A stretch of 19,742 nt of DNA, taken from the IMG/VR virus record IMGVR_UViG_2681813004_000004; one strand, given 5' to 3'. Both the position numbers and the translations under genes were made by a program. The stretch comes from a virus (lineage: Duplodnaviria; Heunggongvirae; Uroviricota; Caudoviricetes). Under the pieces are notes generated by a model. The model saw only the letters and a list, made by a program, of their open reading frames with translations. It had not been told where the DNA came from and did not search any database. Shown one piece after another: positions 1 through 19,742 of this stretch (positions within the stretch are counted from its first letter, which is position 1; the number at the start of each line of letters is the position of its first letter).

Positions 1-2
1 GT

Positions 3-110
3 CTGACACTGGGACTGAATGCGCTGACGCTGACGGATGTTACAAAAAATGCAGCGTATGGCGTTGAGATAGAAAGTCTGGTGCTGGAGATAAATGCACC
101 GGCAGCATAA
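3..110 (+). CDS. 3' end of an upstream CDS that enters the window (C-terminus ...LVLEINAPAA); product not recognised
   Basis: Frame is open from the window edge and ends in tandem stops TAA TAA (108-113); no start codon in window. Confidence 0.4.
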   Translation: MTLGLNALTLTDVTKNAAYGVEIESLVLEINAPAA

Positions 111-111
111 T

Positions 112-153
112 AAAAAAAGAGCCAGCGACTGACCTGAAAGAAGACGCTGGCTA
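112..153 (-). terminator. A-run plus GC hairpin (agccagcg / cgctggct, about 17-nt loop); would read as hairpin followed by U-run on the minus strand
   Basis: Inverted repeat 120-127 / 145-152 with A7 at 112-118. Loop is long for an intrinsic terminator, so function is uncertain. Confidence 0.25.
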
Positions 154-259
154 AAAGGCCTTATATGTTTGTAGAGACTTATTTTTCACAGACAGCAATG
201 ATGCCTGTCAATATATTATCAATATGCGGATTGTTTCAGTTACAGATGCTTTATTAAGG

Positions 260-302
260 AAAAAAACAGCCAGCACTGACTTTCGGTGGAGAGGTGCTGG
301 CT
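260..302 (-). terminator. Second copy of the A-run plus hairpin module (agccagcac / gtgctggct)
   Basis: Inverted repeat 268-276 / 294-302 preceded by A7 at 260-266; same architecture as 112-153 with compensatory stem changes. Confidence 0.25.
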
Positions 303-557
303 CAGAAGGATAGTTGGATTTCACATGATACTTATGCCTGGCGGTATATTTTCTGACAGACAGTGACGGGTGTTGTCAAGATATTGTGTCATTTATAACC
401 TGAATCAGGGGAGGCCGGAATGTTATCTGGCATTTTTAGCAGAGCCTGAATGCCATAATCACGGCTCCCGGAGTTGGCCGTCAGTGGGTGACACTGGTGG
501 TTTTTTTGTTTTTCTTTACTTTCATTTTCTGTCGGCGGTGACGGAGACATACATCAG

Positions 558-764
558 ATGGAAAAAATCACAACGGGTGTGTCATACACCACGTCAGCGG
601 TGGGGACGGGATACTGGTTACTGCAGCTGCTGGACAAAGTCTCTCCGTCCCAGTGGGTGGCAATCGGTGTGCTGGGGAGTCTGCTGTTTGGCCTGCTGAC
701 GTATCTGACTAACCTTTATTTCAAGATTAAAGAAGATAAGCGTAAGGTGGCGCGGGGAGAGTAG
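558..764 (+). CDS. S: Class II holin (pinholin), phage 21 S-like, 68 aa
   Basis: Protein [26 protein letters not shown]...[22 protein letters not shown] closely resembles the S21 pinholin as I recall it (two TMDs, charged C-tail); GGAG upstream of ATG; lies upstream of a SAR endolysin. Confidence 0.88.
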
Positions 765-1019
765 TCGATGAATAAACAATACGAACTGGTTGTAAAATGA
801 ATATTTCTAACTGAAAAAACGTTCCATGAGGTAAGAAAAGGTCACAGGCAATCAATAACAGGACGTGATGAAAGACCCTTGCATTTGTGCGCTTTCTCTT
901 TAGATAGCAGCAGATACTGAAAATCTGAGTTGTCGGGGAGTCAGGGATACAGCTGTGCAAGAGTTGGTCATTGTGATTCCATTGAAATCCTGTATGCCAT
1001 GAAGGGCAGGATTTTATGG

Positions 1020-1334
1020 CTACCTGAGCTTTGGTGATAGTAAGTTGAAAATTCGCATTTTTTGCTGACATGCGTAACGAGAATCCCATAAGCAGGGAGG
1101 ACTTAATTCTTCATTAACCCATGCGTTGATATTATGTTTCAGCCGTTGAAGCATCAGCGGTGTTAATGTTGTGGTAATAATATCCAGCGTTTTATGTGAG
1201 ATCTTACCGTAAGGGTCTGCAAGAATGCTGCTTGTTGCTTCGTTATTATCTGCCATCAGAAGAAGTAACTCTGATTTAACGTTTTCTGTCATTAGTTGTA
1301 AAAATCTTCTGCGCAAACTTTCTTTACTGTTCAT
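1020..1334 (-). CDS. Hypothetical protein (104 aa) encoded antisense within an AT-rich insert between holin and endolysin; candidate moron
   Basis: ATG-initiated minus-strand ORF in a visibly AT-richer segment (about 765-1450); TATAAT-like -10 element on the minus strand near 1408-1416; no recognisable domain. Confidence 0.35.
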   Translation of the reverse strand: MNSKESLRRRFLQLMTENVKSELLLLMADNNEATSSILADPYGKISHKTLDIITTTLTPLMLQRLKHNINAWVNEELSPPCLWDSRYACQQKMRIFNLLSPKLR

Positions 1335-1451
1335 TTATATGGCTTCATTTGTTGTAATCTGCTGCGTCTCAAGGGATATGTTTATGAGAGCGACCATGAG
1401 TGTTGGATTATATACCTAACATATCAAGGGATTAGAAATCGATAAATCCCC

Positions 1452-1985
1452 ATGAACGAAAAAATAAAATACGGCCTGTCGGCTGCCGTTCTGGCGCTGA
1501 TTGGTGCAGGTGCTTCTGCGCCTGAAATCCTCGACCAGTTTCTGGATGAAAAGGAAGGTAACCACACCACGGCATACCGTGATGGTGCGGGGATCTGGAC
1601 CATCTGCCGTGGTGCCATTCTGGTGGATGGTAAGCCTGTTATTCCTGGCATGAAGCTGTCAAAGGAAAAATGCGACCGGGTTAATGCCATCGAACGTGAC
1701 AAGGCGCTGGCATGGGTGGAGAAAAACATCCGGGTGCCGCTGACCGAACCCCAGAAAGCGGGGATCGCGTCATTCTGTCCGTACAACATTGGCCCCGGTA
1801 AGTGCTTCCCGTCGACGTTTTATAAACGAATTAATGCAGGCGATCGAAAAGGTGCCTGTGAGGCGATTCGCTGGTGGATTAAGGACGGTGGCAGAGACTG
1901 CCGTATCCGTTCAAATAATTGCTACGGTCAGGTCTCACGGCGTGACCAGGAGAGCGCGCTGGCGTGCTGGGACATCGACAGATAG
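1452..1985 (+). CDS. R: SAR endolysin (phage lysozyme, GH24 T4-lysozyme-like), 177 aa
   Basis: N-terminal Gly/Ala-rich weakly hydrophobic segment (LSAAVLALIGAGASAP) typical of a signal-anchor-release domain, followed by a lysozyme-like catalytic region; resembles R21 and Stx-phage endolysins from memory. Confidence 0.9.
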   Translation: MNEKIKYGLSAAVLALIGAGASAPEILDQFLDEKEGNHTTAYRDGAGIWTICRGAILVDGKPVIPGMKLSKEKCDRVNAIERDKALAWVEKNIRVPLTEPQKAGIASFCPYNIGPGKCFPSTFYKRINAGDRKGACEAIRWWIKDGGRDCRIRSNNCYGQVSRRDQESALACWDIDR

Positions 1986-2078
1986 CAGAATATTTTCCTG
2001 AAAAATGACGTTGGCCAACGCGGGTGGATAACACGAAATCCTGAAAACTGGTAAAACCTAAGTGAATAAAAGTAAAAA

Positions 2079-2116
2079 CCCCGTTTGTTGGCAGCAAGCG
2101 GGGTTTTGTGTTTTCT
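2079..2116 (+). terminator. Rho-independent terminator between R and Rz
   Basis: ccccgtttg / caagcgggg stem (9 bp, one G-U), 7-nt loop, followed by ttttgtgttttct. Confidence 0.6.
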
Positions 2117-2205
2117 GACCTTGAGTAAGGCAAGGGAGAAATTATGGGTAGGGAGGTACTTTCCCTGTGAGGAAGTATAAAAGATTCTTTCTGAGGTTGT
2201 CCATT

Positions 2206-2319
2206 ATGAAAGGCATTGAAGTGGAGACGCCAGCCAGTCTGGATTTAACAAGAGCGGCAGCTTTTGCCATTCGTATTGTGGCCATTGCTGTTCTGGTCTG
2301 GGCAATCCGTTGGTGGTGA
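2206..2319 (+). CDS. Candidate small hydrophobic peptide (37 aa, MKGIEVETPASLDLTRAAAFAIRIVAIAVLVWAIRWW); stop overlaps the Rz start region
   Basis: ATG preceded by GAGG about 8 nt upstream; C-terminal TM-like segment; TGA at 2317-2319 is immediately followed by the Rz ATG at 2321. Below the ORF-track length cutoff. Confidence 0.25.
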   Translation: MKGIEVETPASLDLTRAAAFAIRIVAIAVLVWAIRWW

Positions 2320-2320
2320 T

Positions 2321-2788
2321 ATGAACCGTGTTCTGTGCGTGGTTATCATTGTCCTGCTGGTGGCCTGTGGTGCGCTTAGTCTGGGGCTGAATCATTACCG
2401 TGATCACGCCATCATCTACAAAGAGCAGCGCGATAAAAAAGCCAGTGAGCTGGAGCTGGCGAACGCGACAATTACTGATATGCAGATACGCCAGCGTGAT
2501 GTCGCTGCACTTGATGCCAGATACTCGAGGGAATTAGCCGATGCGAGAGCTGAAAATGAAACTCTGCGTGCTGATGTTGCCGCTGGTCGTAAGCGCCTGC
2601 GGATCAACGCCACCTGCTCCGGTACCGTGCGTGAAGCCACCGGCACCTCCGGCGTGGATAATGCAACCGGCCCCCGACTGGCAGACACCGCTGAACGGGA
2701 TTATTTCATCCTCAGAGAACGGCTGATGGCAATGCAGAAGCAACTGGAAGGAGCACAGGAATATATCCGTACCCAGTGTATACCGTGA
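2321..2788 (+). CDS. Rz: Rz i-spanin (inner-membrane spanin subunit), 155 aa
   Basis: MNRVLCVVIIVLLVACGALSLGLNHYRD... N-terminal TMD followed by a coiled-coil-like region; strong resemblance to lambda Rz. The ORF-track start at 2264 is a TTG extension not supported by homologs. Confidence 0.88.
   Translation: MNRVLCVVIIVLLVACGALSLGLNHYRDHAIIYKEQRDKKASELELANATITDMQIRQRDVAALDARYSRELADARAENETLRADVAAGRKRLRINATCSGTVREATGTSGVDNATGPRLADTAERDYFILRERLMAMQKQLEGAQEYIRTQCIP
2541..2726 (+). CDS. Rz1: Rz1 o-spanin lipoprotein, embedded in the +1 frame of Rz, 61 aa
   Basis: Entirely inside Rz in a different frame; signal peptide with lipobox LVVSAC then a proline-rich mature region (PPAPVPCVKPPAPPAWIMQPAPDWQTPLNG), as in lambda Rz1. 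Confidence 0.8.
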   Translation: MRELKMKLCVLMLPLVVSACGSTPPAPVPCVKPPAPPAWIMQPAPDWQTPLNGIISSSENG

Positions 2789-3253
2789 TGTTTTGTTATG
2801 AAGGTGTTACTGGTAACGTTAAGGTAATTTAACAAAGAGTCAGTTCCGGACTTTATAGTGTGCTCAGTTCATGGCCAAAAACGATTTCTGTGATAAATAT
2901 TTTGAATATTATTTACAGGTAAATGGAGTGGGGCACATGGATAGAAATATTACAATAGAGAATGAAGTATATGCCCGTATTGTATGGGCAGAGAAGGCAA
3001 AAACACGGTAATTCCGTGTGTTGCCATGATACCTGATTGGCAGAATAGTTGTTTGGTTTTGAGTATATAGTCAGCGTTTTTTGTTCAGTAATTGCTCCCT
3101 CAAAAAATAATAAAATAAGGTGATTATTTTTGTTTATTATTTAGTTTTTTTTGTGTGTTGTTTTATTGTTTTTGCGTGGTTTGTTTTTTATTGTTATTTC
3201 ATTAAGGGAAGGTAAATTCAGGATGGCAGTCTGTAGATAATCGGAGGTCACTT

Positions 3254-3568
3254 ATGCTACATGATCACGTGGCAGAATGTCTGGAGAAAAAAGGACTGTA
3301 CCGGAGAGCAGCTGAACGATGGGCAAAAGTGATGGTACAGCTAAGTGATGACCAGAAAAGAAAAGTAGCGGCACAGAAACGAGCAGAGTGTTTGCGTAAG
3401 GCGCGCCGGACTCCGGTTTCACCGGTGAACCTGACCGAAATAAAACAAGCGGTCAACAGACTACATTCTGAGTTGGGAATGGGATTTGAAGAGCGGCGGG
3501 TATTCCGACGATATAAAGGGACAGGAGAACAGAATACGTCCGGAAACGCGCGGTCAAAAAAATGCTAA
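3254..3568 (+). CDS. PerC-family-like transcriptional regulator (Pch-like), 104 aa; moron
   Basis: GGAGG about 6 nt upstream of ATG; the motif LEKKGLYRRAAERWAKVM matches my recollection of the PerC/Pch family; basic C-terminus; sits between Rz and cos where lambdoid prophages carry morons. Confidence 0.6.
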   Translation: MLHDHVAECLEKKGLYRRAAERWAKVMVQLSDDQKRKVAAQKRAECLRKARRTPVSPVNLTEIKQAVNRLHSELGMGFEERRVFRRYKGTGEQNTSGNARSKKC

Positions 3569-3604
3569 AAAATATCTGAGAGAGTTATTGCCTGTTACCA
3601 TAAG

Positions 3605-3632
3605 AAAAAGCGACTTTAGTGGTCGCTTTTTG
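3605..3632. terminator. Bidirectional rho-independent terminator between convergent genes
   Basis: aaaagcgac / gtcgctttt stem with 7-nt loop, flanked by an A-run upstream and a T-run downstream; lies between the + gene ending 3568 and the - gene ending 3650. Confidence 0.6.
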
Positions 3633-3649
3633 TGTCATATATAAGTCGT

Positions 3650-3874
3650 TTAAGTAAACCTGTCTGAACAGGTGCTCTGGTCGTGTTTGTCTTTGTTGGG
3701 TACAAATTGAGAATATTTTTCATTAATTAATCTTCTTCTGCAGGCTTCAATAACCCACGCTGAAAAATTACCTGAACCTTTCAGGTCAAGAGCGATGTTA
3801 ATTTGTTCAATTATCTGGTTTGGAAATCGGATGTTGCGGGTTGTTGTTCTGCGGGTTCTGTTCTTTGATGACAT
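3650..3874 (-). CDS. Small putative ribbon-helix-helix-like DNA-binding protein (74 aa), possibly DUF3950/YlcI-like
   Basis: ATG-initiated minus-strand ORF; basic N-terminus followed by IRFPNQIIEQINIALDLKG...SAWVIEACRRRL, consistent with a beta-strand plus two helices; adjacent to cos as in several E. coli prophages (from memory). Confidence 0.5.
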   Translation of the reverse strand: MSSKNRTRRTTTRNIRFPNQIIEQINIALDLKGSGNFSAWVIEACRRRLINEKYSQFVPNKDKHDQSTCSDRFT

Positions 3875-4081
3875 AATGTTGCCCCGTATTCAGTGTTGCT
3901 GATTTGTATTATCTGAAGTTGCTTTTACGCTAATTTGATGCAGATCAATTAATACGATACCTGCGTAATAATTGATTATTTCTCGTGGTTTGATGGCGTA
4001 CACACATGTCGTGATAAACCTCATGTAGATGATAATTATTATCATTTTCGTGGGTCCTTTCCGGCGATCCGACAGGTTACG

Positions 4082-4093
4082 GGGCGGCGACCT
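4082..4093 (+). other. cosN cohesive-end sequence GGGCGGCGACCT, copy 1, preceded by a cosQ-like segment
   Basis: 12-nt sequence identical to the lambda cohesive end as I recall it, preceded by ...tcctttccggcgatccgacaggttacg (lambda right-end / cosQ-like). Confidence 0.7.
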
Positions 4094-4187
4094 CGCGGGT
4101 TTTCGCTATTTATGAAAATTTTCCGGGGTTATTGCTCAATAATTATTATCATTTTTCGGGTCCTTTCCGGCGATCCGACAGGTTACG

Positions 4188-4199
4188 GGGCGGCGACCT
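4188..4199 (+). other. cosN cohesive-end sequence GGGCGGCGACCT, copy 2 (the copy adjacent to cosB)
   Basis: Same 12-mer and same flanks as copy 1; followed directly by the R3-I1-R2-R1-like array. Confidence 0.75.
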
Positions 4200-4235
4200 C
4201 GCGGGTTTTCGCTATTTATGAAAATTTTCCGGGAT

Positions 4236-4344
4236 CCATGTCCGGTTTCTCTTCAAGTTAACTATATGAAAAATATAAAAACAGGTCTTCTGTGAACCGG
4301 ACATGAACAAAAAACAGACATGTAAACCGGACATGACCGGTTTT
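4236..4344 (+). promoter_or_regulatory. cosB-like terminase small-subunit binding region: three R elements sharing the core aaccggacatg (one inverted) and an A/T-rich IHF-like site
   Basis: catgtccggtt at 4238-4248 (inverted), aaccggacatg at 4295-4305 and 4325-4335, A/T-rich segment 4256-4285 between the first two; immediately upstream of the Nu1-like gene. Confidence 0.6.
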
Positions 4345-4382
4345 GTTGTGATTGTGAGGTGAGAGTTTTTGCGAGGTGAGGA

Positions 4383-4892
4383 GTGGCTACGCAGACTGAA
4401 GTTGCCAGGCATTTAAGTCTGACCGATCGCCAGCTTCGCAGATTGCAGAAATTGCCGGGTGCCCCGATATCGAATAAGCGAGGGCAACTGGATCTGGATG
4501 CCTGGCGCGATTTTTACATATCGTATCTGAGGAGAAGTAAAAACGATGTGCCTGATGGCGATAGCGAAGACGACTATGAGGAGAAATTGCTTATTGCCAG
4601 ATGGGAACTGACAGCAGAACAGGCTGTTACACAGCAGTTAAAAAATGAGGTGTCAAAAGGAAAACTTATTGACACCGGGTTCTGTATTTTTGCCCTCAGT
4701 AAGCTGGCAATGGCGTTATCCAGTACGCTTGATTCCATCCCTTTATCCATGCAACGACAGTTTCCTGATTTAACACCGCGCCATCTTGACCATCTGAAAA
4801 CCCTTATTGCGAAGGGGGCAAATCAGTGTGCGCGGGCGGGGGATAAATTACCGGATTTACTCGATGAATATATCAGAGCAACAACTGAATAA
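4383..4892 (+). CDS. nu1: Terminase small subunit (Nu1-like), GTG start, 169 aa
   Basis: C-terminal half (FCIFALSKLAMALSSTLDSIPLSMQRQFPDLTPRHLDHL...LLDEYI) resembles lambda Nu1; N-terminal region is HTH-like; GAGGTGAGGA precedes the GTG; directly downstream of cosB. Confidence 0.8.
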   Translation: MATQTEVARHLSLTDRQLRRLQKLPGAPISNKRGQLDLDAWRDFYISYLRRSKNDVPDGDSEDDYEEKLLIARWELTAEQAVTQQLKNEVSKGKLIDTGFCIFALSKLAMALSSTLDSIPLSMQRQFPDLTPRHLDHLKTLIAKGANQCARAGDKLPDLLDEYIRATTE

Positions 4893-6792
4893 TATGATGA
4901 GTGCTGTCACAACAGCATTACAGCCCCTGATAAGGGCATTGCCGGTGACGCCAGTTGAATGGGCTGATCAAAATTATTATCTGCCTAAAGAATCTTCATA
5001 TGGTGAGGGAGAATGGAAAACGCTGCCATTCCAGATCGCCATTATGAACTGTATGGGTAACGACCAGGTTCGCACGGTTAACCTGATTAAATCTGCCCGT
5101 GTTGGCTATACAAAGATGTTGCTGGGGGTGGTCGGGTATTTTATTGAGCATAAATCCCGAAACAGTCTGCTTTTTCAGCCCACGGATTCTGCCGCTGAAG
5201 ATTTTATGAAGTCTCACGTGGAGGCGACGATTCGGAACGTGCCATGCCTGAAAGACCTTTCCCCATGGCTGGGTCGTAAACATCGTGACAATACTCTCAC
5301 GCTGAAACGCTTTTCATCGGGCGTCGGTTTCTGGTGCCTGGGCGGCGCTGCCGCCAAAAACTACCGTGAAAAATCCGTGGACGTGGTCTGCTATGACGAA
5401 CTTTCCTCGTTCGAGCCGGATGTCGAAAAAGAGGGCTCGCCAACCCTGCTGGGGGATAAGCGTATTGAGGGGGCGGTGTGGCCAAAATCCATTCGCGGCT
5501 CGACGCCTAAAATCAAAGGCACCTGCCAGATCGAAAAAGCCGCTAACGAGTCGGCGCATTTTATGCGTTTTTATGTGCCCTGCCCGCACTGTGGGGAGGC
5601 GCAGTATCTGAAATTTGGCGATGAGTCCACGCCTTTTGGGCTTAAATGGGAGAAGGACAGCCCCGAAAGTGTTTTCTACCTCTGTGAACATCATGGCTGC
5701 GTGATCCATCAGTCTGAACTGGACCAGAGCAACGGGCGGTGGATCTGTGAAAACACGGGCATGTGGACCCGTGACGGTCTGACGTTTTTCAGCGCCCGGG
5801 GTGATGAAATTCCGCCGCCGCGCTCCATCACGTTCCATATCTGGACGGCGTACAGTCCGTTTACCACCTGGGTACAGATAGTCTATGACTGGCTGGATGC
5901 ACTGAAAGATCCCAACGGCCTGAAAACCTTTGTGAACACCACGCTGGGCGAGACCTGGGAAGAAGCCGTGGGCGAAAAACTCGATCACCAGGTACTGATG
6001 GATAAGGTCGTGCATTACACGGCGGCGGTACCTGCCCGGGTGGTTTATCTGACGGCGGGCATTGACTCGCAGCGAAACCGTTTTGAGATGTATGTCTGGG
6101 GATGGGCACCGGGAGAGGAAGCTTTTCTGGTGGATAAAATCATCATTATGGGCCGTCCCGATGAGGAAGAGACGCTGTTACGTGTGGATGCGGCGATCAA
6201 CAAAAAATACTGCCATGCAGACGGAACCGAAATGACCATTTCCCGTGTCTGCTGGGACACCGGGGGGATCGATGGTGAAATTGTCTATCAGAGGTCAAAA
6301 AAACACGGTGTTTTCCGGGTGCTGCCGGTAAAAGGCGCATCTGTCTATGGCAAGCCGGTGATCACCATGCCGAAAACCCGCAATCAGCGGGGCGTGTATC
6401 TGTGTGAAGTGGGGACGGACACCGCAAAAGAAATTCTCTATGCCCGTATGAAAGCCGATCCCACTCCTGCGGATGAAGCCACGTCGTATGCCATCCGTTT
6501 TCCTGATGATCCGGAGATTTTTTCGCAGACAGAGGCGCAGCAACTGGTGGCGGAAGAGCTTGTGGAGAAGTGGGAAAAAGGAAAGATGCGTCTGCTGTGG
6601 GATAACAAAAAGCGGCGTAACGAAGCGCTGGACTGCCTGGTGTATGCCTACGCGGCATTACGTGTGTCCGTGCAACGCTGGCAGCTTGATCTGGCTGTAC
6701 TGGCAAAATCCCGGGAAGAAGAGACGACCCGGCCAACCCTGAAAGAACTGGCAGCGAAGCTGTCCGGAGGAGTGAATGGTTACAGTCGCTGA
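4864..6792 (+). CDS. A: Terminase large subunit (gpA-like), 642 aa
   Basis: MNISEQQLNN...VEWADQNYYLPKES...KNYREKSVDVV.YDEL...FVNTTLGETWEE...WDNKKRRNEALDC is near-collinear with lambda gpA. The ORF-track start at 4807 is a non-ATG 5' extension; ATG at 4864 matches the lambda start. Confidence 0.95.
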   Translation: MNISEQQLNNMMSAVTTALQPLIRALPVTPVEWADQNYYLPKESSYGEGEWKTLPFQIAIMNCMGNDQVRTVNLIKSARVGYTKMLLGVVGYFIEHKSRNSLLFQPTDSAAEDFMKSHVEATIRNVPCLKDLSPWLGRKHRDNTLTLKRFSSGVGFWCLGGAAAKNYREKSVDVVCYDELSSFEPDVEKEGSPTLLGDKRIEGAVWPKSIRGSTPKIKGTCQIEKAANESAHFMRFYVPCPHCGEAQYLKFGDESTPFGLKWEKDSPESVFYLCEHHGCVIHQSELDQSNGRWICENTGMWTRDGLTFFSARGDEIPPPRSITFHIWTAYSPFTTWVQIVYDWLDALKDPNGLKTFVNTTLGETWEEAVGEKLDHQVLMDKVVHYTAAVPARVVYLTAGIDSQRNRFEMYVWGWAPGEEAFLVDKIIIMGRPDEEETLLRVDAAINKKYCHADGTEMTISRVCWDTGGIDGEIVYQRSKKHGVFRVLPVKGASVYGKPVITMPKTRNQRGVYLCEVGTDTAKEILYARMKADPTPADEATSYAIRFPDDPEIFSQTEAQQLVAEELVEKWEKGKMRLLWDNKKRRNEALDCLVYAYAALRVSVQRWQLDLAVLAKSREEETTRPTLKELAAKLSGGVNGYSR

Positions 6793-6982
6793 ACTACAGG
6801 CGCTACGTCAGGCGCGCCTTGATTTATTAACCGGTAAACGGGTGGTGTCTGTCCAGAAAGATGGTCGCAGAATTGAATATACGGCGGCTTCTCTGGATGA
6901 GCTTAACCGGGCGATCAATGATGCGGAGTCGGTACTGGGGACAACCCGACGTCGCCGTCGTCCGCTGGGAGTGAGGTTATGA
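6776..6982 (+). CDS. W: Head-tail joining protein gpW-like, 68 aa
   Basis: ...LLTGKRVVSVQKDGRRIEYTAASLDEL... resembles lambda gpW; overlaps the A stop and the B start (ATGA). Confidence 0.85.
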   Translation: MVTVAELQALRQARLDLLTGKRVVSVQKDGRRIEYTAASLDELNRAINDAESVLGTTRRRRRPLGVRL

Positions 6983-8571
6983 AACGAACGCCTGTCCTGA
7001 TTGATGTGAACGGCGTTCCGCTTCGTGAGAGTCTCAGCTACAACGGGGGCGGCGCAGGATTTGGCGGGCAAATGGCGGAGTGGTTGCCACCGGCGCAGAG
7101 TGCCGATGCAGCCCTGCTGCCTGCGTTGCGTCTGGGGAATGCCCGGGCAGATGATCTGGTGCGCAATAACGGGATAGCGGCCAATGCGGTGGCCCTGCAT
7201 AAGGATCATATTGTCGGGCATATGTTTCTGATCAGCTACCGTCCGAACTGGCGCTGGCTGGGGATGCGGGAGACTGCGGCAAAAAGTTTTGTCGATGAGG
7301 TGGAGGCGGCCTGGTCGGAATACGCCGAAGGGATGTCTGGCGAGATCGACGTGGAAGAGAAACGCACGTTTACGGAATTTATTCGTGAAGGTGTGGGCGT
7401 TCATGCGTTTAACGGCGAAATCTTTGTGCAGCCGGTCTGGGATACGGAGAGCACGCAACTGTTTCGTACGCGTTTTAAAGCCGTGAGTCCGAAACGGGTG
7501 GACACGCCAGGACACGGTATGGGGAACCGTTTTCTGCGGGCCGGTGTGGAGGTCGATCGATATGGTCGTGCCGTTGCGTACCATATCTGTGAGGATGATT
7601 TTCCATTCTCTGGGAGTGGACGATGGGAACGGATCCCGCGTGAACTTCCCACCGGGCGTCCGGCCATGCTGCATATTTTCGAGCCGGTGGAGGACGGGCA
7701 GACCCGTGGGGCCAATCAGTTTTACAGCGTAATGGAACGGCTGAAGATGCTCGATTCCCTGCAGGCAACACAGCTTCAGTCGGCCATAGTGAAGGCGATG
7801 TATGCAGCGACGATTGAAAGTGACCTTGATACCGAAAAGGCCTTTGAATATATCGCCGGTGCGCCGCAGGGGCAGAAGGATAATCCGCTTATTAATATTC
7901 TGGATAAGTTCTCCACCTGGTATGACACGAATAGCGTGACGCTGGGCGGTGTCAAAATTCCGCACCTTTTCCCCGGTGATGATCTGAAACTTCAGACCGC
8001 GCAGGATTCAGACAATGGATTTTCGGCGCTTGAACAGGCGCTGCTGCGGTATATCGCCGCCGGTCTTGGCGTTTCCTACGAACAGTTGTCCCGTGATTAC
8101 TCGAAGGTCAGTTATTCAAGTGCCCGCGCATCCGCCAATGAGTCGTGGCGCTATTTTATGGGGCGGCGAAAATTTATTGCGTCCCGGCTGGCCACGCAGA
8201 TGTTTTCCTGCTGGCTGGAAGAGGCACTTCTTCGGGGGATTATTCGTCCGCCACGGGCACGTTTTGATTTTTATCAGGCGCGATCAGCCTGGTCACGGGC
8301 TGAGTGGATTGGAGCCGGAAGAATGGCCATTGACGGGCTCAAGGAGGTTCAGGAATCAGTGATGCGCATTGAGGCCGGACTGAGCACGTATGAGAAAGAG
8401 CTGGCGCTGATGGGCGAGGATTATCAGGACATTTTCCGCCAGCAGGTCAGGGAATCTGCAGAGCGGGAAAAAGCCGGACTCTCACGTCCGGTGTGGATAG
8501 CGCAGGCGTATCAGCAGCAGATAGCGGAGAGTCGCAGGCCGGAAGAGGAGACAACACCACGTGAGACGTAA
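6979..8571 (+). CDS. B: Portal protein gpB-like, 530 aa
   Basis: Size and position match lambda gpB (head order A-W-B-C-D-E). Confidence 0.93.
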   Translation: MKRTPVLIDVNGVPLRESLSYNGGGAGFGGQMAEWLPPAQSADAALLPALRLGNARADDLVRNNGIAANAVALHKDHIVGHMFLISYRPNWRWLGMRETAAKSFVDEVEAAWSEYAEGMSGEIDVEEKRTFTEFIREGVGVHAFNGEIFVQPVWDTESTQLFRTRFKAVSPKRVDTPGHGMGNRFLRAGVEVDRYGRAVAYHICEDDFPFSGSGRWERIPRELPTGRPAMLHIFEPVEDGQTRGANQFYSVMERLKMLDSLQATQLQSAIVKAMYAATIESDLDTEKAFEYIAGAPQGQKDNPLINILDKFSTWYDTNSVTLGGVKIPHLFPGDDLKLQTAQDSDNGFSALEQALLRYIAAGLGVSYEQLSRDYSKVSYSSARASANESWRYFMGRRKFIASRLATQMFSCWLEEALLRGIIRPPRARFDFYQARSAWSRAEWIGAGRMAIDGLKEVQESVMRIEAGLSTYEKELALMGEDYQDIFRQQVRESAEREKAGLSRPVWIAQAYQQQIAESRRPEEETTPRET

Positions 8572-10066
8572 TCTTTCACACATTATTGCCGCAGCATTCA
8601 ATGAACCGCTGCTTCTGGAGCCCGCCTATGCGCGGGTTTTCTTTTGCGCGCTCGGGCGCGAGATGGGGGCAGCAAGTCTTTCGGTACCACAACAGCAGGT
8701 ACAGCTTGATGCTCCCGGAATGCTGGCTGAAACGGACGAGTACATGGCCGGAGGTAAACGACCGGCCCGTGTTTACCGGGTGGTGAACGGTATTGCGGTA
8801 CTGCCGGTGACCGGCACGCTGGTGCACCGGCTGGGGGGGATGCGGCCATTTTCCGGAATGACTGGCTATGACGGCATTGTCGCCTGTCTTCAGCAGGCAA
8901 TGGCAGATAGCCAGGTGCGGGGCATACTGCTGGACATTGACAGTCCGGGCGGGCAGGCCGCTGGCGCGTTTGACTGCGCTGACATGATTTACCGCCTCCG
9001 TCAGCAGAAGCCGGTCTGGGCACTGTGCAATGACACGGCCTGTTCTGCAGCCATGCTGCTGGCGTCGGCCTGCTCCCGACGGCTGGTTACCCAGACATCC
9101 CGTATCGGCTCCATTGGCGTGATGATGAGCCATGTCAGCTATGCCGGTCATCTGGCGCAGGCCGGTGTGGATATCACGCTGATTTACTCAGGGGCGCACA
9201 AGGTGGATGGCAATCAGTTTGAAGCCTTACCGGCAGAGGTTCGCCAGGACATGCAGCAGCGCATTGATGCGGCGCGCCGGATGTTTGCCGAAAAAGTGGC
9301 GATGTTTACCGGTCTGTCTGTTGATGCCGTCACGGGAACAGAGGCCGCCGTTTTTGAAGGTCAGTCCGGCATTGAGGCCGGGCTGGCGGATGAATTAGTC
9401 AATGTGTCGGATGCCATCAGTGTGATGGCCACGGCGCTGAACAGTAATGTCAGAGGAGGCACTATGCCGCAATTAACTGCAACGGAAGCCGCCGCGCAGG
9501 AGAACCAGCGAGTGATGGGGATCCTGACATGCCAGGAAGCGAAAGGACGTGAACAGCTTGCCACGATGCTGGCAGGACAACAGGGCATGAGCGTTGCACA
9601 GGCCCGGGCGATTCTGGCCGCGGCGGCACCGCAGCAGCCGGTGGCATCCACGCAGAGTGAAGCCGATCGCATTATGGCGTGTGAAGAAGCGAACGGTCGT
9701 GAACAACTGGCGGCAACGCTGGCGGCGATGCCGGAGATGACGGTGGAAAAAGCCCGCCCGATCCTGGCTGCTTCACCGCAGGCGGATGCCGGACCCTCAC
9801 TCCGTGATCAGATCATGGCACTGGATGAGGCAAAAGGGGCTGAGGCGCAGGCTGAACAGCTGGCTGCCTGCCCGGGAATGACTGTGGAGAGCGCCCGGGC
9901 TGTGCTGGCTGCGGGATCAGGTAAGGCAGAACCGGTCTCTGCATCCACAACCGCCCTGTTTGAACGCATCATGGCGAACCATTCACCGGCAGCGGTACAG
10001 GGTGGCGTGCCACAGACGTCAGCAGACGGTGATGCGGACGTGAAAATGCTCATGGCCATGCCATGA
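8561..10066 (+). CDS. C: Prohead protease / minor capsid protein gpC-like (S49 ClpP-like peptidase) with C-terminal scaffold-like repeat region, 501 aa, GTG start
   Basis: N-terminus ...NEPLLLEPAYARVFF...GIAVLPVTGTLV...KPVWAL...RLVTQTSRIGSIGVMM...ITLIYSG.HKVDGN resembles lambda gpC; C-terminal part contains the IMGIL.C.EA.GREQLA motif three times. Confidence 0.9.
   Translation: MRRNLSHIIAAAFNEPLLLEPAYARVFFCALGREMGAASLSVPQQQVQLDAPGMLAETDEYMAGGKRPARVYRVVNGIAVLPVTGTLVHRLGGMRPFSGMTGYDGIVACLQQAMADSQVRGILLDIDSPGGQAAGAFDCADMIYRLRQQKPVWALCNDTACSAAMLLASACSRRLVTQTSRIGSIGVMMSHVSYAGHLAQAGVDITLIYSGAHKVDGNQFEALPAEVRQDMQQRIDAARRMFAEKVAMFTGLSVDAVTGTEAAVFEGQSGIEAGLADELVNVSDAISVMATALNSNVRGGTMPQLTATEAAAQENQRVMGILTCQEAKGREQLATMLAGQQGMSVAQARAILAAAAPQQPVASTQSEADRIMACEEANGREQLAATLAAMPEMTVEKARPILAASPQADAGPSLRDQIMALDEAKGAEAQAEQLAACPGMTVESARAVLAAGSGKAEPVSASTTALFERIMANHSPAAVQGGVPQTSADGDADVKMLMAMP
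9464..10066 (+). CDS. nu3: Candidate nested in-frame scaffolding protein (Nu3-like) inside the 3' part of C, 200 aa
   Basis: Internal ATG at 9464 preceded by AGGAGG (9454-9459); in lambda, Nu3 is an in-frame internal start within C (established knowledge). Confidence 0.4.
   Translation: MPQLTATEAAAQENQRVMGILTCQEAKGREQLATMLAGQQGMSVAQARAILAAAAPQQPVASTQSEADRIMACEEANGREQLAATLAAMPEMTVEKARPILAASPQADAGPSLRDQIMALDEAKGAEAQAEQLAACPGMTVESARAVLAAGSGKAEPVSASTTALFERIMANHSPAAVQGGVPQTSADGDADVKMLMAMP
9509..9995 (+). repeat. Three and a half diverged tandem repeats (about 45 aa / 140 bp each) within the scaffold region of C/Nu3
   Basis: Protein repeats: RVMGILTCQEAKGREQLATMLAGQQGMSVAQARAILAAAAP / RIMACEEANGREQLAATLAAMPEMTVEKARPILAASP / QIMALDEAKGAEAQAEQLAACPGMTVESARAVLAAGS / RIMANHSPAA. 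Confidence 0.8.
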
Positions 10067-10102
10067 AGTCAGTGCTGATCATCAACAGGAGGTTTTTACA
10101 AT

Positions 10103-10450
10103 ATGGTAACGAAAACCATCACTGAACAGCGTGCGGAAGTACGTATTTTTGCCGGTAATGATCCGGCTCATACCGCCACAGGCAGCAGCGGGATTTCCTC
10201 GGCAACACCGGCACTGACGCCCCTGATGCTGGATGAAGCCAGCGGGAAACTGGTGGTCTGGGACGGACAGAAAGCCGGTAGTGCAGTTGGCATACTGGTA
10301 CTGCCGCTTGAAGGCACAGAGACGGTACTGACCTATTACAAGTCGGGGACCTTTGCGACGGAGGCAATCCGCTGGCCTGAAAGTGTGGATGAACACAAAA
10401 AGGCAAATGCCTTTGCCGGCAGTGCCCTGAGTCACGCGGCGCTGCCGTAA
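10103..10450 (+). CDS. D: Head decoration protein gpD-like, 115 aa
   Basis: ...NDPAHTATGSSG...TPLMLDEASGKLVVWDG...VGILVLPLEG...YYKSGTF...AFAGSAL resembles lambda gpD; AGGAGG upstream. Confidence 0.92.
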   Translation: MVTKTITEQRAEVRIFAGNDPAHTATGSSGISSATPALTPLMLDEASGKLVVWDGQKAGSAVGILVLPLEGTETVLTYYKSGTFATEAIRWPESVDEHKKANAFAGSALSHAALP

Positions 10451-10507
10451 CACGTTATCAGGCCACCGCGGTGGCCTGACTGATTTCTGAATGAAAGGAA
10501 CTGATTT

Positions 10508-11536
10508 ATGGGATTGTTTACGACCCGCCAGTTACTCGGTTATACCGAACAAAAAGTGAAATTTCGTGCGCTGTTTCTGGAGCTGTTTTTCCGCCGTACG
10601 GTGAATTTCCATACCGAAGAGGTGATGCTGGACAAAATTACCGGAAAAACGCCGGTGGCGGCCTATGTCTCCCCGGTTGTTGAAGGAAAAGTGCTGCGTC
10701 ATCGTGGTGGTGAAACCCGCGTGTTACGTCCGGGCTACGTCAAGCCGAAACACGAATTTAATTACCAGCAGGCGGTTGAGCGCCTTCCTGGTGAAGATCC
10801 GGCTCAACTGAACGATCCGGCTTACCGCCGTCTGCGTATCATTACCGATAACCTCAAACAGGAAGAGCACGCGATTGTCCAGGTGGAAGAAATACAGGCG
10901 GTAAATGCTGTGTTGTATGGCAAATATACGATGGAAGGAGACCAGTTCGAGAAAATTGAGGTCGATTTTGGCAGGTCGACGAAGAATAACATCACTCAGG
11001 GTAGTGGTAAGGAGTGGTCAAAACAGGATCGTGACACGTTCGATCCTACACATGATCTTGACCTCTACTGCGACCAGGCCAGCGGTCTTGTGAATATTGC
11101 CATTATGGACGGTACCGTCTGGCGTCTGCTGAATGGCTTTAAATTGTTCCGCGAAAAACTGGATACCCGTCGCGGCTCTAATTCGCAACTCGAAACAGCG
11201 GTGAAAGATCTGGGCGCAGTGGTGTCCTTCAAGGGGTATTACGGCGATCTGGCCATTGTGGTGGCGAAAACGTCTTATATAGCAGAAGACGGTATCGAAA
11301 AACGTTATCTGCCGGAGGGCATGCTGGTTCTGGGGAATACTGCTGCAGATGGGATCCGTTGTTACGGTGCCATTCAGGATGCGCAGGCGTTGTCCGAAGG
11401 TGTGGTGGCCTCTTCCCGTTATCCGAAACACTGGCTGACGGTGGGGGATCCCGCCCGTGAATTTACCATGACGCAGTCCGCGCCGCTGATGGTGTTGCCG
11501 GACCCGGATGAGTTTGTGGTGGTACAGGTGAAATAA
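10508..11536 (+). CDS. E: Major capsid protein gpE-like, 342 aa
   Basis: Size (lambda gpE is about 341 aa) and position directly after D; good RBS context. Confidence 0.93.
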   Translation: MGLFTTRQLLGYTEQKVKFRALFLELFFRRTVNFHTEEVMLDKITGKTPVAAYVSPVVEGKVLRHRGGETRVLRPGYVKPKHEFNYQQAVERLPGEDPAQLNDPAYRRLRIITDNLKQEEHAIVQVEEIQAVNAVLYGKYTMEGDQFEKIEVDFGRSTKNNITQGSGKEWSKQDRDTFDPTHDLDLYCDQASGLVNIAIMDGTVWRLLNGFKLFREKLDTRRGSNSQLETAVKDLGAVVSFKGYYGDLAIVVAKTSYIAEDGIEKRYLPEGMLVLGNTAADGIRCYGAIQDAQALSEGVVASSRYPKHWLTVGDPAREFTMTQSAPLMVLPDPDEFVVVQVK

Positions 11537-11544
11537 TCCGTGAG

Positions 11545-11573
11545 CGGGGGCGAAATGCCCCCGTGTCTTTTTT
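11545..11573 (+). terminator. Rho-independent terminator immediately after the major capsid gene
   Basis: cgggggc / gcccccg stem with gaaat loop followed by tgtctttttt. Confidence 0.6.
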
Positions 11574-11587
11574 CACAGGGGGCTGAT

Positions 11588-11962
11588 ATGGCAACGAAAG
11601 AGCAAAATCTGAAACGGCTTGATGAACTGGCCCTGATTCTGGGGCGTGAGCCGGATATATCCGGGAGTGCCGCAGAGATAGCGCAGCGGGTGGCGGAATG
11701 GGAAGAGGAAATACAGTCATCCGGCGATGATGTACAGGTTATGAATATGGATATCCGGGAGAGGGAAACCGCGGCTCATGATGTTCGTGAGGATACATCC
11801 GGTGCGTTAACGCGCATCAGAGTTCTGACCTGCCTCCATCTCTGTGGCATTGATGGTGAAACAGGGGAATCCGTTGAGATTGCGGATGTTGGTCGGGTGA
11901 TTCTGATTATGTCCTCAGATGCAAAAACACACGTTGATGGCGGAATGGCTGTTTATGCGTGA
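11588..11962 (+). CDS. FI: DNA packaging / head assembly accessory protein gpFI-like, 124 aa
   Basis: Position between E and FII; acidic protein. ATG at 11588 chosen because the ORF-track start at 11540 runs through the terminator hairpin. Confidence 0.65.
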   Translation: MATKEQNLKRLDELALILGREPDISGSAAEIAQRVAEWEEEIQSSGDDVQVMNMDIRERETAAHDVREDTSGALTRIRVLTCLHLCGIDGETGESVEIADVGRVILIMSSDAKTHVDGGMAVYA

Positions 11963-12308
11963 TTTTCAGAATGCCTTTGATGCTGCCCTTGCCGGGGTGG
12001 ACAGTACGATTGTTGAAGTGATGGGGCTCTGTGCACAGTTCACCTCGGGGGCACAGTGTGGCGGAGAAGTTCAGGGGGTTTTTGACGATCCGGAGTCGCT
12101 GGGGTTTGCCGGTGGCGGGGTCCGTATTGAAGGAAGCAGCCCGTCATTATTTGTGCGGACGGATACGGTTCGTGCCGTGCGGCGTGGTGACACGCTGACC
12201 ATTAATGGTGAGATATTCTGGGTGGATCGTGTTTCTCCGGATGACGGGGGCAGCTGTTATCTCTGGCTCAACCGTGGTCAACCACCCGCAGTTAACCGGC
12301 GACGATAA
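11955..12308 (+). CDS. FII: Head-tail connector (head completion) protein gpFII-like, 117 aa
   Basis: MRDFQNAFDAALAGVD...GVFDDPE...GGGVRIEGSSPSLFVRTDTVRAVRRGDTLTI...FWVDRVSPDDGGSCYLWL...PPAVNRRR closely resembles lambda gpFII; ATG at 11955 overlaps the FI stop. Confidence 0.88.
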   Translation: MRDFQNAFDAALAGVDSTIVEVMGLCAQFTSGAQCGGEVQGVFDDPESLGFAGGGVRIEGSSPSLFVRTDTVRAVRRGDTLTINGEIFWVDRVSPDDGGSCYLWLNRGQPPAVNRRR

Positions 12309-12323
12309 ACGCAGGGTGAAATT

Positions 12324-12857
12324 ATGGCGATAAAAGGGCTTGATCAGGCGATTGACAATCTGAGCCGGGTTCGTAAAAACGCCATTCCGGCGGCTTCAGC
12401 AATGGCCATTAACCGCGTGGCCACAACGGCGATTAATCAGTCTTCATCACAGGTTGCCCGGGAGACAAAGGTTCGCCGGAAACTGGTTAAGGAACGGTCC
12501 AGACTGAAACGGGCGACGGTCAGAAATCCGAATGCCAGAATTATCGTTAACCGCGGTGATCTCCCTGTGATTAAGCTGGGGATCAGGATGCCGGGGCGTC
12601 GCCCGAACAGCATACTTAAAGCCGGTCAGCATCGGTATCAGCGGGCATTTATTCAGCGATTAAAAAATGGTCGCTGGCATGTCATGCAGCGTGTGGCCGG
12701 GAAAAACCGTTACCCCATTGATGTGGTGAAAATCCCGATGGCGGCCCCACTGAAACAGGCATTTGATGAGAATGTTGACCGTATCCGGCGTGAACGCCTG
12801 CCTAAAGAACTGGCATCCGCGCTGAAACAACAACTGAGGATTGCAATAAAACGATGA
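12324..12857 (+). CDS. Z: Tail completion protein gpZ-like, 177 aa
   Basis: Position and size match lambda gpZ; its stop overlaps the U start. Confidence 0.85.
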   Translation: MAIKGLDQAIDNLSRVRKNAIPAASAMAINRVATTAINQSSSQVARETKVRRKLVKERSRLKRATVRNPNARIIVNRGDLPVIKLGIRMPGRRPNSILKAGQHRYQRAFIQRLKNGRWHVMQRVAGKNRYPIDVVKIPMAAPLKQAFDENVDRIRRERLPKELASALKQQLRIAIKR

Positions 12858-13249
12858 AACACACTGACATTCGTGCCGCAGTGCTGGATGCACTCGAGCA
12901 GCATGAACACGGGGCGACGCTGTTTGATGGTCGCCCCGTTGTTTTTGACGAAGAGGATTTTCCCGCGGTCGCGGTTTATCTGACGGATGCAGAGTATACC
13001 GGTGAAGAGCTGGATGCAGATACCTGGCGGGCCACACTGCATATTGAGGTGTTTTTACCGGCACAGGTACCGGATTCGGAGCTGGATTCGTGGATGGAAA
13101 GCCGGATTTATCCGGCGATGACTGCGATCCCGGCACTGGCAGACCTGATTACCACGATGGTTACGCAGGGCTATGAGTATCGTCGTGATGACGATATGGC
13201 GTTATGGAGTTCTGCAGATCTGACTTATTCCATTACATACGAGATGTGA
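12854..13249 (+). CDS. U: Tail terminator protein gpU-like, 131 aa
   Basis: [54 protein letters not shown]...[25 protein letters not shown]...[14 protein letters not shown] is near-identical in pattern to lambda gpU. Confidence 0.92.
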
Positions 13250-13256
13250 GGACGAT

Positions 13257-14009
13257 ATGGCAACACCAAATCCCCTTGAGCCGGTAAAAGGTGCCGGTAC
13301 CACTCTGTGGGTTTACAACGGCAAGGGTGATGCTTATGCAAACCCGTTGTCAGACGATGACTGGCAGCGACTGGCTAAGGTGAAGGATCTGACGCCGGGC
13401 GAGATGACGGCAGAACCCTACGATGATAACTACCTGGATGATGAAGACGCGGACTGGACCGCGACCGGGCAGGGGCAGAAGTCTGCAGGAGATACCAGTT
13501 TTACGCTGGCCTGGAAACCGGGAGAAGAAGGTCAGAAAGGGCTTATAGGCTGGTTTGAAAGCGGGGATGTGCGGGCCTATAAAATCCGTTTCCCAAATGG
13601 CACGGTGGATGTGTTCCGTGGCTGGGTCAGCAGTATCGGTAAGGCCGTGACGGCGAAGGAAGTGATCACCCGTACGGTGAAAGTGACCAACGTGGGTAAA
13701 CCTTCTGTGGCGGAAGAACGCAGCGAAATTACGCCGGTCACTGCGATTAAGGTGACGCCGACATCCGGTACGGTGGCAAAAGGGAAAACAACCACCCTGA
13801 CGGTTTCTTTTGAGCCGGAAAGTGCAACCGACAAGACGTTCAGAGCGGTTTCCGCCGATCCGTCGAAAGCCACCATTAGTGTGAAAGATATGACAATTAC
13901 GGTAAACGGCGTGGCGACAGGTAAGGTGCAGATCCCTGTGGTGAGCGGAAATGGTCAGTTCGCCGCAGTGGCTGAAGTCACCGTTACTGAAGCGGGCGCT
14001 GCAGGGTAA
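13257..14009 (+). CDS. V: Major tail tube protein gpV-like with C-terminal Ig-like domain, 250 aa
   Basis: ...[77 protein letters not shown]...[36 protein letters not shown] matches lambda gpV. Confidence 0.95.
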
Positions 14010-14022
14010 ACGGAGGTAATAC

Positions 14023-14454
14023 ATGTTTCTGAAAACAGAACAATTTGAATATAACGGTGTGTCCGTCACGCTTTCCGAATTGTCTGCGCTGCAGCGTATT
14101 GAGCATCTTGCCCTCCTGAAACGGCGTGCAGAACAGGCAGAATCCAGCGGCAACCTGCAGGTAAGCGTGGAAGATCTCGTCAGAACCGGCGCGTTTCTGG
14201 TGGCGATGTCCCTGTGGCATAACCATCCACAGAAAACGGAGTCACCGTCAATGAATGAGGCCGTGATGAAGATAGAGCAGGAAGTGCTCACCACCTGGCC
14301 TGCCGATGCCATTGCCCGGGCGGAAGACGTGGTGTTGTGCCTGTCCGGGATGATCGAAGCTGTTCGTCCGGATACTGATATTACTGAAGTGGCGAAAAAT
14401 AACACGCTGACTGATGATGATTTTTCTGCGGGAAAGTCTTCGACGGCGAGCTGA
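14023..14454 (+). CDS. G: Tail assembly chaperone gpG-like, 143 aa
   Basis: MFLKTEQFEYNGVSVTLSELSALQRIEHLALLKRRAEQAES...GAFLVAMSLWHNHPQKTESPSMNEAV resembles lambda gpG. Confidence 0.9.
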   Translation: MFLKTEQFEYNGVSVTLSELSALQRIEHLALLKRRAEQAESSGNLQVSVEDLVRTGAFLVAMSLWHNHPQKTESPSMNEAVMKIEQEVLTTWPADAIARAEDVVLCLSGMIEAVRPDTDITEVAKNNTLTDDDFSAGKSSTAS

Positions 14455-14894
14455 ACTTTGCCCTCAGACTGGCGCGTGAGATGGGGAGACCCGACTGGCG
14501 CGCCATGCTTGCCGGGATAACATCCACCGAATATGCCGACTGGCACCGTTTTTACCGCACGCATTATTTTCAGGATACCCAGCTGGATATGCATTTTTCC
14601 GGGCTGACGTACGCTGTACTCAGCCTGTTTTTTTGCGATCCGGATATGCATCCCTCTGATTTCAGTCTGCTTGTCCCCCGGCATGAGGAAGAGCAGGTGG
14701 AGAGGCCGGATGAGGACAAAATGCTGATGCAGAAAGCGGCAGGACTTGCCGGAGGCGTCCGGTTCGGTGGGGACGGAGGGCGCGATATTTTATCGTCTGC
14801 GGATGTGGCGGATGTCATGGTGGATGATGCCGCATTAATGATGGCTTCAGCGGGGATTTCCGGAGGTGTGAGATATGTCCCAGCCGGTTGGTGA
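14023..14894 (+). CDS. T: Tail assembly chaperone G-T fusion produced by a programmed -1 ribosomal frameshift at slippery heptamer GGGAAAG (14430-14436)
   Basis: GGGAAAG lies in the 0 frame of G near its 3' end; the -1 frame is open from the slip site to 14894 and encodes ...VFDGELNFALRLAREMGRPDWRAMLAGITSTEYADWHRFY..., matching lambda gpT as I recall it. Confidence 0.8.
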
Positions 14895-17454
14895 TCTTGT
14901 TATTGACCTTAGTCTGGATGCGGTCCGTTTCGATGAGCAGATGAGCCGGGTAAGGCGTCATTTTTCAGGTCTGGATACCGACGCCAGAAAAACCGCCAGT
15001 GCTGTTGAACAGGGCCTGAGCCGCCAGGCGCTGGCTGCACAAAAAGCCGGGATTTCCGTCGGGCAGTATAAAGCGGCCATGCGAACCCTGCCCGCACAGT
15101 TTACGGATATCGCCACGCAGCTTGCCGGTGGTCAGAATCCCTGGCTGATCCTGCTGCAACAGGGCGGTCAGGTGAAGGACTCCTTCGGCGGGATGATCCC
15201 CATGTTCAGGGGGCTTGCCGGTGCGATCACCCTGCCGATGGTCGGGGTCACCTCGCTGGCGGTGGCGACAGGTGCGCTGGCGTACGCCTGGTACCAGGGG
15301 GATTCCACGCTTTCAGCGTTTAATAAAACCCTGGTTCTTTCCGGTAATCAGTCCGGACTGACTGCCGATCGTATGCTGACTCTCTCAAGAGCCGGGCAGG
15401 CAGCAGGGCTGACGTTTAACCAGGCGAGAGAGTCACTGGCAGCCCTGGTGAATGCCGGTGTGCGTGGTGGTGAACAGTTTGATGCCATCAACCAGAGTGT
15501 CGCGCGTTTTGCGTCTGCATCCGGTGTGGAGGTGGATAAAGTCGCTGAAGCCTTCGGGAAGCTGACCACTGACCCGACGTCGGGACTGATGGCGATGGCG
15601 CGCCAGTTCCGTAACGTGACGGCAGAGCAGATTGCGTATGTTGCACAGCTGCAGCGTTCCGGAGACGAGGCCGGGGCATTGCAGGCGGCGAACGATATCG
15701 CCACGAAAGGCTTTGATGAGCAGACCCGTCGCCTGAAAGAAAACATGGGAACACTGGAGACCTGGGCGGATAAAACAGGGAAGGCATTCAAATCGATGTG
15801 GGATGCCATTCTGGATATCGGTCGTCCGGAATCCTCAGCGGATATGCTCGCCAGTGCGCAGAAGGCATTTGATGAGGCGGATAAAAAATGGCAGTGGTAC
15901 CAGAGTCGGAGCCAGCGCCGCGGTAAAACCTCCTCTTTCCGGGCCAACCTTCAGGGCGCATGGAATGACCGGGAAAATGCCCGTCTGGGGCTGGCAGCGG
16001 CCACGCTGCAGTCGGATATGGAAAAAGCCGGTGAACTGGCCGCCAGGGACCGGGCCGAACGGGACGCATCACAGCTGAAGTATACCGGAGAGGCGCAGAA
16101 GGCGTATGAGCGTCTGCTGACGCCGCTGGAGAAATATACCGCCCGTCAGGAAGAACTGAATAAGGCCCTGAAAGACGGGAAAATCCTGCAGGCGGATTAC
16201 AACACGCTGATGGCGGCGGCGAAAAAGGATTATGAATCGACGCTGAAAAAGCCGAAGTCGTCAGGAGTCAAAGTGTCAGCCGGTGAGCGTCAGGAAGACC
16301 AGGCGCATGCTGCCCTGCTGGCGCTTGAAACCGAGCTCCGGACGCTGGAAAAACACAGCGGTGCGAATGGGAAAATCAGCCAGCAGCGTCGCGATTTATG
16401 GAAAGCGGAAAATCAGTATGCGGTCCTGAAAGAGGCAGCCACGAAACGGCAGTTATCTGAGCAGGAAAAATCCCTGCTGACCCATGAGAAAGAGACGCTG
16501 GAGTACAAACGCCAGCTGGCTGAGCTGGGAGACAAAGTTGAACACCAGAAACGGCTGAATGAGCTGGCACAGCAGGCTGCGCGGTTTGAGCAGCAGCAGG
16601 GCGCGAAGCAGGCGGCAATCAGTGCCCAGGCGCGGGGCCTCACCGACCGTCAGGTGCAGCGGGAGTCGGAAGAGCAGCGCCTTCGTGACGTGTACGGTGA
16701 TAATCCGGATGCGCTGGCGAAGGCCACATCTGCACTGAAGAACACCTGGTCTGCGGAGGAGCAGCTTCGTGGAAGCTGGATGGCCGGTCTGAAGTCCGGC
16801 TGGGGCGAGTGGGCAGAAAGTGCGACGGACAGTTTTTCGCAGGTTAAAAGCGTGGCCACGCAGACCTTTGACGGTATTGCACAGAATATGGCAGCGATGC
16901 TGACCGGCAGCGAACAGAGCTGGCGTGGTTTCACCCGTTCTGTGCTCTCCATGTTGACAGAGATTTTTCTGAAGCAGGCCATGGTGGGGATTGTCGGGAG
17001 TATTGGCAGCGCCATGGGTGGTGCTTTCGGTGGTGGGGCGTCTGCCTCCACGGGGACGGCCATTCAGGCTGCGGCGGCGAACTTCCATTTCGCGACCGGA
17101 GGATTTACGGGAACCGGTGGCAAATACGAACCTGCCGGTATTGTCCACCGCGGGGAGTTTGTCTTCACGAAGGAGGCAACCAGCCGGATTGGCGTCGGCA
17201 ACCTGTATCGTCTGATGCGCGGGTATGCGGAAGGTGGTTATGTGGGCGGTGCCGGAAGTCCGGCGCAGATGCGGCGGGCGGAAGGCATTAGTTTTAATCA
17301 GAACAATCACGTGGTGATTCAGAACGACGGCACCAACGGACAGGCGGGGCCGCAGCTGATGAAGGCGGTGTATGACATGGCCCGCAAGGGGGCGCAGGAT
17401 GAGATTCAGGCGCAGATGCGTGATGGCGGCGTCTTTTCCGGAGGCAGGCGATGA
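14875..17454 (+). CDS. H: Tail tape measure protein gpH-like, 859 aa
   Basis: MSQPVGDLVIDLSLDAVRFDEQMSRVRRHFSG... and long stretches collinear with lambda gpH; GGAGGTG RBS. Confidence 0.95.
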   Translation: MSQPVGDLVIDLSLDAVRFDEQMSRVRRHFSGLDTDARKTASAVEQGLSRQALAAQKAGISVGQYKAAMRTLPAQFTDIATQLAGGQNPWLILLQQGGQVKDSFGGMIPMFRGLAGAITLPMVGVTSLAVATGALAYAWYQGDSTLSAFNKTLVLSGNQSGLTADRMLTLSRAGQAAGLTFNQARESLAALVNAGVRGGEQFDAINQSVARFASASGVEVDKVAEAFGKLTTDPTSGLMAMARQFRNVTAEQIAYVAQLQRSGDEAGALQAANDIATKGFDEQTRRLKENMGTLETWADKTGKAFKSMWDAILDIGRPESSADMLASAQKAFDEADKKWQWYQSRSQRRGKTSSFRANLQGAWNDRENARLGLAAATLQSDMEKAGELAARDRAERDASQLKYTGEAQKAYERLLTPLEKYTARQEELNKALKDGKILQADYNTLMAAAKKDYESTLKKPKSSGVKVSAGERQEDQAHAALLALETELRTLEKHSGANGKISQQRRDLWKAENQYAVLKEAATKRQLSEQEKSLLTHEKETLEYKRQLAELGDKVEHQKRLNELAQQAARFEQQQGAKQAAISAQARGLTDRQVQRESEEQRLRDVYGDNPDALAKATSALKNTWSAEEQLRGSWMAGLKSGWGEWAESATDSFSQVKSVATQTFDGIAQNMAAMLTGSEQSWRGFTRSVLSMLTEIFLKQAMVGIVGSIGSAMGGAFGGGASASTGTAIQAAAANFHFATGGFTGTGGKYEPAGIVHRGEFVFTKEATSRIGVGNLYRLMRGYAEGGYVGGAGSPAQMRRAEGISFNQNNHVVIQNDGTNGQAGPQLMKAVYDMARKGAQDEIQAQMRDGGVFSGGRR

Positions 17455-17780
17455 AAACATTTCGCTGGAAAGTGAAGCCGGATATGGAGGTGAACTCGCA
17501 GCCATCGGTGCGTGAAGTGCGTTTTGGTGACGGGTATTCGCAGCGTATGGCGGCGGGGCTGAATGCTGACCTGAAAACATACCGTGTGACGCTTTCCGTG
17601 ACCCGGGAGGAGGCCCGACATCTGGAGGCATTCCTGGCAGAGCACGGTGGCTGGAAGGCGTTTCTGTGGACACCGCCTTATGCCTGGCGGCAGATAAAGG
17701 TGACCTGTGCCGCCTGGTCATCACGGGTTCGCATGCTGCGGGTTGAATTCAGCGCGGAGTTTAAGCAGGTGGTGAACTGA
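17451..17780 (+). CDS. M: Minor tail protein gpM-like, 109 aa
   Basis: MKTFRWKVKP...VRFGDGYSQR...LKTYRVTLSV...HGGWKAFLWTPPYAWRQIKVTCAAWSSRV.MLRVEFSAEFKQVVN closely matches lambda gpM. Confidence 0.93.
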   Translation: MKTFRWKVKPDMEVNSQPSVREVRFGDGYSQRMAAGLNADLKTYRVTLSVTREEARHLEAFLAEHGGWKAFLWTPPYAWRQIKVTCAAWSSRVRMLRVEFSAEFKQVVN

Positions 17781-18478
17781 TGCAGGATATTCACGAAGAA
17801 AGTCTGAACGAGTCGGTTAAATCAGAGCAGTCACCGCGGGTGGTACTCTGGGAAATCGACCTGACGGTACAGGGTGGTGAGCGGTATTTTTTCTGCAATG
17901 AGCTGAATGAAAAAGGGGAGGCGGTCACCTGGCAGGGGCGGCAATATCAGGCATACCCGATTGACGGCAGTGGCTTTGAGATGAACGGGAAGGGCAGCAG
18001 TGCCCGCCCGTCGCTGACGGTGTCGAATCTGTTCGGTCTGGTCACCGGAATGGCGGAGGACCTGCAGAGCCTGGTGGGGGCCACGGTGGTCCGCCGCCGG
18101 GTGTATGCCCGTTTTCTGGATGCGGTGAATTTTGTGGCGGGCAATCCGGAAGCGGACCCGGAGCAGGAGCTGAGCGACCGCTGGGTGGTGGAGCAGATGT
18201 CAGAGCTGACGGCCATGACAGCCTCGTTTGTGCTGGCAACACCGACGGAGACGGACGGAGCGCTGTTTCCCGGTCGCATCATGCTGGCGAACACCTGTAT
18301 GTGGGATTACCGGGGAGATGAATGCGGGTATAACGGTCCTGCGGTGGCGGATGAGTTCGATAAACCCACCACCGATATCCGTAAGGACAGATGCAGCAAG
18401 TGCATGCGCGGGTGTGAGATGCGCGGCATGGTGGCTAATTTTGGCGGTTTCCTTTCCATTAACAAACTTTCGCAGTAA
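17780..18478 (+). CDS. L: Minor tail protein gpL-like, copy 1, 232 aa
   Basis: Position after M; size equals lambda gpL; C-terminal Cys-rich region (CMWDYRGDECGYNG...CSKCMRGC). Confidence 0.9.
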   Translation: MQDIHEESLNESVKSEQSPRVVLWEIDLTVQGGERYFFCNELNEKGEAVTWQGRQYQAYPIDGSGFEMNGKGSSARPSLTVSNLFGLVTGMAEDLQSLVGATVVRRRVYARFLDAVNFVAGNPEADPEQELSDRWVVEQMSELTAMTASFVLATPTETDGALFPGRIMLANTCMWDYRGDECGYNGPAVADEFDKPTTDIRKDRCSKCMRGCEMRGMVANFGGFLSINKLSQ

Positions 18479-18483
18479 ATCCA

Positions 18484-18840
18484 ATGACACAGACAGAATC
18501 AGCGATTCTGGCGCATGCCCGGCGGTGTGTGCCTGCGGAGTCGTGCGGCTTCGTGGTGAGAACGCCGGAGGGGGAGCGGTATATCCCTTGTGTGAATATC
18601 TCTGCAGAGCCGGAGGCGTATTTTCGTATTGCACCGGAAGACTGGCTGCGGGCAGAGATGCAGGGGGAGATTGTGGCACTGGTCCACAGTCATCCCGGTG
18701 GTCTGCCCTGGCTGAGCGAGGCCGACCGGCGGCTGCAGATAAAAAGTGCACTGTCCTGGTGGCTGGTCTGCCGGGGGGAAATTCATAAATTCCGCTGTGT
18801 GCCACATCTGACAGGACGGCGCTTTGAGAGCAGGTGGTGA
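18484..18840 (+). pseudogene. K: Truncated gpK-like ORF (K', 118 aa) retaining the N-terminal JAB/MPN-type motif; truncated at the duplication junction
   Basis: MTQTESAILAHARRCVPAESCGFVV...IVALVHSHPGGLPWLSEADRR...HLTGRRFE then SRW-stop, read from M-end sequence in another frame; full-length lambda gpK is about 199 aa. Confidence 0.7.
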
Positions 18841-18844
18841 ACTG

Positions 18845-19543
18845 ATGCAGGATATTCACGAAGAAAGTCTGAACGAGTCGGTTAAATCAGAGCAGTCACC
18901 GCGGGTGGTACTCTGGGAAATCGACCTGACGGTACAGGGTGGTGAGCGGTATTTTTTCTGCAATGAGCTGAATGAAAAAGGGGAGGCGGTCACCTGGCAG
19001 GGGCGGCAATATCAGGCATACCCGATTGACGGCAGTGGCTTTGAGATGAACGGGAAGGGCAGCAGTGCCCGCCCGTCGCTGACGGTGTCGAATCTGTTCG
19101 GTCTGGTCACCGGAATGGCGGAGGACCTGCAGAGCCTGGTGGGGGCCACGGTGGTCCGCCGCCGGGTGTATGCCCGTTTTCTGGATGCGGTGAATTTTGT
19201 GGCGGGCAATCCGGAAGCGGACCCGGAGCAGGAGCTGAGCGACCGCTGGGTGGTGGAGCAGATGTCAGAGCTGACGGCCATGACAGCCTCGTTTGTGCTG
19301 GCAACACCGACGGAGACGGACGGAGCGCTGTTTCCCGGTCGCATCATGCTGGCGAACACCTGTATGTGGGATTACCGGGGAGATGAATGCGGGTATAACG
19401 GTCCTGCGGTGGCGGATGAGTTCGATAAACCCACCACCGATATCCGTAAGGACAGATGCAGCAAGTGCATGCGCGGGTGTGAGATGCGCGGCATGGTGGC
19501 TAATTTTGGCGGTTTCCTTTCCATTAACAAACTTTCGCAGTAA
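18845..19543 (+). CDS. L: Minor tail protein gpL-like, copy 2, identical to copy 1
   Basis: Identical 232-aa translation; ATG at 18845 (the ORF-track start at 18824 is a TTG extension created by the junction). Confidence 0.85.
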   Translation: MQDIHEESLNESVKSEQSPRVVLWEIDLTVQGGERYFFCNELNEKGEAVTWQGRQYQAYPIDGSGFEMNGKGSSARPSLTVSNLFGLVTGMAEDLQSLVGATVVRRRVYARFLDAVNFVAGNPEADPEQELSDRWVVEQMSELTAMTASFVLATPTETDGALFPGRIMLANTCMWDYRGDECGYNGPAVADEFDKPTTDIRKDRCSKCMRGCEMRGMVANFGGFLSINKLSQ

Positions 19544-19548
19544 ATCCA

Positions 19549-19742
19549 ATGACACAGACAGAATCAGCGATTCTGGCGCATGCCCGGCGGTGTGTGCCTG
19601 CGGAGTCGTGCGGCTTCGTGGTGAGAACGCCGGAGGGGGAGCGGTATATCCCTTGTGTGAATATCTCTGCAGAGCCGGAGGCGTATTTTCGTATTGCACC
19701 GGAAGACTGGCTGCGGGCAGAGATGCAGGGGGAGATTGTGGC
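19549..19742 (+). CDS. K: gpK-like tail protein, copy 2, 5' portion only (continues beyond the window)
   Basis: Identical to the first 64 codons of K'; frame is open to the window edge. Confidence 0.8.
   Translation, partial: MTQTESAILAHARRCVPAESCGFVVRTPEGERYIPCVNISAEPEAYFRIAPEDWLRAEMQGEIV

Follow-up and report, generated by a model that had tools for sequence, protein, structure and literature searches.

Two tandem small-RNA genes, the upstream one PasA, very probably lie against the late operon between the esterase and holin genes of a lambdoid prophage

The interval between the sialate esterase and holin genes of the prophage studied here very probably holds two tandem paralogous small-RNA genes that are read from the minus strand, against the late operon, and the upstream one of which is PasA. 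The window (the whole 19,742-nt stretch of DNA that was analysed) had earlier been interpreted from its letters alone, and this sequence-only reading had pointed to two diverged copies of a hairpin module in the interval. Module 2 (260-344, minus strand) is identified as PasA by its sequence identity together with the transcript, strand and ends that have been published for this RNA. Module 1 (112-176, minus strand), an unnamed paralogue of PasA and PasC, is the Hfq-bound RNA EcOnc51/52 of EHEC and a diverged tandem copy of PasA. The feature as a whole is the already published PasA locus with its EcOnc51/52 neighbour, and is essentially known. The diverged tandem duplication at the pasA locus seems to be unreported and is, together with a recombinational link to PasC, the small residue of novelty.

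Both modules lie within a 447-bp intergenic region. This region is bordered upstream by the 3' end of a gene for a SASA-family sialate O-acetylesterase of the NanS-p type (1-110, plus strand, with the stop codon TAA at 108-110), as annotated in RefSeq under matches of 100% identity, and this end aligns with the end of the esterase CDS in EPEC E2348/69. This settles what the sequence-only reading had asked of the upstream gene, namely whether it is Q-like: it encodes a SASA-family sialate esterase and is not Q. Downstream of the intergenic region is the gene for a class II holin S of the phage 21 type (558-764, plus strand; Pfam PF04971, E = 1.9e-32), and 3' of the holin gene follow those for a SAR-type lysozyme and Rz/Rz1 and then long plus-strand ORFs, which are consistent with lambda-like head and tail genes. 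As the lysis genes occur together with these long lambda-like ORFs, the window is the late region of a lambdoid prophage.

The elements from which the modules were first recognised are all present. An A7 run (112-118 and 260-266) precedes each hairpin, which is formed by agccagcg (120-127) and cgctggct (145-152) in module 1 and by agccagcac (268-276) and gtgctggct (294-302) in module 2. The pattern AGCCAG-N12-32-CTGGCT occurs in the 19.7 kb only at 120-152 and 268-302, where 0.01 occurrences were expected. Folding, which had been proposed as a check, gave hairpin z-scores of -6.5 and -2.8 on the minus strand, with none of 200 shuffles folding as well, and of -5.2 and -3.3 on the plus strand. 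The strands differ in what follows the hairpins: on the plus strand a U-run follows neither, whereas on the minus strand U7 follows both, the A7 run of each module being the U7 tail of a minus-strand terminator. That the hairpins read as terminators on the minus strand agrees with the curated record of phage 434, in which they are annotated as such, and with published transcripts that end there. The proposal that a single unit is present here in two diverged copies is likewise upheld. A repeat or mobile element was also considered and rejected, as the window has no further copy of the stem motif, which in viral contigs anchored on the esterase end lies directly after the esterase stop.

Each hairpin had been said to be followed about 50 bp later by a related segment. 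Such segments exist at 183-217 and 349-385; the spacing holds for the second, at 47 nt, and fails for the first, at 30 nt. What had been missed is that these segments are promoter-like blocks of minus-strand genes, each with a perfect TTGACA at -35, and the feature is therefore two small RNA genes rather than isolated terminators. In the block of module 1 (182-211, minus strand), the -35 TTGACA (211->206) is followed by an 18-nt spacer ending in TGT (190->188) and by the -10-like hexamer GAAAAA (187->182), which gives a predicted start near 175. The PasA block (350-379, minus strand) has TTGACA at 379->374, an 18-nt spacer ending in TGT (358->356) and CAGAAA (355->350) as its -10-like hexamer. 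Its predicted start, near 343, is beside the published PasA 5' end at 344, and the distance of this end from the -10-like hexamer, 6-7 nt, is compatible with initiation at the TTGACA block. A search for TTGACA-N10-CTGTCTGT that tolerated up to two mismatches gave just two matches in the window, 188-211 and 356-379; each is exact and on the minus strand (0.12 expected). Read on the minus strand, each module thus has the layout of an Hfq-type small RNA gene, with a promoter-like block, a short variable body, a GC-rich hairpin and U7, and the predicted folds are of the form typical of small RNAs.

Conservation of the blocks is uneven along their length. When the minus strands of modules 1 and 2 were aligned, 11/13 positions were identical in the -35 block, 2/10 in the 10 nt after it and 8/8 in CTGTCTGT; the A-rich hexamer that lies 18 nt past the -35 element with TGT before it (GAAAAA in module 1, CAGAAA in module 2) matched at 4/6 positions. 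Module 2 has 15 extra nt directly 3' of the hexamer, the body is poorly conserved and the terminator is conserved. Across PasA, PasC and S106-type variants the PasA block is nearly invariant, while the transcribed 5' part varies. Both -10-like hexamers are weak, with 3/6 consensus matches, and neither small-RNA promoter was called by a sigma-70 consensus scan of the window, as the scan required T at position 6 of the -10 element and these hexamers end in A. Northern data suggest that the PasA 5' end results from cleavage of a longer transcript (Zhu et al. 2026, bioRxiv 10.64898/2026.05.13.724894), so the TTGACA block may not be the promoter of PasA, or not the only one.

PasA was described in EPEC E2348/69 as an Hfq-dependent base-pairing RNA on the basis of northern blots, a delta-hfq strain and RIL-seq (Pearl Mizrahi et al. 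2021, PMC8550237). Table S6 of that study places it between the esterase E2348C_0688 and the holin E2348C_0689 with directionality '> < >', gives its major form as 85 nt on the minus strand (743499->743415) and a minor form as 236 nt, ending at 743264, and lists GCCAGCACTGACTTTCGGTGGAGAG as its northern probe. The probe matches window 269-293 at 25/25 positions. In the alignment of the E2348/69 locus (NC_011601), window position x corresponds to 743155 + x, which puts 743499-743415 at window 344-260 and the end of the minor form near 109. Module 2 also lies where PasA should, between the sialate esterase and class II holin genes and antisense to both. Its terminator hairpin (302->268) has a 9-bp stem, AGCCAGCAC/GUGCUGGCU, followed by U7 (266->260), and the published seed GCCAGCACCU is found at 301->292, within the 5' arm of the terminator. 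PasA of E2348/69 and module 2 hence agree in position, strand, terminator, seed, promoter block and probe sequence.

The PasA allele of the window differs from that of E2348/69 by about 12 substitutions in the 5' ~40 nt, the 3' ~45 nt being identical, and module 2 as a whole is 92% identical to the E2348/69 PasA module. In the sample of IMG/VR viral contigs these two alleles are nearly equal in number (24 and 22 copies). As two near-equally common alleles match the description of PasA and PasA-2 in the survey by Zhu et al. 2026, the window allele is probably the variant called PasA-2 there, the sequence of which is given only in figures. The full PasA fold was no better than those of shuffled sequences (z = -0.5), with structure confined to the terminator. 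The possibility that PasA is the 3'-UTR product of a minus-strand ORF at 389-550 (53 aa) was rejected, as T-run length variants in homologues shift its frame.

Module 1 is delimited by its fold, by Hfq-CRAC peaks and by a RIL-seq end. Its predicted RNA of ~65 nt consists of an unstructured 24-nt 5' part, UUUU, the hairpin (152->120) with its 8-bp stem AGCCAGCG/CGCUGGCU, and U7 (118->112). Tree et al. 2014 (PMC4104026) reported two Hfq peaks in EHEC Sakai, EcOnc52 in prophage Sp4 (1181998-1182075, minus strand) and EcOnc51 in Sp12 (2237479-2237555), both flagged in their table with a predicted Rho-independent terminator, and both were later cited as PasA homologues (Table S6, PMC8550237). Mapping the EcOnc peaks directly onto the current Sakai record misplaces them. 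Between NC_002695.2 and the coordinates of Tree et al. 2014 there is a shift of about +137 nt at 1.27, 1.94 and 2.19 Mb and none at 1.18 Mb. The zero shift at 1.18 Mb was checked with the EcOnc08/21 probe and with EcOnc05/STnc100. The +137 shift was measured at 1.27 and 1.94 Mb with AsxR and AgvB, located via Rfam, and at 2.19 Mb, where EcOnc04 falls inside the STnc100 homologue only with this shift, and was extrapolated to 2.237 Mb; the EcOnc22 probe, tried as a further calibrator, had no match in the fetched region. On the minus strand of the window, EcOnc52 covers 100-177 and EcOnc51, after the +137 shift, ~103-179, which makes them the same element. Taken at face value, the coordinates of EcOnc51 would place it on the PasA terminator (window 240-316), an assignment ruled out by the shift of about +137 beyond ~1.27 Mb.

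The Sakai prophages are identical to the window over 1-416 (Sp12) and 1-233 (Sp4), so that EcOnc51/52 have the sequence of module 1, and they likewise run against the late operon, on the minus strand. The two peaks are discrete, are 77 and 78 nt long and hardly differ in signal (AUC), as is expected when reads map to two identical copies. Their 5' edge (177-179) adjoins the predicted module 1 start near 175, a CRAC peak marking an Hfq site and not transcript ends. In EPEC, an entry named 'pasA.E2348C_0688.IGR', in which the pasA-esterase interval is lumped with PasA, takes part on the minus strand in five interactions, always as the second RNA (PMC8550237), and the RIL-seq fragment 743267-743294 corresponds to window 112-139, the 3' half of hairpin 1. 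Terminator 1 is used in vivo, whether or not module 1 is an independent gene. EcOnc51/52 have been reported as Hfq-peak coordinates only and later as 'PasA homologues', and never as a separate gene beside PasA.

Module 1 also occurs in altered surroundings. In Sp4 (NC_002695.2 1181700-1182700), an IS629 copy has inserted at the equivalent of window 234, 23 nt upstream of the -35 element of module 1; PasA and the holin-proximal region are gone and module 1 is intact. About 60 plasmids carry an esterase fragment and module 1 without module 2. In NZ_CP051000.1 (22487-22748) and other plasmids of IncF type, an IS3-truncated 3' fragment of the esterase gene is accompanied by a module 1 that is ~92% identical to that of the window, and the RNA body of the plasmid copy has 4 substitutions in 24 nt.

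We propose that each gene would begin with a promoter-like block, made up of TTGACA, 18 nt of spacer with TGT at its end and a weak, A-rich -10 element; a short 5' body that evolves fast would come next, then a U-rich stretch and last a conserved Rho-independent terminator, the PasA seed overlapping the 5' arm of its own terminator. Module 1 would fire from its own promoter, the exact elements of which are predictions for both genes, and its terminator would also catch read-through from PasA, giving the 236-nt minor form. Lying directly 3' of the esterase stop, the two terminators would prevent antisense small-RNA transcription from entering the esterase gene. That module 1 is independently transcribed is the better-supported part of a real choice, and we lean towards it without great confidence. 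The opposing account, which we regard as a serious but unlikely one, holds that only PasA is a gene, and that module 1 is a decaying duplicate that acts as a fail-safe terminator and whose RNAs are read-through products or fragments. The RNA that ends at terminator 1 is indeed listed as a 'minor' 236-nt form of PasA (PMC8550237), and the -10-like hexamer of module 1 is weak. Moreover, as module 1 is identical in Sp4 and Sp12, CRAC reads map to both and are assignable to neither copy, and for this reason the Sp4 peak is no proof of expression without an upstream PasA. What speaks for a gene of its own is that the peaks are discrete, ~77 nt long and begin at the predicted start, that Sp4 and the ~60 plasmids retain module 1 in the absence of module 2, and that its promoter-like block is selectively conserved, both against the paralogue and in the plasmid copy that lacks PasA. 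In that copy 0/43 positions of the block are changed, against ~9% elsewhere (flanks 7-17%; ~92% identity).

That the main function is in cis is improbable, although it is compatible with two small-RNA genes and does not exclude them. The minus-strand RNAs would be perfect antisense partners of the esterase 3' UTR and the late transcript, and this together with convergent transcription would tune the expression of esterase or holin in place of an action on distant targets. The small-RNA genes do converge on the esterase gene, a plus-strand transcript that reaches 476-507 would be fully complementary to both RNAs, and the esterase 3' region is among the RIL-seq partners of PasA (PMC8550237). The site concerned is ctggtgctgga in the esterase 3' end (78-88, plus strand), in which GGUGCUGG is complementary to the PasA seed CCAGCACC; the RIL-seq target motifs of PasA in EPEC include this site (rows E2348C_0688 and E2348C_1246, PMC8550237). 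However, the 41 RIL-seq interactions of PasA are mostly with unlinked core and virulence genes (PMC8550237), and no data tie PasA to lysis timing. Positions 80-87 of the esterase 3' end are an 8-nt copy, GGTGCTGG, of the plus-strand 3' arm of the PasA terminator (293-300), and it is through this copy that the PasA seed is complementary to the mRNA of the neighbouring esterase.

By far the least probable is plus-strand control of the late genes, whether through a late promoter or an antitermination region, as the sequence-only reading had also entertained, through a qut-like site or through processing of the late mRNA upstream of S: the hairpins are necessarily inside the late transcript, upstream of S, and a plus-strand fragment of the intergenic region appears in one RIL-seq chimera (PMC8550237), but neither hairpin has a plus-strand U-run, the conserved TTGACA is on the minus strand only, the probe polarity and the RIL-seq and CRAC strands are all minus, Q lies >3 kb upstream, beyond the esterase gene, in the related phages 434 and H-19B, as does in 434 the terminator annotated just 3' of Q, and morons and the 1851-bp esterase gene separate the Q region from the modules.

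The plus strand does carry one terminator in the interval. The further hairpin with a T-run that had been noted before S is present, with arms at 476-486 and 492-502, and is an ordinary plus-strand intrinsic terminator (476-507) with an 11-pair stem, the loop GGUGA and T7 at 501-507. It lies 50 nt upstream of the holin start and downstream of the esterase moron, was called by the terminator scan and is annotated in phage 434. It is kept in all homologous regions, where the only variants are pair-preserving (G-C to G.U twice in the window, U.G to C-G elsewhere). Most likely it would stop transcription from the upstream morons before the holin when this transcription is non-antiterminated, that is, without Q modification. 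The two G-C to G.U changes of the window allele, at 498 and 501 relative to the common allele, are found in 3 of ~120 copies, and the predicted stem of this allele is weaker (-13.2 kcal/mol). A second, weak terminator-like hairpin, GCCGGAATGTTATCTGGC, followed by ATTTTT, is found at 414-436 on the plus strand; positions 380-475, which separate the PasA promoter block from the main terminator and include this hairpin, are highly conserved.

Pairing in the minus-strand terminators was followed in 120 viral loci that were fetched and anchored on the esterase stop. Module 1 with module 2 was the architecture of 64 copies, a single PasC-type module that of 22 and a single PasA-like module with the stem AGCCAGUAC/GUACUGGCU that of 11, a few copies being other or truncated. 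Across 18 distinct sequences the 9-bp stem is 97.5% paired, with double changes at three pairs. The stems covary as had been suggested: compensatory changes include G-C against A-U at pair 8 and, in related loci, C-G against U-A at pair 7. None of 500 shuffles reached the covariation score, pairing falls to 20-49% in slid registers, and RNAalifold recovers the same terminator helix; applied to the 5' bodies, RNAalifold gave no consensus structure and nothing convincing. As the covariation stems from few independent events among closely related sequences, it confirms a selected terminator stem and nothing more elaborate.

PasC, from prophage PP5 of E2348/69, has the same 8-bp stem as module 1 and likewise lies directly after the esterase stop. 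Its locus has a single module, in which a promoter block and 5' body of the module 2 type are combined with a stem of the module 1 type. The body and spacer of PasC are unrelated to those of module 1 and its loop differs, and one module 1 variant has the PasC loop. A comparison over the length of module 1 and PasC shows agreement only in the stem and the U and A runs beside it: the PasC probe agrees with window 145-156 over its first 12 nt, after which the sequences diverge, and BLAST of module 1 against PasC loci gave no match. We consider it an evenly balanced matter whether the pasA locus is a diverged tandem duplication in which module 1 is a third, independent member of the family and from which PasC arose by deletion between the hairpins. 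From a locus with both modules, a crossover deletion within the GCTGGCT arm that they share would leave one of the PasC type, with the module 2 body joined to the module 1-type terminator. If this is true, module 1 has a 5' targeting region of its own within the PasA/PasC family. Zhu et al. 2026 (bioRxiv 10.64898/2026.05.13.724894) found pasA copies never closer than 22 kb to each other and no tandem duplicates. The diverged neighbour evidently fell under their BLAST coverage filter, the 85-nt PasA query missing this copy. In a few prophages, as seen in two viral loci, an unrelated A-run and GC hairpin, CGACGGGGAGGTGTGCGGCCTCCCCG, come directly after the esterase stop. A different minus-strand terminator thus takes this position there, a hint that the post-esterase slot may also be used by other antisense RNAs.

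The anti-sRNAs AgvB and AsxR (Rfam RF02702 and RF02703) resemble the RNAs of the window: they too are short and Hfq-bound, come from the moron region of lambdoid prophages, and combine a conserved terminator at the 3' end with a 5' part that varies. However, they show no sequence or model match to the window RNAs and occupy a different site, beside STnc100 upstream of the esterase or downstream of stx2B. To our knowledge, no sponge activity is known for PasA, unlike for AgvB and AsxR. In Sakai prophages, STnc100/PasD-like RNAs lie upstream of esterase homologues, and AgvB and AsxR, encoded on the other strand, directly adjoin them; these loci are upstream of the esterase or of stx2B. Small-RNA genes therefore lie to either side of the esterase gene, with STnc100, AgvB and AsxR upstream and the PasA locus downstream. 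OmrA/OmrB and PrrF1/PrrF2 (Zhu et al. 2026) are likewise adjacent paralogous small RNAs that share their ends and have diverged in the middle. Unlike these pairs, the copies in the window are much more diverged and are located on a phage, and the independence of the second copy is putative.

Of 5426 complete E. coli genomes, about 12% have these RNAs, often in several copies: module 1 occurs in 677 and module 2 in 679. Nothing is annotated in RefSeq under matches to either module, as no Rfam family matches them: a search with all 4227 Rfam families gave no match at the gathering score in the whole window, and at E <= 10 only two noise matches (E > 3) in 1-1500. PasA is absent from Rfam 15. This absence from Rfam and RefSeq is the reason that these RNAs keep being rediscovered by readers of sequence, and the practical value of the present finding is one of annotation, of RNAs that are common in E. 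coli yet absent from Rfam. As a separate paralogue, module 1 would be one more member of the small-RNA repertoire of EHEC and EPEC prophages and would allow the relation between PasA and PasC to be explained simply, by duplication and deletion. The understanding of phage late regulation is unchanged by the finding at the PasA locus. Beyond the intergenic region, the window has a 687-bp insert (765-1451) between the genes for holin S and the endolysin, which are adjacent in phage 434. The insert contains a 104-aa ORF on the minus strand (1020-1334) for which Pfam gave no match. It has a match in 631 of the 5426 complete E. coli genomes and is present at >=99% identity in 623 chromosome or plasmid records, where it is annotated only as 'hypothetical protein'.

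What the first reader, a model, noticed from the sequence alone, without database searches (positions are those of the whole stretch)
765..1450. AT-rich insert with an antisense 104-aa ORF splitting the pinholin and SAR endolysin genes
In phage-21-type cassettes S and R are normally adjacent (from memory). Here about 690 bp of visibly lower-GC DNA separates them and carries a minus-strand ORF (1020-1334) with a TATAAT-like -10 element near 1408-1416 on that strand. I recognise no domain. A lysis-cassette moron transcribed against late transcription could be lysogen-expressed, for example a superinfection-exclusion, defence or lysis-timing factor.
Basis: partly seen in the sequence, partly recalled or inferred. 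Interest (0 to 1): 0.55.

Follow-up and report, generated by a model that had tools for sequence, protein, structure and literature searches.

The report
Lysogen-transcribed orphan gene between holin and endolysin
The AT-rich DNA between the holin and endolysin genes of this E. coli O157-type prophage carries a real, conserved 104-amino-acid gene that is transcribed in uninduced cells against the phage's late genes; it is the surviving half of a two-gene phage module, and its function is still unknown.

Summary
Bases 765-1451 have 39% G+C, against 52-55% in the flanks. They separate a phage-21-type pinholin (558-764) from a SAR lysozyme (1452-1985) and carry a minus-strand ORF at 1020-1334.

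The ORF is a genuine gene. It belongs to phrog_1853 (function unknown). Alleles of 49-96% identity keep a length of 104-106 aa, with dN/dS of 0.14-0.33.

Published Cappable-seq data for EDL933, whose sequence is identical here, place its main transcription start at window 1411 (minus strand). That start was seen in all eight uninduced conditions. It is driven by an extended -10 element (TGATATGTT).

The insert is not a simple insertion. Bases 768-1019 are the wreck of a sense-strand "long YdfR" gene (X). In Stx2 phage 86 and other prophages X lies intact, convergent with this gene (Y). X-only, Y-only and X+Y states all occur.

Y folds as a five-helix bundle with no informative structural or family match, so its function remains unknown. 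My best reading is a lysogen-expressed moron protein, possibly a binding partner or antagonist of X-type proteins. It is already annotated as hypothetical (EDL933_1276, WP_000138558.1). Interest is moderate.

The parts
558..764 (+). S, phage-21-type class II (pin)holin, 68 aa. The upstream antiholin start codon of relatives is ATA here.
   Evidence: PF04971 E 1.9e-32. Upstream comparison GACATACATCAGATGG against GGTATGTACCAGATGG in relatives.
768..800 (+). Remnant of the 5' end of a DUF1327/long-YdfR gene (X). It reads MNKQYELVVK followed by a stop and starts 4 nt after the S stop codon.
   Evidence: tblastn with phage 86 orf5 residues 1-12 gives 9/12 identical, which is weak on its own (E 0.28). 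P0071 begins MNKQYKLVVKG. Position and alignment with intact loci.
850..972 (+). Remnant of the conserved C-terminal domain of X (the ...GLMKRIGRCMGYLQ..AEIEAL.. region), with two in-frame stop codons. About 600 bp of X is missing between and around the two remnants.
   Evidence: tblastn with the 12E129 213-aa protein residues 146-186, 39% identity, E 1e-4. DNA alignment A2.
1020..1334 (-). Y, a 104-aa protein-coding gene. It is the same as EDL933_1276. PGAP calls a 90-aa version, WP_000138558.1, starting at Met15. The predicted product is a soluble five-helix protein.
   Evidence: phrog_1853 E 3.5e-47. dN/dS 0.14-0.33. The ORF has diverged 2-3 times less than its flanks in partner-less lineages, Fisher p 0.003-0.009. 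AF2 pLDDT 87, pTM 0.78. Met1 is supported because the phage 86 and 12E129 alleles have no Met at position 15 and residues 1-14 are conserved.
1343..1346 (-). Shine-Dalgarno-like GAAG 9-12 nt upstream of Met1. Other alleles have GAGG or GAGA here.
   Evidence: Upstream alignment A5, with an invariant GA.
1335..1411 (-). 77-nt 5' UTR of Y. The main transcription start is the A at 1411.
   Evidence: Cappable-seq main gTSS of gene EDL933_RS06280 at NZ_CP008957 position 1272853 in all 8 conditions, mean relative read score 31-72 (PMC10469882 Tables S5-S7). The sequence is identical to the window and the coordinates were mapped.
1418..1426 (-). Extended -10 promoter element TGATATGTT. TG lies at -15/-14 and TATGTT at -12..-7 relative to the start at 1411. 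There is no recognisable -35.
   Evidence: Position relative to the mapped start. The block GATATGT is conserved in nearly all alleles, including those that lack TATAAT; L002 has GGTATGT and L059 GATATAT. That this element is the promoter is inferred, not tested by mutation.
1400..1412 (-).
   Evidence: Secondary TSS at 1272864 in 2 of 8 conditions. TATAAT is conserved in the window, L058, L007, L060 and L059 alleles, is TACAAT in L002, and is absent from the phage 86, 12E129 and L068 alleles.
1452..1985 (+). R, a SAR-type phage lysozyme of 177 aa.
   Evidence: PF00959 E 7.6e-24, phrog_7 endolysin.

Best explanation
The insert is the reduced form of a conserved two-gene phage module that sits in the lysis region of lambdoid prophages.

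**The module.**
- X is a sense-strand, late-operon gene. It has an optional DUF1327/YdfR N-domain, a coiled coil, and a conserved roughly 100-aa C-domain.
- Y is a small gene convergent with X.

**Shown.**
- In this window X has been destroyed. Only 768-800 and 850-972 remain, with stop codons.
- Y (1020-1334, minus strand) survives as an intact gene under purifying selection.
- Y is transcribed from its own promoter in uninduced O157:H7 cultures, in the opposite direction to Q-dependent late transcription.
- Y therefore behaves as a moron, as lambda bor does.

**Inferred.**
- The mRNA, with a 77-nt leader and a weak SD, yields a soluble five-helix protein of about 12 kDa that acts as a protein in the lysogen.
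- Y is ancestrally paired with X, often with overlapping 3' ends, yet it cannot be expressed from the late promoter. My preferred mechanism is therefore that Y binds and restrains or regulates X-type C-domain proteins. These could come from leaky late transcription, from co-resident prophages, or from incoming relatives. I give this sub-claim about 0.3.
- The biochemical activity is unknown.
For: **Real gene.**
- Matches phrog_1853.
- Alleles of 49-96% identity keep a length of 104-106 aa and a conserved SD.
- dN/dS is 0.14-0.33.

**Still selected after losing its partner.**
- In L055, L056 and L058 the same 255-nt remnant is present.
- There the ORF differs from the window by 2.2-3.5%, against 6-8% in the remnant and 8-11% upstream (Fisher p 0.003-0.009).
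- dN/dS between the window and L058 is 0.14.

**Own promoter, active in the lysogen.**
- Cappable-seq main start at window 1411 in LB, minimal, acid and salt media, in both exponential and stationary phase, with relative read scores of 31-72.
- The EDL933 sequence is identical to the window here.
- In EDL933 the holin-Y-R-Rz block is inverted relative to Q and the terminase genes and is flanked by IS elements. At that copy Y's expression therefore cannot depend on late transcription.

**Two-gene module.**
- The arrangement S, X, then antisense Y, then R is intact in Stx2 phage 86 (orf5/orf6) and in Stx2a 12E129, and in L002 and L007.
- Distant pairs lie upstream of other holin types: L068, with Y 50% and the X C-domain 31% identical, and L149-151, about 38-40% identical.
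- Divergence in X and Y mostly tracks.

**Co-residence.** One O157:H7 genome carries both a Y-only locus and an X-only locus.
Against: - No protein-level evidence (Ribo-seq, mass spectrometry) was found.
- The SD is weak (GAAG).
- The X-Y functional link is not obligate. Of 78 IMG/VR loci with X and room downstream, 59 lack Y. All window-type loci lack X.
- The L007 X allele is 77-80% identical to those of phage 86 and 12E129, but their Y alleles are only 46-51% identical. This argues against tight allele-specific pairing.
- The X model was too poor (pLDDT 48.5) to test an interaction.
- The insert is present in up to three copies per genome, so the TSS reads may come from any copy.
Confidence: 0.55

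Rival explanations
1. Y is a stand-alone lysogenic-conversion or defence factor, for example a superinfection-exclusion or anti-phage protein. On this view its function has nothing to do with X, and the X-Y adjacency only reflects shared history at a moron hot spot.
For: - Y alone stays under purifying selection and is 100% conserved in 626 of 5426 complete E. coli genomes, across S alleles of 73-100% identity and R alleles of 86-100%.
- X and Y each occur without the other.
- Y is constitutively transcribed in lysogens.
- It is retained in defective prophages, including one with an IS-disrupted R and frameshifted terminase and portal genes.
Against: - No match to any PADLOC defence model.
- The pair X plus convergent Y is conserved down to about 35-50% identity and in a different cassette position. 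That is hard to explain without a functional link.
- The protein has no membrane segment or signal peptide, unlike many exclusion proteins.
Confidence: 0.25
2. The important product is the transcript, not the protein. On this view constitutive antisense transcription from 1411 runs head-on into the S/X region. It acts as a brake on leaky late transcription reaching the dangerous SAR endolysin, through transcriptional interference or antisense RNA.
For: - A strong constitutive start faces the late operon.
- No intrinsic terminator is detectable in the 130 nt downstream of the Y stop (fold z = 0.14). Read-through into the antisense of the remnant and of S is therefore plausible.
- In intact modules the 3' ends of X and Y overlap by 21-33 nt.
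Against: - Purifying selection is codon-specific (dN/dS 0.14-0.33). Length, start codon and SD are conserved across alleles whose DNA has diverged to saturation at silent sites. This shows that the protein matters.
- The promoter points away from R, so R is not directly covered by the transcript.
- An RNA role could still coexist with the protein role.
Confidence: 0.12
3. Y is a non-functional leftover that has simply not yet decayed in recently spread O157 prophages.
For: - Its partner gene is already destroyed.
- Most copies are at least 99% identical, which is consistent with a recent clonal spread.
- A few frameshifted or truncated variants exist: P0001, P0013 and P0016.
Against: - The ORF is 2-3 times more conserved than its flanking non-coding DNA in partner-less lineages, and dN/dS is 0.14.
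- All 47 IMG/VR window-type loci keep the ORF intact.
- The promoter is active.
Confidence: 0.05

Closest known systems
Lambda bor, and morons in general (Juhala/Hendrix sense; from established knowledge, not tested here)
   Same: An accessory gene lying beside the lysis genes. It is oriented against late transcription, has its own promoter active in the lysogen, and its base composition differs from the flanks.
   Different: Bor is an outer-membrane lipoprotein located downstream of Rz. Y is a soluble five-helix protein between S and R with no sequence relationship to Bor. It has no Pfam hit and no lipobox or signal peptide. Y is also the remnant of a two-gene module, not a single-gene insertion.
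YdfR / DUF1327 (PF07041), the Qin prophage gene between essQ and rrrQ
   Same: It occupies the same S/R junction. The window retains the first 10 codons of such a gene at 768-800. Long YdfR forms (DUF1327 plus C-domain) are Y's ancestral neighbour. K-12 YdfR binds the RNase E N-terminal half and co-purifies with RNA (PMC13232886).
   Different: YdfR is on the sense strand and is unrelated in sequence to Y. The window has no intact YdfR. No function is established for YdfR either.
phrog_1853 (unknown function), for example orf6 of Stx2-converting phage 86, BAF34038
   Same: The HMM matches over the whole protein (E 3.5e-47). Gene length, orientation and position next to R are the same.
   Different: The window allele is only about 49-53% identical to phage 86 orf6, and it has lost the adjacent orf5 homologue.
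Type II toxin-antitoxin or immunity-type gene pairs
   Same: A small helical protein is genetically linked to a larger partner, and orphaned small partners persist in genomes.
   Different: The genes are convergent, not co-transcribed. Each occurs frequently without the other. No toxin or antitoxin family was matched.

Membership tests
phrog_1853 | Significant full-length match to the family HMM | tested here: met
   E 3.5e-47, residues 1-102 against profile positions 57-158 of 159.
Moron (independently expressed accessory gene in a phage late region) | Absent from otherwise similar phages at the same junction | tested here: met
   Loci with S, X, then R lack it (59 of 78). H-19B, YYZ-2008 and Stx1 phages carry short ydfR instead. 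However, junction alignment A6 shows that L133 and L095 retain Y's last codons. Those are therefore deletions of Y, not empty insertion targets.
Moron | Own promoter, active in the lysogen | tested here: met
   Published Cappable-seq main TSS at window 1411 in all 8 uninduced conditions, relative read score 31-72.
Moron | Own terminator | tested here: inconclusive
   No terminator-like site on the minus strand downstream of 1020. The 141 nt after the stop fold no better than shuffled sequence (z = 0.14). Rho-dependent termination is not testable here.
Moron | Base composition different from the flanks | tested here: met
   Y is 38.4% G+C and the insert 39.0%, against 52-55% for S, R and Rz.
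Bor (PF06291) lipoprotein family | Sequence match, signal peptide and lipobox | tested here: not met
   No Pfam hit at E <= 1. The protein has no N-terminal hydrophobic segment, and GRAVY is -0.33.
DUF1327 / YdfR (PF07041) | Pfam match of the encoded protein | tested here: not met
   Y has no Pfam hit. Only a 10-codon sense-strand remnant at 768-800 resembles the DUF1327 N-terminus. Intact phage 86 orf5 matches PF07041 at E 3.7e-45.
Type II toxin-antitoxin pair | Two co-oriented, co-transcribed genes that co-occur obligately | tested here: not met
   X and Y are convergent. X occurs without Y in 59 of 78 loci, and Y without X in all window-type loci.
Known anti-phage defence systems (PADLOC-DB 2.0) | HMM match to a component | tested here: not met
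   No family at E <= 1 for Y (two alleles) or for X.

The most novel reading that the evidence does not exclude
X and Y form a previously unrecognised phage conflict or safety module. X would be a late-expressed effector, whose YdfR-type relatives touch RNase E and RNA. Y would be its lysogen-expressed antidote. In O157:H7 the two halves have been split between different prophages. The orphan Y would then be kept because it neutralises X-type proteins made by co-resident or superinfecting lambdoid phages. That would be a form of inter-prophage immunity acting at the lysis stage.
Probability: 0.15. Interest if true: 0.65.

Novelty: new member of a known kind. Interest (0 to 1): 0.35.

Why it matters
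O157:H7 and other STEC strains carry many lambdoid prophages, and their accessory genes shape virulence and phage-phage interactions. This gene is present and 100% conserved in about 12% of complete E. coli genomes. It is constitutively transcribed in uninduced EHEC, yet it has no known function, fold relative or family beyond a tiny prophage-restricted clade.

Recognising it as half of a conserved convergent pair with the long YdfR proteins gives both uncharacterised families a testable context. The other half is a relative of the K-12 y-gene ydfR. The finding also shows that the S/R junction is a site of reductive module evolution, not of simple insertion. It remains an annotated hypothetical gene of an ordinary kind (a moron), so the finding is useful but not surprising.

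Tried and rejected
- **Family searches for Y.** Pfam, NCBIfam and PADLOC gave no hits. A profile search of PDB sequences gave nothing below E 0.2.
- **Partner structure.** pLDDT was 48.5, too poor to search or interpret.
- **Wider homology.** Only 21 representatives among 1.84 billion proteins matched. No GTDB species-representative genome matched.
- **Rfam.** Nothing significant in bases 1-4500.
- **Mobile-element signature.** No direct or inverted repeats at the insert boundaries.
- **ORF 727-1089 (minus strand, 120 aa).** No family match and it overlaps the S stop, so I treated it as spurious.
- **Toxin-antitoxin reading.** Rejected because of the convergent orientation and the non-obligate co-occurrence.
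Rejected in favour of the mapped start at 1411.

Full report
**1. What is in the sequence**

The window is the late region of an O157:H7-type lambdoid prophage.
- The end of a nanS-p esterase gene lies before base 110.
- A phage-21-type class II holin, S, is at 558-764 (PF04971, E 1.9e-32).
- A SAR-type lysozyme, R, is at 1452-1985 (PF00959).
- Rz/Rz1, a PerC/Pch regulator, and the terminase and structural genes follow.
- Between S and R lie 687 bp at 39.0% G+C. S is 52.2%, R 54.3% and the whole window 53.4%.
- The minus-strand ORF 1020-1334 (104 aa) is there, as is TATAAT at 1412..1407 on that strand.

**2. The ORF (Y) is a real protein-coding gene**

- *Family matches.* It matches phrog_1853, of unknown function, at E 3.5e-47. 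It matches nothing in Pfam, NCBIfam or PADLOC.
- *Homologues.* Homologues of 49-80% identity have the same length (104-106 aa) and the same antisense position next to R.
- *Selection.* Pairwise dN/dS is 0.14-0.33, with silent sites near saturation between distant alleles.
- *Start codon.* The N-terminal 14 residues and an SD-like GA(G/A)G 8-12 nt upstream of Met1 are conserved. The phage 86 and 12E129 alleles have no Met at position 15. The 104-aa start is therefore better supported than PGAP's 90-aa call, WP_000138558.1. The Latif re-annotation of EDL933 already lists the 104-aa protein as EDL933_1276.
- *Family size.* The family is tiny. Only 21 representatives among 1.84 billion clustered proteins matched, and no GTDB species-representative genome did.

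**3. It is transcribed in uninduced cells from its own promoter**

- In EDL933 (NZ_CP008957) the same DNA, identical across the promoter region, lies at 1272279-1273706.
- A Cappable-seq study (PMC10469882) used four media (LB, minimal medium, LB plus malic acid, LB plus NaCl). Each was sampled in exponential and stationary phase, in triplicate.
- That study lists the main TSS of this gene (EDL933_RS06280) at 1272853 in all eight conditions. Mean relative read scores are 53.6, 60.6, 71.8, 31.1, 33.9, 41.9, 52.7 and 42.9. The cut-off is 1.5, and the values are comparable to ordinary chromosomal genes in the same table.
- Position 1272853 maps to the A at window 1411 on the minus strand.
- Relative to that start, TATGTT lies at -12..-7 and TG at -15/-14. 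This is an extended -10 promoter, TGATATGTT at 1426..1418. That explains why the two-hexamer scan found nothing.
- The GATATGT block is conserved in nearly all alleles, with single-base variants in L002 and L059. It is present even in alleles that lack TATAAT.
- In EDL933 the holin-Y-R-Rz-perC block is inverted relative to Q/nanS-p and the terminase genes and is bracketed by IS elements. Expression of Y at that copy therefore cannot come from the late promoter.
- Caveat: the insert occurs in up to 3 copies per genome, so the reads may derive from any copy.

**4. The insert is a reduced two-gene module, not a simple insertion**

- *The partner gene X.* In relatives, a sense-strand gene X lies between S and Y, convergent with Y. 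Their 3' ends are 10 nt apart or overlap by 21-33 nt.
- *What X is.* X belongs to phrog_1085. Its longer forms (268-333 aa) begin with a DUF1327/YdfR domain (PF07041), followed by a coiled coil and a conserved roughly 100-aa C-domain.
- *An intact example.* Stx2-converting phage 86 carries the intact arrangement S, orf5 (268 aa), orf6 (104 aa, antisense), R.
- *Remnants in the window.* The window keeps only wreckage of X. Bases 768-800 encode MNKQYELVVK followed by a stop, which is the DUF1327 N-terminus starting 4 nt after the S stop. Bases 850-972 are a C-domain remnant with two in-frame stops (tblastn E 1e-4).
- *Window-type loci.* All 47 IMG/VR loci with the window-type Y (at least 96% identity) share this same 255-nt remnant. 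Their S alleles nevertheless range from 73 to 100% identity and their R alleles from 86 to 100%.
- *X without Y.* Of 78 IMG/VR loci with X and room downstream, 59 lack Y. At least some of these (L133, L095) still carry Y's last five codons plus stop, joined to the R-proximal flank at a GATAA(A)TC microhomology. They are therefore deletions of Y.
- *Distant pairs.* Distant X-Y pairs lie upstream of other holin types, so the pair travels as a unit. In L068, Y is 50% and the X C-domain 31% identical. In L149-151 both are about 38-40% identical.
- *Co-divergence.* X C-domain and Y divergences mostly track each other. One clear recombinant exception is the L007 allele against the phage 86 and 12E129 alleles, with X at 77-80% but Y at 46-51%.

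**5. Y remains under selection after losing X**

- In the partner-less lineages L055, L056 and L058, the ORF differs from the window by 2.2-3.5%. The remnant differs by 5.9-7.8% and the upstream spacer by 7.7-11.1%. Fisher p is 0.003-0.009.
- dN/dS between the window and L058 is 0.14.
- The insert is at least 99% identical in 623 complete E. coli genomes and covers at least 80% of the query in 626 of 5426. It is absent at the DNA level from sequenced phages in INPHARED.
- It persists in clearly defective prophages, including one with an IS-disrupted R and frameshifted terminase and portal genes.

**6. What the protein might do**

- AlphaFold gives a confident five-helix bundle: pLDDT 87.4, pTM 0.78, with helices at 3-26, 31-39, 47-56, 59-77 and 85-99.
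- There is no membrane segment. The pI is 9.3 in this allele and varies from 5.4 to 9.3 among alleles.
- The X model was unusable (pLDDT 48.5).
- K-12 YdfR, which is the DUF1327 domain alone, was reported to bind the RNase E N-terminal half and to co-purify with RNA. Its function is unknown (PMC13232886).
- One O157:H7 genome (PV15-279) carries both a Y-only locus and, in another prophage, an X-only locus with a 185-aa X.

**7. Interpretation**

Shown:
- Y is a real gene, constitutively transcribed in the lysogen against the late operon.
- It is AT-rich and is the orphaned half of a conserved convergent pair.

Inferred:
- It acts as a soluble protein in the lysogen.
- My preferred mechanism, at about 0.3, is that it binds and restrains or regulates X-type proteins. 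The reasoning is that it is ancestrally tied to X but is expressed from a different programme.

Rivals:
- A stand-alone conversion or defence function (0.25).
- A mainly RNA-level antisense brake on leaky late transcription (0.12). No terminator is detectable downstream, but codon-level selection argues that the protein matters.
- A neutral leftover (0.05).

**8. Comparison with known systems and novelty**

In architecture Y behaves like lambda bor and other morons. It has its own promoter, antisense orientation, expression in the lysogen and a deviant composition. It is not a member of the Bor, DUF1327, TA or any PADLOC family. Its only family is the uncharacterised phrog_1853.

It is already annotated as a hypothetical protein. 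What is new here is the module context, the set of reductive states at the S/R junction, the mapping of the promoter, and the start-codon correction. I class it as a new member of a known kind, of moderate interest.

Noticed in passing
window 2060-2166, minus strand, with its promoter at 2174-2203: Candidate small RNA of about 100 nt between R and Rz, antisense to the late operon. A sigma-70-like promoter, TGGACA-18-TATACT, fits a Cappable-seq TSS seen in all 8 conditions in EDL933 at 1272098, which is window 2166. The RNA folds into three hairpins ending in an intrinsic terminator with a U-run; z = -3.2 against shuffled sequence. No Rfam family matched.
   Followed up: partly
window 2206-2319, plus strand: A 37-aa ORF (MKGIEVETPASLDLTRAAAFAIRIVAIAVLVWAIRWW) with a hydrophobic C-terminal half lies immediately upstream of Rz, inside a 335-bp R-Rz spacer. 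It is annotated as hypothetical protein WP_000675931.1 in EDL933 and has no Pfam hit. It could be a small membrane protein of the lysis cassette.
   Followed up: partly
window 545-560: The holin gene lacks the upstream start codon that gives the longer antiholin form in relatives. The window has ATA at 549-551 where L007 and phage 86 have ATG (MYQM...). Only the 68-aa product can be made here. This may alter lysis timing.
   Followed up: partly
window 3254-3568, plus strand: A PerC/Pch-family transcriptional activator gene (PF06069, E 3.8e-44). This is the family of prophage-encoded LEE regulators of EHEC.
   Followed up: yes
L154 (EDL933, NZ_CP008957 1269515-1277120): In EDL933 the whole block holin-Y-R-37aa-Rz-perC is inverted relative to Q/nanS-p and the terminase genes and is flanked by IS elements. 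The lysis genes of that prophage are therefore disconnected from the late promoter.
   Followed up: partly
window about 1176, plus strand, inside Y: A weak sense-direction TSS (EDL933 1273088, relative read score 2-4, in 5 of 8 conditions) lies about 275 nt upstream of R. It could give low-level, Q-independent transcription of the SAR endolysin.
   Followed up: no
L152 (O157:H7 PV15-279, 1670654-1671211): The same O157:H7 genome that has a Y-only locus also has, in another prophage, an X-only locus: S, then a 185-aa X (WP_001015158.1), then R. The X C-domain is found in 787 of 5426 complete E. coli genomes.
   Followed up: partly
window 113-155, 260-305 and 476-502: Two similar A-run plus hairpin elements (aaaaaaa-gagccagcg...cgctggct and aaaaaaa-cagccagca...tgctggct) lie upstream of S. 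A terminator-like hairpin with a T-run lies just before S. These may be terminators or small-RNA remnants of the nanS-p to S spacer.
   Followed up: no
L149 710-1210: In a distant relative of the module, an HNH_3/AP2 homing-endonuclease-like gene sits between Y and a lambda-type holin.
   Followed up: no

Follow-up and report, generated by a model that had tools for sequence, protein, structure and literature searches.

The window analysed here, a 19,742-nt stretch of DNA from a virus of the class Caudoviricetes, carries a lysis region in which Pfam identifies the P21 holin S, Phage_lysozyme, Rz and Rz1 as neighbours. Between R and Rz lie 335 bp and, because rrrQ and rzpQ, the corresponding genes of the Qin prophage of E. 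coli K-12, share an overlap of 4 nt, these 335 bp are a true insert, as the preliminary description of this DNA had claimed. The insert begins with a linker that holds the near-invariant block GGATAACACGAAATCC and continues with a GC-rich hairpin and a small open reading frame (ORF) that ends next to Rz (Table 1). The linker is absent where copies of the hairpin and ORF sit outside lysis regions. A 24-codon ORF with a TTG start in the linker was rejected, as it is unconserved and the window has TTC at that site; the prophage sRNAs Pas, AgvB and AsxR were dismissed as content of the gap, being located upstream of the holin. Rfam searches of the whole window at gathering threshold and of the gap at E<=10 returned nothing meaningful; the best matches, to the rimP leader (E = 0.095) and to ohsC (E = 1.8), fell far short of their own thresholds. 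RNAalifold, applied to the 140-nt upstream part, yielded a convincing conserved structure on neither strand, and on the plus strand it did not cleanly recover the hairpin.

Table 1. Features of the R-Rz region and its neighbours (positions in the window).
Feature	Position	Strand	Description
R	1452-1985		
R-Rz gap	1986-2320		
Linker downstream of R	1986-2074	+	86-95% conserved among many Stx1/Stx2 and other lambdoid prophages, in their R-Rz gaps
GC-rich hairpin	2075-2117 (stem 2075-2107)	both	A tract upstream, T tract downstream
AAGGGAG Shine-Dalgarno sequence	2132-2138	+	Precedes the 8-codon mini-ORF here
Mini-ORF (MGREVLSL, then stop)	2144-2170	+	Part of a 25-nt insertion that E. coli long-form loci lack
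GGGAGG Shine-Dalgarno sequence	2151-2156	+	10 nt upstream of GTG 2167
Long form, 50 aa	2167-2319	+	GTG start; same frame open; from comparative data
Candidate sigma-70 promoter	2174-2203	-	TGGACA-18-TATACT; putative; would give an RNA of ~100 nt antisense to the 5' leader
Internal GAGG Shine-Dalgarno sequence	2193-2196	+	9 nt upstream of ATG 2206
Short form, 37 aa	2206-2319	+	ATG 2206, TGA 2317-2319; ORF of the preliminary description; RefSeq WP_000675931.1
Stop/start junction GGTGGTGAtATG	2312-2323	+	W-W-stop codons double as a Shine-Dalgarno-like sequence for Rz
Rz i-spanin (PF03245)	2321-2788	+	Downstream neighbour, outside the cassette
Rz1 (PF06085)	2541-2726		Embedded in Rz

The preliminary description allowed that the small ORF could have arisen by chance, an idea that its conservation leads us to reject. 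Complete E. coli records that carry the sequence itself (>=99% identity) number 595, and its family comprises at least 277 clusters at 90% identity from Escherichia and Salmonella, with distant members in Yersinia and Klebsiella; homologues of 35-40% identity keep its motifs. Comparison with related phages, which had been put forward as a check, revealed coding-type substitutions across the Escherichia, Salmonella and Yersinia relatives. pN/pS is 0.22 among 13 alleles of a long form and 0.37 among 9 alleles of the short form, variable sites at codon positions 3, 1 and 2 number 41, 20 and 11, no allele contains a stop while most other frames are full of them, and indels between the forms are multiples of 3. 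The antisense frame that shares third positions also has a low pN/pS (0.32 and 0.46), and therefore the substitution pattern alone leaves the strand unfixed; the plus strand is preferred because it has Shine-Dalgarno sequences and start codons, and because 6 of 21 variants have lost the antisense ATG and, at long-form loci, no antisense ORF of at least 25 aa with a start codon overlaps the small gene. For these last two reasons an antisense ORF at 2285-2142 was rejected as the real gene. On this comparative evidence, the 37-codon ORF is a genuine protein-coding gene under purifying selection.

At loci of the same type as the window the peptide gene is intact in 61 of 65 cases, with R intact in 59 of 63 and Rz in 61 of 63. 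Copies in which the ORF is broken and the nucleotide sequence retained, which the preliminary description had named as the observation that would speak against a gene, occur at four loci only and represent two deletion events that cause frameshifts of 4-5 nt. That R and Rz are still intact in some frameshifted copies, and that a related small ORF (type C) has two stops in Stx2a phages, implies that any role of the peptide would be dispensable. Family members are carried by the inducible or plaque-forming phages PhiR12, PhiR5 and GER2. Scanning genome contigs with the family alignment gave no confirmed locus, the species representatives presumably being without the prophage.

The ORF that had been delineated, 37 codons with a GAGG ribosome-binding site and a stop abutting the Rz ATG, proved accurate, with a single base (T) between the stop and ATG 2321. 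We propose a corrected gene model that has two starts and includes a 50-aa form. The 13-codon extension from GTG 2167 is probably also coding, as it is conserved at the protein level in distant homologues (MRQYKRILMRLTM, MTVYRKTFRLRISM and MKLYRKFFRMRLSM) and contains synonymous AGA/CGA and CTG/TTG swaps; the upstream start codon itself varies by locus between ATG, GTG and TTG. The long form would consist of a basic (+5), amphipathic N-terminal extension, (M)RKYKRFFLRLSI, followed by an acidic linker with a conserved AP, a transmembrane (TM) helix and an RWW carboxy terminus. The GAGG of the internal ATG is formed by an AGG Arg codon and is kept in the relatives examined, even when the encoded residues differ (LRLT versus VEAN); because the internal ATG keeps its own GAGG, two isoforms are likely. 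Shine-Dalgarno sequences at both predicted initiation sites and an N-terminal extension kept as protein strongly suggest two in-frame starts, GTG 2167 for the 50-aa form and ATG 2206 for the 37-aa form. Upstream of these, the TGA of the mini-ORF overlaps GTG 2167 (GTGA). Salmonella loci carry the mini-ORF too, as MCREVCSL followed by a stop, and in long-form relatives the AAGGGAG sequence serves the upstream ATG directly.

At its downstream end, translation of the gene is strongly suggested to be coupled into Rz. The abutting stop and the dual use of the W-W-stop codons, together with the shortness of the peptide and the few copies that are frameshifted with Rz intact, could be explained if the ORF had no protein function and were either a chance frame or a translated leader bringing ribosomes to the Rz start past the terminator insert, in which case its amino-acid sequence would not matter. 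We consider this explanation very improbable, and the comparative data largely refute it: the amino-acid sequence is under purifying selection, some family members have no Rz behind them, the motifs persist down to 35-40% identity, with the RWW tail kept even away from Rz, and before Rz the long forms have a spacer and a Shine-Dalgarno sequence of their own. RWW tails also occur in members that no Rz follows (loci L111 and L112), and the proposal that the tail merely encodes a Shine-Dalgarno sequence for Rz was rejected for this reason.

The C-terminal segment, which the preliminary description had thought TM-like and proposed for TM prediction, scores as a TM helix. Its best hydrophobic 17-mer, AAFAIRIVAIAVLVWAI, has a mean Kyte-Doolittle value of 2.5 and a summed Hessa dG of -0.66, comparable to the TM domain of the neighbouring pinholin, and AlphaFold2 models the 50-aa form with a helix at residues 22-49 (pLDDT >90 over the C-terminal 20 residues). 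Proteins of the family are single-pass, 37-62 aa in length, and share a G-x-E-x-x-A-P motif and an A-F-A-I-[RK] TM helix, with an [IV][RK]WW carboxy terminus in short forms. The 37-aa form matches phrog_4493 (E = 5.5e-16), phrog_1115 (2.5e-5) and phrog_3246 (5.1e-5), and the long form gives a PHROG match at E = 1.6e-33; PGAP annotates the same ORF, and its RefSeq entry WP_000675931.1 is named "hypothetical protein". These entries contain the ORF by direct sequence membership, and record no function, start-site analysis, associated hairpin or range of genomic contexts. Searches of Pfam, NCBIfam, PADLOC and PDB sequences with the peptides returned no matches, and literature searches by accession, peptide sequence, PHROG identifiers, R-Rz gap, SAR endolysin/pinholin and O157 type I toxins found no paper on the ORF. 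The peptide is also not in the supplements of the Ribo-seq paper on intergenic small genes of strain Sakai.

Several membrane proteins of lysis cassettes invite comparison. The dual-start holin/antiholin pairs, S107/S105 of lambda and S71/S68 of phage 21, are likewise small lysis-cassette membrane proteins; they have two in-frame starts, as is strongly suggested for the present gene, the longer product having extra positive charge at its N terminus. The present peptide shares the TM domain and the lysis-cassette position, yet it has a single TM domain and ends in ...AIRWW, without a hydrophilic charged C-terminal tail; its N-terminal extension measures 13-18 residues rather than 2-3; it has no match to Pfam holin families at E<=10; and the cassettes in which it occurs already encode a holin. 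A spanin subunit was rejected, since the peptide ends 2-3 residues after the TM helix and lacks a lipobox, and Rz and Rz1 are separately present. In phage P2, lysA encodes a membrane protein of ~140 aa with several TM domains, lies between the endolysin gene K and the spanin genes lysB/lysC, and affects lysis timing. Both are non-essential membrane-protein genes between endolysin and spanin genes; the present family differs from LysA in being single-pass and 37-62 aa long and in occurring also outside lysis cassettes.

Upstream of the gene, the hairpin agrees with the earlier assignment of a terminator between R and Rz. Its stem core, CCCCGTTTGTTG/CAGCAAGCGGGG, is followed by TTTTGTGTTTT and was classed as terminator-like, a GC-rich stem-loop directly followed by a T tract. 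The plus strand folds at -21.8 kcal/mol (z = -3.97; 0 of 200 shuffles as good). Because the minus strand folds as well, at -14.2 kcal/mol with TTTTTACTTTTATT next to the stem, the hairpin is bidirectional, and with its flanking tracts it resembles a strong bidirectional Rho-independent terminator. A hairpin of -16 to -30 kcal/mol lies upstream of the ORF in 18 of 18 examined, and compensatory stem changes are seen across these 18 hairpins from different contexts. Folding energy by itself is undiscriminating, with 19-56% of random 130-nt regions reaching -19 to -15 kcal/mol, and therefore the argument for the hairpin is made on its position, the flanking A and T tracts and the compensatory changes. 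In the most distant loci the T tracts are weak and the hairpin may be non-terminating.

The hairpin and ORF recur together, 25-65 nt apart, in E. coli, Salmonella and Yersinia prophages, and they are one unit travelling together rather than two independent features. This cassette is found behind four unrelated endolysin types (GH24, GH19, M15 and GH108) and with an antirepressor, and also at tail I/J, at the tail-fibre end, downstream of a capsid gene, within a baseplate cluster and at one end of a prophage, always in the same orientation as the surrounding late genes. It occurs as a tandem [hairpin-ORF][hairpin-ORF] array at locus L111 and as an array of tightly coupled small ORFs at L002, and many lambdoid phages, such as Qin, are without it. 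Since it lies behind unrelated endolysins and holins and far from lysis genes, the cassette probably does not work specifically with R or with Rz; a specific tie to the pinholin/SAR-endolysin system was likewise rejected, the cassette following GH19, M15 and GH108 endolysins accompanied by other holins. Its varied contexts, its late-gene orientation and the absence of a detected plus-strand promoter indicate that it is an accessory late-operon cassette of temperate Enterobacterales phages, and not a dedicated part of a pinholin, SAR-endolysin or spanin system.

In five contexts (the window, L009, L098, L102 and L104), consensus-based scans, which could miss a weak or non-sigma-70 promoter, found no plus-strand sigma-70 promoter-like site; in the window the scan covered 3 kb and gave fewer matches than its shuffles. 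As the terminator is directly upstream and a promoter is lacking, expression would be confined to the late phase, with the peptide produced, along with lysis and structural genes, almost exclusively during read-through by Q-modified RNA polymerase. Such gating suggests that the peptide might be harmful if produced in the lysogen.

An alternative is that the gene is a moron expressed in the lysogen, from an undetected promoter or by read-through, that benefits host or prophage, for example through superinfection exclusion or envelope modification, and neighbours Rz only incidentally. Morons, described in HK97 and HK022, are extra genes with their own promoter and terminator that are inserted between genes adjacent in related phages. 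Like a moron, the cassette adds a small gene, together with a Rho-independent terminator, where other prophages have the neighbouring genes side by side; it recurs at late-operon intergenic sites and is co-oriented with the operons. Typical moron positions (the tail-fibre end, the prophage end beside host genes, and between tail genes) are among its contexts, at L098 and L102, where terminators also lie downstream of the ORF, it is bracketed by terminators, and in Yersinia enterocolitica it has been kept with Rz in a widespread degraded prophage remnant. Nevertheless, we regard a lysogen-expressed moron as unlikely. In contrast to morons, the cassette has its terminator upstream, and in the window no terminator follows the ORF; all five contexts lack a plus-strand promoter-like site, and the hairpin stands only 25-65 nt from the start codon; the peptide has no PADLOC match; and the stop of the window's copy is coupled into a late gene, Rz.

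On the minus strand, a promoter-like site lies at the same relative place in four of the five scanned contexts (the window, L009, L098 and L102), with -35 sequences that differ (TGGACA, TAGTCA, TTGTCA and TTGGCC); it is the sole such match per ~600-nt scan in the three related loci, and the sole one in the window's gap. This raises the possibility of an arrangement like that of the type I toxin-antitoxin modules hok/sok, zorO/orzO and ibs/sib (PMC2887945, PMC3919570, PMC8621323), in which the peptide would be a membrane toxin and a constitutive minus-strand promoter in the 5' end of the gene would produce a cis-antisense RNA that silences leaky expression in the lysogen. The putative RNA, ~75-110 nt long, would cover the upstream start and the Shine-Dalgarno sequences and be terminated by the hairpin. 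Likenesses include a prophage-borne hydrophobic peptide of <=60 aa (here 37 or 50 aa with one TM helix), as in type I toxins (PMC2887945), the candidate cis-antisense promoter, and a suitably placed terminator. The minus-strand T tract is good in nearly all contexts and sometimes beats that of the plus strand (L099), at L098, L102, L104 and L110 the cassette hairpin is already preceded by a separate plus-strand terminator, and a putative 111-nt antisense RNA folds with z = -3.4.

Against this, the -10 motif is absent or spoiled at L104, L111 (first ORF), L112 and in Yersinia despite persistence of the hairpin, and the -10 sequence TATACT is the reverse complement of a conserved AAGTATA, which may be conserved for coding reasons since it also specifies a conserved K-Y. 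Where G-U pairs occur, the hairpin is more stable on the plus than on the minus strand (-21.8 versus -14.2 kcal/mol in the window; -15.9 versus -9.4 at L003). The genes differ from type I systems in lying in translationally coupled arrays inside late operons, and the arrays at L002 are too tight for each gene to have an antisense RNA of its own; constant co-orientation with late genes also argues against such a module, as do the lack of an Rfam family and of similarity to Hok, Ldr, Ibs, TisB or Zor. The antisense RNA is putative and its promoter motif is not universal. We consider a type I-like module of toxin and silencing RNA unlikely.

The explanation that best fits the observations overall, held with middling confidence, is an inserted, terminator-gated accessory cassette that encodes a dispensable membrane peptide made late and adjusting lysis. 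Its most likely role would be that of a membrane-active factor that alters the timing or efficiency of lysis, possibly by perturbing membrane potential or through holin/antiholin-like interplay of the two isoforms. Late co-expression with lysis genes and coupling into Rz fit lysis modulation, and our best guess, by inference only, is that the peptide may tune lysis. That the cassette occurs outside lysis cassettes weakens the case for a lysis-specific function. A bolder version, conceivable but doubtful, is that hairpin and RWW-tailed peptide form an unrecognised, horizontally shuffled, terminator-gated regulatory cassette for a dual-start, single-pass membrane protein, possibly checked as well by a cis-antisense RNA that ends at the same hairpin. 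The two isoforms would act at the cytoplasmic membrane late in infection and set holin triggering or SAR-endolysin release, whichever holin, endolysin or spanin the phage has, and the tandem arrays between R and Rz, with up to four such peptides, would serve as a tunable "lysis-clock" add-on.

Altogether, this analysis corrects the gene model and recognises the terminator and ORF as one mobile unit. Usual accounts of the lysis cassette in lambdoid and Stx phages name a holin, an endolysin and a spanin, and regard the rest as junk or morons. Hundreds of sequenced pathogenic E. coli, O157:H7 among them, have the gene described here inside that cassette, where it is preserved like R and Rz. Shiga-toxin release depends on phage lysis, and if the peptide affects lysis timing, it would bear on the release of Shiga toxin. 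If the peptide is instead toxic and gated, or belongs to a type I-like module, it would represent a new family among prophage-borne membrane toxins.

We established that R (the endolysin gene) and Rz (a spanin gene) are separated by an insert in which a conserved terminator-like hairpin is linked to a membrane-protein gene under selection, in the orientation of the late genes. The 335 bp of this gap are a genuine insertion, since Qin, a prophage of E. coli K-12, has a 4-nt overlap between rrrQ and rzpQ. Positions 1900-2400 recur at at least 99% identity in 595 complete E. coli records, including O157:H7. The 37-aa ORF that the preliminary description placed here was confirmed, preceded by GAGG and ending in a TGA that a single T separates from the Rz ATG, and PGAP annotates it as WP_000675931.1. 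Simple hydrophobicity scales rate its C-terminal half, described earlier as TM-like, as a TM helix, at about the level of the neighbouring holin TMD, and AlphaFold2 models a helix there with pLDDT above 90.

Features of the lysis region and its neighbours (window coordinates)
Feature	Position	Match or remark
GC-rich hairpins upstream of holin	119-152; 268-303	
Phage-21-type class II holin	558-764	PF04971
First insert, between holin S and R: reverse ORF, 104 codons	1020-1334	PGAP: 90-aa version, hypothetical protein WP_000138558.1
R	1452-1985	Phage_lysozyme
Gap between R and Rz	1986-2320	335 bp
Linker block	2026-2043	GGATAACACGAAATCC
Terminator-like hairpin	2075-2107	T tract behind
Mini-ORF	2144-2170	8 codons
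Small gene, putative GTG start	2167-2319	50 aa
GAGG	2193-2196	
Small gene, second start	2206-2319	37 aa
Rz	2321-2788	PF03245
Rz1, embedded in Rz	2541-2726	PF06085
PerC-family gene	3254-3568 (+)	PF06069, E = 3.8e-44
Direct repeat, 76 nt	4052-4127; 4158-4233	spaced 106 nt
Nu1-like gene	4383-4892	

The peptide matches three PHROG families of unknown function (4493, 1115 and 3246). Searches of Pfam, NCBIfam, PADLOC and PDB gave no match; judged by its sequence, the gene belongs to these families and to nothing else. In Escherichia and Salmonella, a profile search yielded 277 clusters (90% identity), and the family extends to Yersinia and Klebsiella, yet it is narrow, since an exhaustive HMMER search returned only 35 representatives at 50% identity. 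Conservation with synonymous-type variation, which the earlier description proposed as a check, was seen among 86 loci with both R and Rz, which comprise 39 distinct gaps. The 14 substituted sites of the window-type ORF are distributed 10/4/0 over codon positions 3/1/2; the variable sites of 13 long-form alleles, which start at the upstream codon, are distributed 41/20/11 (pN/pS 0.22), and pN/pS is 0.37 for nine short-form alleles. No allele has a stop in the ORF frame, and four of the five other frames are stop-rich. The antisense frame whose third codon positions coincide with those of the ORF also seems constrained (0.32/0.46), an expected artefact; an antisense ORF was rejected as a gene, its ATG being lost in 6 of 21 variants and long-form loci having no overlapping, start-bearing antisense ORF of at least 25 aa. 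In four loci the ORF has lost 4 or 5 nt at a GCCAGCCAG slip site, while R and Rz are intact. Such breakage of the ORF in otherwise retained sequence is no more frequent than background prophage decay, since in window-type loci the peptide is intact in 61/65, R in 59/63 and Rz in 61/63. The comparative data contradict the earlier suggestion of a chance ORF, as well as a reading of the ORF as a mere coupling leader for Rz; we regard both as highly improbable.

The same frame is open from a GTG lying 10 nt past GGGAGG. The equivalent start in long-form relatives is ATG in E. coli, GTG in Salmonella and TTG in S. salamae, each with a Shine-Dalgarno sequence. Between the forms, the N-extension differs by in-frame 3-nt indels and synonymous AGA/CGA and CTG/TTG swaps, and it is kept as protein in homologues of only 35-40% identity (MRQYKRILMRLTM, MTVYRKTFRLRISM, MKLYRKFFRMRLSM). 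The internal Met is conserved and in every case has GAGG or GGAGG before it. An AGG Arg codon, rare in E. coli, usually supplies this Shine-Dalgarno sequence, which persists even where the residues shift from LRLT to VEAN. Given the open frame, the conserved extension and the conserved internal Met with its Shine-Dalgarno sequence, we read the gene as encoding 50 aa with a second, internal start, and predict initiation at both. The long form carries five more positive charges than the short one, and the mini-ORF overlaps the GTG start through GTGA. The [IV][RK]WW carboxy terminus is a protein motif; in the window its codons double as a Shine-Dalgarno-like GGTGGTGA for Rz, and it also ends members that lack Rz downstream (loci L111 and L112).

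The hairpin proposed earlier as a terminator likewise stood, a consensus scan finding it terminator-like. On the plus strand, the hairpin folds at -21.8 kcal/mol (z = -3.97; 0/200 shuffles as stable); its minus-strand version (-14.2 kcal/mol) is followed by TTTTTACTTTTATT, and the element is therefore bidirectional. All 18 hairpins examined fall between -16 and -30 kcal/mol, with compensatory stem changes (CCCCG/CGGGG, CGCCCG/CGGGCG, GGCCCCG/CGGGGCC) and, in most, T tracts on both sides, which are weak in the most distant loci. Upstream, the linker block is near-invariant between hypervariable flanks (2008-2025 and 2044-2058) and can fold as a 4-6 bp hairpin, whose stem Salmonella lengthens through compensatory GC pairs.

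Terminator and ORF had been presented as separate features; both are real, but they form one cassette, linked in all contexts. Wherever the DNA of divergent family members was compared, a GC-rich hairpin is followed by a 25-65 nt spacer, a Shine-Dalgarno sequence and the ORF, always oriented as the surrounding late genes. The cassette hairpin belongs to the ORF, since in several contexts away from lysis genes the upstream gene has an ordinary terminator of its own before this hairpin. The cassette occurs downstream of GH24 lysozymes, of a GH19 endolysin with a class I holin, of an M15 peptidase and a GH108 muramidase with other holins, of an antirepressor gene, of tail-fibre genes and, as a tandem [hairpin-ORF][hairpin-ORF], of a major capsid gene; it also lies between tail genes I and J, within a myovirus baseplate cluster, at a prophage end adjoining host genes, and in a peptide-plus-Rz remnant widespread in Yersinia enterocolitica. 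This prophage remnant (L107-L109, 2440-3101; 1647 blocks of the collection index) adjoins tmcA/ypfH and opens with a 49-aa family member ending in RWW, coupled via TGAtATG to an intact Rz; it lacks holin and endolysin and has a 17-bp perfect inverted repeat in place of the usual hairpin. In two M15 or GH108 endolysin cassettes (L100 2619-2670, L101 2620-2803), where Rz was not called, RWW-TGAtATG runs instead into a small lipobox protein (...LLVGC...), intact in L101 and stop-interrupted in L100.

Many Stx1 and Stx2 phages share the initial ~156 nt of the gap, including the hairpin. Past the hairpin they diverge: some have the window type, others a 48/60-aa long form, unrelated small TM ORFs (phrog_4906, phrog_6632) or up to four small TM ORFs in a tightly coupled array. 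Some prophages (vB_EcoS-569R3, strain THO-015) have a 642-bp gap with four different single-TM ORFs in series before Rz, and in such arrays (L002 612-1176, L008 764-1327) stops and starts overlap or abut. At the same spot, a type C ORF (phrog_6632, ...GQIRWW*; L003 2657-2796 versus L004 and L010) is intact in CP-1639 and UTI89, whereas in the Stx2a phage Stx2_14040 it has two in-frame stops (TGA, TAG) in otherwise retained sequence.

The lambdoid lysis cassette lies within window positions 1-3000. By the appearance of its N-terminus, as in R21-type enzymes, R is a candidate SAR endolysin. The reverse ORF of the first insert has no Pfam or PADLOC match. The two similar hairpins upstream of the holin (gccagcgactgacc...gctggc and gccagcactgac...gctggc, an A run before each) could be terminators or sRNA 3' ends, like the Pas sRNAs reported near holin/lysozyme operons; an Rfam search at E<=1 gave no match. 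Downstream of Rz lie the PerC (Pch-like) transcriptional activator gene, a virulence-regulator moron within the same late region, a perfect direct repeat just upstream of the Nu1/terminase genes, and more same-strand ORFs. Because the repeat contains GGGCGGCGACCTCGCGGGTTTTCGCTATTTATGAAAATTTTCCGG, which we take to be lambda cos/left-end sequence, cos appears to be duplicated.

A minus-strand RNA, antisense to the leader and ending at the bidirectional hairpin, would make the locus a type I toxin-like module, which we consider unlikely. In ~600-nt scans of related loci, the sole promoter-like match in each lies on the minus strand; its -10, TATACT, complements a conserved AAGTATA, and its -35 sequences differ yet are acceptable in the window, L009, L098 and L102. 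A 3-kb scan of the window gives this site as one of three matches, fewer than in shuffles. Against such a module, the -10 overlaps conserved K-Y codons; the motif is missing in L104, L111, L112 and Yersinia although the hairpin persists; and coupled arrays leave no space for one antisense RNA per gene. The resemblance to type I toxins lies in peptide character only, as that to dual-start holins lies in start architecture and that to P2 lysA in position. Expression from the lysogen as a moron would suit the genomic positions of the cassette, but is also improbable: scans of five contexts gave no plus-strand promoter-like site, and the terminator is on the wrong side. We rate the cassette as an accessory element of temperate phages that encodes a small membrane protein. 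Its gene already has an annotation, as hypothetical, and a literature search on it found no publication; the architecture of the cassette, its dual start and the range of its contexts appear to be undescribed.

Lambdoid late operons are transcribed by Q-modified polymerase. Since this resists terminators, production of the peptide would be confined essentially to the late phase, with the upstream terminator shielding its gene from other transcription, which would imply that the lysogen does better without the product. We give this late-only, terminator-gated cassette encoding a lysis modulator roughly even odds as a whole, function being the weakest part. The product would be a small, cationic, interface-anchored, single-pass peptide, made at lysis time as two isoforms differing in N-terminal charge. 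Most simply, it would be dispensable and act on the membrane to modulate the timing or efficiency of lysis; it could do so with any holin/endolysin/spanin set, which would fit the promiscuous contexts of the cassette.

What the first reader, a model, noticed from the sequence alone, without database searches (positions are those of the whole stretch)
3040..3568. PerC/Pch-like regulator moron downstream of a phased T-tract region
The 104-aa ORF shows a PerC-family-like motif (LEKKGLYRRAAERW) as I recall it. PerC homologues on prophages are known to activate host virulence loci in pathogenic E. coli (established knowledge, family assignment unverified here). Upstream, 3060-3230 is very AT-rich with repeated T-tracts (ttgtttattatttagttttttttgtgtgttgttttattgtttttgcgtggtttgttttttattg), typical of curved, nucleoid-protein-bound promoter DNA.
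Basis: partly seen in the sequence, partly recalled or inferred. Interest (0 to 1): 0.5.

Follow-up and report, generated by a model that had tools for sequence, protein, structure and literature searches.

The report
Known prophage virulence regulator gene pchA

Summary
The 104-aa ORF at 3254-3568 (+) is a full-length PerC-family protein (Pfam PF06069, E 3.8e-44). It is 104/104 identical to PchA (ECs_1091) of E. coli O157:H7 Sakai, and the 881-bp locus differs from Sakai's at only 3 bases. It lies where group-1 pch genes always lie: in a lambda-like prophage, between the lysis genes (Rz/Rz1) and ylcI/cos/terminase. It has a GGAGG ribosome-binding site and a bidirectional terminator.

The quoted T-rich string is real (3130-3193; 3125-3200 is 71% T, 20% GC). 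It travels with the gene: 673 of 5426 complete E. coli genomes carry it, with a median of 3 copies. "Phased" is not supported. The 10-11-bp AA/TT periodicity and the wedge-model curvature are no higher than in shuffles of the same DNA.

Published work shows Pch relieves H-NS silencing at the LEE1 promoter. pchA itself is controlled by Lrp/butyrate, LrhA and LeuO, and by an SD/anti-SD fold opened by the sRNA DicF. The matching pairings are present here.

One side result: the conserved N-terminal three-helix core of the PerC family consistently gives sub-threshold matches to the ANR (Aar/Rnr) model (55 of 59 members; 0 of 10 scrambled controls).

Verdict: correct call, already known, low interest.

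The parts
2789..3253 (.). AT-rich non-coding 5' part of the pch cassette, between the Rz stop and the pch ATG (465 bp, GC 33%)
   Evidence: Composition. The spacing from Rz to pch is identical (465 nt between Rz stop and pch ATG) in all 8 independent contexts. It is almost absent from sequenced phage isolates (2 fragmentary records).
2871..3011 (+). 46-aa ORF inside the cassette; matches phrog_2157 (unknown function) over its full length; not annotated in RefSeq
   Evidence: ORF. (phrog_2157, E 2.7e-37, positions 1-46 of 46). No CDS is annotated there; it was called as a gene in one assembly (L015).
3003..3019 (-). G+C-rich hairpin followed by a T-run on the minus strand (terminator-like for antisense transcription); function unknown
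3021..3049 (+). Only sigma-70-like site found upstream on the + strand (TTGCCA-17-AATAGT, 9/12); candidate distal promoter, which would give a roughly 200-nt U-rich leader
   Evidence: the scan found fewer sites than the shuffles did, so this is a lead only. The site is conserved in the divergent A25 variant.
3125..3200 (+).
   Evidence: It is present with the gene in 673 of 5426 genomes. It is less conserved than its flanks in the A25 variant (78%).
3191..3218 (+). Alternative proximal promoter candidate read by eye (TTGTTA-16-TAAATT, 8/12); it would place the T-rich tract at about -40 to -100
   Evidence: Direct reading; below the scan threshold; only partly conserved in A25 and E. albertii. 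Inference only.
3243..3247 (+). Shine-Dalgarno GGAGG, 6 nt before the ATG
   Evidence: Conserved in A25, E. albertii and Escherichia sp. MOD1.
3254..3568 (+). pchA-type gene: 104-aa PerC-family regulator (WP_001303878.1), stop codon included
3342..3353 (+). Anti-SD inside the coding sequence (TAAGTGATGACC), predicted to pair with 3243-3254
   Evidence: pair probability 0.35-0.71 for three of four assumed 5' ends. It matches the published description of pchA (PMC7769764, citing Melson & Kendall 2019).
3351..3358 (+). ACCAGAAA, complementary to the 5' end of DicF (UUUCUGGU); overlaps the anti-SD
   Evidence: DicF sequence from K-12. Position. The pairing appears in the best duplex.
3605..3631 (.). 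Bidirectional intrinsic terminator (AAAAAGCGAC-TTTAG-TGGTCGCTTTTT) shared by pch (+) and ylcI/ynfO (-)
   Evidence: dG -14.7 kcal/mol; A-run before and T-run after the stem.
3650..3874 (-). ylcI/ynfO-family gene (DUF3950): the conserved phage neighbour that marks the right edge of the cassette

Best explanation
The ORF is a group-1 pch gene, identical in protein sequence to PchA of EHEC O157:H7 Sakai. It is carried as a self-contained cassette (AT-rich upstream region, gene, terminator) in the late region of a lambda-like prophage, between Rz/Rz1 and ylcI-cos-nu1.

From published work: Pch binds the LEE1 (ler) promoter region, displaces or remodels the H-NS/StpA/Hha silencing complex, turns on Ler, and through Ler the type III secretion island and non-LEE effectors.

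Its own expression is controlled at three levels.
1. Transcription starts in the AT-rich upstream region, which responds to Lrp/butyrate, LrhA, LeuO and ppGpp (published). The exact start site is not known to me.
2. Read-through from the phage late operon when the prophage is induced. This is inferred from position and fits the published SOS induction of group-1 pch.
3. Translation: the SD is sequestered by an anti-SD inside the coding sequence, and DicF pairing opens it (published for pchA). The pairing elements are present here.

The T-rich tract is best read as compositionally AT-rich, flexible regulatory DNA that comes with the cassette. It is not a phased, intrinsically curved element.
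For: Identity:
- PF06069 at E 3.8e-44, full length.
- 104/104 identity to Sakai PchA, and 878/881 nt over the locus including all upstream DNA.
- RefSeq and UniRef names: 'PerC family' and 'PchABC family transcriptional regulator'.
- 48% identity to EPEC PerC encoded in the perA-perB-perC operon.

Context:
- The order holin-lysozyme-Rz | pch | ylcI | nu1-terL-portal... appears in every context inspected.
- The lambda cos sequence lies downstream.

Cassette behaviour:
- The upstream 214 bp is found in the same number of genomes (673) that carry the full locus, with a median of 3 copies, and is >=99% identical in 644 of 688 records.

RNA elements:
- SD/anti-SD pairing, DicF seed complement, terminator.

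Mechanism and regulation from papers:
- PMC4764244: anti-H-NS action at LEE1.
- PMC6265319: three pch groups, of which only group 1 activates LEE; SOS induction of group 1.
- PMC7769764: anti-SD and DicF.
- PMC7279287, PMC4456613, PMC10101121: Lrp/butyrate, LrhA, LeuO; the operator has not been mapped.
Against: Nothing contradicts the identification. The gaps are these.
- No experiment was done on this copy.
- The transcription start is not established here. The only 9/12 promoter-like site is 200 nt upstream, and the scan found fewer sites than shuffles did.
- With an assumed 5' end at 3150, the SD pairs mainly with 3277-3284 rather than the distal anti-SD.
- Whole-length DicF duplex energy does not stand out from other parts of the window (27% of chunks are equal or better).
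- Whether the host of this window carries a LEE is unknown.
Confidence: 0.95

Rival explanations
1. One reading: 3060-3230 is intrinsically curved DNA made of helically phased T-tracts, and it serves as a nucleation site for H-NS-type silencing of the pch promoter.
For: GC is 20-27% and there are many T-runs. Predicted curvature is above the window median, and the regional maximum lies in the top 0.5-1.3% of the window. AT-rich horizontally acquired DNA is the general H-NS target (PMC4764244, introduction). TRF finds a weak period-21 repeat, which equals two helical turns.
Against: The 10-11-bp AA/TT periodicity is not above shuffles (p 0.12-0.28). Curvature equals that of dinucleotide shuffles of the same DNA. 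The tract centres are spaced 21, 49.5, 19.5, 14, 8.5 and 15.5 bp apart, so they are not in register. The strongest predicted bend of the window in two of three models is at 3565, not here. In the A25 variant, part of the tract is replaced by G-rich sequence while the gene is kept. None of the papers read reported H-NS binding at pch upstream DNA.
Confidence: 0.25
2. The T-rich tract is transcribed as a roughly 200-nt U-rich 5' leader from a promoter near 3021-3049. It then acts at the RNA level, for example as an Hfq or ribosomal protein S1 binding platform or as a target for sRNAs or Rho, rather than as promoter DNA.
For: The only 9/12 sigma-70-like site on the + strand lies upstream of the tract and is conserved in A25. 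The strand asymmetry is extreme (71% T against 9% A), which a purely DNA-level AT-rich element does not require. pchA is known to be under post-transcriptional control (PMC7769764).
Against: No Rfam family matches. The tract's sequence is poorly conserved in A25 and E. albertii. It is predicted to be largely paired rather than free (mean pair probability 0.71). No start-site data were available to me.
Confidence: 0.25
3. The gene is a PerC-family paralogue with a different or no role in LEE control, like PchD, PchE or the PICI-encoded PerC-like proteins. Some of these repress LEE or curli.
For: The family contains such members (PMC6265319, PMC11773190).
Against: The protein is 100% identical to PchA, a group-1 member shown to activate LEE (PMC4764244, PMC6265319). 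It also sits in the group-1 genomic position.
Confidence: 0.02

Closest known systems
PchA/PchB/PchC (group-1 PerC homologues) of EHEC O157:H7 Sakai; pchA = ECs_1091 in prophage Sp4
   Same: The protein is identical to PchA (104/104). The locus, including upstream DNA and terminator, matches at 878/881 nt. The neighbours are the same (Rz/Rz1 upstream), as are the SD, anti-SD and DicF-complementary elements.
   Different: In Sakai Sp4 the holin-to-pchA block is inverted between IS629 and ISEc8 copies, so pchA no longer faces the terminase genes. In this window the prophage late region is collinear and uninterrupted. Comparison with pchB and pchC was not made directly.
PerC of EPEC E2348/69 (EAF plasmid, perABC operon)
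   Same: Same Pfam family and the same N-terminal signature. Published work shows cross-activation of LEE1 (PMC4764244 and references in it).
   Different: Only 48% identity. PerC is 89 aa and lacks the C-terminal tail. It is plasmid-borne, is the third gene of an operon driven by the AraC-type PerA, and has no T-rich leader.
PchD, PchE and PICI-encoded PerC-like proteins (e.g. EcCIMP1_025)
   Same: Same family, and also carried on mobile elements.
   Different: These do not activate LEE, and some repress LEE or curli (PMC6265319, PMC11773190). They share only about 30-45% identity with this protein, as other family members do.
ANR family (AraC negative regulators: Aar of EAEC, Rnr of EPEC)
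   Same: Both are small helical regulators on mobile DNA. Pch residues about 7-51 align with ANR model positions 8-53, with a shared E..G.Y..A...W...R..R...C pattern. Three helices are predicted over this stretch, as reported for ANRs (PMC4983702). Both families act on H-NS-silenced virulence genes (PMC5570504, PMC4764244).
   Different: All scores are below the curated cutoff (13-21 bits against 32). ANRs lack the PerC C-terminal half. They act by binding AraC-type activators and H-NS and are mostly negative regulators. Pch was reported to bind DNA and to activate.
Lambda bor and other morons at the right end of lambdoid genomes
   Same: Same slot, between Rz and cos. The gene is small, has its own terminator and has lower GC than its flanks.
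   Different: The protein is unrelated, and bor is on the opposite strand. Here the gene is co-oriented with the late operon, so late read-through is possible.

Membership tests
PerC family (Pfam PF06069) | Profile HMM match above the gathering threshold over the whole domain | tested here: met
   149.3 bits against a cutoff of 22.6; E 3.8e-44; residues 1-89 on profile positions 1-89 of 90.
PerC family (Pfam PF06069) | Conserved N-terminal signature (A..LE..G.[YW]RRAA.RW ... C) | tested here: met
   A19 and W23 are invariant. A7, L10, E11, G14, R17, R18, A20, R22 and C46 are >=90% conserved in 59 diverse members, and all are present in the window protein.
PerC family (Pfam PF06069) | Detectable similarity to the founding member, EPEC PerC | tested here: met
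   tblastn gives E 1e-17 and 47% identity over residues 2-88 to pMAR7 perC; 48% in the alignment.
Group-1 Pch (PchA/B/C) of EHEC | Near-identity to PchA/B/C and a length of 104 aa | tested here: met
   104/104 identical to Sakai PchA, NP_309118.1.
Group-1 Pch (PchA/B/C) of EHEC | Location in a lambdoid prophage downstream of the lysis cassette | tested here: met
Group-1 Pch (PchA/B/C) of EHEC | Activates LEE1/ler transcription and relieves H-NS silencing | not testable with these tools
   Shown for the identical protein in PMC4764244. Not tested for this copy, and the LEE status of the host is unknown.
Phage moron | Extra gene inserted between conserved phage genes, with deviating base composition | tested here: met
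   Inserted between Rz and ylcI/cos. GC is 33% upstream and 49% in the CDS, against 53% for the window. The cassette DNA is nearly absent from phage isolates.
Phage moron | Own terminator | tested here: met
   3605-3631, dG -14.7 kcal/mol, with flanking A- and T-runs.
Phage moron | Own promoter, active in the lysogen | tested here: inconclusive
   Only weak consensus matches (and direct reading). Literature shows a native PpchA works on plasmids (PMC10101121, PMC7279287), but the start site was not available to me.
Intrinsically curved DNA (phased A/T tracts) | A/T tracts repeated in phase with the helix (about 10-11 bp), giving curvature beyond what the composition gives | tested here: not met
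   (not above shuffles).
ANR family (NCBIfam NF033650) | HMM score above the curated cutoff (32 bits) | tested here: not met
   13.6 bits, E 0.046 for the window protein. 55 of 59 family members match below the cutoff. This indicates a remote relationship, not membership.

The most novel reading that the evidence does not exclude
The PerC/Pch family and the ANR family (Aar, Rnr) share a common three-helix module. Pch/PerC would then counteract H-NS silencing, at least in part, as ANRs do: by direct protein-protein contact with H-NS-family proteins (and, for PerC, possibly with the AraC-type PerA encoded in the same operon), rather than as conventional sequence-specific DNA-binding activators. 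A 2025 paper noted ANR hits for one PICI-encoded PerC-like protein (PMC11773190). I found no paper that extends the relationship to the whole family, including canonical PerC and PchA.
Probability: 0.3. Interest if true: 0.5.

Novelty: already known. Interest (0 to 1): 0.12.

Why it matters
pch genes are master switches that connect prophage content to expression of the LEE type III secretion system in EHEC and atypical EPEC. Recognising one in a sequence flags the host as a likely attaching-and-effacing pathogen, or a donor of that regulatory capacity. This has been understood since 2004-2016, so the window adds no new biology. Two small open points remain: the operator and start-site architecture of the AT-rich pchA upstream region, which recent papers still call unmapped (PMC10101121), and the possible common origin of the PerC and ANR regulators. 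The second could change how Pch is thought to oppose H-NS.

Tried and rejected
- Rfam scan of 1-6000 at E<=1: only three chance-level hits, none in 2789-3650.
- Phage-isolate collection: only two unannotated fragments from an O157 host. Comparative work therefore used E. coli genomes.
- Melson & Kendall 2019 (DicF-pchA) could not be read by DOI or by a guessed PMC id. The mechanism is taken from a review (PMC7769764).
- No open paper gave a pchA transcription start.
- Lrp consensus scan: two 3-mismatch sites at 3041 and 3108, no better than elsewhere in the window. Not used.
- Whole-length RNAduplex of DicF against the mRNA: not discriminating (27% of other chunks are as good). Only the short seed and anti-SD overlap is reported.
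- Best SD-versus-CDS duplex search picked a different partner (3393-3419, p 0.056 against shuffles). The partition-function fold was preferred.
- The 31-aa hydrophobic ORF at 3120-3215, inside the T-rich tract: no PHROG match and no SD. Rejected as a by-product of T-richness.
- PDB by sequence (single protein and profile): no relatives.
- AlphaFold model: only moderate confidence (pLDDT 67), and Foldseek against PDB gave nothing.
- GTDB species representatives yielded only two loci (E. albertii and Escherichia sp.).
- hhalign of the PerC alignment against a shallow Rnr alignment was weak (P 0.0025, probability 12%). The ANR link therefore rests mainly on the consistent NCBIfam hits and the scrambled-sequence control.

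Full report
**1. What is in the sequence**

The window has an ATG-initiated ORF at 3254-3568 on the + strand. A GGAGG Shine-Dalgarno lies at 3243-3247, six bases before the ATG.

Composition relative to the 53.4% GC window:
- 2789-3253: 33% GC
- 3060-3230: 26.9% GC
- 3125-3200: 19.7% GC, with 71% T and only 2.6% C on the + strand

The ORF, the motif and the AT/T-richness are therefore real and at the stated coordinates.

**2. Is the T-tract region phased or curved?**

Two tests were run.
- The Fourier power of AA/TT dinucleotides at 10-11 bp is no higher than in shuffles of the same region (fraction of shuffles >= observed: 0.12-0.28). The strongest component is at 11.5 bp.
- A wedge-model trajectory used Bolshoy-Trifonov, AA-wedge and De Santis parameters. 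The parameter tables were recalled from memory. Phased-A-tract and out-of-phase controls behaved as expected.

The wedge models give a mean of 9-10 degrees per helical turn, against a window median of 5.2-5.7, and the regional maximum lies in the top 0.5-1.3% of the window. But dinucleotide-preserving shuffles of the region give the same mean and maximum (fraction >= observed: 0.17-0.65).

The predicted bendability is thus a consequence of composition, not of tract spacing. The strongest predicted bend of the window in two of the three models is at 3565, over the A-tracts around the pch stop codon. 'Phased' is not supported; 'very AT-rich with T-tracts' is.

**3. Identity of the protein**

- Pfam PF06069 (PerC) matches at E 3.8e-44 (149 bits; gathering score 22.6), over residues 1-89 on profile positions 1-89 of 90.
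- RefSeq annotates the identical protein (WP_001303878.1) as a 'PerC family transcriptional regulator'.
- The exact sequence is named 'PchABC family transcriptional regulator' in UniRef. It occurs on at least 1000 contigs (the counter's ceiling) and in 15,398 blocks of the assembly collection.
- Against O157:H7 Sakai it is 104/104 identical to PchA (ECs_1091, prophage Sp4). The 881-bp locus 2780-3660 differs at three bases, with all upstream DNA identical except one base near the Rz end.
- EPEC PerC, the third gene of the perA-perB-perC operon on pMAR7, is 48% identical.
- The family is small: 82 clusters at 50% identity among 1.84 billion representatives at E <= 1e-3.

**4. Context and anatomy**

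The window is a lambda-like prophage late region. Gene order is holin, lysozyme, Rz/Rz1 (ending at 2788), pch, ylcI/ynfO (3650-3874, minus strand), cos, nu1 (from 4383), terminase large subunit, portal, head and tail genes.

The same order, with the same 465 nt between the Rz stop and the pch ATG, is seen in all eight independent contexts retrieved for the exact protein.

The 214 bp upstream of pch is present in 673 of 5426 complete E. coli genomes, the same number of genomes that carry the whole 1.1-kb locus. The median is three copies per genome, and 644 of 688 records are >=99% identical. The AT-rich region, the gene and the terminator therefore move as one cassette.

A bidirectional terminator (3605-3631, -14.7 kcal/mol, with an A-run before and a T-run after) separates pch from the convergent ylcI gene.

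In a divergent variant (strain A25), 2789-3090 is about 97% identical, but the T-rich tract and the gene have diverged (78% over the 214-bp query). Part of the tract is replaced by G-rich sequence. The E. albertii homologue keeps only the proximal roughly 60 bp (TTAAGGGAAG..GATAATYGGAGGTCAYTTATG). The exact T-tract arrangement is thus not under strong constraint.

**5. How it works**

These points are from published work on the identical protein.
- Pch activates the LEE1 (ler) promoter only when that promoter is silenced by H-NS/StpA/Hha/YdgT. Pch reduces H-NS occupancy and remodels the nucleoprotein complex, and it also boosts Ler-dependent promoters (PMC4764244).
- Only group-1 pch genes (pchA, pchB, pchC) are needed for LEE expression and adherence. 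Group 1 is induced by the SOS response (PMC6265319).
- The pchA promoter responds to butyrate through Lrp, and to LrhA and LeuO (PMC4456613, PMC7279287). Its operator is still described as unmapped (PMC10101121).
- pchA translation is blocked by an anti-SD inside the coding sequence and released when the sRNA DicF pairs there (PMC7769764).

In the window, partition-function folding pairs the SD region 3243-3254 with 3342-3353 (TAAGTGATGACC) at probability 0.35-0.71 for three of four assumed 5' ends. The 5' end of K-12 DicF (UUUCUGGU) is complementary to ACCAGAAA at 3351-3358, overlapping that anti-SD. These features agree with the published model.

Two things are inferred and not shown. First, pch is co-oriented with the late operon, and the scan found no + strand terminator-like site between Rz and pch. 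It should therefore also be transcribed from the late promoter on induction, which would explain the SOS effect. Second, the transcription start is unknown. Candidates are TTGCCA-17-AATAGT at 3021-3049, which would make the T-rich tract a U-rich leader, and a weaker TTGTTA-16-TAAATT at 3191-3218 (direct reading), which would make it upstream promoter DNA.

**6. Side result: PerC family and ANR family**

The window protein gave a weak NCBIfam hit to ANR_neg_reg (NF033650, E 0.046). Follow-up showed the following.
- 55 of 59 diverse PerC-family members hit this model at E <= 0.1 (best 5e-7).
- The register was the same in all ten proteins inspected individually (including EPEC PerC, E 0.0017) and in the window protein (E 0.046): protein residues about 7-51 against model positions 8-53.
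- None of ten reversed or shuffled versions hit the model.
- All scores are below the curated cutoff, so this is a remote relationship, not membership.
- hhalign against a shallow alignment of EPEC Rnr relatives was weak but used the same register (P 0.0025).
- An AlphaFold model (pLDDT 67) predicts three helices over residues 2-51, then two more, and a disordered tail. ANRs are described as having three conserved predicted helices (PMC4983702).

ANRs bind AraC-type regulators and H-NS directly (PMC4983702, PMC5570504). One 2025 paper noted ANR hits for a PICI-encoded PerC-like repressor (PMC11773190). The ANR papers I read do not mention PerC or Pch. This is a lead on mechanism, not a finding about the window.

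**7. Verdict**

The locus is the well-characterised pchA cassette. The 'phased/curved' description of the upstream DNA is not supported beyond its AT-richness. Novelty: already known. Interest: low.

Noticed in passing
window 4032-4233: The cos region is tandemly duplicated (period 106, 1.9 copies, 96% matches), so the lambda cohesive-end sequence GGGCGGCGACCT occurs twice, at 4082 and 4188. The closest genome (CP039403) has a single copy: its coordinate offset changes by 106 bp across this point. This could be a real duplication of cosN-cosB or an assembly effect.
   Followed up: partly
window 3254-3410 (Pch residues ~7-51); alignment A5: The conserved N-terminal core of the PerC family gives consistent sub-threshold matches to the ANR (AraC negative regulator) model NF033650. 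55 of 59 members match (best E 5e-7), in the same register in the proteins inspected individually, and 0 of 10 reversed or shuffled controls match. Only one paper was found that mentions ANR hits, and for a single PerC-like protein (PMC11773190).
   Followed up: partly
window 2871-3011 (+): A 46-aa ORF inside the pch cassette matches phrog_2157 (unknown function) over its full length (E 2.7e-37). It is not annotated in the RefSeq genomes inspected. A minus-strand terminator-like hairpin (3003-3019) overlaps its 3' end.
   Followed up: partly
window ~3555-3580: The strongest predicted DNA bend of the window in two of three wedge models is at the pch stop codon (GGTCAAAAAAATGCTAAAAAATATC), not in the upstream T-rich region.
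   Followed up: no
L003 32131-39827 (Sakai Sp4): In O157:H7 Sakai the holin-lysozyme-Rz-pchA block is inverted relative to the terminase genes and is bracketed by IS629 and ISEc8 copies. pchA is therefore uncoupled from the late operon there, unlike in this window.
   Followed up: no
L008 (plasmid pOkiPb01717_2) 782-3211: An Rz-pch cassette encoding the identical Pch protein sits on a 79-kb plasmid next to nleH and espS effector gene remnants and IS fragments. The pch cassette is thus also found outside intact prophages.
   Followed up: no
L007 2380-2745 (strain A25): The divergent pch-carrying prophage has an HNH endonuclease gene between ylcI and a different small terminase. The same moron therefore sits in front of a different packaging module.
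   Followed up: no
window 3120-3215 (+): A 31-aa very hydrophobic ORF (MIIFVYYLVFFVCCFIVFAWFVFYCYFIKGR) lies in the T-rich tract. It has no PHROG match and no SD, and is most likely a by-product of T-richness.
   Followed up: yes
protein P0039: A 7614-aa protein in the representative library matches Pch residues 21-68 in seven separate stretches (E 7e-11). It could be a repeat protein containing PerC-like helices or a compositional artefact.
   Followed up: no

What the first reader, a model, noticed from the sequence alone, without database searches (positions are those of the whole stretch)
3605..3874. Small RHH-like DNA-binding protein next to cos, convergent with the PerC-like gene across a bidirectional terminator
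The 74-aa minus-strand protein has a basic N-terminal tail followed by a strand-helix-helix-like pattern (IRFPNQII / EQINIALDL / SAWVIEACRRRL). No toxin partner is adjacent, so it looks like a standalone regulator rather than an antitoxin. Its position beside cos could imply a role in packaging or late regulation.
Basis: inference. Interest (0 to 1): 0.4.

Follow-up and report, generated by a model that had tools for sequence, protein, structure and literature searches.

The report
Small Arc-like DNA-binding gene beside cos
This is a real, strongly conserved 74-residue gene of the uncharacterised YlcI/YnfO (DUF3950) family, also present but unannotated in phage lambda, that most likely encodes an Arc-like ribbon-helix-helix DNA-binding regulator; it is an ordinary family member whose target in the phage is still unknown.

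Summary
ORF 3650-3874 (-) encodes 74 aa. It converges with a PerC gene on a bidirectional hairpin terminator (3605-3631) and lies 208 bp from cosN. It is a clear YlcI/YnfO (DUF3950) member. Phage lambda carries a homologue at complement(48110..48304).

The gene is real: pN/pS is 0.05-0.12 at pS 0.46-0.82. The ribbon-helix-helix (RHH) reading rests on several moderate lines:
- the AlphaFold topology;
- Foldseek top hits that are almost all RHH proteins, though none is significant;
- profile cross-hits to HicB-like and Arc-like PHROGs;
- an Arc/Mnt-register hhalign match.

Homologues in integrase-AlpA-primase satellites give further support. They sit on arrays of 3-4 GTG-N6-CAC operators, and the operator cores covary with the two strand residues equivalent to Arc Gln9 and Asn11.

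No toxin partner occurs in any context. Of 83 phage copies, 80 lie just upstream of the packaging genes and divergent from them. Two satellite homologues are fused to a small-terminase (TerS) DNA-binding domain.

No operator array was found for the phage copy, so its target is unknown and a packaging role is unproven. A Fur site already confirmed by gel shift in K-12 lies in its upstream region.

Verdict: a new member of a known kind, of moderate interest.

The parts
3650..3874 (-). CDS for a 74-aa YlcI/YnfO (DUF3950) family protein; ATG at 3874-3872, stop TAA at 3652-3650
   Evidence: RefSeq annotates the identical gene as 'YlcI/YnfO family protein' in E. coli O145 genomes; pN/pS 0.05-0.12
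3725..3847 (-). Conserved core, aa 10-50: putative beta-strand T12-F17, helix A 19-32, G-S-G-N turn, helix B 37-50. This is the ribbon-helix-helix module. T12, N14 and R16 align with Arc Q9, N11 and R13.
   Evidence: alignments A2/A3; AF2 model; hhalign register; PHROG cross-hits
3653..3724 (-). Non-conserved C-terminal tail, aa 51-74, low pLDDT. DNA homology to lambda ends here, so the tail and stop codon belong to the adjoining PerC mosaic segment.
3605..3631 (.). Bidirectional intrinsic terminator hairpin (A5-GCGAC-loop-GTCGC-T5) shared by PerC (+) and the DUF3950 gene (-)
3254..3568 (+). Convergent PerC-family gene (neighbour; it supplies the mosaic junction and the terminator)
3882..3885 (-). 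GGGG Shine-Dalgarno-like run 8-11 nt before the ATG
   Evidence: read from the sequence
3875..4081 (-). Upstream spacer between the ATG and cosN. It must hold the gene's own leftward promoter, but no consensus sigma-70 match was found. It is 90-95% conserved among lambdoids that have three different cosB/Nu1 types.
3944..3976 (.). 13-nt inverted repeat ATCAATTAATACG / CGTAATAATTGAT (12/13 complementary, 7-nt gap), at -70 to -102 from the ATG. It is a candidate operator or hairpin and is untested.
4031..4049 (-). Fur-box-like 19-mer (17/19 to GATAATGATAATCATTATC), 157-175 bp upstream of the ATG. The orthologous site in K-12 Qin is a Fur site confirmed by gel shift.
4032..4127 (+). cos copy 1 (cosN overhang GGGCGGCGACCT at 4082-4093)
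4139..4233 (+). cos copy 2, a tandem duplicate (overhang at 4188-4199)
4383..4892 (+). Divergent Nu1-type small terminase gene (context)

Best explanation
The ORF is a genuine gene under strong purifying selection. It encodes a small Arc/Mnt-like ribbon-helix-helix (RHH) protein of the YlcI/YnfO (DUF3950) family.

Proposed mechanism, inferred for the phage copy:
- Two chains pair their N-terminal strands (T12-F17) into an antiparallel ribbon.
- The ribbon inserts into the major groove. Invariant R16 and the variable residues T12 and N14 read the bases.
- Helices A and B form the dimer core. The basic N-terminal tail adds non-specific DNA contacts. The non-conserved C-terminal tail is disordered.

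Expression:
- The gene is transcribed leftward, counter to the late operon.
- Its own promoter should lie in the 208-bp spacer next to cosQ/cosN, which also holds a Fur site.
- Transcription ends at the bidirectional terminator shared with PerC.
- It therefore behaves like a prophage-expressed accessory gene and not like a late gene.

Function: most likely a sequence-specific transcriptional repressor or autoregulator, as in its satellite homologues, whose operator arrays overlap two divergent promoters. It is not an antitoxin.

Shown here: the gene is real, its family membership, its topology, its context, the satellite operator arrays and the operator/strand-residue covariation.
Inferred: dimerisation, DNA binding by this particular protein, its promoter and its target.
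For: - Family membership.
- Purifying selection: pN/pS 0.05-0.12 at pS up to 0.82. This includes HNH-type phages whose flanking DNA is unrelated.
- AlphaFold model: an extended strand followed by two helices, with pLDDT 70-85 over residues 11-50.
- Foldseek against the PDB: the top hits are almost all RHH proteins, namely NikR, ParD, YiiF, Arc (rmsd 2.0 A over 39 columns), MazE, VapB and CdbA.
- PHROG scan: 12 of 23 family members hit the HicB-like PHROG 497 (best E 8e-5), and 3 hit the Arc-like repressor PHROG 228 (best E 7e-4).
- hhalign against Arc (P 0.0019) and against an Arc/Mnt profile (P 9e-4), both in the register NIRFP = NLRWP.
- Satellite homologues: 11 of 19 DUF3950-gene upstream regions in the 17 satellite-bearing loci carry 3 or more copies of a 10-mer repeat, against a shuffle mean of about 1.5. 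The repeats are arranged O1-O2-(TTGAC -35)-O3 over divergent promoters.
- Operator core distance tracks the residues at positions 12 and 14: partial Mantel r 0.60, p 0.0002. It does not track the rest of the protein: r -0.14, p 0.97.
- ylcI is transcribed in K-12, where it forms a convergent overlap with ybcW (PMC12288877).
- The Fur site in the orthologous K-12 spacer is confirmed by gel shift (PMC2189734).
Against: - No structural match reaches significance; the best Foldseek E-value is 0.66.
- No Pfam RHH model and no PDB sequence is matched.
- The dimer could not be modelled.
- No sigma-70 consensus promoter lies upstream of the gene.
- No operator array lies upstream of any phage copy. 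No GTG-N6-CAC sites occur near the gene. No motif is shared between lambda-type and HNH-type flanks.
- The covariation test used positions chosen after looking at the data, on 20 related sequences.
- No experiment on any family member was found in the literature.
Confidence: 0.62

Rival explanations
1. Packaging accessory: the protein binds DNA at or near cos, or binds the small terminase. It would modulate cos recognition or cleavage, or protect the prophage cos site.
For: - 80 of 83 phage copies lie immediately upstream of, and divergent from, the packaging module. 69 have cosN within 400 bp plus a Nu1-type terS gene, and 11 lie 42 bp from an HNH gene followed by a Terminase_2 terS gene.
- The block of core codons + spacer + cosQ/cosN travels together across three cosB/Nu1 types.
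- Two satellite homologues are fused to a TerS N-terminal HTH (Pfam Terminase_2, E 1.6e-11). One of these HTH domains is 64% identical to the helper prophage's TerS N-terminus.
Against: - No repeated or shared motif was found around cos.
- In HNH-type phages a whole gene separates the DUF3950 gene from the terS gene.
- The family also occurs in satellite switch regions and as chromosomal orphans far from any cos.
- From general knowledge of lambda, about 200 bp of cos suffices in cis, and terminase plus IHF suffice in vitro.
- The slot between the lysis genes and cos is a known hot spot for accessory (moron) genes, which could explain the synteny.
Confidence: 0.15
2. Helper-satellite cross-talk: the phage protein is the helper-side paralogue of the switch repressor of PICI-type satellites. 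It would act on those satellites, or be exploited by them, through operator competition or mixed dimers.
For: - The same family occupies the int/AlpA-primase switch region of at least 16 satellites.
- A helper-embedded satellite with two paralogues sits inside the terS gene of a prophage that carries its own copy (L005).
- The nested helper-embedded arrangement itself is described in PMC10111431.
Against: - This is purely contextual.
- Phage and satellite cores are only about 35-45% identical.
- No satellite is present in this window.
- The phage strand residues (T, N) match no satellite class seen here.
Confidence: 0.12
3. Orphan RHH antitoxin, or an antitoxin mimic that neutralises a toxin encoded elsewhere.
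For: Weak profile similarity to the DNA-binding part of HicB-like antitoxins. Foldseek lists ParD, MazE and VapB among its hits.
Against: - No toxin gene is adjacent in the window or in any of the three contexts.
- The C-terminal tail, which in RHH antitoxins binds the toxin, is not conserved.
- The similarity is confined to the DNA-binding module.
Confidence: 0.04
4. Not a functional protein: the ORF is conserved only because cos-proximal DNA is constrained.
For: The non-coding spacer next to the ORF is as conserved as the ORF among lambdoids.
Against: - Substitutions are overwhelmingly synonymous.
- Homologues at 35-55% identity keep the protein motif in unrelated DNA contexts.
- Domain fusions exist.
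Confidence: 0.02

Closest known systems
YlcI (DLP12) and YnfO (Qin) of E. coli K-12; Pfam PF13132 DUF3950; NCBIfam NF041551
   Same: Same family above the curated cut-offs, with the same size. The position is also the same: counter-oriented, just upstream of the Nu1-like nohD/nohA genes, with the same Fur site in the spacer.
   Different: The C-terminal tail differs. Here it is the 74-aa allele that goes with a downstream PerC gene. The family has no known function.
Arc and Mnt repressors of phage P22 (Pfam PF03869, ribbon-helix-helix)
   Same: Small phage-encoded protein. The motif N-I-R-F-P-x-x-I/L aligns with Arc F-N-L-R-W-P-R-E-V in register, so T12/N14/R16 correspond to Q9/N11/R13. The topology is strand-helix-turn-helix. 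Three family members hit the Arc-like PHROG.
   Different: It does not reach the Pfam Arc threshold. There is no ant gene or immI-type operon beside it. Helix B carries a distinct F-S-A-W-V-x-E-A-C signature. Operators for the phage copy are not known.
RHH antitoxins (ParD, CopG-type, C-terminal domain of HicB)
   Same: Same predicted DNA-binding fold, with weak profile and structure similarity.
   Different: No toxin partner and no conserved toxin-binding tail.
Switch repressors of phage satellites and temperate phages (Stl of SaPIs, cI/Cro-type switches)
   Same: Satellite homologues of this protein sit between int/AlpA and the primase operon. They lie on 3-4 operators overlapping back-to-back promoters, which is the layout of a genetic switch.
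   Different: The fold differs: RHH here, HTH there. Gram-negative PICIs are described as controlled by AlpA, and the HE-PICI paper read here does not mention DUF3950 (PMC10111431). The phage copy in this window has no such operator array.
Small terminase N-terminal DNA-binding domains (lambda Nu1; Terminase_2 family)
   Same: Genomic neighbour in 80 of 83 phage loci. It is physically fused to the DUF3950 module in two satellite proteins.
   Different: Unrelated sequence and fold. The window protein has no terminase domain.

Membership tests
YlcI/YnfO, DUF3950 (PF13132 / NF041551 / PHROG 949) | Score above the curated HMM cut-offs | tested here: met
   Pfam 63.8 bits against 25; NCBIfam 34.5 against 30; PHROG 949 E 6.4e-31
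YlcI/YnfO, DUF3950 (PF13132 / NF041551 / PHROG 949) | Conserved core I-R-F-P...N-F-S-A-W-V-x-E-A-C in a protein of 50-80 aa | tested here: met
   I15, R16, I25, F37, W40 and V41 are invariant across 23 diverse members
YlcI/YnfO, DUF3950 (PF13132 / NF041551 / PHROG 949) | Prophage location next to the Nu1-like terS gene, on the opposite strand | tested here: met
   Window; 69 of 83 phage copies; K-12 ynfO/nohA
Ribbon-helix-helix (Arc/MetJ/CopG) superfamily | N-terminal beta-strand followed by two helices joined by a short G-x-S/T/N-type turn | tested here: met
   AF2 model: extended 13-18, helix 19-32, turn G33-S34-G35-N36, helix 37-55, pLDDT 70-85 over residues 11-50
Ribbon-helix-helix (Arc/MetJ/CopG) superfamily | Significant sequence, profile or structure match to established RHH families | tested here: inconclusive
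   For: PHROG 497 (12/23 members, best E 8e-5), PHROG 228 Arc-like (3/23, best E 7e-4); hhalign P 9e-4; Foldseek list dominated by RHH proteins. Against: best Foldseek E 0.66; no Pfam RHH or PDB sequence hit
Ribbon-helix-helix (Arc/MetJ/CopG) superfamily | Intertwined homodimer with a two-stranded antiparallel ribbon | not testable with these tools
Ribbon-helix-helix (Arc/MetJ/CopG) superfamily | Binds repeated or dyad operators through alternate strand residues | tested here: inconclusive
   Indirect, and only for satellite homologues: operator arrays and covariation with residues 12 and 14. No array was found for the window gene
Type II toxin-antitoxin system (RHH antitoxin) | Adjacent co-transcribed toxin gene | tested here: not met
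   The neighbours are PerC (convergent) and cos/terS (divergent). No toxin gene was found in any context
P22 immI-type Arc/Mnt module | Paired with an antirepressor (ant) gene that it controls | tested here: not met
   No ant-like gene flanks the ORF in the window
Terminase small subunit | Nu1 or Terminase_2 domain | tested here: not met
   No such domain is in the window protein. Only two satellite paralogues carry one

The most novel reading that the evidence does not exclude
The cos-proximal RHH protein of lambdoid phages, lambda included, may be the helper-side member of a family whose other members are the switch repressors of PICI-type satellites, some of them fused to a copy of the helper's TerS DNA-binding domain. 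On this reading the family mediates a so far undescribed regulatory dialogue between helper phages and satellites, through mixed dimers or operator and cos competition. That dialogue would link satellite induction or packaging interference to the helper's packaging module. It might also be under iron (Fur) control.
Probability: 0.12. Interest if true: 0.7.

Novelty: new member of a known kind. Interest (0 to 1): 0.42.

Why it matters
YlcI/YnfO proteins have no assigned function, and K-12's ynfO is listed among the still uncharacterised genes. The 1.4-kb region around this gene matches DNA in 4,631 of 5,426 complete E. coli genomes. A homologue sits unannotated at the right end of the lambda reference genome.

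Placing the family in the Arc-like RHH class gives it a testable mechanism. The satellite homologues supply natural operators and a candidate recognition code, namely residues 12 and 14. The Fur site, the TerS fusions and the fixed position next to the packaging genes give concrete experiments on a gene that lambda biology has overlooked.

If it proves to be only an autoregulated accessory gene, it is ordinary.

Tried and rejected
- PDB sequence searches with the protein and with two profiles gave only chance hits.
- Pfam scans of 23 members at E up to 10 gave no RHH family.
- Foldseek against the PDB and BFVD gave nothing significant.
- hhalign against the single sequences Mnt and CopG was weak, P 0.024 and 0.087.
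- The sigma-70 scan found no promoter upstream of the gene.
- I looked for satellite-type operators in the window with GGTG-N6-CACC, GTG-N6-CAC and GTRCGYAC. Counts were at or below chance, and none lay near the gene.
- No k-mers of 9-12 nt are shared between lambda-type and HNH-type flanks.
- Rfam found no RNA family in the window or in 9 loci, including no C4/isrK immunity RNA next to the satellite genes.
- The lambda ribosome-profiling paper (Liu et al. 2013) is not held, so translation in lysogens could not be checked.
- Literature searches for DUF3950, ylcI and ynfO returned no functional study.
- The first attempt at a genome-collection scan failed for lack of a conserved stretch; it worked with a narrower alignment.
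- Many apparent homologues in unrelated taxa and in the protein database turned out to be lambda control DNA or frameshifted nanopore reads, and were set aside.

Full report
**1. What is in the sequence**

The minus-strand ORF 3650..3874 encodes 74 aa. A GGGG run lies 8-11 nt before the ATG. The finding's left limit, 3605, is the start of a hairpin and not of the ORF.
- The hairpin AAAAAGCGAC-(loop)-GTCGCTTTTT at 3605-3631 folds on both strands, at -14.7 and -11.9 kcal/mol with z about -3.4 and -3.3. A U-run follows it in either direction. It lies 37 nt after the PerC stop codon and 18 nt after the stop codon of this ORF.
- PerC (3254-3568, +) is a clear Pfam PerC member, E 3.8e-44.
- Upstream of the ORF, the lambda-type cohesive-end sequence GGGCGGCGACCT lies at 4082-4093. 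It occurs again at 4188-4199 in a tandem duplicate.
- A Nu1-type small terminase gene starts at 4383, followed by the large terminase and portal genes.
- The window is 99.7% identical to prophages of E. coli O145:H28. RefSeq annotates the trio there as PerC family regulator, YlcI/YnfO family protein and terminase small subunit.

**2. Family, and whether the gene is real**

The protein scores 63.8 bits on Pfam DUF3950 (cut-off 25), 34.5 bits on NCBIfam YlcI_YnfO_N (cut-off 30), and E 6e-31 on PHROG 949, which has no assigned function.
- Phage lambda has a 64-aa homologue at complement(48110..48304). It is annotated only in a secondary GenBank record. DNA homology between lambda and the window runs from about codon 49 of the ORF through cosN.
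- The family is small. There are 101 representatives at 50% identity clustering among 1.84 billion proteins, and many of these are frameshifted reads of lambda control DNA.
- The genuine diverged members are 35-55% identical. All are 50-130 aa and keep K-N-I-R-F-P-x-x-L-I-E-x-I ... N-F-S-A-W-V-x-E-A-C. Sequence after about residue 50 is not conserved.
- Over the 47 core codons, pN/pS is 0.05-0.12 at pS 0.46-0.82. This holds against alleles in HNH-type phages, whose flanking DNA shares no k-mers of 9-12 nt with the lambda-type flanks. DNA-level constraint near cos therefore cannot explain the conservation.

**3. The fold**

- An AlphaFold model built on 23 sequences gives mean pLDDT 67.6, and 70-85 over residues 11-50. 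It shows an extended segment at 13-18, helix 19-32, a four-residue turn and helix 37-55. This is the RHH topology as seen in an isolated chain.
- Foldseek finds nothing significant; the best E-value is 0.66. Even so, the top of the PDB list is almost entirely RHH proteins: NikR, ParD2, YiiF, Arc (rmsd 2.0 A over 39 columns), MazE, VapB, ParB of pCXC100 and CdbA. The viral library behaves the same way.
- Of 23 members scanned against PHROGs, 12 hit the HicB-like family 497 (best E 8e-5) and 3 hit the Arc-like repressor family 228 (best E 7e-4).
- I recalled the Arc, Mnt and CopG sequences from memory and confirmed them as Pfam Arc/RHH_1 members. hhalign of the core profile gives P 0.0019 against Arc and P 9e-4 against an Arc/Mnt profile. 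The register is N-I-R-F-P = N-L-R-W-P, which puts T12, N14 and R16 on Arc Q9, N11 and R13. From my own knowledge of the Arc-operator structure, those three Arc residues contact the bases.
- On the negative side, Pfam RHH models and PDB sequences are not matched, and a dimer could not be modelled.
- The Pfam DUF3950 model covers only residues 21-49. It therefore leaves out the strand.

**4. Genomic contexts**

(A) Phages. Of 83 phage-type copies with enough flank:
- 69 have cosN within 400 bp upstream and a divergent Nu1-type terS gene starting 381-447 bp away;
- 11 lie 42 bp from the start of a divergent HNH gene, which is followed by a Terminase_2 terS gene;
- 3 have neither.

Downstream, the gene converges with PerC (45 loci), Rz (29) or lysozyme (4), or lies on the same strand as bor (2). 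The block of core codons + 210-bp spacer + cosQ/cosN is 90-95% conserved among lambdoids with three different cosB/Nu1 types.

(B) Satellites. At least 16 elements in Xenorhabdus, Pectobacterium, Serratia, Brenneria, Klebsiella, Enterobacter, Erwinia and Gilliamella carry the gene. It lies between int (with AlpA, shown for L005) on the convergent side and the primase operon on the divergent side.

(C) Chromosomal orphans. Copies in Pantoea, Tatumella and Rouxiella sit among metabolic genes.

No toxin-like partner occurs in any of these contexts.

**5. Functional evidence from the satellites**

- Upstream of the satellite genes lie 3-4 copies of a roughly 12-bp dyad repeat, GTG-N6-CAC. Examples are GTGCACAAACAC, CTGTGCGCACAG and GTGCGGCCACAC.
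- A 10-mer test finds 3 or more copies in 11 of 19 DUF3950-gene upstream regions in the 17 satellite-bearing loci. Shuffled sequences average about 1.5 copies. None of the phage upstream regions reaches 3 copies.
- The layout is constant. O1 is followed about 11 bp later by O2, which abuts GTCAAG. On the other strand that hexamer reads as a TTGAC -35 element for a leftward promoter, whose TAAGGT -10 element overlaps O1. A T-rich spacer follows, and then GTATAGTGT-N4-ACACC, in which O3 overlaps a rightward TATAGT.
- The repeat core is constant within an element and differs between elements.
- Across 20 distinct pairs of protein and operator, core distance correlates with the residues at positions 12 and 14: r 0.60, and partial Mantel r 0.60 (p 0.0002) after controlling for the rest of the N-terminal region. 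The rest of the protein has no independent effect: partial r -0.14, p 0.97.
- There are caveats. The two positions were chosen with the Arc alignment in mind but after I had seen the data. The sequences are also related to one another.
- This is the behaviour expected of an RHH repressor that reads DNA with alternate strand residues and controls a divergent promoter pair.

**6. Link to packaging**

Two satellite proteins carry the DUF3950 module fused to the N-terminal HTH of a Terminase_2 small terminase (Pfam E 1.6e-11; PHROG terS families E about 1e-18).
- They are L003 4714-5103 (129 aa) and L005 6001-6363 (120 aa).
- In L005 the satellite sits inside the terS gene of a prophage, a helper-embedded arrangement of the kind described in PMC10111431.
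- The HTH of the L005 fusion is 64% identical to that helper's TerS N-terminus, against 48% to the satellite's own TerS.

Together with the synteny, this ties the family to the packaging module. It does not show a packaging function.

**7. The phage copy itself**

No operator array, GTG-N6-CAC site or motif shared between phage types was found. The sigma-70 scan finds no promoter. The spacer does contain two notable elements.
- A 13-nt inverted repeat lies at 3944-3976 (12/13 complementary). Its arms occur nowhere else in the window.
- A Fur-box-like 19-mer lies at 4031-4049 (17/19; 0.01 expected by chance). Lambda has it at 16/19.

In K-12 Qin the same site lies 233 bp upstream of the nohA start and 144-162 bp upstream of ynfO. 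That is the position of the Fur site reported at nohA -233 and confirmed by gel shift in PMC2189734. The site was assigned to nohA. It could equally serve the divergent DUF3950 gene, which that paper does not mention.

RNA-seq analysis lists ybcW-ylcI as a convergent transcriptional overlap in K-12, so the DLP12 copy is transcribed (PMC12288877). No functional study of any family member was found, and ynfO is listed among the uncharacterised K-12 genes.

**8. Conclusion**

The most likely mechanism is a dimeric Arc-like RHH repressor. It would be made from its own leftward promoter at the right end of the phage genome, possibly under Fur control, counter to the late operon, and stopped at the terminator shared with PerC.

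Its DNA target in the phage is not identified. A direct packaging role and a role in helper-satellite interplay remain open alternatives. An antitoxin role and a spurious ORF are effectively excluded.

Noticed in passing
window 4032-4127 and 4139-4233: cos is tandemly duplicated. The duplicated segment covers the Fur-box half-site, cosQ, cosN and the start of cosB. The 76-nt core is 100% identical between copies, which are 106 bp apart with an 11-bp joint, GTTATTGCTCA. The closest E. coli genomes are 107 bp shorter here and so have one copy. The junction sequence was not found in 5,426 complete E. coli genomes or in IMG/VR, and 64 other loci have a single copy. It could be real and rare, or an assembly artefact.
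   Followed up: partly
window 4031-4049 (- strand); lambda L001 2779-2797; K-12 L167 295-313: A Fur-box-like 19-mer lies next to cosQ, 157-175 bp upstream of the DUF3950 ATG (17/19 match, 0.01 expected by chance). In K-12 the orthologous site lies 233 bp upstream of nohA, the position of the Fur site that PMC2189734 confirmed by gel shift and attributed to nohA/nohB. It lies between the terS gene and the divergent DUF3950 gene.
   Followed up: partly
window 3944-3976: A 13-nt inverted repeat, ATCAATTAATACG / CGTAATAATTGAT, lies 70-102 bp upstream of the ATG. The outer 8-nt arms are kept in lambda and partly lost in L046. It may be an operator or an RNA hairpin; this is untested.
   Followed up: partly
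lambda complement(48110..48304) = L001 2441-2635 (-): Phage lambda encodes a 64-aa family member at its extreme right end, reading inward from cos. It is annotated as hypothetical in KT232076. From memory, it is absent from the reference annotation.
   Followed up: partly
L003, L008, L130, L133, L135, L137, L138, L143, L145, L149-L151, L157, L159, L162, L163: about 30-125 bp upstream of the DUF3950 gene: Integrase-AlpA-primase satellites carry 3-4 GTG-N6-CAC operators overlapping back-to-back promoters in front of their DUF3950 gene. The operator cores covary with the two strand residues equivalent to window T12 and N14 (partial Mantel p 0.0002).
   Followed up: yes
L003 4714-5103; L005 6001-6363 (also L006, L007): In these satellite proteins the DUF3950 module is fused to the N-terminal HTH of a Terminase_2 small terminase. 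The L005 copy is closer to the interrupted helper prophage's TerS (64%) than to the satellite's own TerS (48%). This may be a decoy for the helper's packaging site.
   Followed up: partly
L005 (E. coli CP027459.1, 3713563-3725925): A helper-embedded satellite is inserted in the terS gene of an HNH-type prophage. It carries int, AlpA, two DUF3950 paralogues, a D5 primase, terS and a capsid gene. The prophage keeps its own DUF3950 gene 42 bp from its HNH gene.
   Followed up: partly
satellite loci, about 100-170 bp upstream of the DUF3950 gene (for example L135, L137, L157): A conserved GC-rich stem-loop, GCCCGG-N14-CCGGGC, lies in the leader of the leftward (primase) operon. It has no Rfam match at gathering threshold.
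   Followed up: partly
window 4237-4248, 4295-4306, 4325-4336: Three copies of CATGTCCGGTT (one direct, two inverted) lie in cosB. They are probably the recognition (R) sites for this Nu1 type and differ from lambda's.
   Followed up: no
L091-L124, L148, L161 and many proteins P0121-P0216: Lambda right-end DNA turns up in assemblies of unrelated taxa, including Streptomyces, Flavobacterium and Nanosynbacter MAGs, often as contigs of about 3.5 kb. The protein database also holds many frameshifted versions. This looks like sequencing control DNA contamination, and it inflates the apparent taxonomic range of the family.
   Followed up: partly
L004/L126 (Rouxiella), L128-L132, L140-L142, L152-L156, L160, L165: Orphan family members in Pantoea, Tatumella and Rouxiella sit among cytochrome bd, transporter and other metabolic genes, with no phage or satellite genes nearby.
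   Followed up: partly
window 3725-3812 (residues 21-49): The Pfam DUF3950 model has 30 positions and covers only helix A, the turn and helix B. It omits the conserved N-terminal strand, which may be why the family has not been linked to RHH families.
   Followed up: no

What the first reader, a model, noticed from the sequence alone, without database searches (positions are those of the whole stretch)
4031..4344. Tandemly duplicated cosQ-cosN segment gives two cohesive-end sites 106 bp apart, upstream of a single cosB
Two copies of a lambda-type cosQ plus cosN (GGGCGGCGACCT) lie at 4082-4093 and 4188-4199. The roughly 80-bp core is identical while the unit edges differ (cgtgggtcc versus cgggtcc at the 5' edge; 3' edges diverge into different flanks). 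Only copy 2 keeps lambda-like spacing to the R-site array. The edge divergence argues against a simple assembly artefact. Two nick sites in one packaging signal could give alternative genome ends, or one may be a decoy.
Basis: partly seen in the sequence, partly recalled or inferred. Interest (0 to 1): 0.6.

Follow-up and report, generated by a model that had tools for sequence, protein, structure and literature searches.

The report
Duplicated phage cos site, probably misassembly
The sequence really does contain two copies of a lambda-type DNA-packaging cut site 106 bp apart, but the extra copy exists only in this one draft-assembly contig and is more likely a repeat-joining error than biology; if real, it would erase itself the first time the phage packages its DNA.

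Summary
A 76-nt identical core (cosQ GGGTCCT, cosN GGGCGGCGACCT, I2) occurs at 4052-4127 and 4158-4233. A single cosB and the terS/terL genes lie downstream. R3 sits at the canonical bp 50-60 from copy 2 and at bp 156 from copy 1.

The functional reading is not supported. The window is one whole draft contig (AOTC01000212.1, GCA_001447405.1). Deleting 4128-4233 restores 100% identity across cos to a prophage found with a single cos in about 710 complete E. coli genomes. A viable phage with 99.4% identical TerS also has one cos.

The junction, with its orphan 10-nt linker TTATTGCTCA, is absent from every collection searched. The duplicated unit is exactly the core shared by co-resident lambdoid prophages, and its edge variants match other prophage lineages.

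The contig also has a second private tandem repeat (17764-18677 = 18829-19742). It has a blunt junction, runs to the contig end, and the junction falls where many E. coli draft contigs break.

Best explanation: assembly or scaffolding artefact (about 0.62). Rival: a real, recent, neutral duplication (about 0.32). Terminase would then start at copy 2 and stop at copy 1, so virions would carry one cos. Interest is low.

The parts
4032..4048 (+). AT box ATAATTATTATCATTTT upstream of cosQ, copy 1 (native left flank)
   Evidence: 17-nt repeat family D2. Contiguous with the lambda-like upstream sequence, as in single-copy relatives.
4052..4058 (+). cosQ copy 1 (GGGTCCT), 30 nt upstream of cosN copy 1
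   Evidence: Offset -30. Identical to lambda at the same position. A 7-bp cosQ is required for termination (PMC4669245).
4082..4093 (+). cosN copy 1: 12-nt cohesive-end sequence GGGCGGCGACCT, with no cosB at the working distance
   Evidence: Bp 48-66 downstream is linker and AT box, with no R site.
4094..4127 (+). I2-like segment of copy 1 (bp 13-46 after the cohesive-end start), identical to copy 2 and to lambda up to bp 45
   Evidence: I2 is needed for efficient termination (PMC4669245, citing Cue & Feiss 2001).
4128..4138 (+). Junction linker G+TTATTGCTCA, an orphan sequence with no source in the window or in any collection
4139..4157 (+). AT box plus left edge of copy 2 (ATAATTATTATCATTTTTC), the variant typical of a different lambdoid lineage
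   Evidence: Identical to strain 144 (L002) and to 203 complete genomes.
4158..4164 (+). cosQ copy 2
4188..4199 (+). cosN copy 2, the copy correctly spaced from cosB and therefore the expected initiation site
   Evidence: Same cosN-to-R3 junction as single-cos relatives and viable phage PhiR12_2.
4200..4236 (+). I2 segment of copy 2, running into cosB
4237..4247 (-). cosB R3 (AACCGGACATG on the - strand) at bp 50-60 from cosN copy 2
   Evidence: Lambda R3 spans bp 50-65 (PMC9026076). Conserved in PhiR12_2 despite flanking divergence.
4248..4294 (.). A+T-rich (72%) spacer between R3 and R2 at the position of IHF site I1; only weak IHF-consensus matches (2 mismatches)
4295..4305 (+). cosB R2 (AACCGGACATG), opposite in orientation to R3
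   Evidence: Orientation rule from PMC4669245 and PMC9026076.
4325..4342 (.). cosB R1 region: overlapping R-like sites at 4325-4335 (+, exact) and 4332-4342 (-, 1 mismatch)
4383..4892 (+). terS (small terminase, Nu1 family, 169 aa)
   Evidence: PF07471. Annotated in relatives. 99.4% identical to viable phages PhiR12_1 to PhiR12_5.
4864..6792 (+). terL (large terminase, gpA ATPase plus nuclease, 642 aa)
   Evidence: PF05876 and PF20454. Gene calls.
17764..19742 (+). Second private tandem repeat: unit 17764-18828 (1065 bp), with its first 914 bp repeated at 18829-19742 up to the contig end. Bears on the reliability of the contig.

Best explanation
The underlying feature is an ordinary single lambda-type cos site (cosQ-cosN-I2-cosB with R3-I1-R2-R1, followed by terS and terL) of a very common PerC-carrying lambdoid prophage of E. 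coli. The second cosQ-cosN-I2 copy is most likely not in the organism. The window is one complete contig of a draft assembly. The roughly 96-nt cos core is a repeat shared by the several lambdoid prophages a typical E. coli carries. Two assembly pieces that both ended in that repeat, one of which had wandered a few bases onto another prophage's branch, appear to have been joined head to tail instead of merged, with a short 10-nt fill between them. Shown: the insert is private, clean and repeat-shaped, and the contig has a second error-like tandem repeat. Inferred: the actual joining step and the software responsible.
For: (1) The window equals the entire 19,742-bp contig AOTC01000212.1 of GCA_001447405.1, an assembly of at least 212 contigs. 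(2) With 4128-4233 and the terminal repeat removed, the contig aligns collinearly end to end with the RM14723 prophage, and 3584-4666 is 100% identical. Window 1-4060 is 100% identical to 7 complete genomes. (3) About 710 complete genomes carry this cos over at least 80% of the query. The 40 best matches span 445-446 bp of record for the 551-bp query, which means one copy. No record has the junction as one collinear piece. Neither half-junction exists in 5,426 complete E. coli genomes, GTDB species representatives, IMG/VR or JGI metagenomes. All 15 related cos loci read had one cosN: 13, plus PhiR12_2 and lambda. (4) The identical core ends exactly where lambdoid lineages diverge. Copy 2's left edge equals the strain 144 type, and copy 1's extra G equals the FRIK1989 type. 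The core occurs a median of 2 and up to 9 times per genome. (5) There is a second private tandem repeat, 17764-18677 = 18829-19742, at 100% identity, with a blunt junction and no microhomology. It runs to the contig end and is absent from all complete genomes. Its junction follows codon 115 of tail gene K. Among the listed cluster members, contigs carrying partial K products that end at residues 113-117 include 14 ending at residue 114, about 28 of the roughly 100 contigs listed. (6) The viable phage PhiR12_2, with 99.4% identical TerS, has a single cos.
Against: The 10-nt linker TTATTGCTCA has no source in the window or in any database. A pure de Bruijn assembler cannot invent it, so reads, a gap-filler or a chimeric read must have supplied it. 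I could not see the reads, the assembler or the other contigs of this assembly. I therefore could not show that a co-resident prophage with the copy 2 edge exists in this strain. The contig is otherwise of high quality, with all genes intact and no frameshifts. The break-hot-spot argument applies directly only to the second repeat and reaches the cos duplication by association.
Confidence: 0.62

Rival explanations
1. The duplication is real: a recent, private, selectively neutral 106-bp tandem insertion in the resident prophage. It could have arisen by a template switch or illegitimate recombination involving the cos of a co-resident lambdoid prophage, with 10 nt of filler. It is tolerated because a prophage replicates passively. 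After induction, TerS would bind R3/R2/R1 and TerL would nick cosN copy 2, the only copy at the working distance. The translocating motor would reach cosQ1-cosN1-I2 of the next genome unit first and terminate there. Virion DNA would then run from 4188 to 4081/4093 and omit the 106-bp interval, and after cyclisation it would regenerate exactly the single-cos reference sequence. The duplication would be lost on the first lytic passage. At most it would lower processivity, because the end made at cosN1 is 106 bp further from cosB.
For: The contig sequence is clean and the genes are intact. The orphan linker is easier to explain as filler DNA than as assembler output. Both copies contain every element named as necessary for termination, namely cosQ, cosN and I2, while only copy 2 has cosB at bp 50. 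The rules come from PMC4669245: initiation needs cosN plus cosB; termination needs cosQ, cosN and I2 and is independent of cosB specificity. PMC9026076 adds that even a 3-bp change in cosN-cosB spacing is severe. Removing 106 bp gives the reference cos exactly.
Against: It is absent from every related genome and phage examined. A second independent private tandem duplication in the same 20 kb, ending at the contig end with its junction on an assembly break hot spot, is improbable for biology. The unit coincides with the inter-prophage repeat rather than with arbitrary endpoints.
Confidence: 0.32
2. The double cos is an evolved, functional arrangement. The upstream cosB-less copy would serve as a dedicated terminator, as a decoy against terminase-hijacking elements such as PICIs, or as a means of producing two classes of genome ends.
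For: Only the anatomy supports this: two intact cosQ-cosN-I2 units, with a 106-bp spacing close to 10 helical turns.
Against: There is no conservation at all. It is a singleton among about 710 genomes with the same cos and among 2.9 million viral contigs. The 11 IMG/VR loci with two GGGCGGCGACCT 52-142 bp apart are all unrelated GC-rich coding repeats. Viable phages with this TerS use one cos. By the known packaging rules the arrangement cannot be transmitted through virions.
Confidence: 0.03

Closest known systems
Bacteriophage lambda cos (cosQ-cosN-I2-cosB) and the lambda-like cos phages (lambda, 21, phi80, N15, Gifsy-1)
   Same: The 12-nt cohesive-end sequence, the cosQ heptamer at -30 and I2 up to bp 45 are identical to lambda. 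cosB has three R sites, with R2 inverted relative to R3 and R1 and an A+T-rich spacer at the I1 position. R3 begins at bp 50. Nu1-family terS and gpA-family terL follow directly.
   Different: The R-site sequence (AACCGGACATG) and the 169-aa TerS differ from lambda (CGTTTCC-type R3, 181-aa Nu1, PMC9026076). This is therefore a different packaging specificity. From memory it resembles phage 21, but I did not compare it with a phage 21 sequence.
Engineered tandem-cos and dilysogen constructs of the Feiss laboratory (cosQ-N-B -> cosQ-N-B')
   Same: If the duplication is real, the arrangement is a natural miniature of those constructs. A cosB-less cos can terminate but not initiate, and termination is indifferent to cosB (PMC4669245, Tables 5-6 and refs 43-46, 61).
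   Different: Those constructs place the two cos sites kilobases or a genome length apart. Here they are 106 bp apart, so the interval could never be packaged on its own. No experiment exists for this spacing.
False tandem duplications at repeat joins in draft assemblies (overlapping contig ends joined or gap-filled instead of merged)
   Same: The duplicated unit equals a multi-copy repeat, its edges carry paralogue variants, and the junction is private. A second tandem repeat sits at the contig end on a common contig break point.
   Different: The responsible software step is unknown and the 10-nt linker is unexplained. That such artefacts are a known class rests on my general knowledge, not on a paper read here.
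PICI cos sites (cosQ-cosN like the helper phage, different R3, Rpp redirection)
   Same: A cosQ-cosN unit without the phage's own cosB, like copy 1 (PMC9026076).
   Different: No rpp-like gene and no alternative R3-like element follow copy 1; what follows is the linker and then copy 2. I considered this and rejected it.

Membership tests
lambda-type cos packaging signal | 12-nt 5' cohesive-end sequence closely matching lambda's (GGGCGGCGACCT) with flanking symmetric CG | tested here: met
   Exact in both copies, and identical to lambda, O103 12009, RM14723, PhiR12_2, strain 144 and FRIK1989.
lambda-type cos packaging signal | Conserved 7-bp cosQ about 30 bp upstream of cosN | tested here: met
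   GGGTCCT at -30 of both copies, identical to lambda in the alignment. The 7-bp conserved cosQ is stated in PMC4669245. The exact heptamer assignment is from my memory of Wieczorek & Feiss 2001.
lambda-type cos packaging signal | cosB: R3-I1-R2-R1, R2 inverted, R3 at about bp 50-65 from the cohesive-end start | tested here: met
   Met for copy 2: R3 at bp 50-60 (-), R2 at 4295-4305 (+), R1 at 4332-4342 (-, 1 mismatch). Not met for copy 1: bp 48-66 is linker and AT box, and R3 lies at bp 156. The IHF site is only a weak match.
lambda-type cos packaging signal | Immediately followed by Nu1-family terS and gpA-family terL | tested here: met
   PF07471, PF05876 and PF20454.
lambda-type cos packaging signal | Terminase actually nicks the site, so virion DNA ends map there | not testable with these tools
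   Needs virion DNA end sequencing.
phage 21 packaging specificity | TerS recognition helix and R-site sequence matching phage 21 | not tested
   I retrieved no phage 21 sequence. The nearest characterised relatives found are phages PhiR12_1 to PhiR12_5 (99.4% TerS). The resemblance to phage 21 is from memory only.
genuine (biological) tandem duplication | Junction present in the organism's DNA (reads or PCR) | not testable with these tools
   No read access.
genuine (biological) tandem duplication | Inherited: the same junction occurs in related isolates or phages | tested here: not met
   Absent from 5,426 complete E. coli genomes, 50,697 phage records, GTDB representatives, IMG/VR and JGI metagenomes. 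The K' fusion ORF of the second repeat is on 1 contig in the whole gene collection.
assembly or scaffolding false duplication | Duplicated unit coincides with a multi-copy repeat and carries paralogue variants at its edges | tested here: met
   The core equals the segment shared by lambdoid lineages. Edge variants match strain 144 and FRIK1989 types. The cos core occurs a median of 2 and up to 9 times per genome.
assembly or scaffolding false duplication | Other error-like structures in the same draft contig, at contig ends or graph break points | tested here: met
   A 914-nt perfect repeat runs to the contig end, with a blunt junction after K codon 115, where many draft contigs break.
assembly or scaffolding false duplication | No read support for the junction | not testable with these tools
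   No read access. The orphan 10-nt linker remains unexplained.

The most novel reading that the evidence does not exclude
The duplication is real in this strain and both cut sites are used. Terminase initiates at cosN copy 2, which is next to cosB, and terminates at the cosB-less copy 1, which is met first on the concatemer. Each packaging cycle would then discard a 106-bp cos-to-cos fragment, and virions would carry a single cos. That would make this a natural, prophage-only, self-erasing separation of the initiation and termination signals of a lambda-like phage.
Probability: 0.25. Interest if true: 0.4.

Novelty: not a real feature. Interest (0 to 1): 0.12.

Why it matters
If it is an artefact, its value is practical. 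Lambda-type cos cores and tail-gene mosaics are multi-copy repeats in E. coli, and draft contigs can carry false tandem copies there, so cos-based end prediction or 'novel packaging signal' calls from drafts need read support. If it is real, it would be a natural counterpart of the engineered tandem-cos constructs used to separate initiation from termination in lambda packaging. It would also give a clean in vivo test of whether a cosB-less cosQ-cosN-I2 unit 106 bp upstream captures termination. It would still be a singleton with no sign of selection.

Tried and rejected
- **Templated linker.** I searched the window for GGTTATTGCTCAAT with up to 2 mismatches. Only the junction itself matched.
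- **Linker as a natural flank of another prophage or PICI.** Both half-junctions were searched in complete E. coli genomes, GTDB representatives, IMG/VR and JGI metagenomes. Nothing was found.
- **Double cos elsewhere.** Three IMG/VR scans looked for two GGGCGGCGACCT 52-142 bp apart. They gave 11 loci, all unrelated GC-rich coding repeats.
- **Tracing through the junction-spanning 49-aa ORF (4112-4261).** It is not on record. The K' fusion ORF look-up did succeed and identified the source contig.
- **Identifying the assembly project in the literature.** Searches for AOTC00000000, AOTC01 and GCA_001447405 returned only unrelated plant accessions or nothing.
- **Primary papers.** Cue & Feiss 1993 and Wieczorek & Feiss 2001 are not held, so their conclusions are cited through PMC4669245.
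- **Sequencing adaptor or linker origin of TTATTGCTCA.** I compared it from memory with common Illumina, 454, Ion Torrent and PacBio adaptors and saw no match. This was not a tool test.
- **PICI-type cos for copy 1.** Rejected, because no Rpp-like gene or alternative R3 follows it.
- **IHF site.** I found no match to the consensus with 1 mismatch or fewer between R3 and R2, and only 2-mismatch matches.

Full report
**Observation.**
- GGGCGGCGACCT occurs exactly twice, at 4082-4093 and 4188-4199 on the + strand. Only 0.12 matches are expected by chance, and no shuffle gave two.
- A 76-nt, 100% identical direct repeat lies at 4052-4127 and 4158-4233, with 106-nt spacing. It is preceded by a repeated 17-nt AT box at 4032-4048 and 4139-4155. 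Overall, 4032-4127 aligns with 4139-4233 at 96.9%.
- The left edges differ: cattttCGTgggtcc versus catttttCgggtcc.
- The copies are joined by ...ttttccggg-G-TTATTGCTCA-ataattattatc....

**Anatomy.** Each copy contains the following elements:
- the heptamer GGGTCCT at -30, which is cosQ;
- the lambda cohesive-end 12-mer;
- the segment up to bp 46 that corresponds to I2. All of this is identical to lambda apart from one base upstream.

Downstream of copy 2 only are three AACCGGACATG sites:
- 4237-4247 (-), which is R3;
- 4295-4305 (+), which is R2;
- 4332-4342 (-, 1 mismatch), which is R1, overlapped by an exact + copy at 4325-4335.

This matches the published plan R3-I1-R2-R1 with R2 inverted (PMC4669245, PMC9026076).
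- R3 starts at bp 50 from cosN copy 2, the canonical position (lambda R3 spans bp 50-65, PMC9026076). From copy 1 it starts at bp 156.
- The R3-R2 spacer is 72% A+T but has only weak IHF-consensus matches.
- terS (4383-4892, PF07471) and terL (4864-6792, PF05876 and PF20454) follow.
- Upstream lie lysis genes, a PerC-family gene and a DUF3950 gene.

This is a standard lambda-like late region. The packaging specificity is not lambda's, because the R sites and the 169-aa TerS differ. It resembles phage 21 from memory, which I did not test.

**Comparison with relatives.**
- Window 1-4060 is 100% identical to prophages in 7 complete E. coli genomes.
- About 710 complete genomes carry this cos region over at least 80% of the query, and the best reach 99.4% identity. 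The 40 best matches span 445-446 bp of record for the 551-bp query, which means one copy.
- O103:H2 12009 and RM14723 read as copy 1's left edge joined directly to copy 2's right flank.
- With 4128-4233 and the terminal repeat deleted, the contig aligns collinearly end to end with RM14723, and 3584-4666 is 100% identical.
- Viable isolated phages PhiR12_1 to PhiR12_5 have a 99.4% identical TerS. PhiR12_2 has a single cos with the same cosN-to-R3 junction and conserved R sites.
- All 13 loci fetched by that point have one cosN, and so do PhiR12_2 and lambda, read later.

**The junction is private.**
- No complete E. coli genome holds it as a collinear piece.
- Neither half-junction exists in the complete genomes.
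- Exact-pattern scans of GTDB representatives, IMG/VR and JGI metagenomes found nothing.
- IMG/VR contigs with two GGGCGGCGACCT 52-142 bp apart are all unrelated GC-rich coding repeats.

**The edges come from other prophage lineages.** Copy 2's left edge (ATAATTATTATCATTTTTCGGGTCC) is exactly the variant of another lambdoid lineage, found in strain 144 and 203 genomes. The extra G after copy 1 (CCGGGG) is the FRIK1989-type variant. The identical core ends precisely where lineages diverge. E. coli genomes carry this core a median of twice and up to nine times. The duplicated unit is therefore an assembly-graph repeat with paralogue variants at its edges. For that reason edge divergence does not argue against an artefact.

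**Source and a second anomaly.** An exact look-up of a fusion ORF identified the source as NCBI GCA_001447405.1, contig AOTC01000212.1, length 19,742. The window is the whole draft contig.

The contig holds a second tandem repeat: 17764-18677 equals 18829-19742 at 100% identity, with a period of 1065 bp.
- It runs to the contig end.
- Its junction is blunt (…CGCTTTGAG|AGCAGGTGG…) with no microhomology.
- The junction is absent from all complete genomes, and its fusion ORF is on one contig in the whole gene collection.
- The junction follows codon 115 of tail gene K. The fusion ORF's 90% cluster is full of 'partial' K products from E. coli draft contigs. Fourteen contigs end at residue 114 and others at 113-117, about 28 of the roughly 100 contigs listed.

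The junction therefore sits on a common contig break point, which is a repeat boundary between co-resident prophages. That is expected for a mis-join and is an unlikely coincidence for a biological duplication.

**Best explanation (about 0.62).** The extra cos copy is a false tandem duplication made when two assembly pieces that overlapped in the inter-prophage cos repeat were joined rather than merged. The main weakness is the orphan linker TTATTGCTCA. It has no source in the window or in any database, so something in the reads or in a gap-filling step must have supplied it. Its length of exactly 10 nt is suggestive of a filled minimal gap, but that is speculation.

**Rival (about 0.32).** The duplication is real, recent and neutral in the prophage. 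The mechanism then follows from established rules:
- Initiation needs cosN plus a correctly spaced cosB, and even 3-bp spacing changes are severe (PMC9026076).
- Termination needs cosQ, cosN and I2 and ignores cosB specificity (PMC4669245).

Terminase would cut copy 2 to start and would cut copy 1 of the next concatemer unit to finish. Virions would lack the 106-bp interval, and cyclisation would regenerate exactly the reference single cos. The duplication could persist only in the prophage state.

An evolved 'decoy' or 'two-ends' function (about 0.03) is contradicted by the complete lack of recurrence.

**Verdict.** The underlying cos is an already known kind. The duplication is most likely not a real feature. 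Interest is low. The decisive test is read mapping or PCR across 3950-4450 in the source strain.

Noticed in passing
window 17764-19742: A second private tandem repeat. The unit 17764-18828 (the end of tail gene M, all of L, and the first 115 codons of K) is followed by a perfect copy of its first 914 nt, which runs to the contig end. The junction is blunt and has no microhomology. It creates a truncated K' ORF (18484-18840) and a second L gene.
   Followed up: yes
window 1-19742: The window is an entire draft contig (AOTC01000212.1 of GCA_001447405.1), so both window ends are contig ends. The left end lies in the prophage-borne SASA-family esterase region, which is another multi-copy prophage gene.
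   Followed up: partly
window 3254-3568 (+): A PerC-family transcriptional activator gene (PF06069, E = 3.8e-44) sits as a cargo gene between the lysis cassette and cos. This resembles the Pch/PerC homologues of EHEC and EPEC prophages. Identical copies occur in prophages of dog, pig and human isolates.
   Followed up: partly
window 4900-4951 and 11000-17500: Differences from the RM14723 prophage are strongly clustered. There are 22 substitutions within 52 nt at the terS/terL overlap and dense blocks in the tail genes, while 1-4666 is nearly identical. This is typical lambdoid mosaicism. The best complete-genome match to 4234-18828 is only 98.5%.
   Followed up: partly
window 4325-4342: The R1 region of cosB is a near-palindrome made of two overlapping R-like sites in opposite orientation (AACCGGACATG on + and AACCGGTCATG on -). 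It is conserved in PhiR12_2. Which of the two is the functional R1 is unclear.
   Followed up: no
window 4128-4142: The junction linker forms a small palindrome with the start of copy 2 (TTATTG-CT-CAATAA), and it resembles a degenerate copy of the adjacent TTATTATCA. Its origin is unexplained.
   Followed up: partly
L027 (PhiR12_2) 1480-1530: In the viable phage PhiR12_2 the sequence upstream of the AT box and cosQ is unrelated to the lambda-like ylcI/bor-side flank. Lineages therefore recombine right at the AT box, which looks like a mosaic breakpoint immediately left of cosQ.
   Followed up: no

Follow-up and report, generated by a model that had tools for sequence, protein, structure and literature searches.

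The window, as we call the whole stretch of 19,742 nucleotides that was analyzed (IMG/VR record IMGVR_UViG_2681813004_000004, Caudoviricetes), carries a lambda-like late operon in which the portal gene is followed by gene C, the decoration gene and the gene for the major capsid protein (MCP), an order with which the annotation of phage 21 agrees. Gene C (8561-10066) overlaps the end of the portal gene (6979-8571) by 11 nt. The features of the locus are the following:

6979-8571: portal gene, from the list of open reading frames (ORFs)
8561-10066, plus strand: homologue of lambda gene C, corresponding to phage 21 gene 5, GTG start, 501 amino acids, S49 prohead protease with a C-terminal scaffold domain
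8996-9439, plus strand: Peptidase_S49 domain (gpC residues 146-293; Pfam PF01343, E 2.5e-35)
9453-9459, plus strand: Shine-Dalgarno (SD) sequence GAGGAGG for the nested gene, read from the sequence, within the gene C codons R-G-G
9464-10066, plus strand: nested gene in the same frame, corresponding to phage 21 gene 6 (Nu3 analogue), for a predicted 200-aa scaffolding protein
9500-9631, plus strand: repeat unit 1 (gpC residues 314-357), covering the GenBank 'Tri1 box'
9659-9781, plus strand: repeat unit 2 (gpC residues 367-407), with the GenBank 'Tri box' at 9671-9781
9800-9925, plus strand: repeat unit 3 (gpC residues 414-455), with the GenBank 'Tri3 box' at 9812-9925
9953-9979, plus strand: conserved C-terminal tail motif ALFERIMAN (z = -0.2 to -1.4 alone against shuffles)
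10103-10450: decoration gene, from the ORF list
10508-11536: MCP gene, from the ORF list

The ORF at 8561-10066 is a homologue of lambda gene C, with a predicted prohead protease and scaffold domain. Its 501-aa product matches PF01343 with 122 bits, compared to a Pfam cut-off of 24.9, and shares 54% identity with lambda gpC over 412 columns (BLASTP, E 4e-135), and the gene C/Nu3-like identity assigned in the original prediction is thereby upheld. In a sequence search of the PDB, the SppA structures 3rst and 4kwb match residues 77-290 (E about 1e-16); this search returned nothing for the scaffold part, the SppA and ClpP matches being confined to the protease part. The S49 domain, the homology to gpC, the position in the operon and an SD sequence with an ATG at the junction of protease and scaffold together place the locus among the lambda-type C/Nu3 pairs.

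The triplication and the nested gene are already known, both having entered the annotation of phage 21 in the early 1990s. This prior description is found in the feature table of GenBank record M81255.1 ('Bacteriophage 21 head gene operon', 1993), where gene 6 is nested in gene 5 and provided with a ribosome binding site (RBS); gene 6 projects onto window positions 9464-10066 and its RBS onto 9453-9457. The complete phage 21 genome (OL657228.1) likewise has the RBS annotated and names the nested gene 'scaffolding protein'. M81255.1 further contains three repeat_region features with the remark 'function unknown; putative':

Tri1 box: record 5542-5645, window 9531-9634
Tri box: record 5682-5792, window 9671-9781
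Tri3 box: record 5823-5936, window 9812-9925

The ORF has the same length as phage 21 gene 5 and is 98.4% identical to it over 1506 nt, while several phage 21-like phages show 98.4-98.5% nucleotide identity across its full length. At the protein level there are 11 differences from phage 21 gp5, e.g., E346A in unit 1 and V373A in unit 2. A search of the open-access literature on phage 21 and Nu3 returned nothing relevant, and no later work on the unit was found. Two details of the phage 21 records deserve mention on their own. In M81255.1 the product of gene 4 (portal) is called 'head-tail preconnector gp5', a name also used for gene 5, which looks like a clerical slip. In OL657228.1 two 'transcription factor CII' sites (TTGYNNNNNNTTGY) are placed within gene 6, on the strand that does not encode it (window 9469-9482 and 9703-9716, both minus strand); as the pattern occurs four times in the window while 3.6 occurrences are expected by chance, these are probably chance matches and we rejected them as meaningful sites.

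Outside the head genes the relationship to phage 21 is looser. With megablast, the matches to phage 21 and ev017 are confined to window positions 4946-19742, at about 87.6% overall, and those to PhiR12-type phages begin at position 555. Given this weaker and partial match, the window represents a related mosaic prophage or phage that is distinct from phage 21. For the head genes, the closest match comes from E. coli O145:H28 12E115, whose defective prophage is 100% identical over 9464-10066 and carries IS3 insertions and the type III secretion system effector genes nleH, cif and espJ.

In the C-terminal 200 amino acids of gpC a tandem helical unit of 42-45 amino acids occurs in three significant copies. 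A BLASTP self-comparison gave the diagonal only and was replaced by Smith-Waterman alignment with shuffles: the unit pairs score 80-97 against shuffle means of 26-27 +/- 5 (z = 10.4-13.9), and each unit scores 75-82 bits on a profile built from the three units and the lambda unit. The identity between units of the window protein is 45-52% at the amino acid level and 56-63% at the DNA level. The consensus, RI..L.CeEAKGRE.lA..LA.tpGMtVe.AkaiLAAAP, is the most conserved element of the scaffold family, and the scaffold and Nu3 families of PHROG give three matching stretches each in the window protein. The three profile matches lie at the annotated coordinates of the phage 21 gene 6 Tri boxes. Tandem Repeats Finder (TRF) detects no tandem repeat in the DNA of the units and a DNA repeat finder returns three short families but no tandem array, so the repeat is visible at the protein level only. 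With DNA copies that are 56-63% identical and an empty TRF result, the duplication is old, exactly as the original prediction had it when it called the copies diverged and not recent.

That the repetition is a compositional artefact of an Ala-rich, low-complexity helical segment, with no true internal duplication behind it, would suit the alanine content of the scaffold (23.5%) as well as the negative TRF result, but this explanation is already refuted by the shuffles, none of which (0 of 2000, composition-preserving) reaches the observed unit-pair score. In addition, an in-register alignment of the units extends over 36-44 residues and contains 15 positions that are invariant in all three, each unit is recognized by the profile to which the lambda unit also contributed, and the same three boxes were independently annotated in GenBank. 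We consider the chance of such an artefact negligible, and retain a genuine triplication, as was originally proposed.

The 'half' fourth copy that had been added to the three does not withstand the same treatment. This segment corresponds to the motif ALFERIMAN, which alone stays within the range of the shuffles and trails the last unit in every relative examined. A motif of this type also follows lambda's single unit (ALDRLMQ) and the fourth unit of a lineage with four units. A 15-nt DNA family links positions 9664, 9805 and 9961. Since ALFERIMAN has a counterpart behind the only unit of lambda, we regard it as a conserved tail element and see no evidence of an extra copy in it. In lambda gpC, the profile finds exactly one unit (residues 357-400, 83 bits), in line with the original prediction.

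The second gene of the locus starts inside the first. ATG 9464 is codon 302 of gene C, in frame, and is preceded by GAGGAGG at a short spacing of 4 nt. Of all in-frame ATG, GTG and TTG codons it has the strongest SD:anti-SD pairing (-12.0 kcal/mol, compared to -9.1 kcal/mol at the start of gene C). The predicted product begins with MPQLTATE, has 200 amino acids, 20.5 kDa and a pI of 4.6, and is Ala-rich. At the same alignment position an SD sequence and an ATG are present in lambda (ATG 5342, -10.8 kcal/mol) and in two IMG/VR loci, L073 and L081, while the residues in front of the methionine are not conserved (RGGT, SGGR, KENT and QENT across window, lambda, L073 and L081). Because the SD sequence and the ATG are kept while the encoded residues differ, what is conserved is the nucleotide signal, not the peptide, a pattern that selection on a translation signal would produce. 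Both the internal start with its upstream SD and, at the sequence level, the 200-aa scaffold initiated from it thus agree with what had been predicted, and both phage 21 records annotate this gene (gene 6, 'scaffolding protein').

One frame would consequently give rise to two co-terminal proteins, a protease-scaffold of 501 amino acids and a scaffold of 200 amino acids from ATG 9464, the latter presumably being far more abundant. The scaffold part common to both opens with a 12-aa leader, continues with three modules joined through flexible linkers rich in Pro, Ala and Gln, and closes with a conserved tail of some 45 amino acids. If ATG 9464 were a mere internal methionine, only full-length gpC would be made and its C-terminal domain would act as the scaffold. 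Automated annotation (PGAP) of E. coli genomes is in line with such a single product, as it gives one CDS only, named 'S49 family peptidase' (e.g., L086 9098-10603), and so is the disagreement between lambda records on the nu3 start (5132 in NC_001416, 5035 in OM418626). It would nevertheless leave the strongest SD of the entire ORF at this very codon, and the retention of an SD and ATG at the homologous junction in four lineages despite differing amino acids, to coincidence. Lambda genetics also speaks against it, a separate Nu3 product that is co-terminal with gpC reportedly having been established there (Ray & Murialdo 1975; Shaw & Murialdo 1980). A single product is accordingly improbable, and we proceed with two co-terminal proteins.

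The same comparison touches on lambda itself. The annotation of the lambda nu3 start is inconsistent between records (loci L003, which is NC_001416, and L084). ATG 5342, codon 309 of lambda gene C, has a far better SD than the RefSeq start at 5132 (-6.9 kcal/mol) and belongs to the conserved junction, so that the RefSeq start looks inconsistent and the RefSeq nu3 CDS is probably too long. The product predicted from ATG 5342 has 131 amino acids and 13,394 Da, in agreement with the size of purified gpNu3.

The number of units varies among relatives. Copies were counted in a scan of IMG/VR that started from the protease domain and in a profile search of representatives; a search for protein homologues gave mostly fragments and was used for deletion variants, not for copy counts. 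In the IMG/VR scan, 62 of the 80 loci have the 501-aa form with three units, 11 (L073-L083) a 538-aa form with four units and a protease 72-75% identical to that of the window, and a single one (L005) a 451-aa form with two units. The profile of the three units, run against 1.84 billion representatives, matches 450 proteins (E <= 1e-3), and 133 of the best 150 of these 450 carry one unit (about 90%). Among the matches of at least 350 amino acids there are 54 proteins with a single unit, one with two and one with three; 52 of the 54 single-unit proteins also carry a gpC-type protease, and the unit ends at a median of 50 amino acids from the C-terminus. The copy number among relatives thus ranges from 1 to 4. 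With one unit in about 90% of diverse relatives, a single copy is the usual state, and proteins with several copies represent a clade-specific expansion.

The nearest counterparts of unit 1 are invariably the first units of other proteins and the unit of lambda; to judge from its sequence, unit 1 of the window is the orthologue of lambda's single unit. In a comparison with the Salmonella protein P0027, unit 2 is 76% identical to unit 2 and unit 3 is 60% identical to unit 3, compared to 45-52% between units within the window. Like units being closer across the two proteins than different units within one of them, the triplication is older than the split between them. An old tandem triplication in the phage 21/Gifsy-like clade produced three units from a normally single module. 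In the four-unit lineage, by contrast with the 45-52% in the window, the units share 75-90% identity among themselves, which suggests either a recent duplication or homogenization by concerted evolution. The reference locus for this lineage lies outside the window:

L073, 2501-4117: gpC with four units, on an IMG/VR prophage contig

Variants with fewer or incomplete units come from prophage contigs and protein fragments. In the 451-aa gpC of L005, units 1 and 2 are fused exactly in register into one hybrid unit, with the junction inside the GREQLA that they share, and P0018 is a further hybrid of the same units, joined at QAR|PIL. In L041 (482 aa), P0009 and P0011, 19 amino acids of unit 2 are deleted; P0016 and P0021 are also listed among the variants with loss, fusion or partial deletion of unit 2. 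To the extent that sequences can tell, these hybrids and deletions point to the products expected of unequal recombination between diverged units, a process by which the copy number would drift between 1 and 4.

This variation is not accompanied by a change in the capsid protein. The MCP has 341 amino acids in lambda (one unit), 342 in the window (three units) and 342 in L073 (four units), the latter aligning without gaps and with 83% identity to the MCP of the window. With a constant MCP length across one, three and four units, the copy number does not track the size of the capsid protein, and we rejected a scaling of repeat number with capsid size.

What the module does must be approached via models and related systems. 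AlphaFold2 was run without an alignment and with an alignment of 25 sequences. The resulting scaffold models are of moderate confidence (mean pLDDT 64-68) and depict the units as small helical modules (pLDDT 70-89) separated by low-confidence linkers, with a pTM of 0.27-0.30. The models fit a scaffold made of independent beads on a flexible string. A Foldseek search with two whole-chain models (pLDDT 64-68, poor probes for a module of 40 amino acids) gave no match in the PDB at E <= 0.001, and the best matches in BFVD, all sub-threshold, are C-terminal parts of S49 prohead proteases (56-60 residues, 1.4-2.7 A). Given models of moderate confidence and no match to a solved structure, a capsid-binding role rests on analogy. 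By this analogy, drawn from targeting domains of other scaffolds and proteases, co-assembly with the MCP is most likely the role of the module: it would be the element by which scaffold and protease co-assemble with the MCP inside the procapsid, and, being shared by the C-termini of both proteins, it would direct the protease there as well. With three copies this interaction would become multivalent, the capsid geometry remaining unchanged.

The units may also be modules for self-association of the scaffold, by dimerization or oligomerization, and not for MCP binding, in which case a triplication would alter the geometry of the oligomer. Lambda Nu3 self-interacts in yeast two-hybrid and reportedly dimerizes, and the same study found Nu3-E and Nu3-C interactions as well (PMC3224144). 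As all three contacts are reported, self-association is a serious alternative, and the unit is indeed the sole well-conserved folded element of lambda's 131-aa scaffold. The Nu3-E and Nu3-C contacts pull in the other direction, and the AlphaFold2 models have no packing between units (pTM 0.27). We hold self-association to be possible but doubtful as the function of the units. A helix-hairpin-helix (HHH)-like, nucleic acid-binding motif is a much weaker contender. Unit 3 gives a weak Pfam match of this kind (residues 427-450, E 0.093), and the string G-M-T-V-x-x-A-+-x-I-L superficially resembles hGhGxxxAxxI. The match reaches 13.1 bits against a cut-off of 24 for PF00633 and is limited to one unit, the scaffold is acidic (pI 4.6), and Foldseek finds no HhH match above noise, with RuvA at a probability of 0.03. 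Moreover, scaffolds are removed from the capsid, by exit or degradation, ahead of DNA entry. Nucleic acid binding is hence very improbable.

Taken together, we propose that the window contains a phage 21-type nested C/Nu3 pair on a phage 21-like prophage or phage, with a triplicated module that would co-assemble with the MCP and whose copy number would drift, and we assign this reading as a whole a probability of roughly 0.88. A more specific version, in which the module is a self-contained and redundant MCP-binding unit whose copy number (1-4 in natural variants, which work with near-identical MCPs of 342 amino acids) tunes avidity or stoichiometry of the contacts between scaffold and capsid and changes freely by unequal recombination, is a tentative suggestion that we do not favor. 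If true, it would offer a natural 'valency series' for the effect of scaffold multivalency on assembly fidelity.

As a discovery the feature carries little weight, since it is ordinary and extremely common: about a third of the complete E. coli genomes (1870 of 5426) contain the scaffold segment 9464-10066, in up to five places per genome. New here are the survey of unit copy number, the hybrid and deletion variants, the comparison of MCP lengths and the occurrence in E. coli. The practical value is modest and concerns annotation, as the nested scaffold gene is systematically missing from the automated (PGAP) annotation of these prophages and the RefSeq lambda nu3 start disagrees with the conserved SD and ATG. 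Beyond that, the natural series of one, two, three and four units provides ready-made constructs for probing the role of a conserved scaffold module.

Among known systems, the scaffold gp8 of phage P22 provides the functional analogy for MCP binding. It has a small helical module near the C-terminus of an extended, flexible and acidic scaffold, and its last helix carries conserved basic residues, comparable to the AR/AK of the units. This C-terminal helix-turn-helix domain, which binds the coat protein, is a single module in gp8, with no fused protease, and no similarity between it and the units was detected in sequence or by Foldseek against the PDB (with whole-chain models of moderate confidence). 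The lambda C/Nu3 pair is much closer: the protease parts are 60% identical, the operon position is the same, an SD and ATG lie at the junction of protease and scaffold, and the same unit and tail motif (xLxRhM) are present. The scaffold parts, on the other hand, are only 26% identical globally; lambda has one unit behind a 48-aa spacer in its 131-aa product from ATG 5342, whereas the window has a 12-aa leader and three units in 200 amino acids. The four-unit lineage shares the architecture, the protease (72-75% identity), the MCP (83% identity) and the SD and ATG at the junction. Genes 5 and 6 of phage 21, finally, represent the same feature as that of the window, with start codons, RBS, nested gene 6 and three boxes at the same positions, and differ from it by the 11 amino acid substitutions and by a weaker match outside the head genes (73% coverage at 87.6% identity).

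Follow-up and report, generated by a model that had tools for sequence, protein, structure and literature searches.

The 3' end of a prophage contig from Escherichia coli carries a perfect tandem repeat of tail gene L and the 5' part of tail gene K, which is real in the deposited record but most likely not real in the organism. We interpret it as a false duplication made in assembly, in which pieces that truly overlap were abutted without being merged, and we put the probability of this reading at roughly 0.7. An earlier note on this sequence had left the choice between a duplication of very recent date and an error of assembly. The second option is favoured here, since the repeat runs into the contig end, its junction is unique, its left edge falls on a probable merge point, and the same contig contains another seam at cos.

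The window, by which we mean the whole stretch of DNA that was analysed, is the entire 19,742-nt contig AOTC01000212.1 of the draft E. coli assembly GCA_001447405.1. The features discussed below are collected in Table 1. The 1065 nt of the first copy are followed directly by a second copy, which matches them over 914 nt with 0 mismatches and reaches the last base of the window; to the left of 17764 and of 18829 the identity stops. An exact repeat of 914 nt cannot have originated by chance. When the window was compared with itself by BLAST, this was the only long internal repeat, and the one other repeat lay at cos. Because the window is the whole contig, copy 2 is cut at the contig end, and no more than 64 codons of the second 'K' are present. 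Apart from this, the earlier note had described the record accurately: its coordinates, the perfect identity, the 118-aa length of K' and the gene order M, L, K', L, K, as also given by the list of open reading frames, were all confirmed. As the contig ends within copy 2, an intact downstream K and the full length of copy 2 lie outside its view. The opposite contig end is prophage sequence too, with a SASA esterase and the lysis region.

Table 1. Features of the window, in the order of their positions.
Feature	Position	Strand	Basis or remark
Doubled cos region	4032..4233	+	Copies 4032-4127 and 4139-4233
Tail gene M, 109 aa	17451..17780	+	ORF list; Pfam Phage_min_tail, E=7.5e-39
Repeat copy 1, 1065 nt	17764..18828	+	Exact identity to 18829-19742
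Tail gene L copy 1, 232 aa	17780..18478	+	Pfam Phage_tail_L, E=6e-92, residues 31-230
K', 118 aa	18484..18840	+	K residues 1-115, then SRW and stop
Junction ...CTTTGAG/AGCAGGTGG... (18828/18829)	18821..18836	.	Blunt
Repeat copy 2, 914 nt	18829..19742	+	Cut by contig end
Tail gene L copy 2, 232 aa from ATG	18845..19543	+	ORF list
K 5' fragment, 64 codons	19549..19742	+	Cut by contig end; Pfam Prok-JAB positions 3-57

Copy 1 comprises the last 17 nt of M, which include a Shine-Dalgarno-like AGGTGG, the whole of L and codons 1-115 of K. The two L proteins are identical, with a full-length match to Phage_tail_L, and exactly this protein is present on 988 contigs. For the second L the gene caller chose a TTG at 18824 as the start, which gives a 239-aa product reading across the junction. 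K' and the K fragment each come after an L gene, and gene I lies beyond the contig end; in relatives the gene order is L-K-I-(sodC)-J.

The domain content of K' was assessed with Pfam and by comparison with an intact K of 247 aa (WP_001357741) from a prophage of E. coli EC-107 that is 99.9% identical. The intact protein has a Prok-JAB domain at residues 3-105 and an NlpC/P60 domain at residues 111-224. In K' the Prok-JAB domain is complete (E=5e-16, residues 3-105) and the JAMM motif is kept (E19...H68-S-H70-x7-S78-x2-D81), whereas the NlpC/P60 domain is missing, as the protein departs from the native sequence after residue 115. The earlier note had stated that K' keeps the JAB/MPN motif and loses the C-terminal NlpC/P60 part, and these data bear it out. 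The break comes after ...TGRRFE, six residues ahead of the NlpC/P60 cysteine (residue 121, in TDCYTL), and sits at the border between the two domains; the terminal SRW and stop are read from the end sequence of M in another frame. In the part of their study available to us, Iyer, Burroughs & Aravind (2006; PMC1779556) describe TAPK as a JAB plus NlpC/P60 protein adjoining the ubiquitin-like protein I. The intact 247-aa relative agrees with this lambda gpK/TAPK family in both its domains and its place between L and the ubiquitin-like I. K' differs from the family in that it has lost the NlpC/P60 half, while the JAB half is kept and its JAMM motif is complete. The same part of that study mentions natural versions of TAPK with NlpC/P60 only, suggested to be possibly degenerate prophage forms, and within it a JAB-only copy beside a full K is not described.

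The junction itself reads ...GGCGCTTTGAG/AGCAGGTGGTGAACTGATG..., where a normal K goes on with CACGGGGTGACGGACTGT, and it has zero microhomology on either side. The repeat unit begins 16 nt upstream of L and so brings along the AGGTGG ribosome-binding sequence of L; the stop codon of K' stands 4 nt ahead of the second L ATG. A shared k-mer giving rise to a de Bruijn loop was considered as the source of the join and excluded, since the K site resembles the M/L site only loosely, in TTTxAGCA, and the join has an extra AG. This leaves either a blunt biological join or abutted pieces. Judged from the sequence at the join, abutment is favoured over a k-mer loop as its origin, and a blunt junction with zero microhomology is what abutted pieces would be expected to give. 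Duplications that arise independently of RecA in E. coli usually show short homologies.

We then asked how the segment and its junction are represented in other genomes. Of 5,426 complete E. coli genomes, 4,364 contain the M-L-K segment, at 15,243 places in all (median 3, maximum 16 per genome), and the segment was also found in 267 phage records. The best relatives, which are 99.9% identical, match over 1,529 nt, which corresponds to a single copy. By megablast with a 300-nt probe, the junction was spanned by no sequence among the 5,426 complete E. coli genomes, 50,697 phage records and the plasmids of PLSDB; an exact 47-nt pattern and a degenerate 26-nt pattern had 0 matches in IMG/VR, the GTDB representatives and the JGI metagenomes, and none of 80 IMG/VR loci encoding L, taken with their flanks, contained it. 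At the protein level, both K' and the junction-spanning 239-aa L occur on AOTC01000212.1 alone in a collection of 153 billion gene positions. Strain VTEC+ (H51) at first sight covered the full probe and was rejected as a carrier of the junction: its M-L-K locus is normal, and an L/K deletion had brought two pieces within the joining distance of the tool. In the 90% cluster of K', which numbers 1,556 members, the label 'partial' is attached to most of the 15 entries listed, an indication that draft E. coli contigs often break inside K.

The edges of the repeat were compared with natural variation in the panel of 80 IMG/VR loci mentioned above. The 3' end of M is of three types in this panel, ...GAGTTTAAG, ...CGATAGAG and ...CGATTGAG (in short ...TTTAAG, ...ATAGAG and ...ATTGAG), and in each the sequence continues with CAGGTGG. 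The base from which all three types agree is 17764, and the repeat begins at precisely this position; just upstream of it, homology to the window drops away in 34 of 83 loci. A random breakpoint would fall on this base about 1 time in 1000. Going by these alleles, 17764 is the predicted merge point of an assembly graph wherever a genome has several lambdoid prophages. The other edges relate to single-nucleotide variation. The last base of copy 1, 18828, is a common SNP site (G58/A19; 19 of 77), the base after it being invariant in the panel, and 18678 is another (A57/G20; 20 of 77), copy 2 ending one base short of the position equivalent to it. The fit is therefore exact at the left edge and at the contig end, and one base off at 18828. 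Common SNP sites have a background density of 11%, and the adjacency of the two junction edges to such sites is only moderately significant (about 0.02), so that the exact match to the module boundary is the stronger argument. Edge positions of this kind matter to an assembler, not to recombination. The two copies also have in common a private synonymous SNP (17926/18991), as would be given by the same consensus used twice. No locus in the panel was identical to the window over 17764-18677, the closest having 1 mismatch, and hence none matched this stretch while differing at both flanking SNPs, as an allele directly reproducing the 914-nt piece would.

A second seam was found at cos. Here the two copies share a perfect 76-nt core (4052-4127 and 4158-4233), which contains GGGCGGCGACCT, and 11 unmatched nt lie between the copies. 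On its left, the second copy is flanked by the sequence of a different natural allele, as found for example in strain L73. Each of the 5,426 complete E. coli genomes has cos in single copy, and in none of them is it doubled. The 30-nt filler between the cores was examined as a possible natural allele and rejected as such; its right 19 nt are natural, its left 11 nt (GTTATTGCTCA) match nothing found, and the filler sequence had 0 matches in IMG/VR. Window positions 157-295, which are extra in comparison with the prophage of E. coli C7, were likewise considered as a seam, and turned out to be ordinary intergenic variation. Both repeated cores, L-K and cos, are sequence common to different prophage alleles, and a shared technical cause explains two private duplications within 19.7 kb far better than two independent events would.

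Based on these observations, the repeat probably came about as follows. The strain would have several lambdoid prophages sharing the L-K segment, of which a co-resident second prophage with the same 914-nt stretch is assumed. The assembler or scaffolder would have yielded one long piece ending at 18828 and a second, short piece of the shared sequence (17764-18677), bounded where the prophage copies differ. The two overlapping pieces would then have been put end to end, abutted unmerged, and would thereby mimic a perfect tandem duplication broken off by the contig end; neither a K' protein nor a second L gene would exist in the cell itself. We infer this joining step from the presence of the repeat and its location at the contig end, from the uniqueness of the junction, and from the edge coincidences and the cos seam, all of which were observed directly. 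Several features of the record are those of a false duplication: the adjacent copies are 100% identical and the segment is multi-copy in E. coli (median 3, maximum 16), the edges are at the contig end and at the predicted branch point with the right edge within 1 nt, and the same contig has another seam, at cos, with mixed alleles. Against abutment it must be said that the seam contains no N, and that a gap is what many pipelines would insert instead of abutting the pieces. A real recent duplication, moreover, would likewise be perfect and private, with the private SNP in both copies. False duplications in which contained or overlapping contigs are duplicated and set side by side were described by Kelley & Salzberg (2010; PMC2864568) and are also documented in Ko et al. 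(2022; PMC9516828). The present case resembles theirs in that identical or nearly identical pieces stand side by side where the sample holds slightly different copies, and in that what emerges looks like a tandem or segmental duplication with false gene gains. It differs in the source of the variant copies, which in those cases were diploid haplotypes and here would be co-resident lambdoid prophages, and in that the pieces are abutted without a gap.

The main competing explanation, which we regard as unlikely, is that the tandem duplication of 1,065 bp is real and very recent and belongs to one lambdoid prophage of the strain. Illegitimate (non-homologous) joining would have linked codon 115 of K to the sequence 16 nt ahead of L, and the locus would then read M-L-K'-L-K-I-J, with L encoded twice and a free JAB/MPN protein, K', beside an intact two-domain K. 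This is how the deposited sequence reads, and most assemblers would need read support for a novel junction. Judging by the arrangement at the join, everything would remain expressible, with 3 extra codons on K', a 4-nt gap and L's own AGGTGG; the breakpoint lies at the JAB/NlpC-P60 border, 6 residues ahead of the NlpC/P60 cysteine, and the perfect identity and the shared private SNP would suit a very young event. On the other hand, the repeat meets the contig end, so that the structure is never closed, and there is no second example in the 15,243 homologous places or the other collections searched, nor is the junction found in any independent assembly or related genome among those searched. 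The zero microhomology also counts against it. A real duplication would further require that its left breakpoint fell by coincidence exactly on the base where the M/L alleles converge, and the cos duplication in the same contig would have to be another rare event, independent of the first. Among phages and prophages, real tandem duplications are known from the classical lambda duplication mutants. The repeat is like these in being a head-to-tail repeat of about 1 kb, which is tolerated within packaging limits. Those duplications, however, are closed on both sides and have mapping or read support, whereas the one described here is unique and is left open by the end of the contig.

It is also conceivable, though we consider it very improbable, that the junction is physically real without being a simple tandem duplication in one prophage. 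In one form of this explanation, the 5' remnant of K in one prophage would be fused to the M/L border of a second prophage of the same genome that has an alternative M allele; in another, the junction would exist in a sub-population of molecules, for example in induced, replicating phage DNA. In either form the assembler would have threaded the junction through collapsed identical sequence. The presence of several lambdoid prophages per genome is the rule, and there is slight support in the AG at 18827-18828, which also fits the 3' end of the alternative M allele ...ATAGAG/CAGG. A further slight point comes from the closest relative of the window, the prophage of E. coli C7 (NZ_CP010240.1; 99.9% identical over M-L-K'), where a real inversion breaks K 39 nt downstream and K is thus rearranged in nature. 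There too the break in K closely follows the JAB domain, at nt 384 as compared with 345 here, but the rearrangement is an inversion of about 450 bp across K-I in a finished genome, not a duplication, and its junction sequence is another one. Such a hybrid would need an odd real junction in addition to an assembly collapse, and the private SNP in both copies argues for the same consensus or the same prophage.

A false duplication made in assembly thus remains our preferred reading, and it determines how the consequences drawn in the earlier note, a doubled dosage of L and a free MPN domain, are to be taken: they hold only if the duplication is real, which we doubt. That a lambdoid prophage has just split off a free, JAB/MPN deubiquitinase-like K' beside an intact K, with L doubled, is accordingly improbable. 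If it were true, the locus would be a natural experiment in domain fission and dosage on the K/I (JAB/ubiquitin-like) step of tail-tip assembly, and it might be of modest use for asking whether the JAB half of K acts alone on the ubiquitin-like I; as a structural variant of a common prophage it would at the same time be private and probably transient. If the repeat is an assembly error, as we favour, the error would put a spurious JAB-only protein and an additional L into the protein databases, where both are already found as singletons. Perfect tandem 'duplications' at the ends of draft contigs in multi-copy prophage regions should therefore not be equated with gene gains or new domain architectures.

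An unusual arrangement was observed in the window, in that its cos region is present in two copies. Their repeated core is perfect over 76 nt, an 11-nt filler without a match (GTTATTGCTCA) accompanies them, and on its left side the second copy has the flank of another natural allele. This doubled arrangement was found in none of 5,426 complete E. coli genomes, nor was it found in IMG/VR. The doubled cos region is probably a second assembly seam of the window, in addition to that suspected at 18828|18829. Past the 3' end of the SASA esterase gene, the window also carries an intergenic surplus of about 140 nt relative to E. coli C7. This surplus includes a second terminator-like hairpin and has the appearance of ordinary allelic variation.

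Coordinates of features in the window and in related loci
Feature	Sequence	Coordinates	Strand
Intergenic surplus	window	157-295	
Cos region, two copies, containing GGGCGGCGACCT	window	4032-4233	
Cos repeat core	window	4052-4127 and 4158-4233	
Synonymous SNP in L	window	17926 and 18991	
Interrupted K	L001 (E. coli C7, NZ_CP010240.1)	21185-22506	
L/K border with deletion	L004 (E. coli VTEC+, NZ_CP182512.1)	1517-2812	
Moron between L and K	L029 (IMG/VR)	3200-4946	
sodC, between I and J	L003 (E. coli EC-107)	5697-6224	opposite
sodC, between I and J	L001	22693-23220	opposite

Rearrangements of K and L were also observed in relatives. In E. coli C7, the closest finished relative, K is interrupted at nt 384, and about 450 bp is inverted, comprising the 3' half of K together with the 5' part of I; in the RefSeq annotation the outcome appears as four partial pseudogenes. 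In VTEC+, about 150 bp is deleted over the L/K border, which truncates L and gives rise to a 232-aa 'C40 family peptidase' overlapping it. Some lambdoid prophages (L029, L020, L031 and L070 of IMG/VR) contain a moron of about 1.7 kb between L and K. One of its genes is for a Bro-N domain protein (E=4e-20), and another, oppositely oriented, is for an Arc/ribbon-helix-helix protein.

Further cargo is carried by the closest relatives, L003 and L001, both of which encode the Cu/Zn superoxide dismutase SodC; the equivalent region falls past the end of the window contig. The C7 prophage additionally carries nleB2, nleC, nleH and nleF, all downstream of the tail fibre genes.

Both copies of the repeat carry the synonymous SNP in L. 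This SNP is private to the contig, being absent from all 80 IMG/VR loci as well as from the best complete-genome matches.

At 90% identity, the cluster containing K', the 118-aa K fragment read across the repeat junction, has 1,556 members. Among the 15 members listed, the majority are K fragments at contig ends, of widely differing lengths (66-150 aa), and many 'short JAB proteins' in public protein collections are therefore artefactual, having been seeded there by draft E. coli assemblies.
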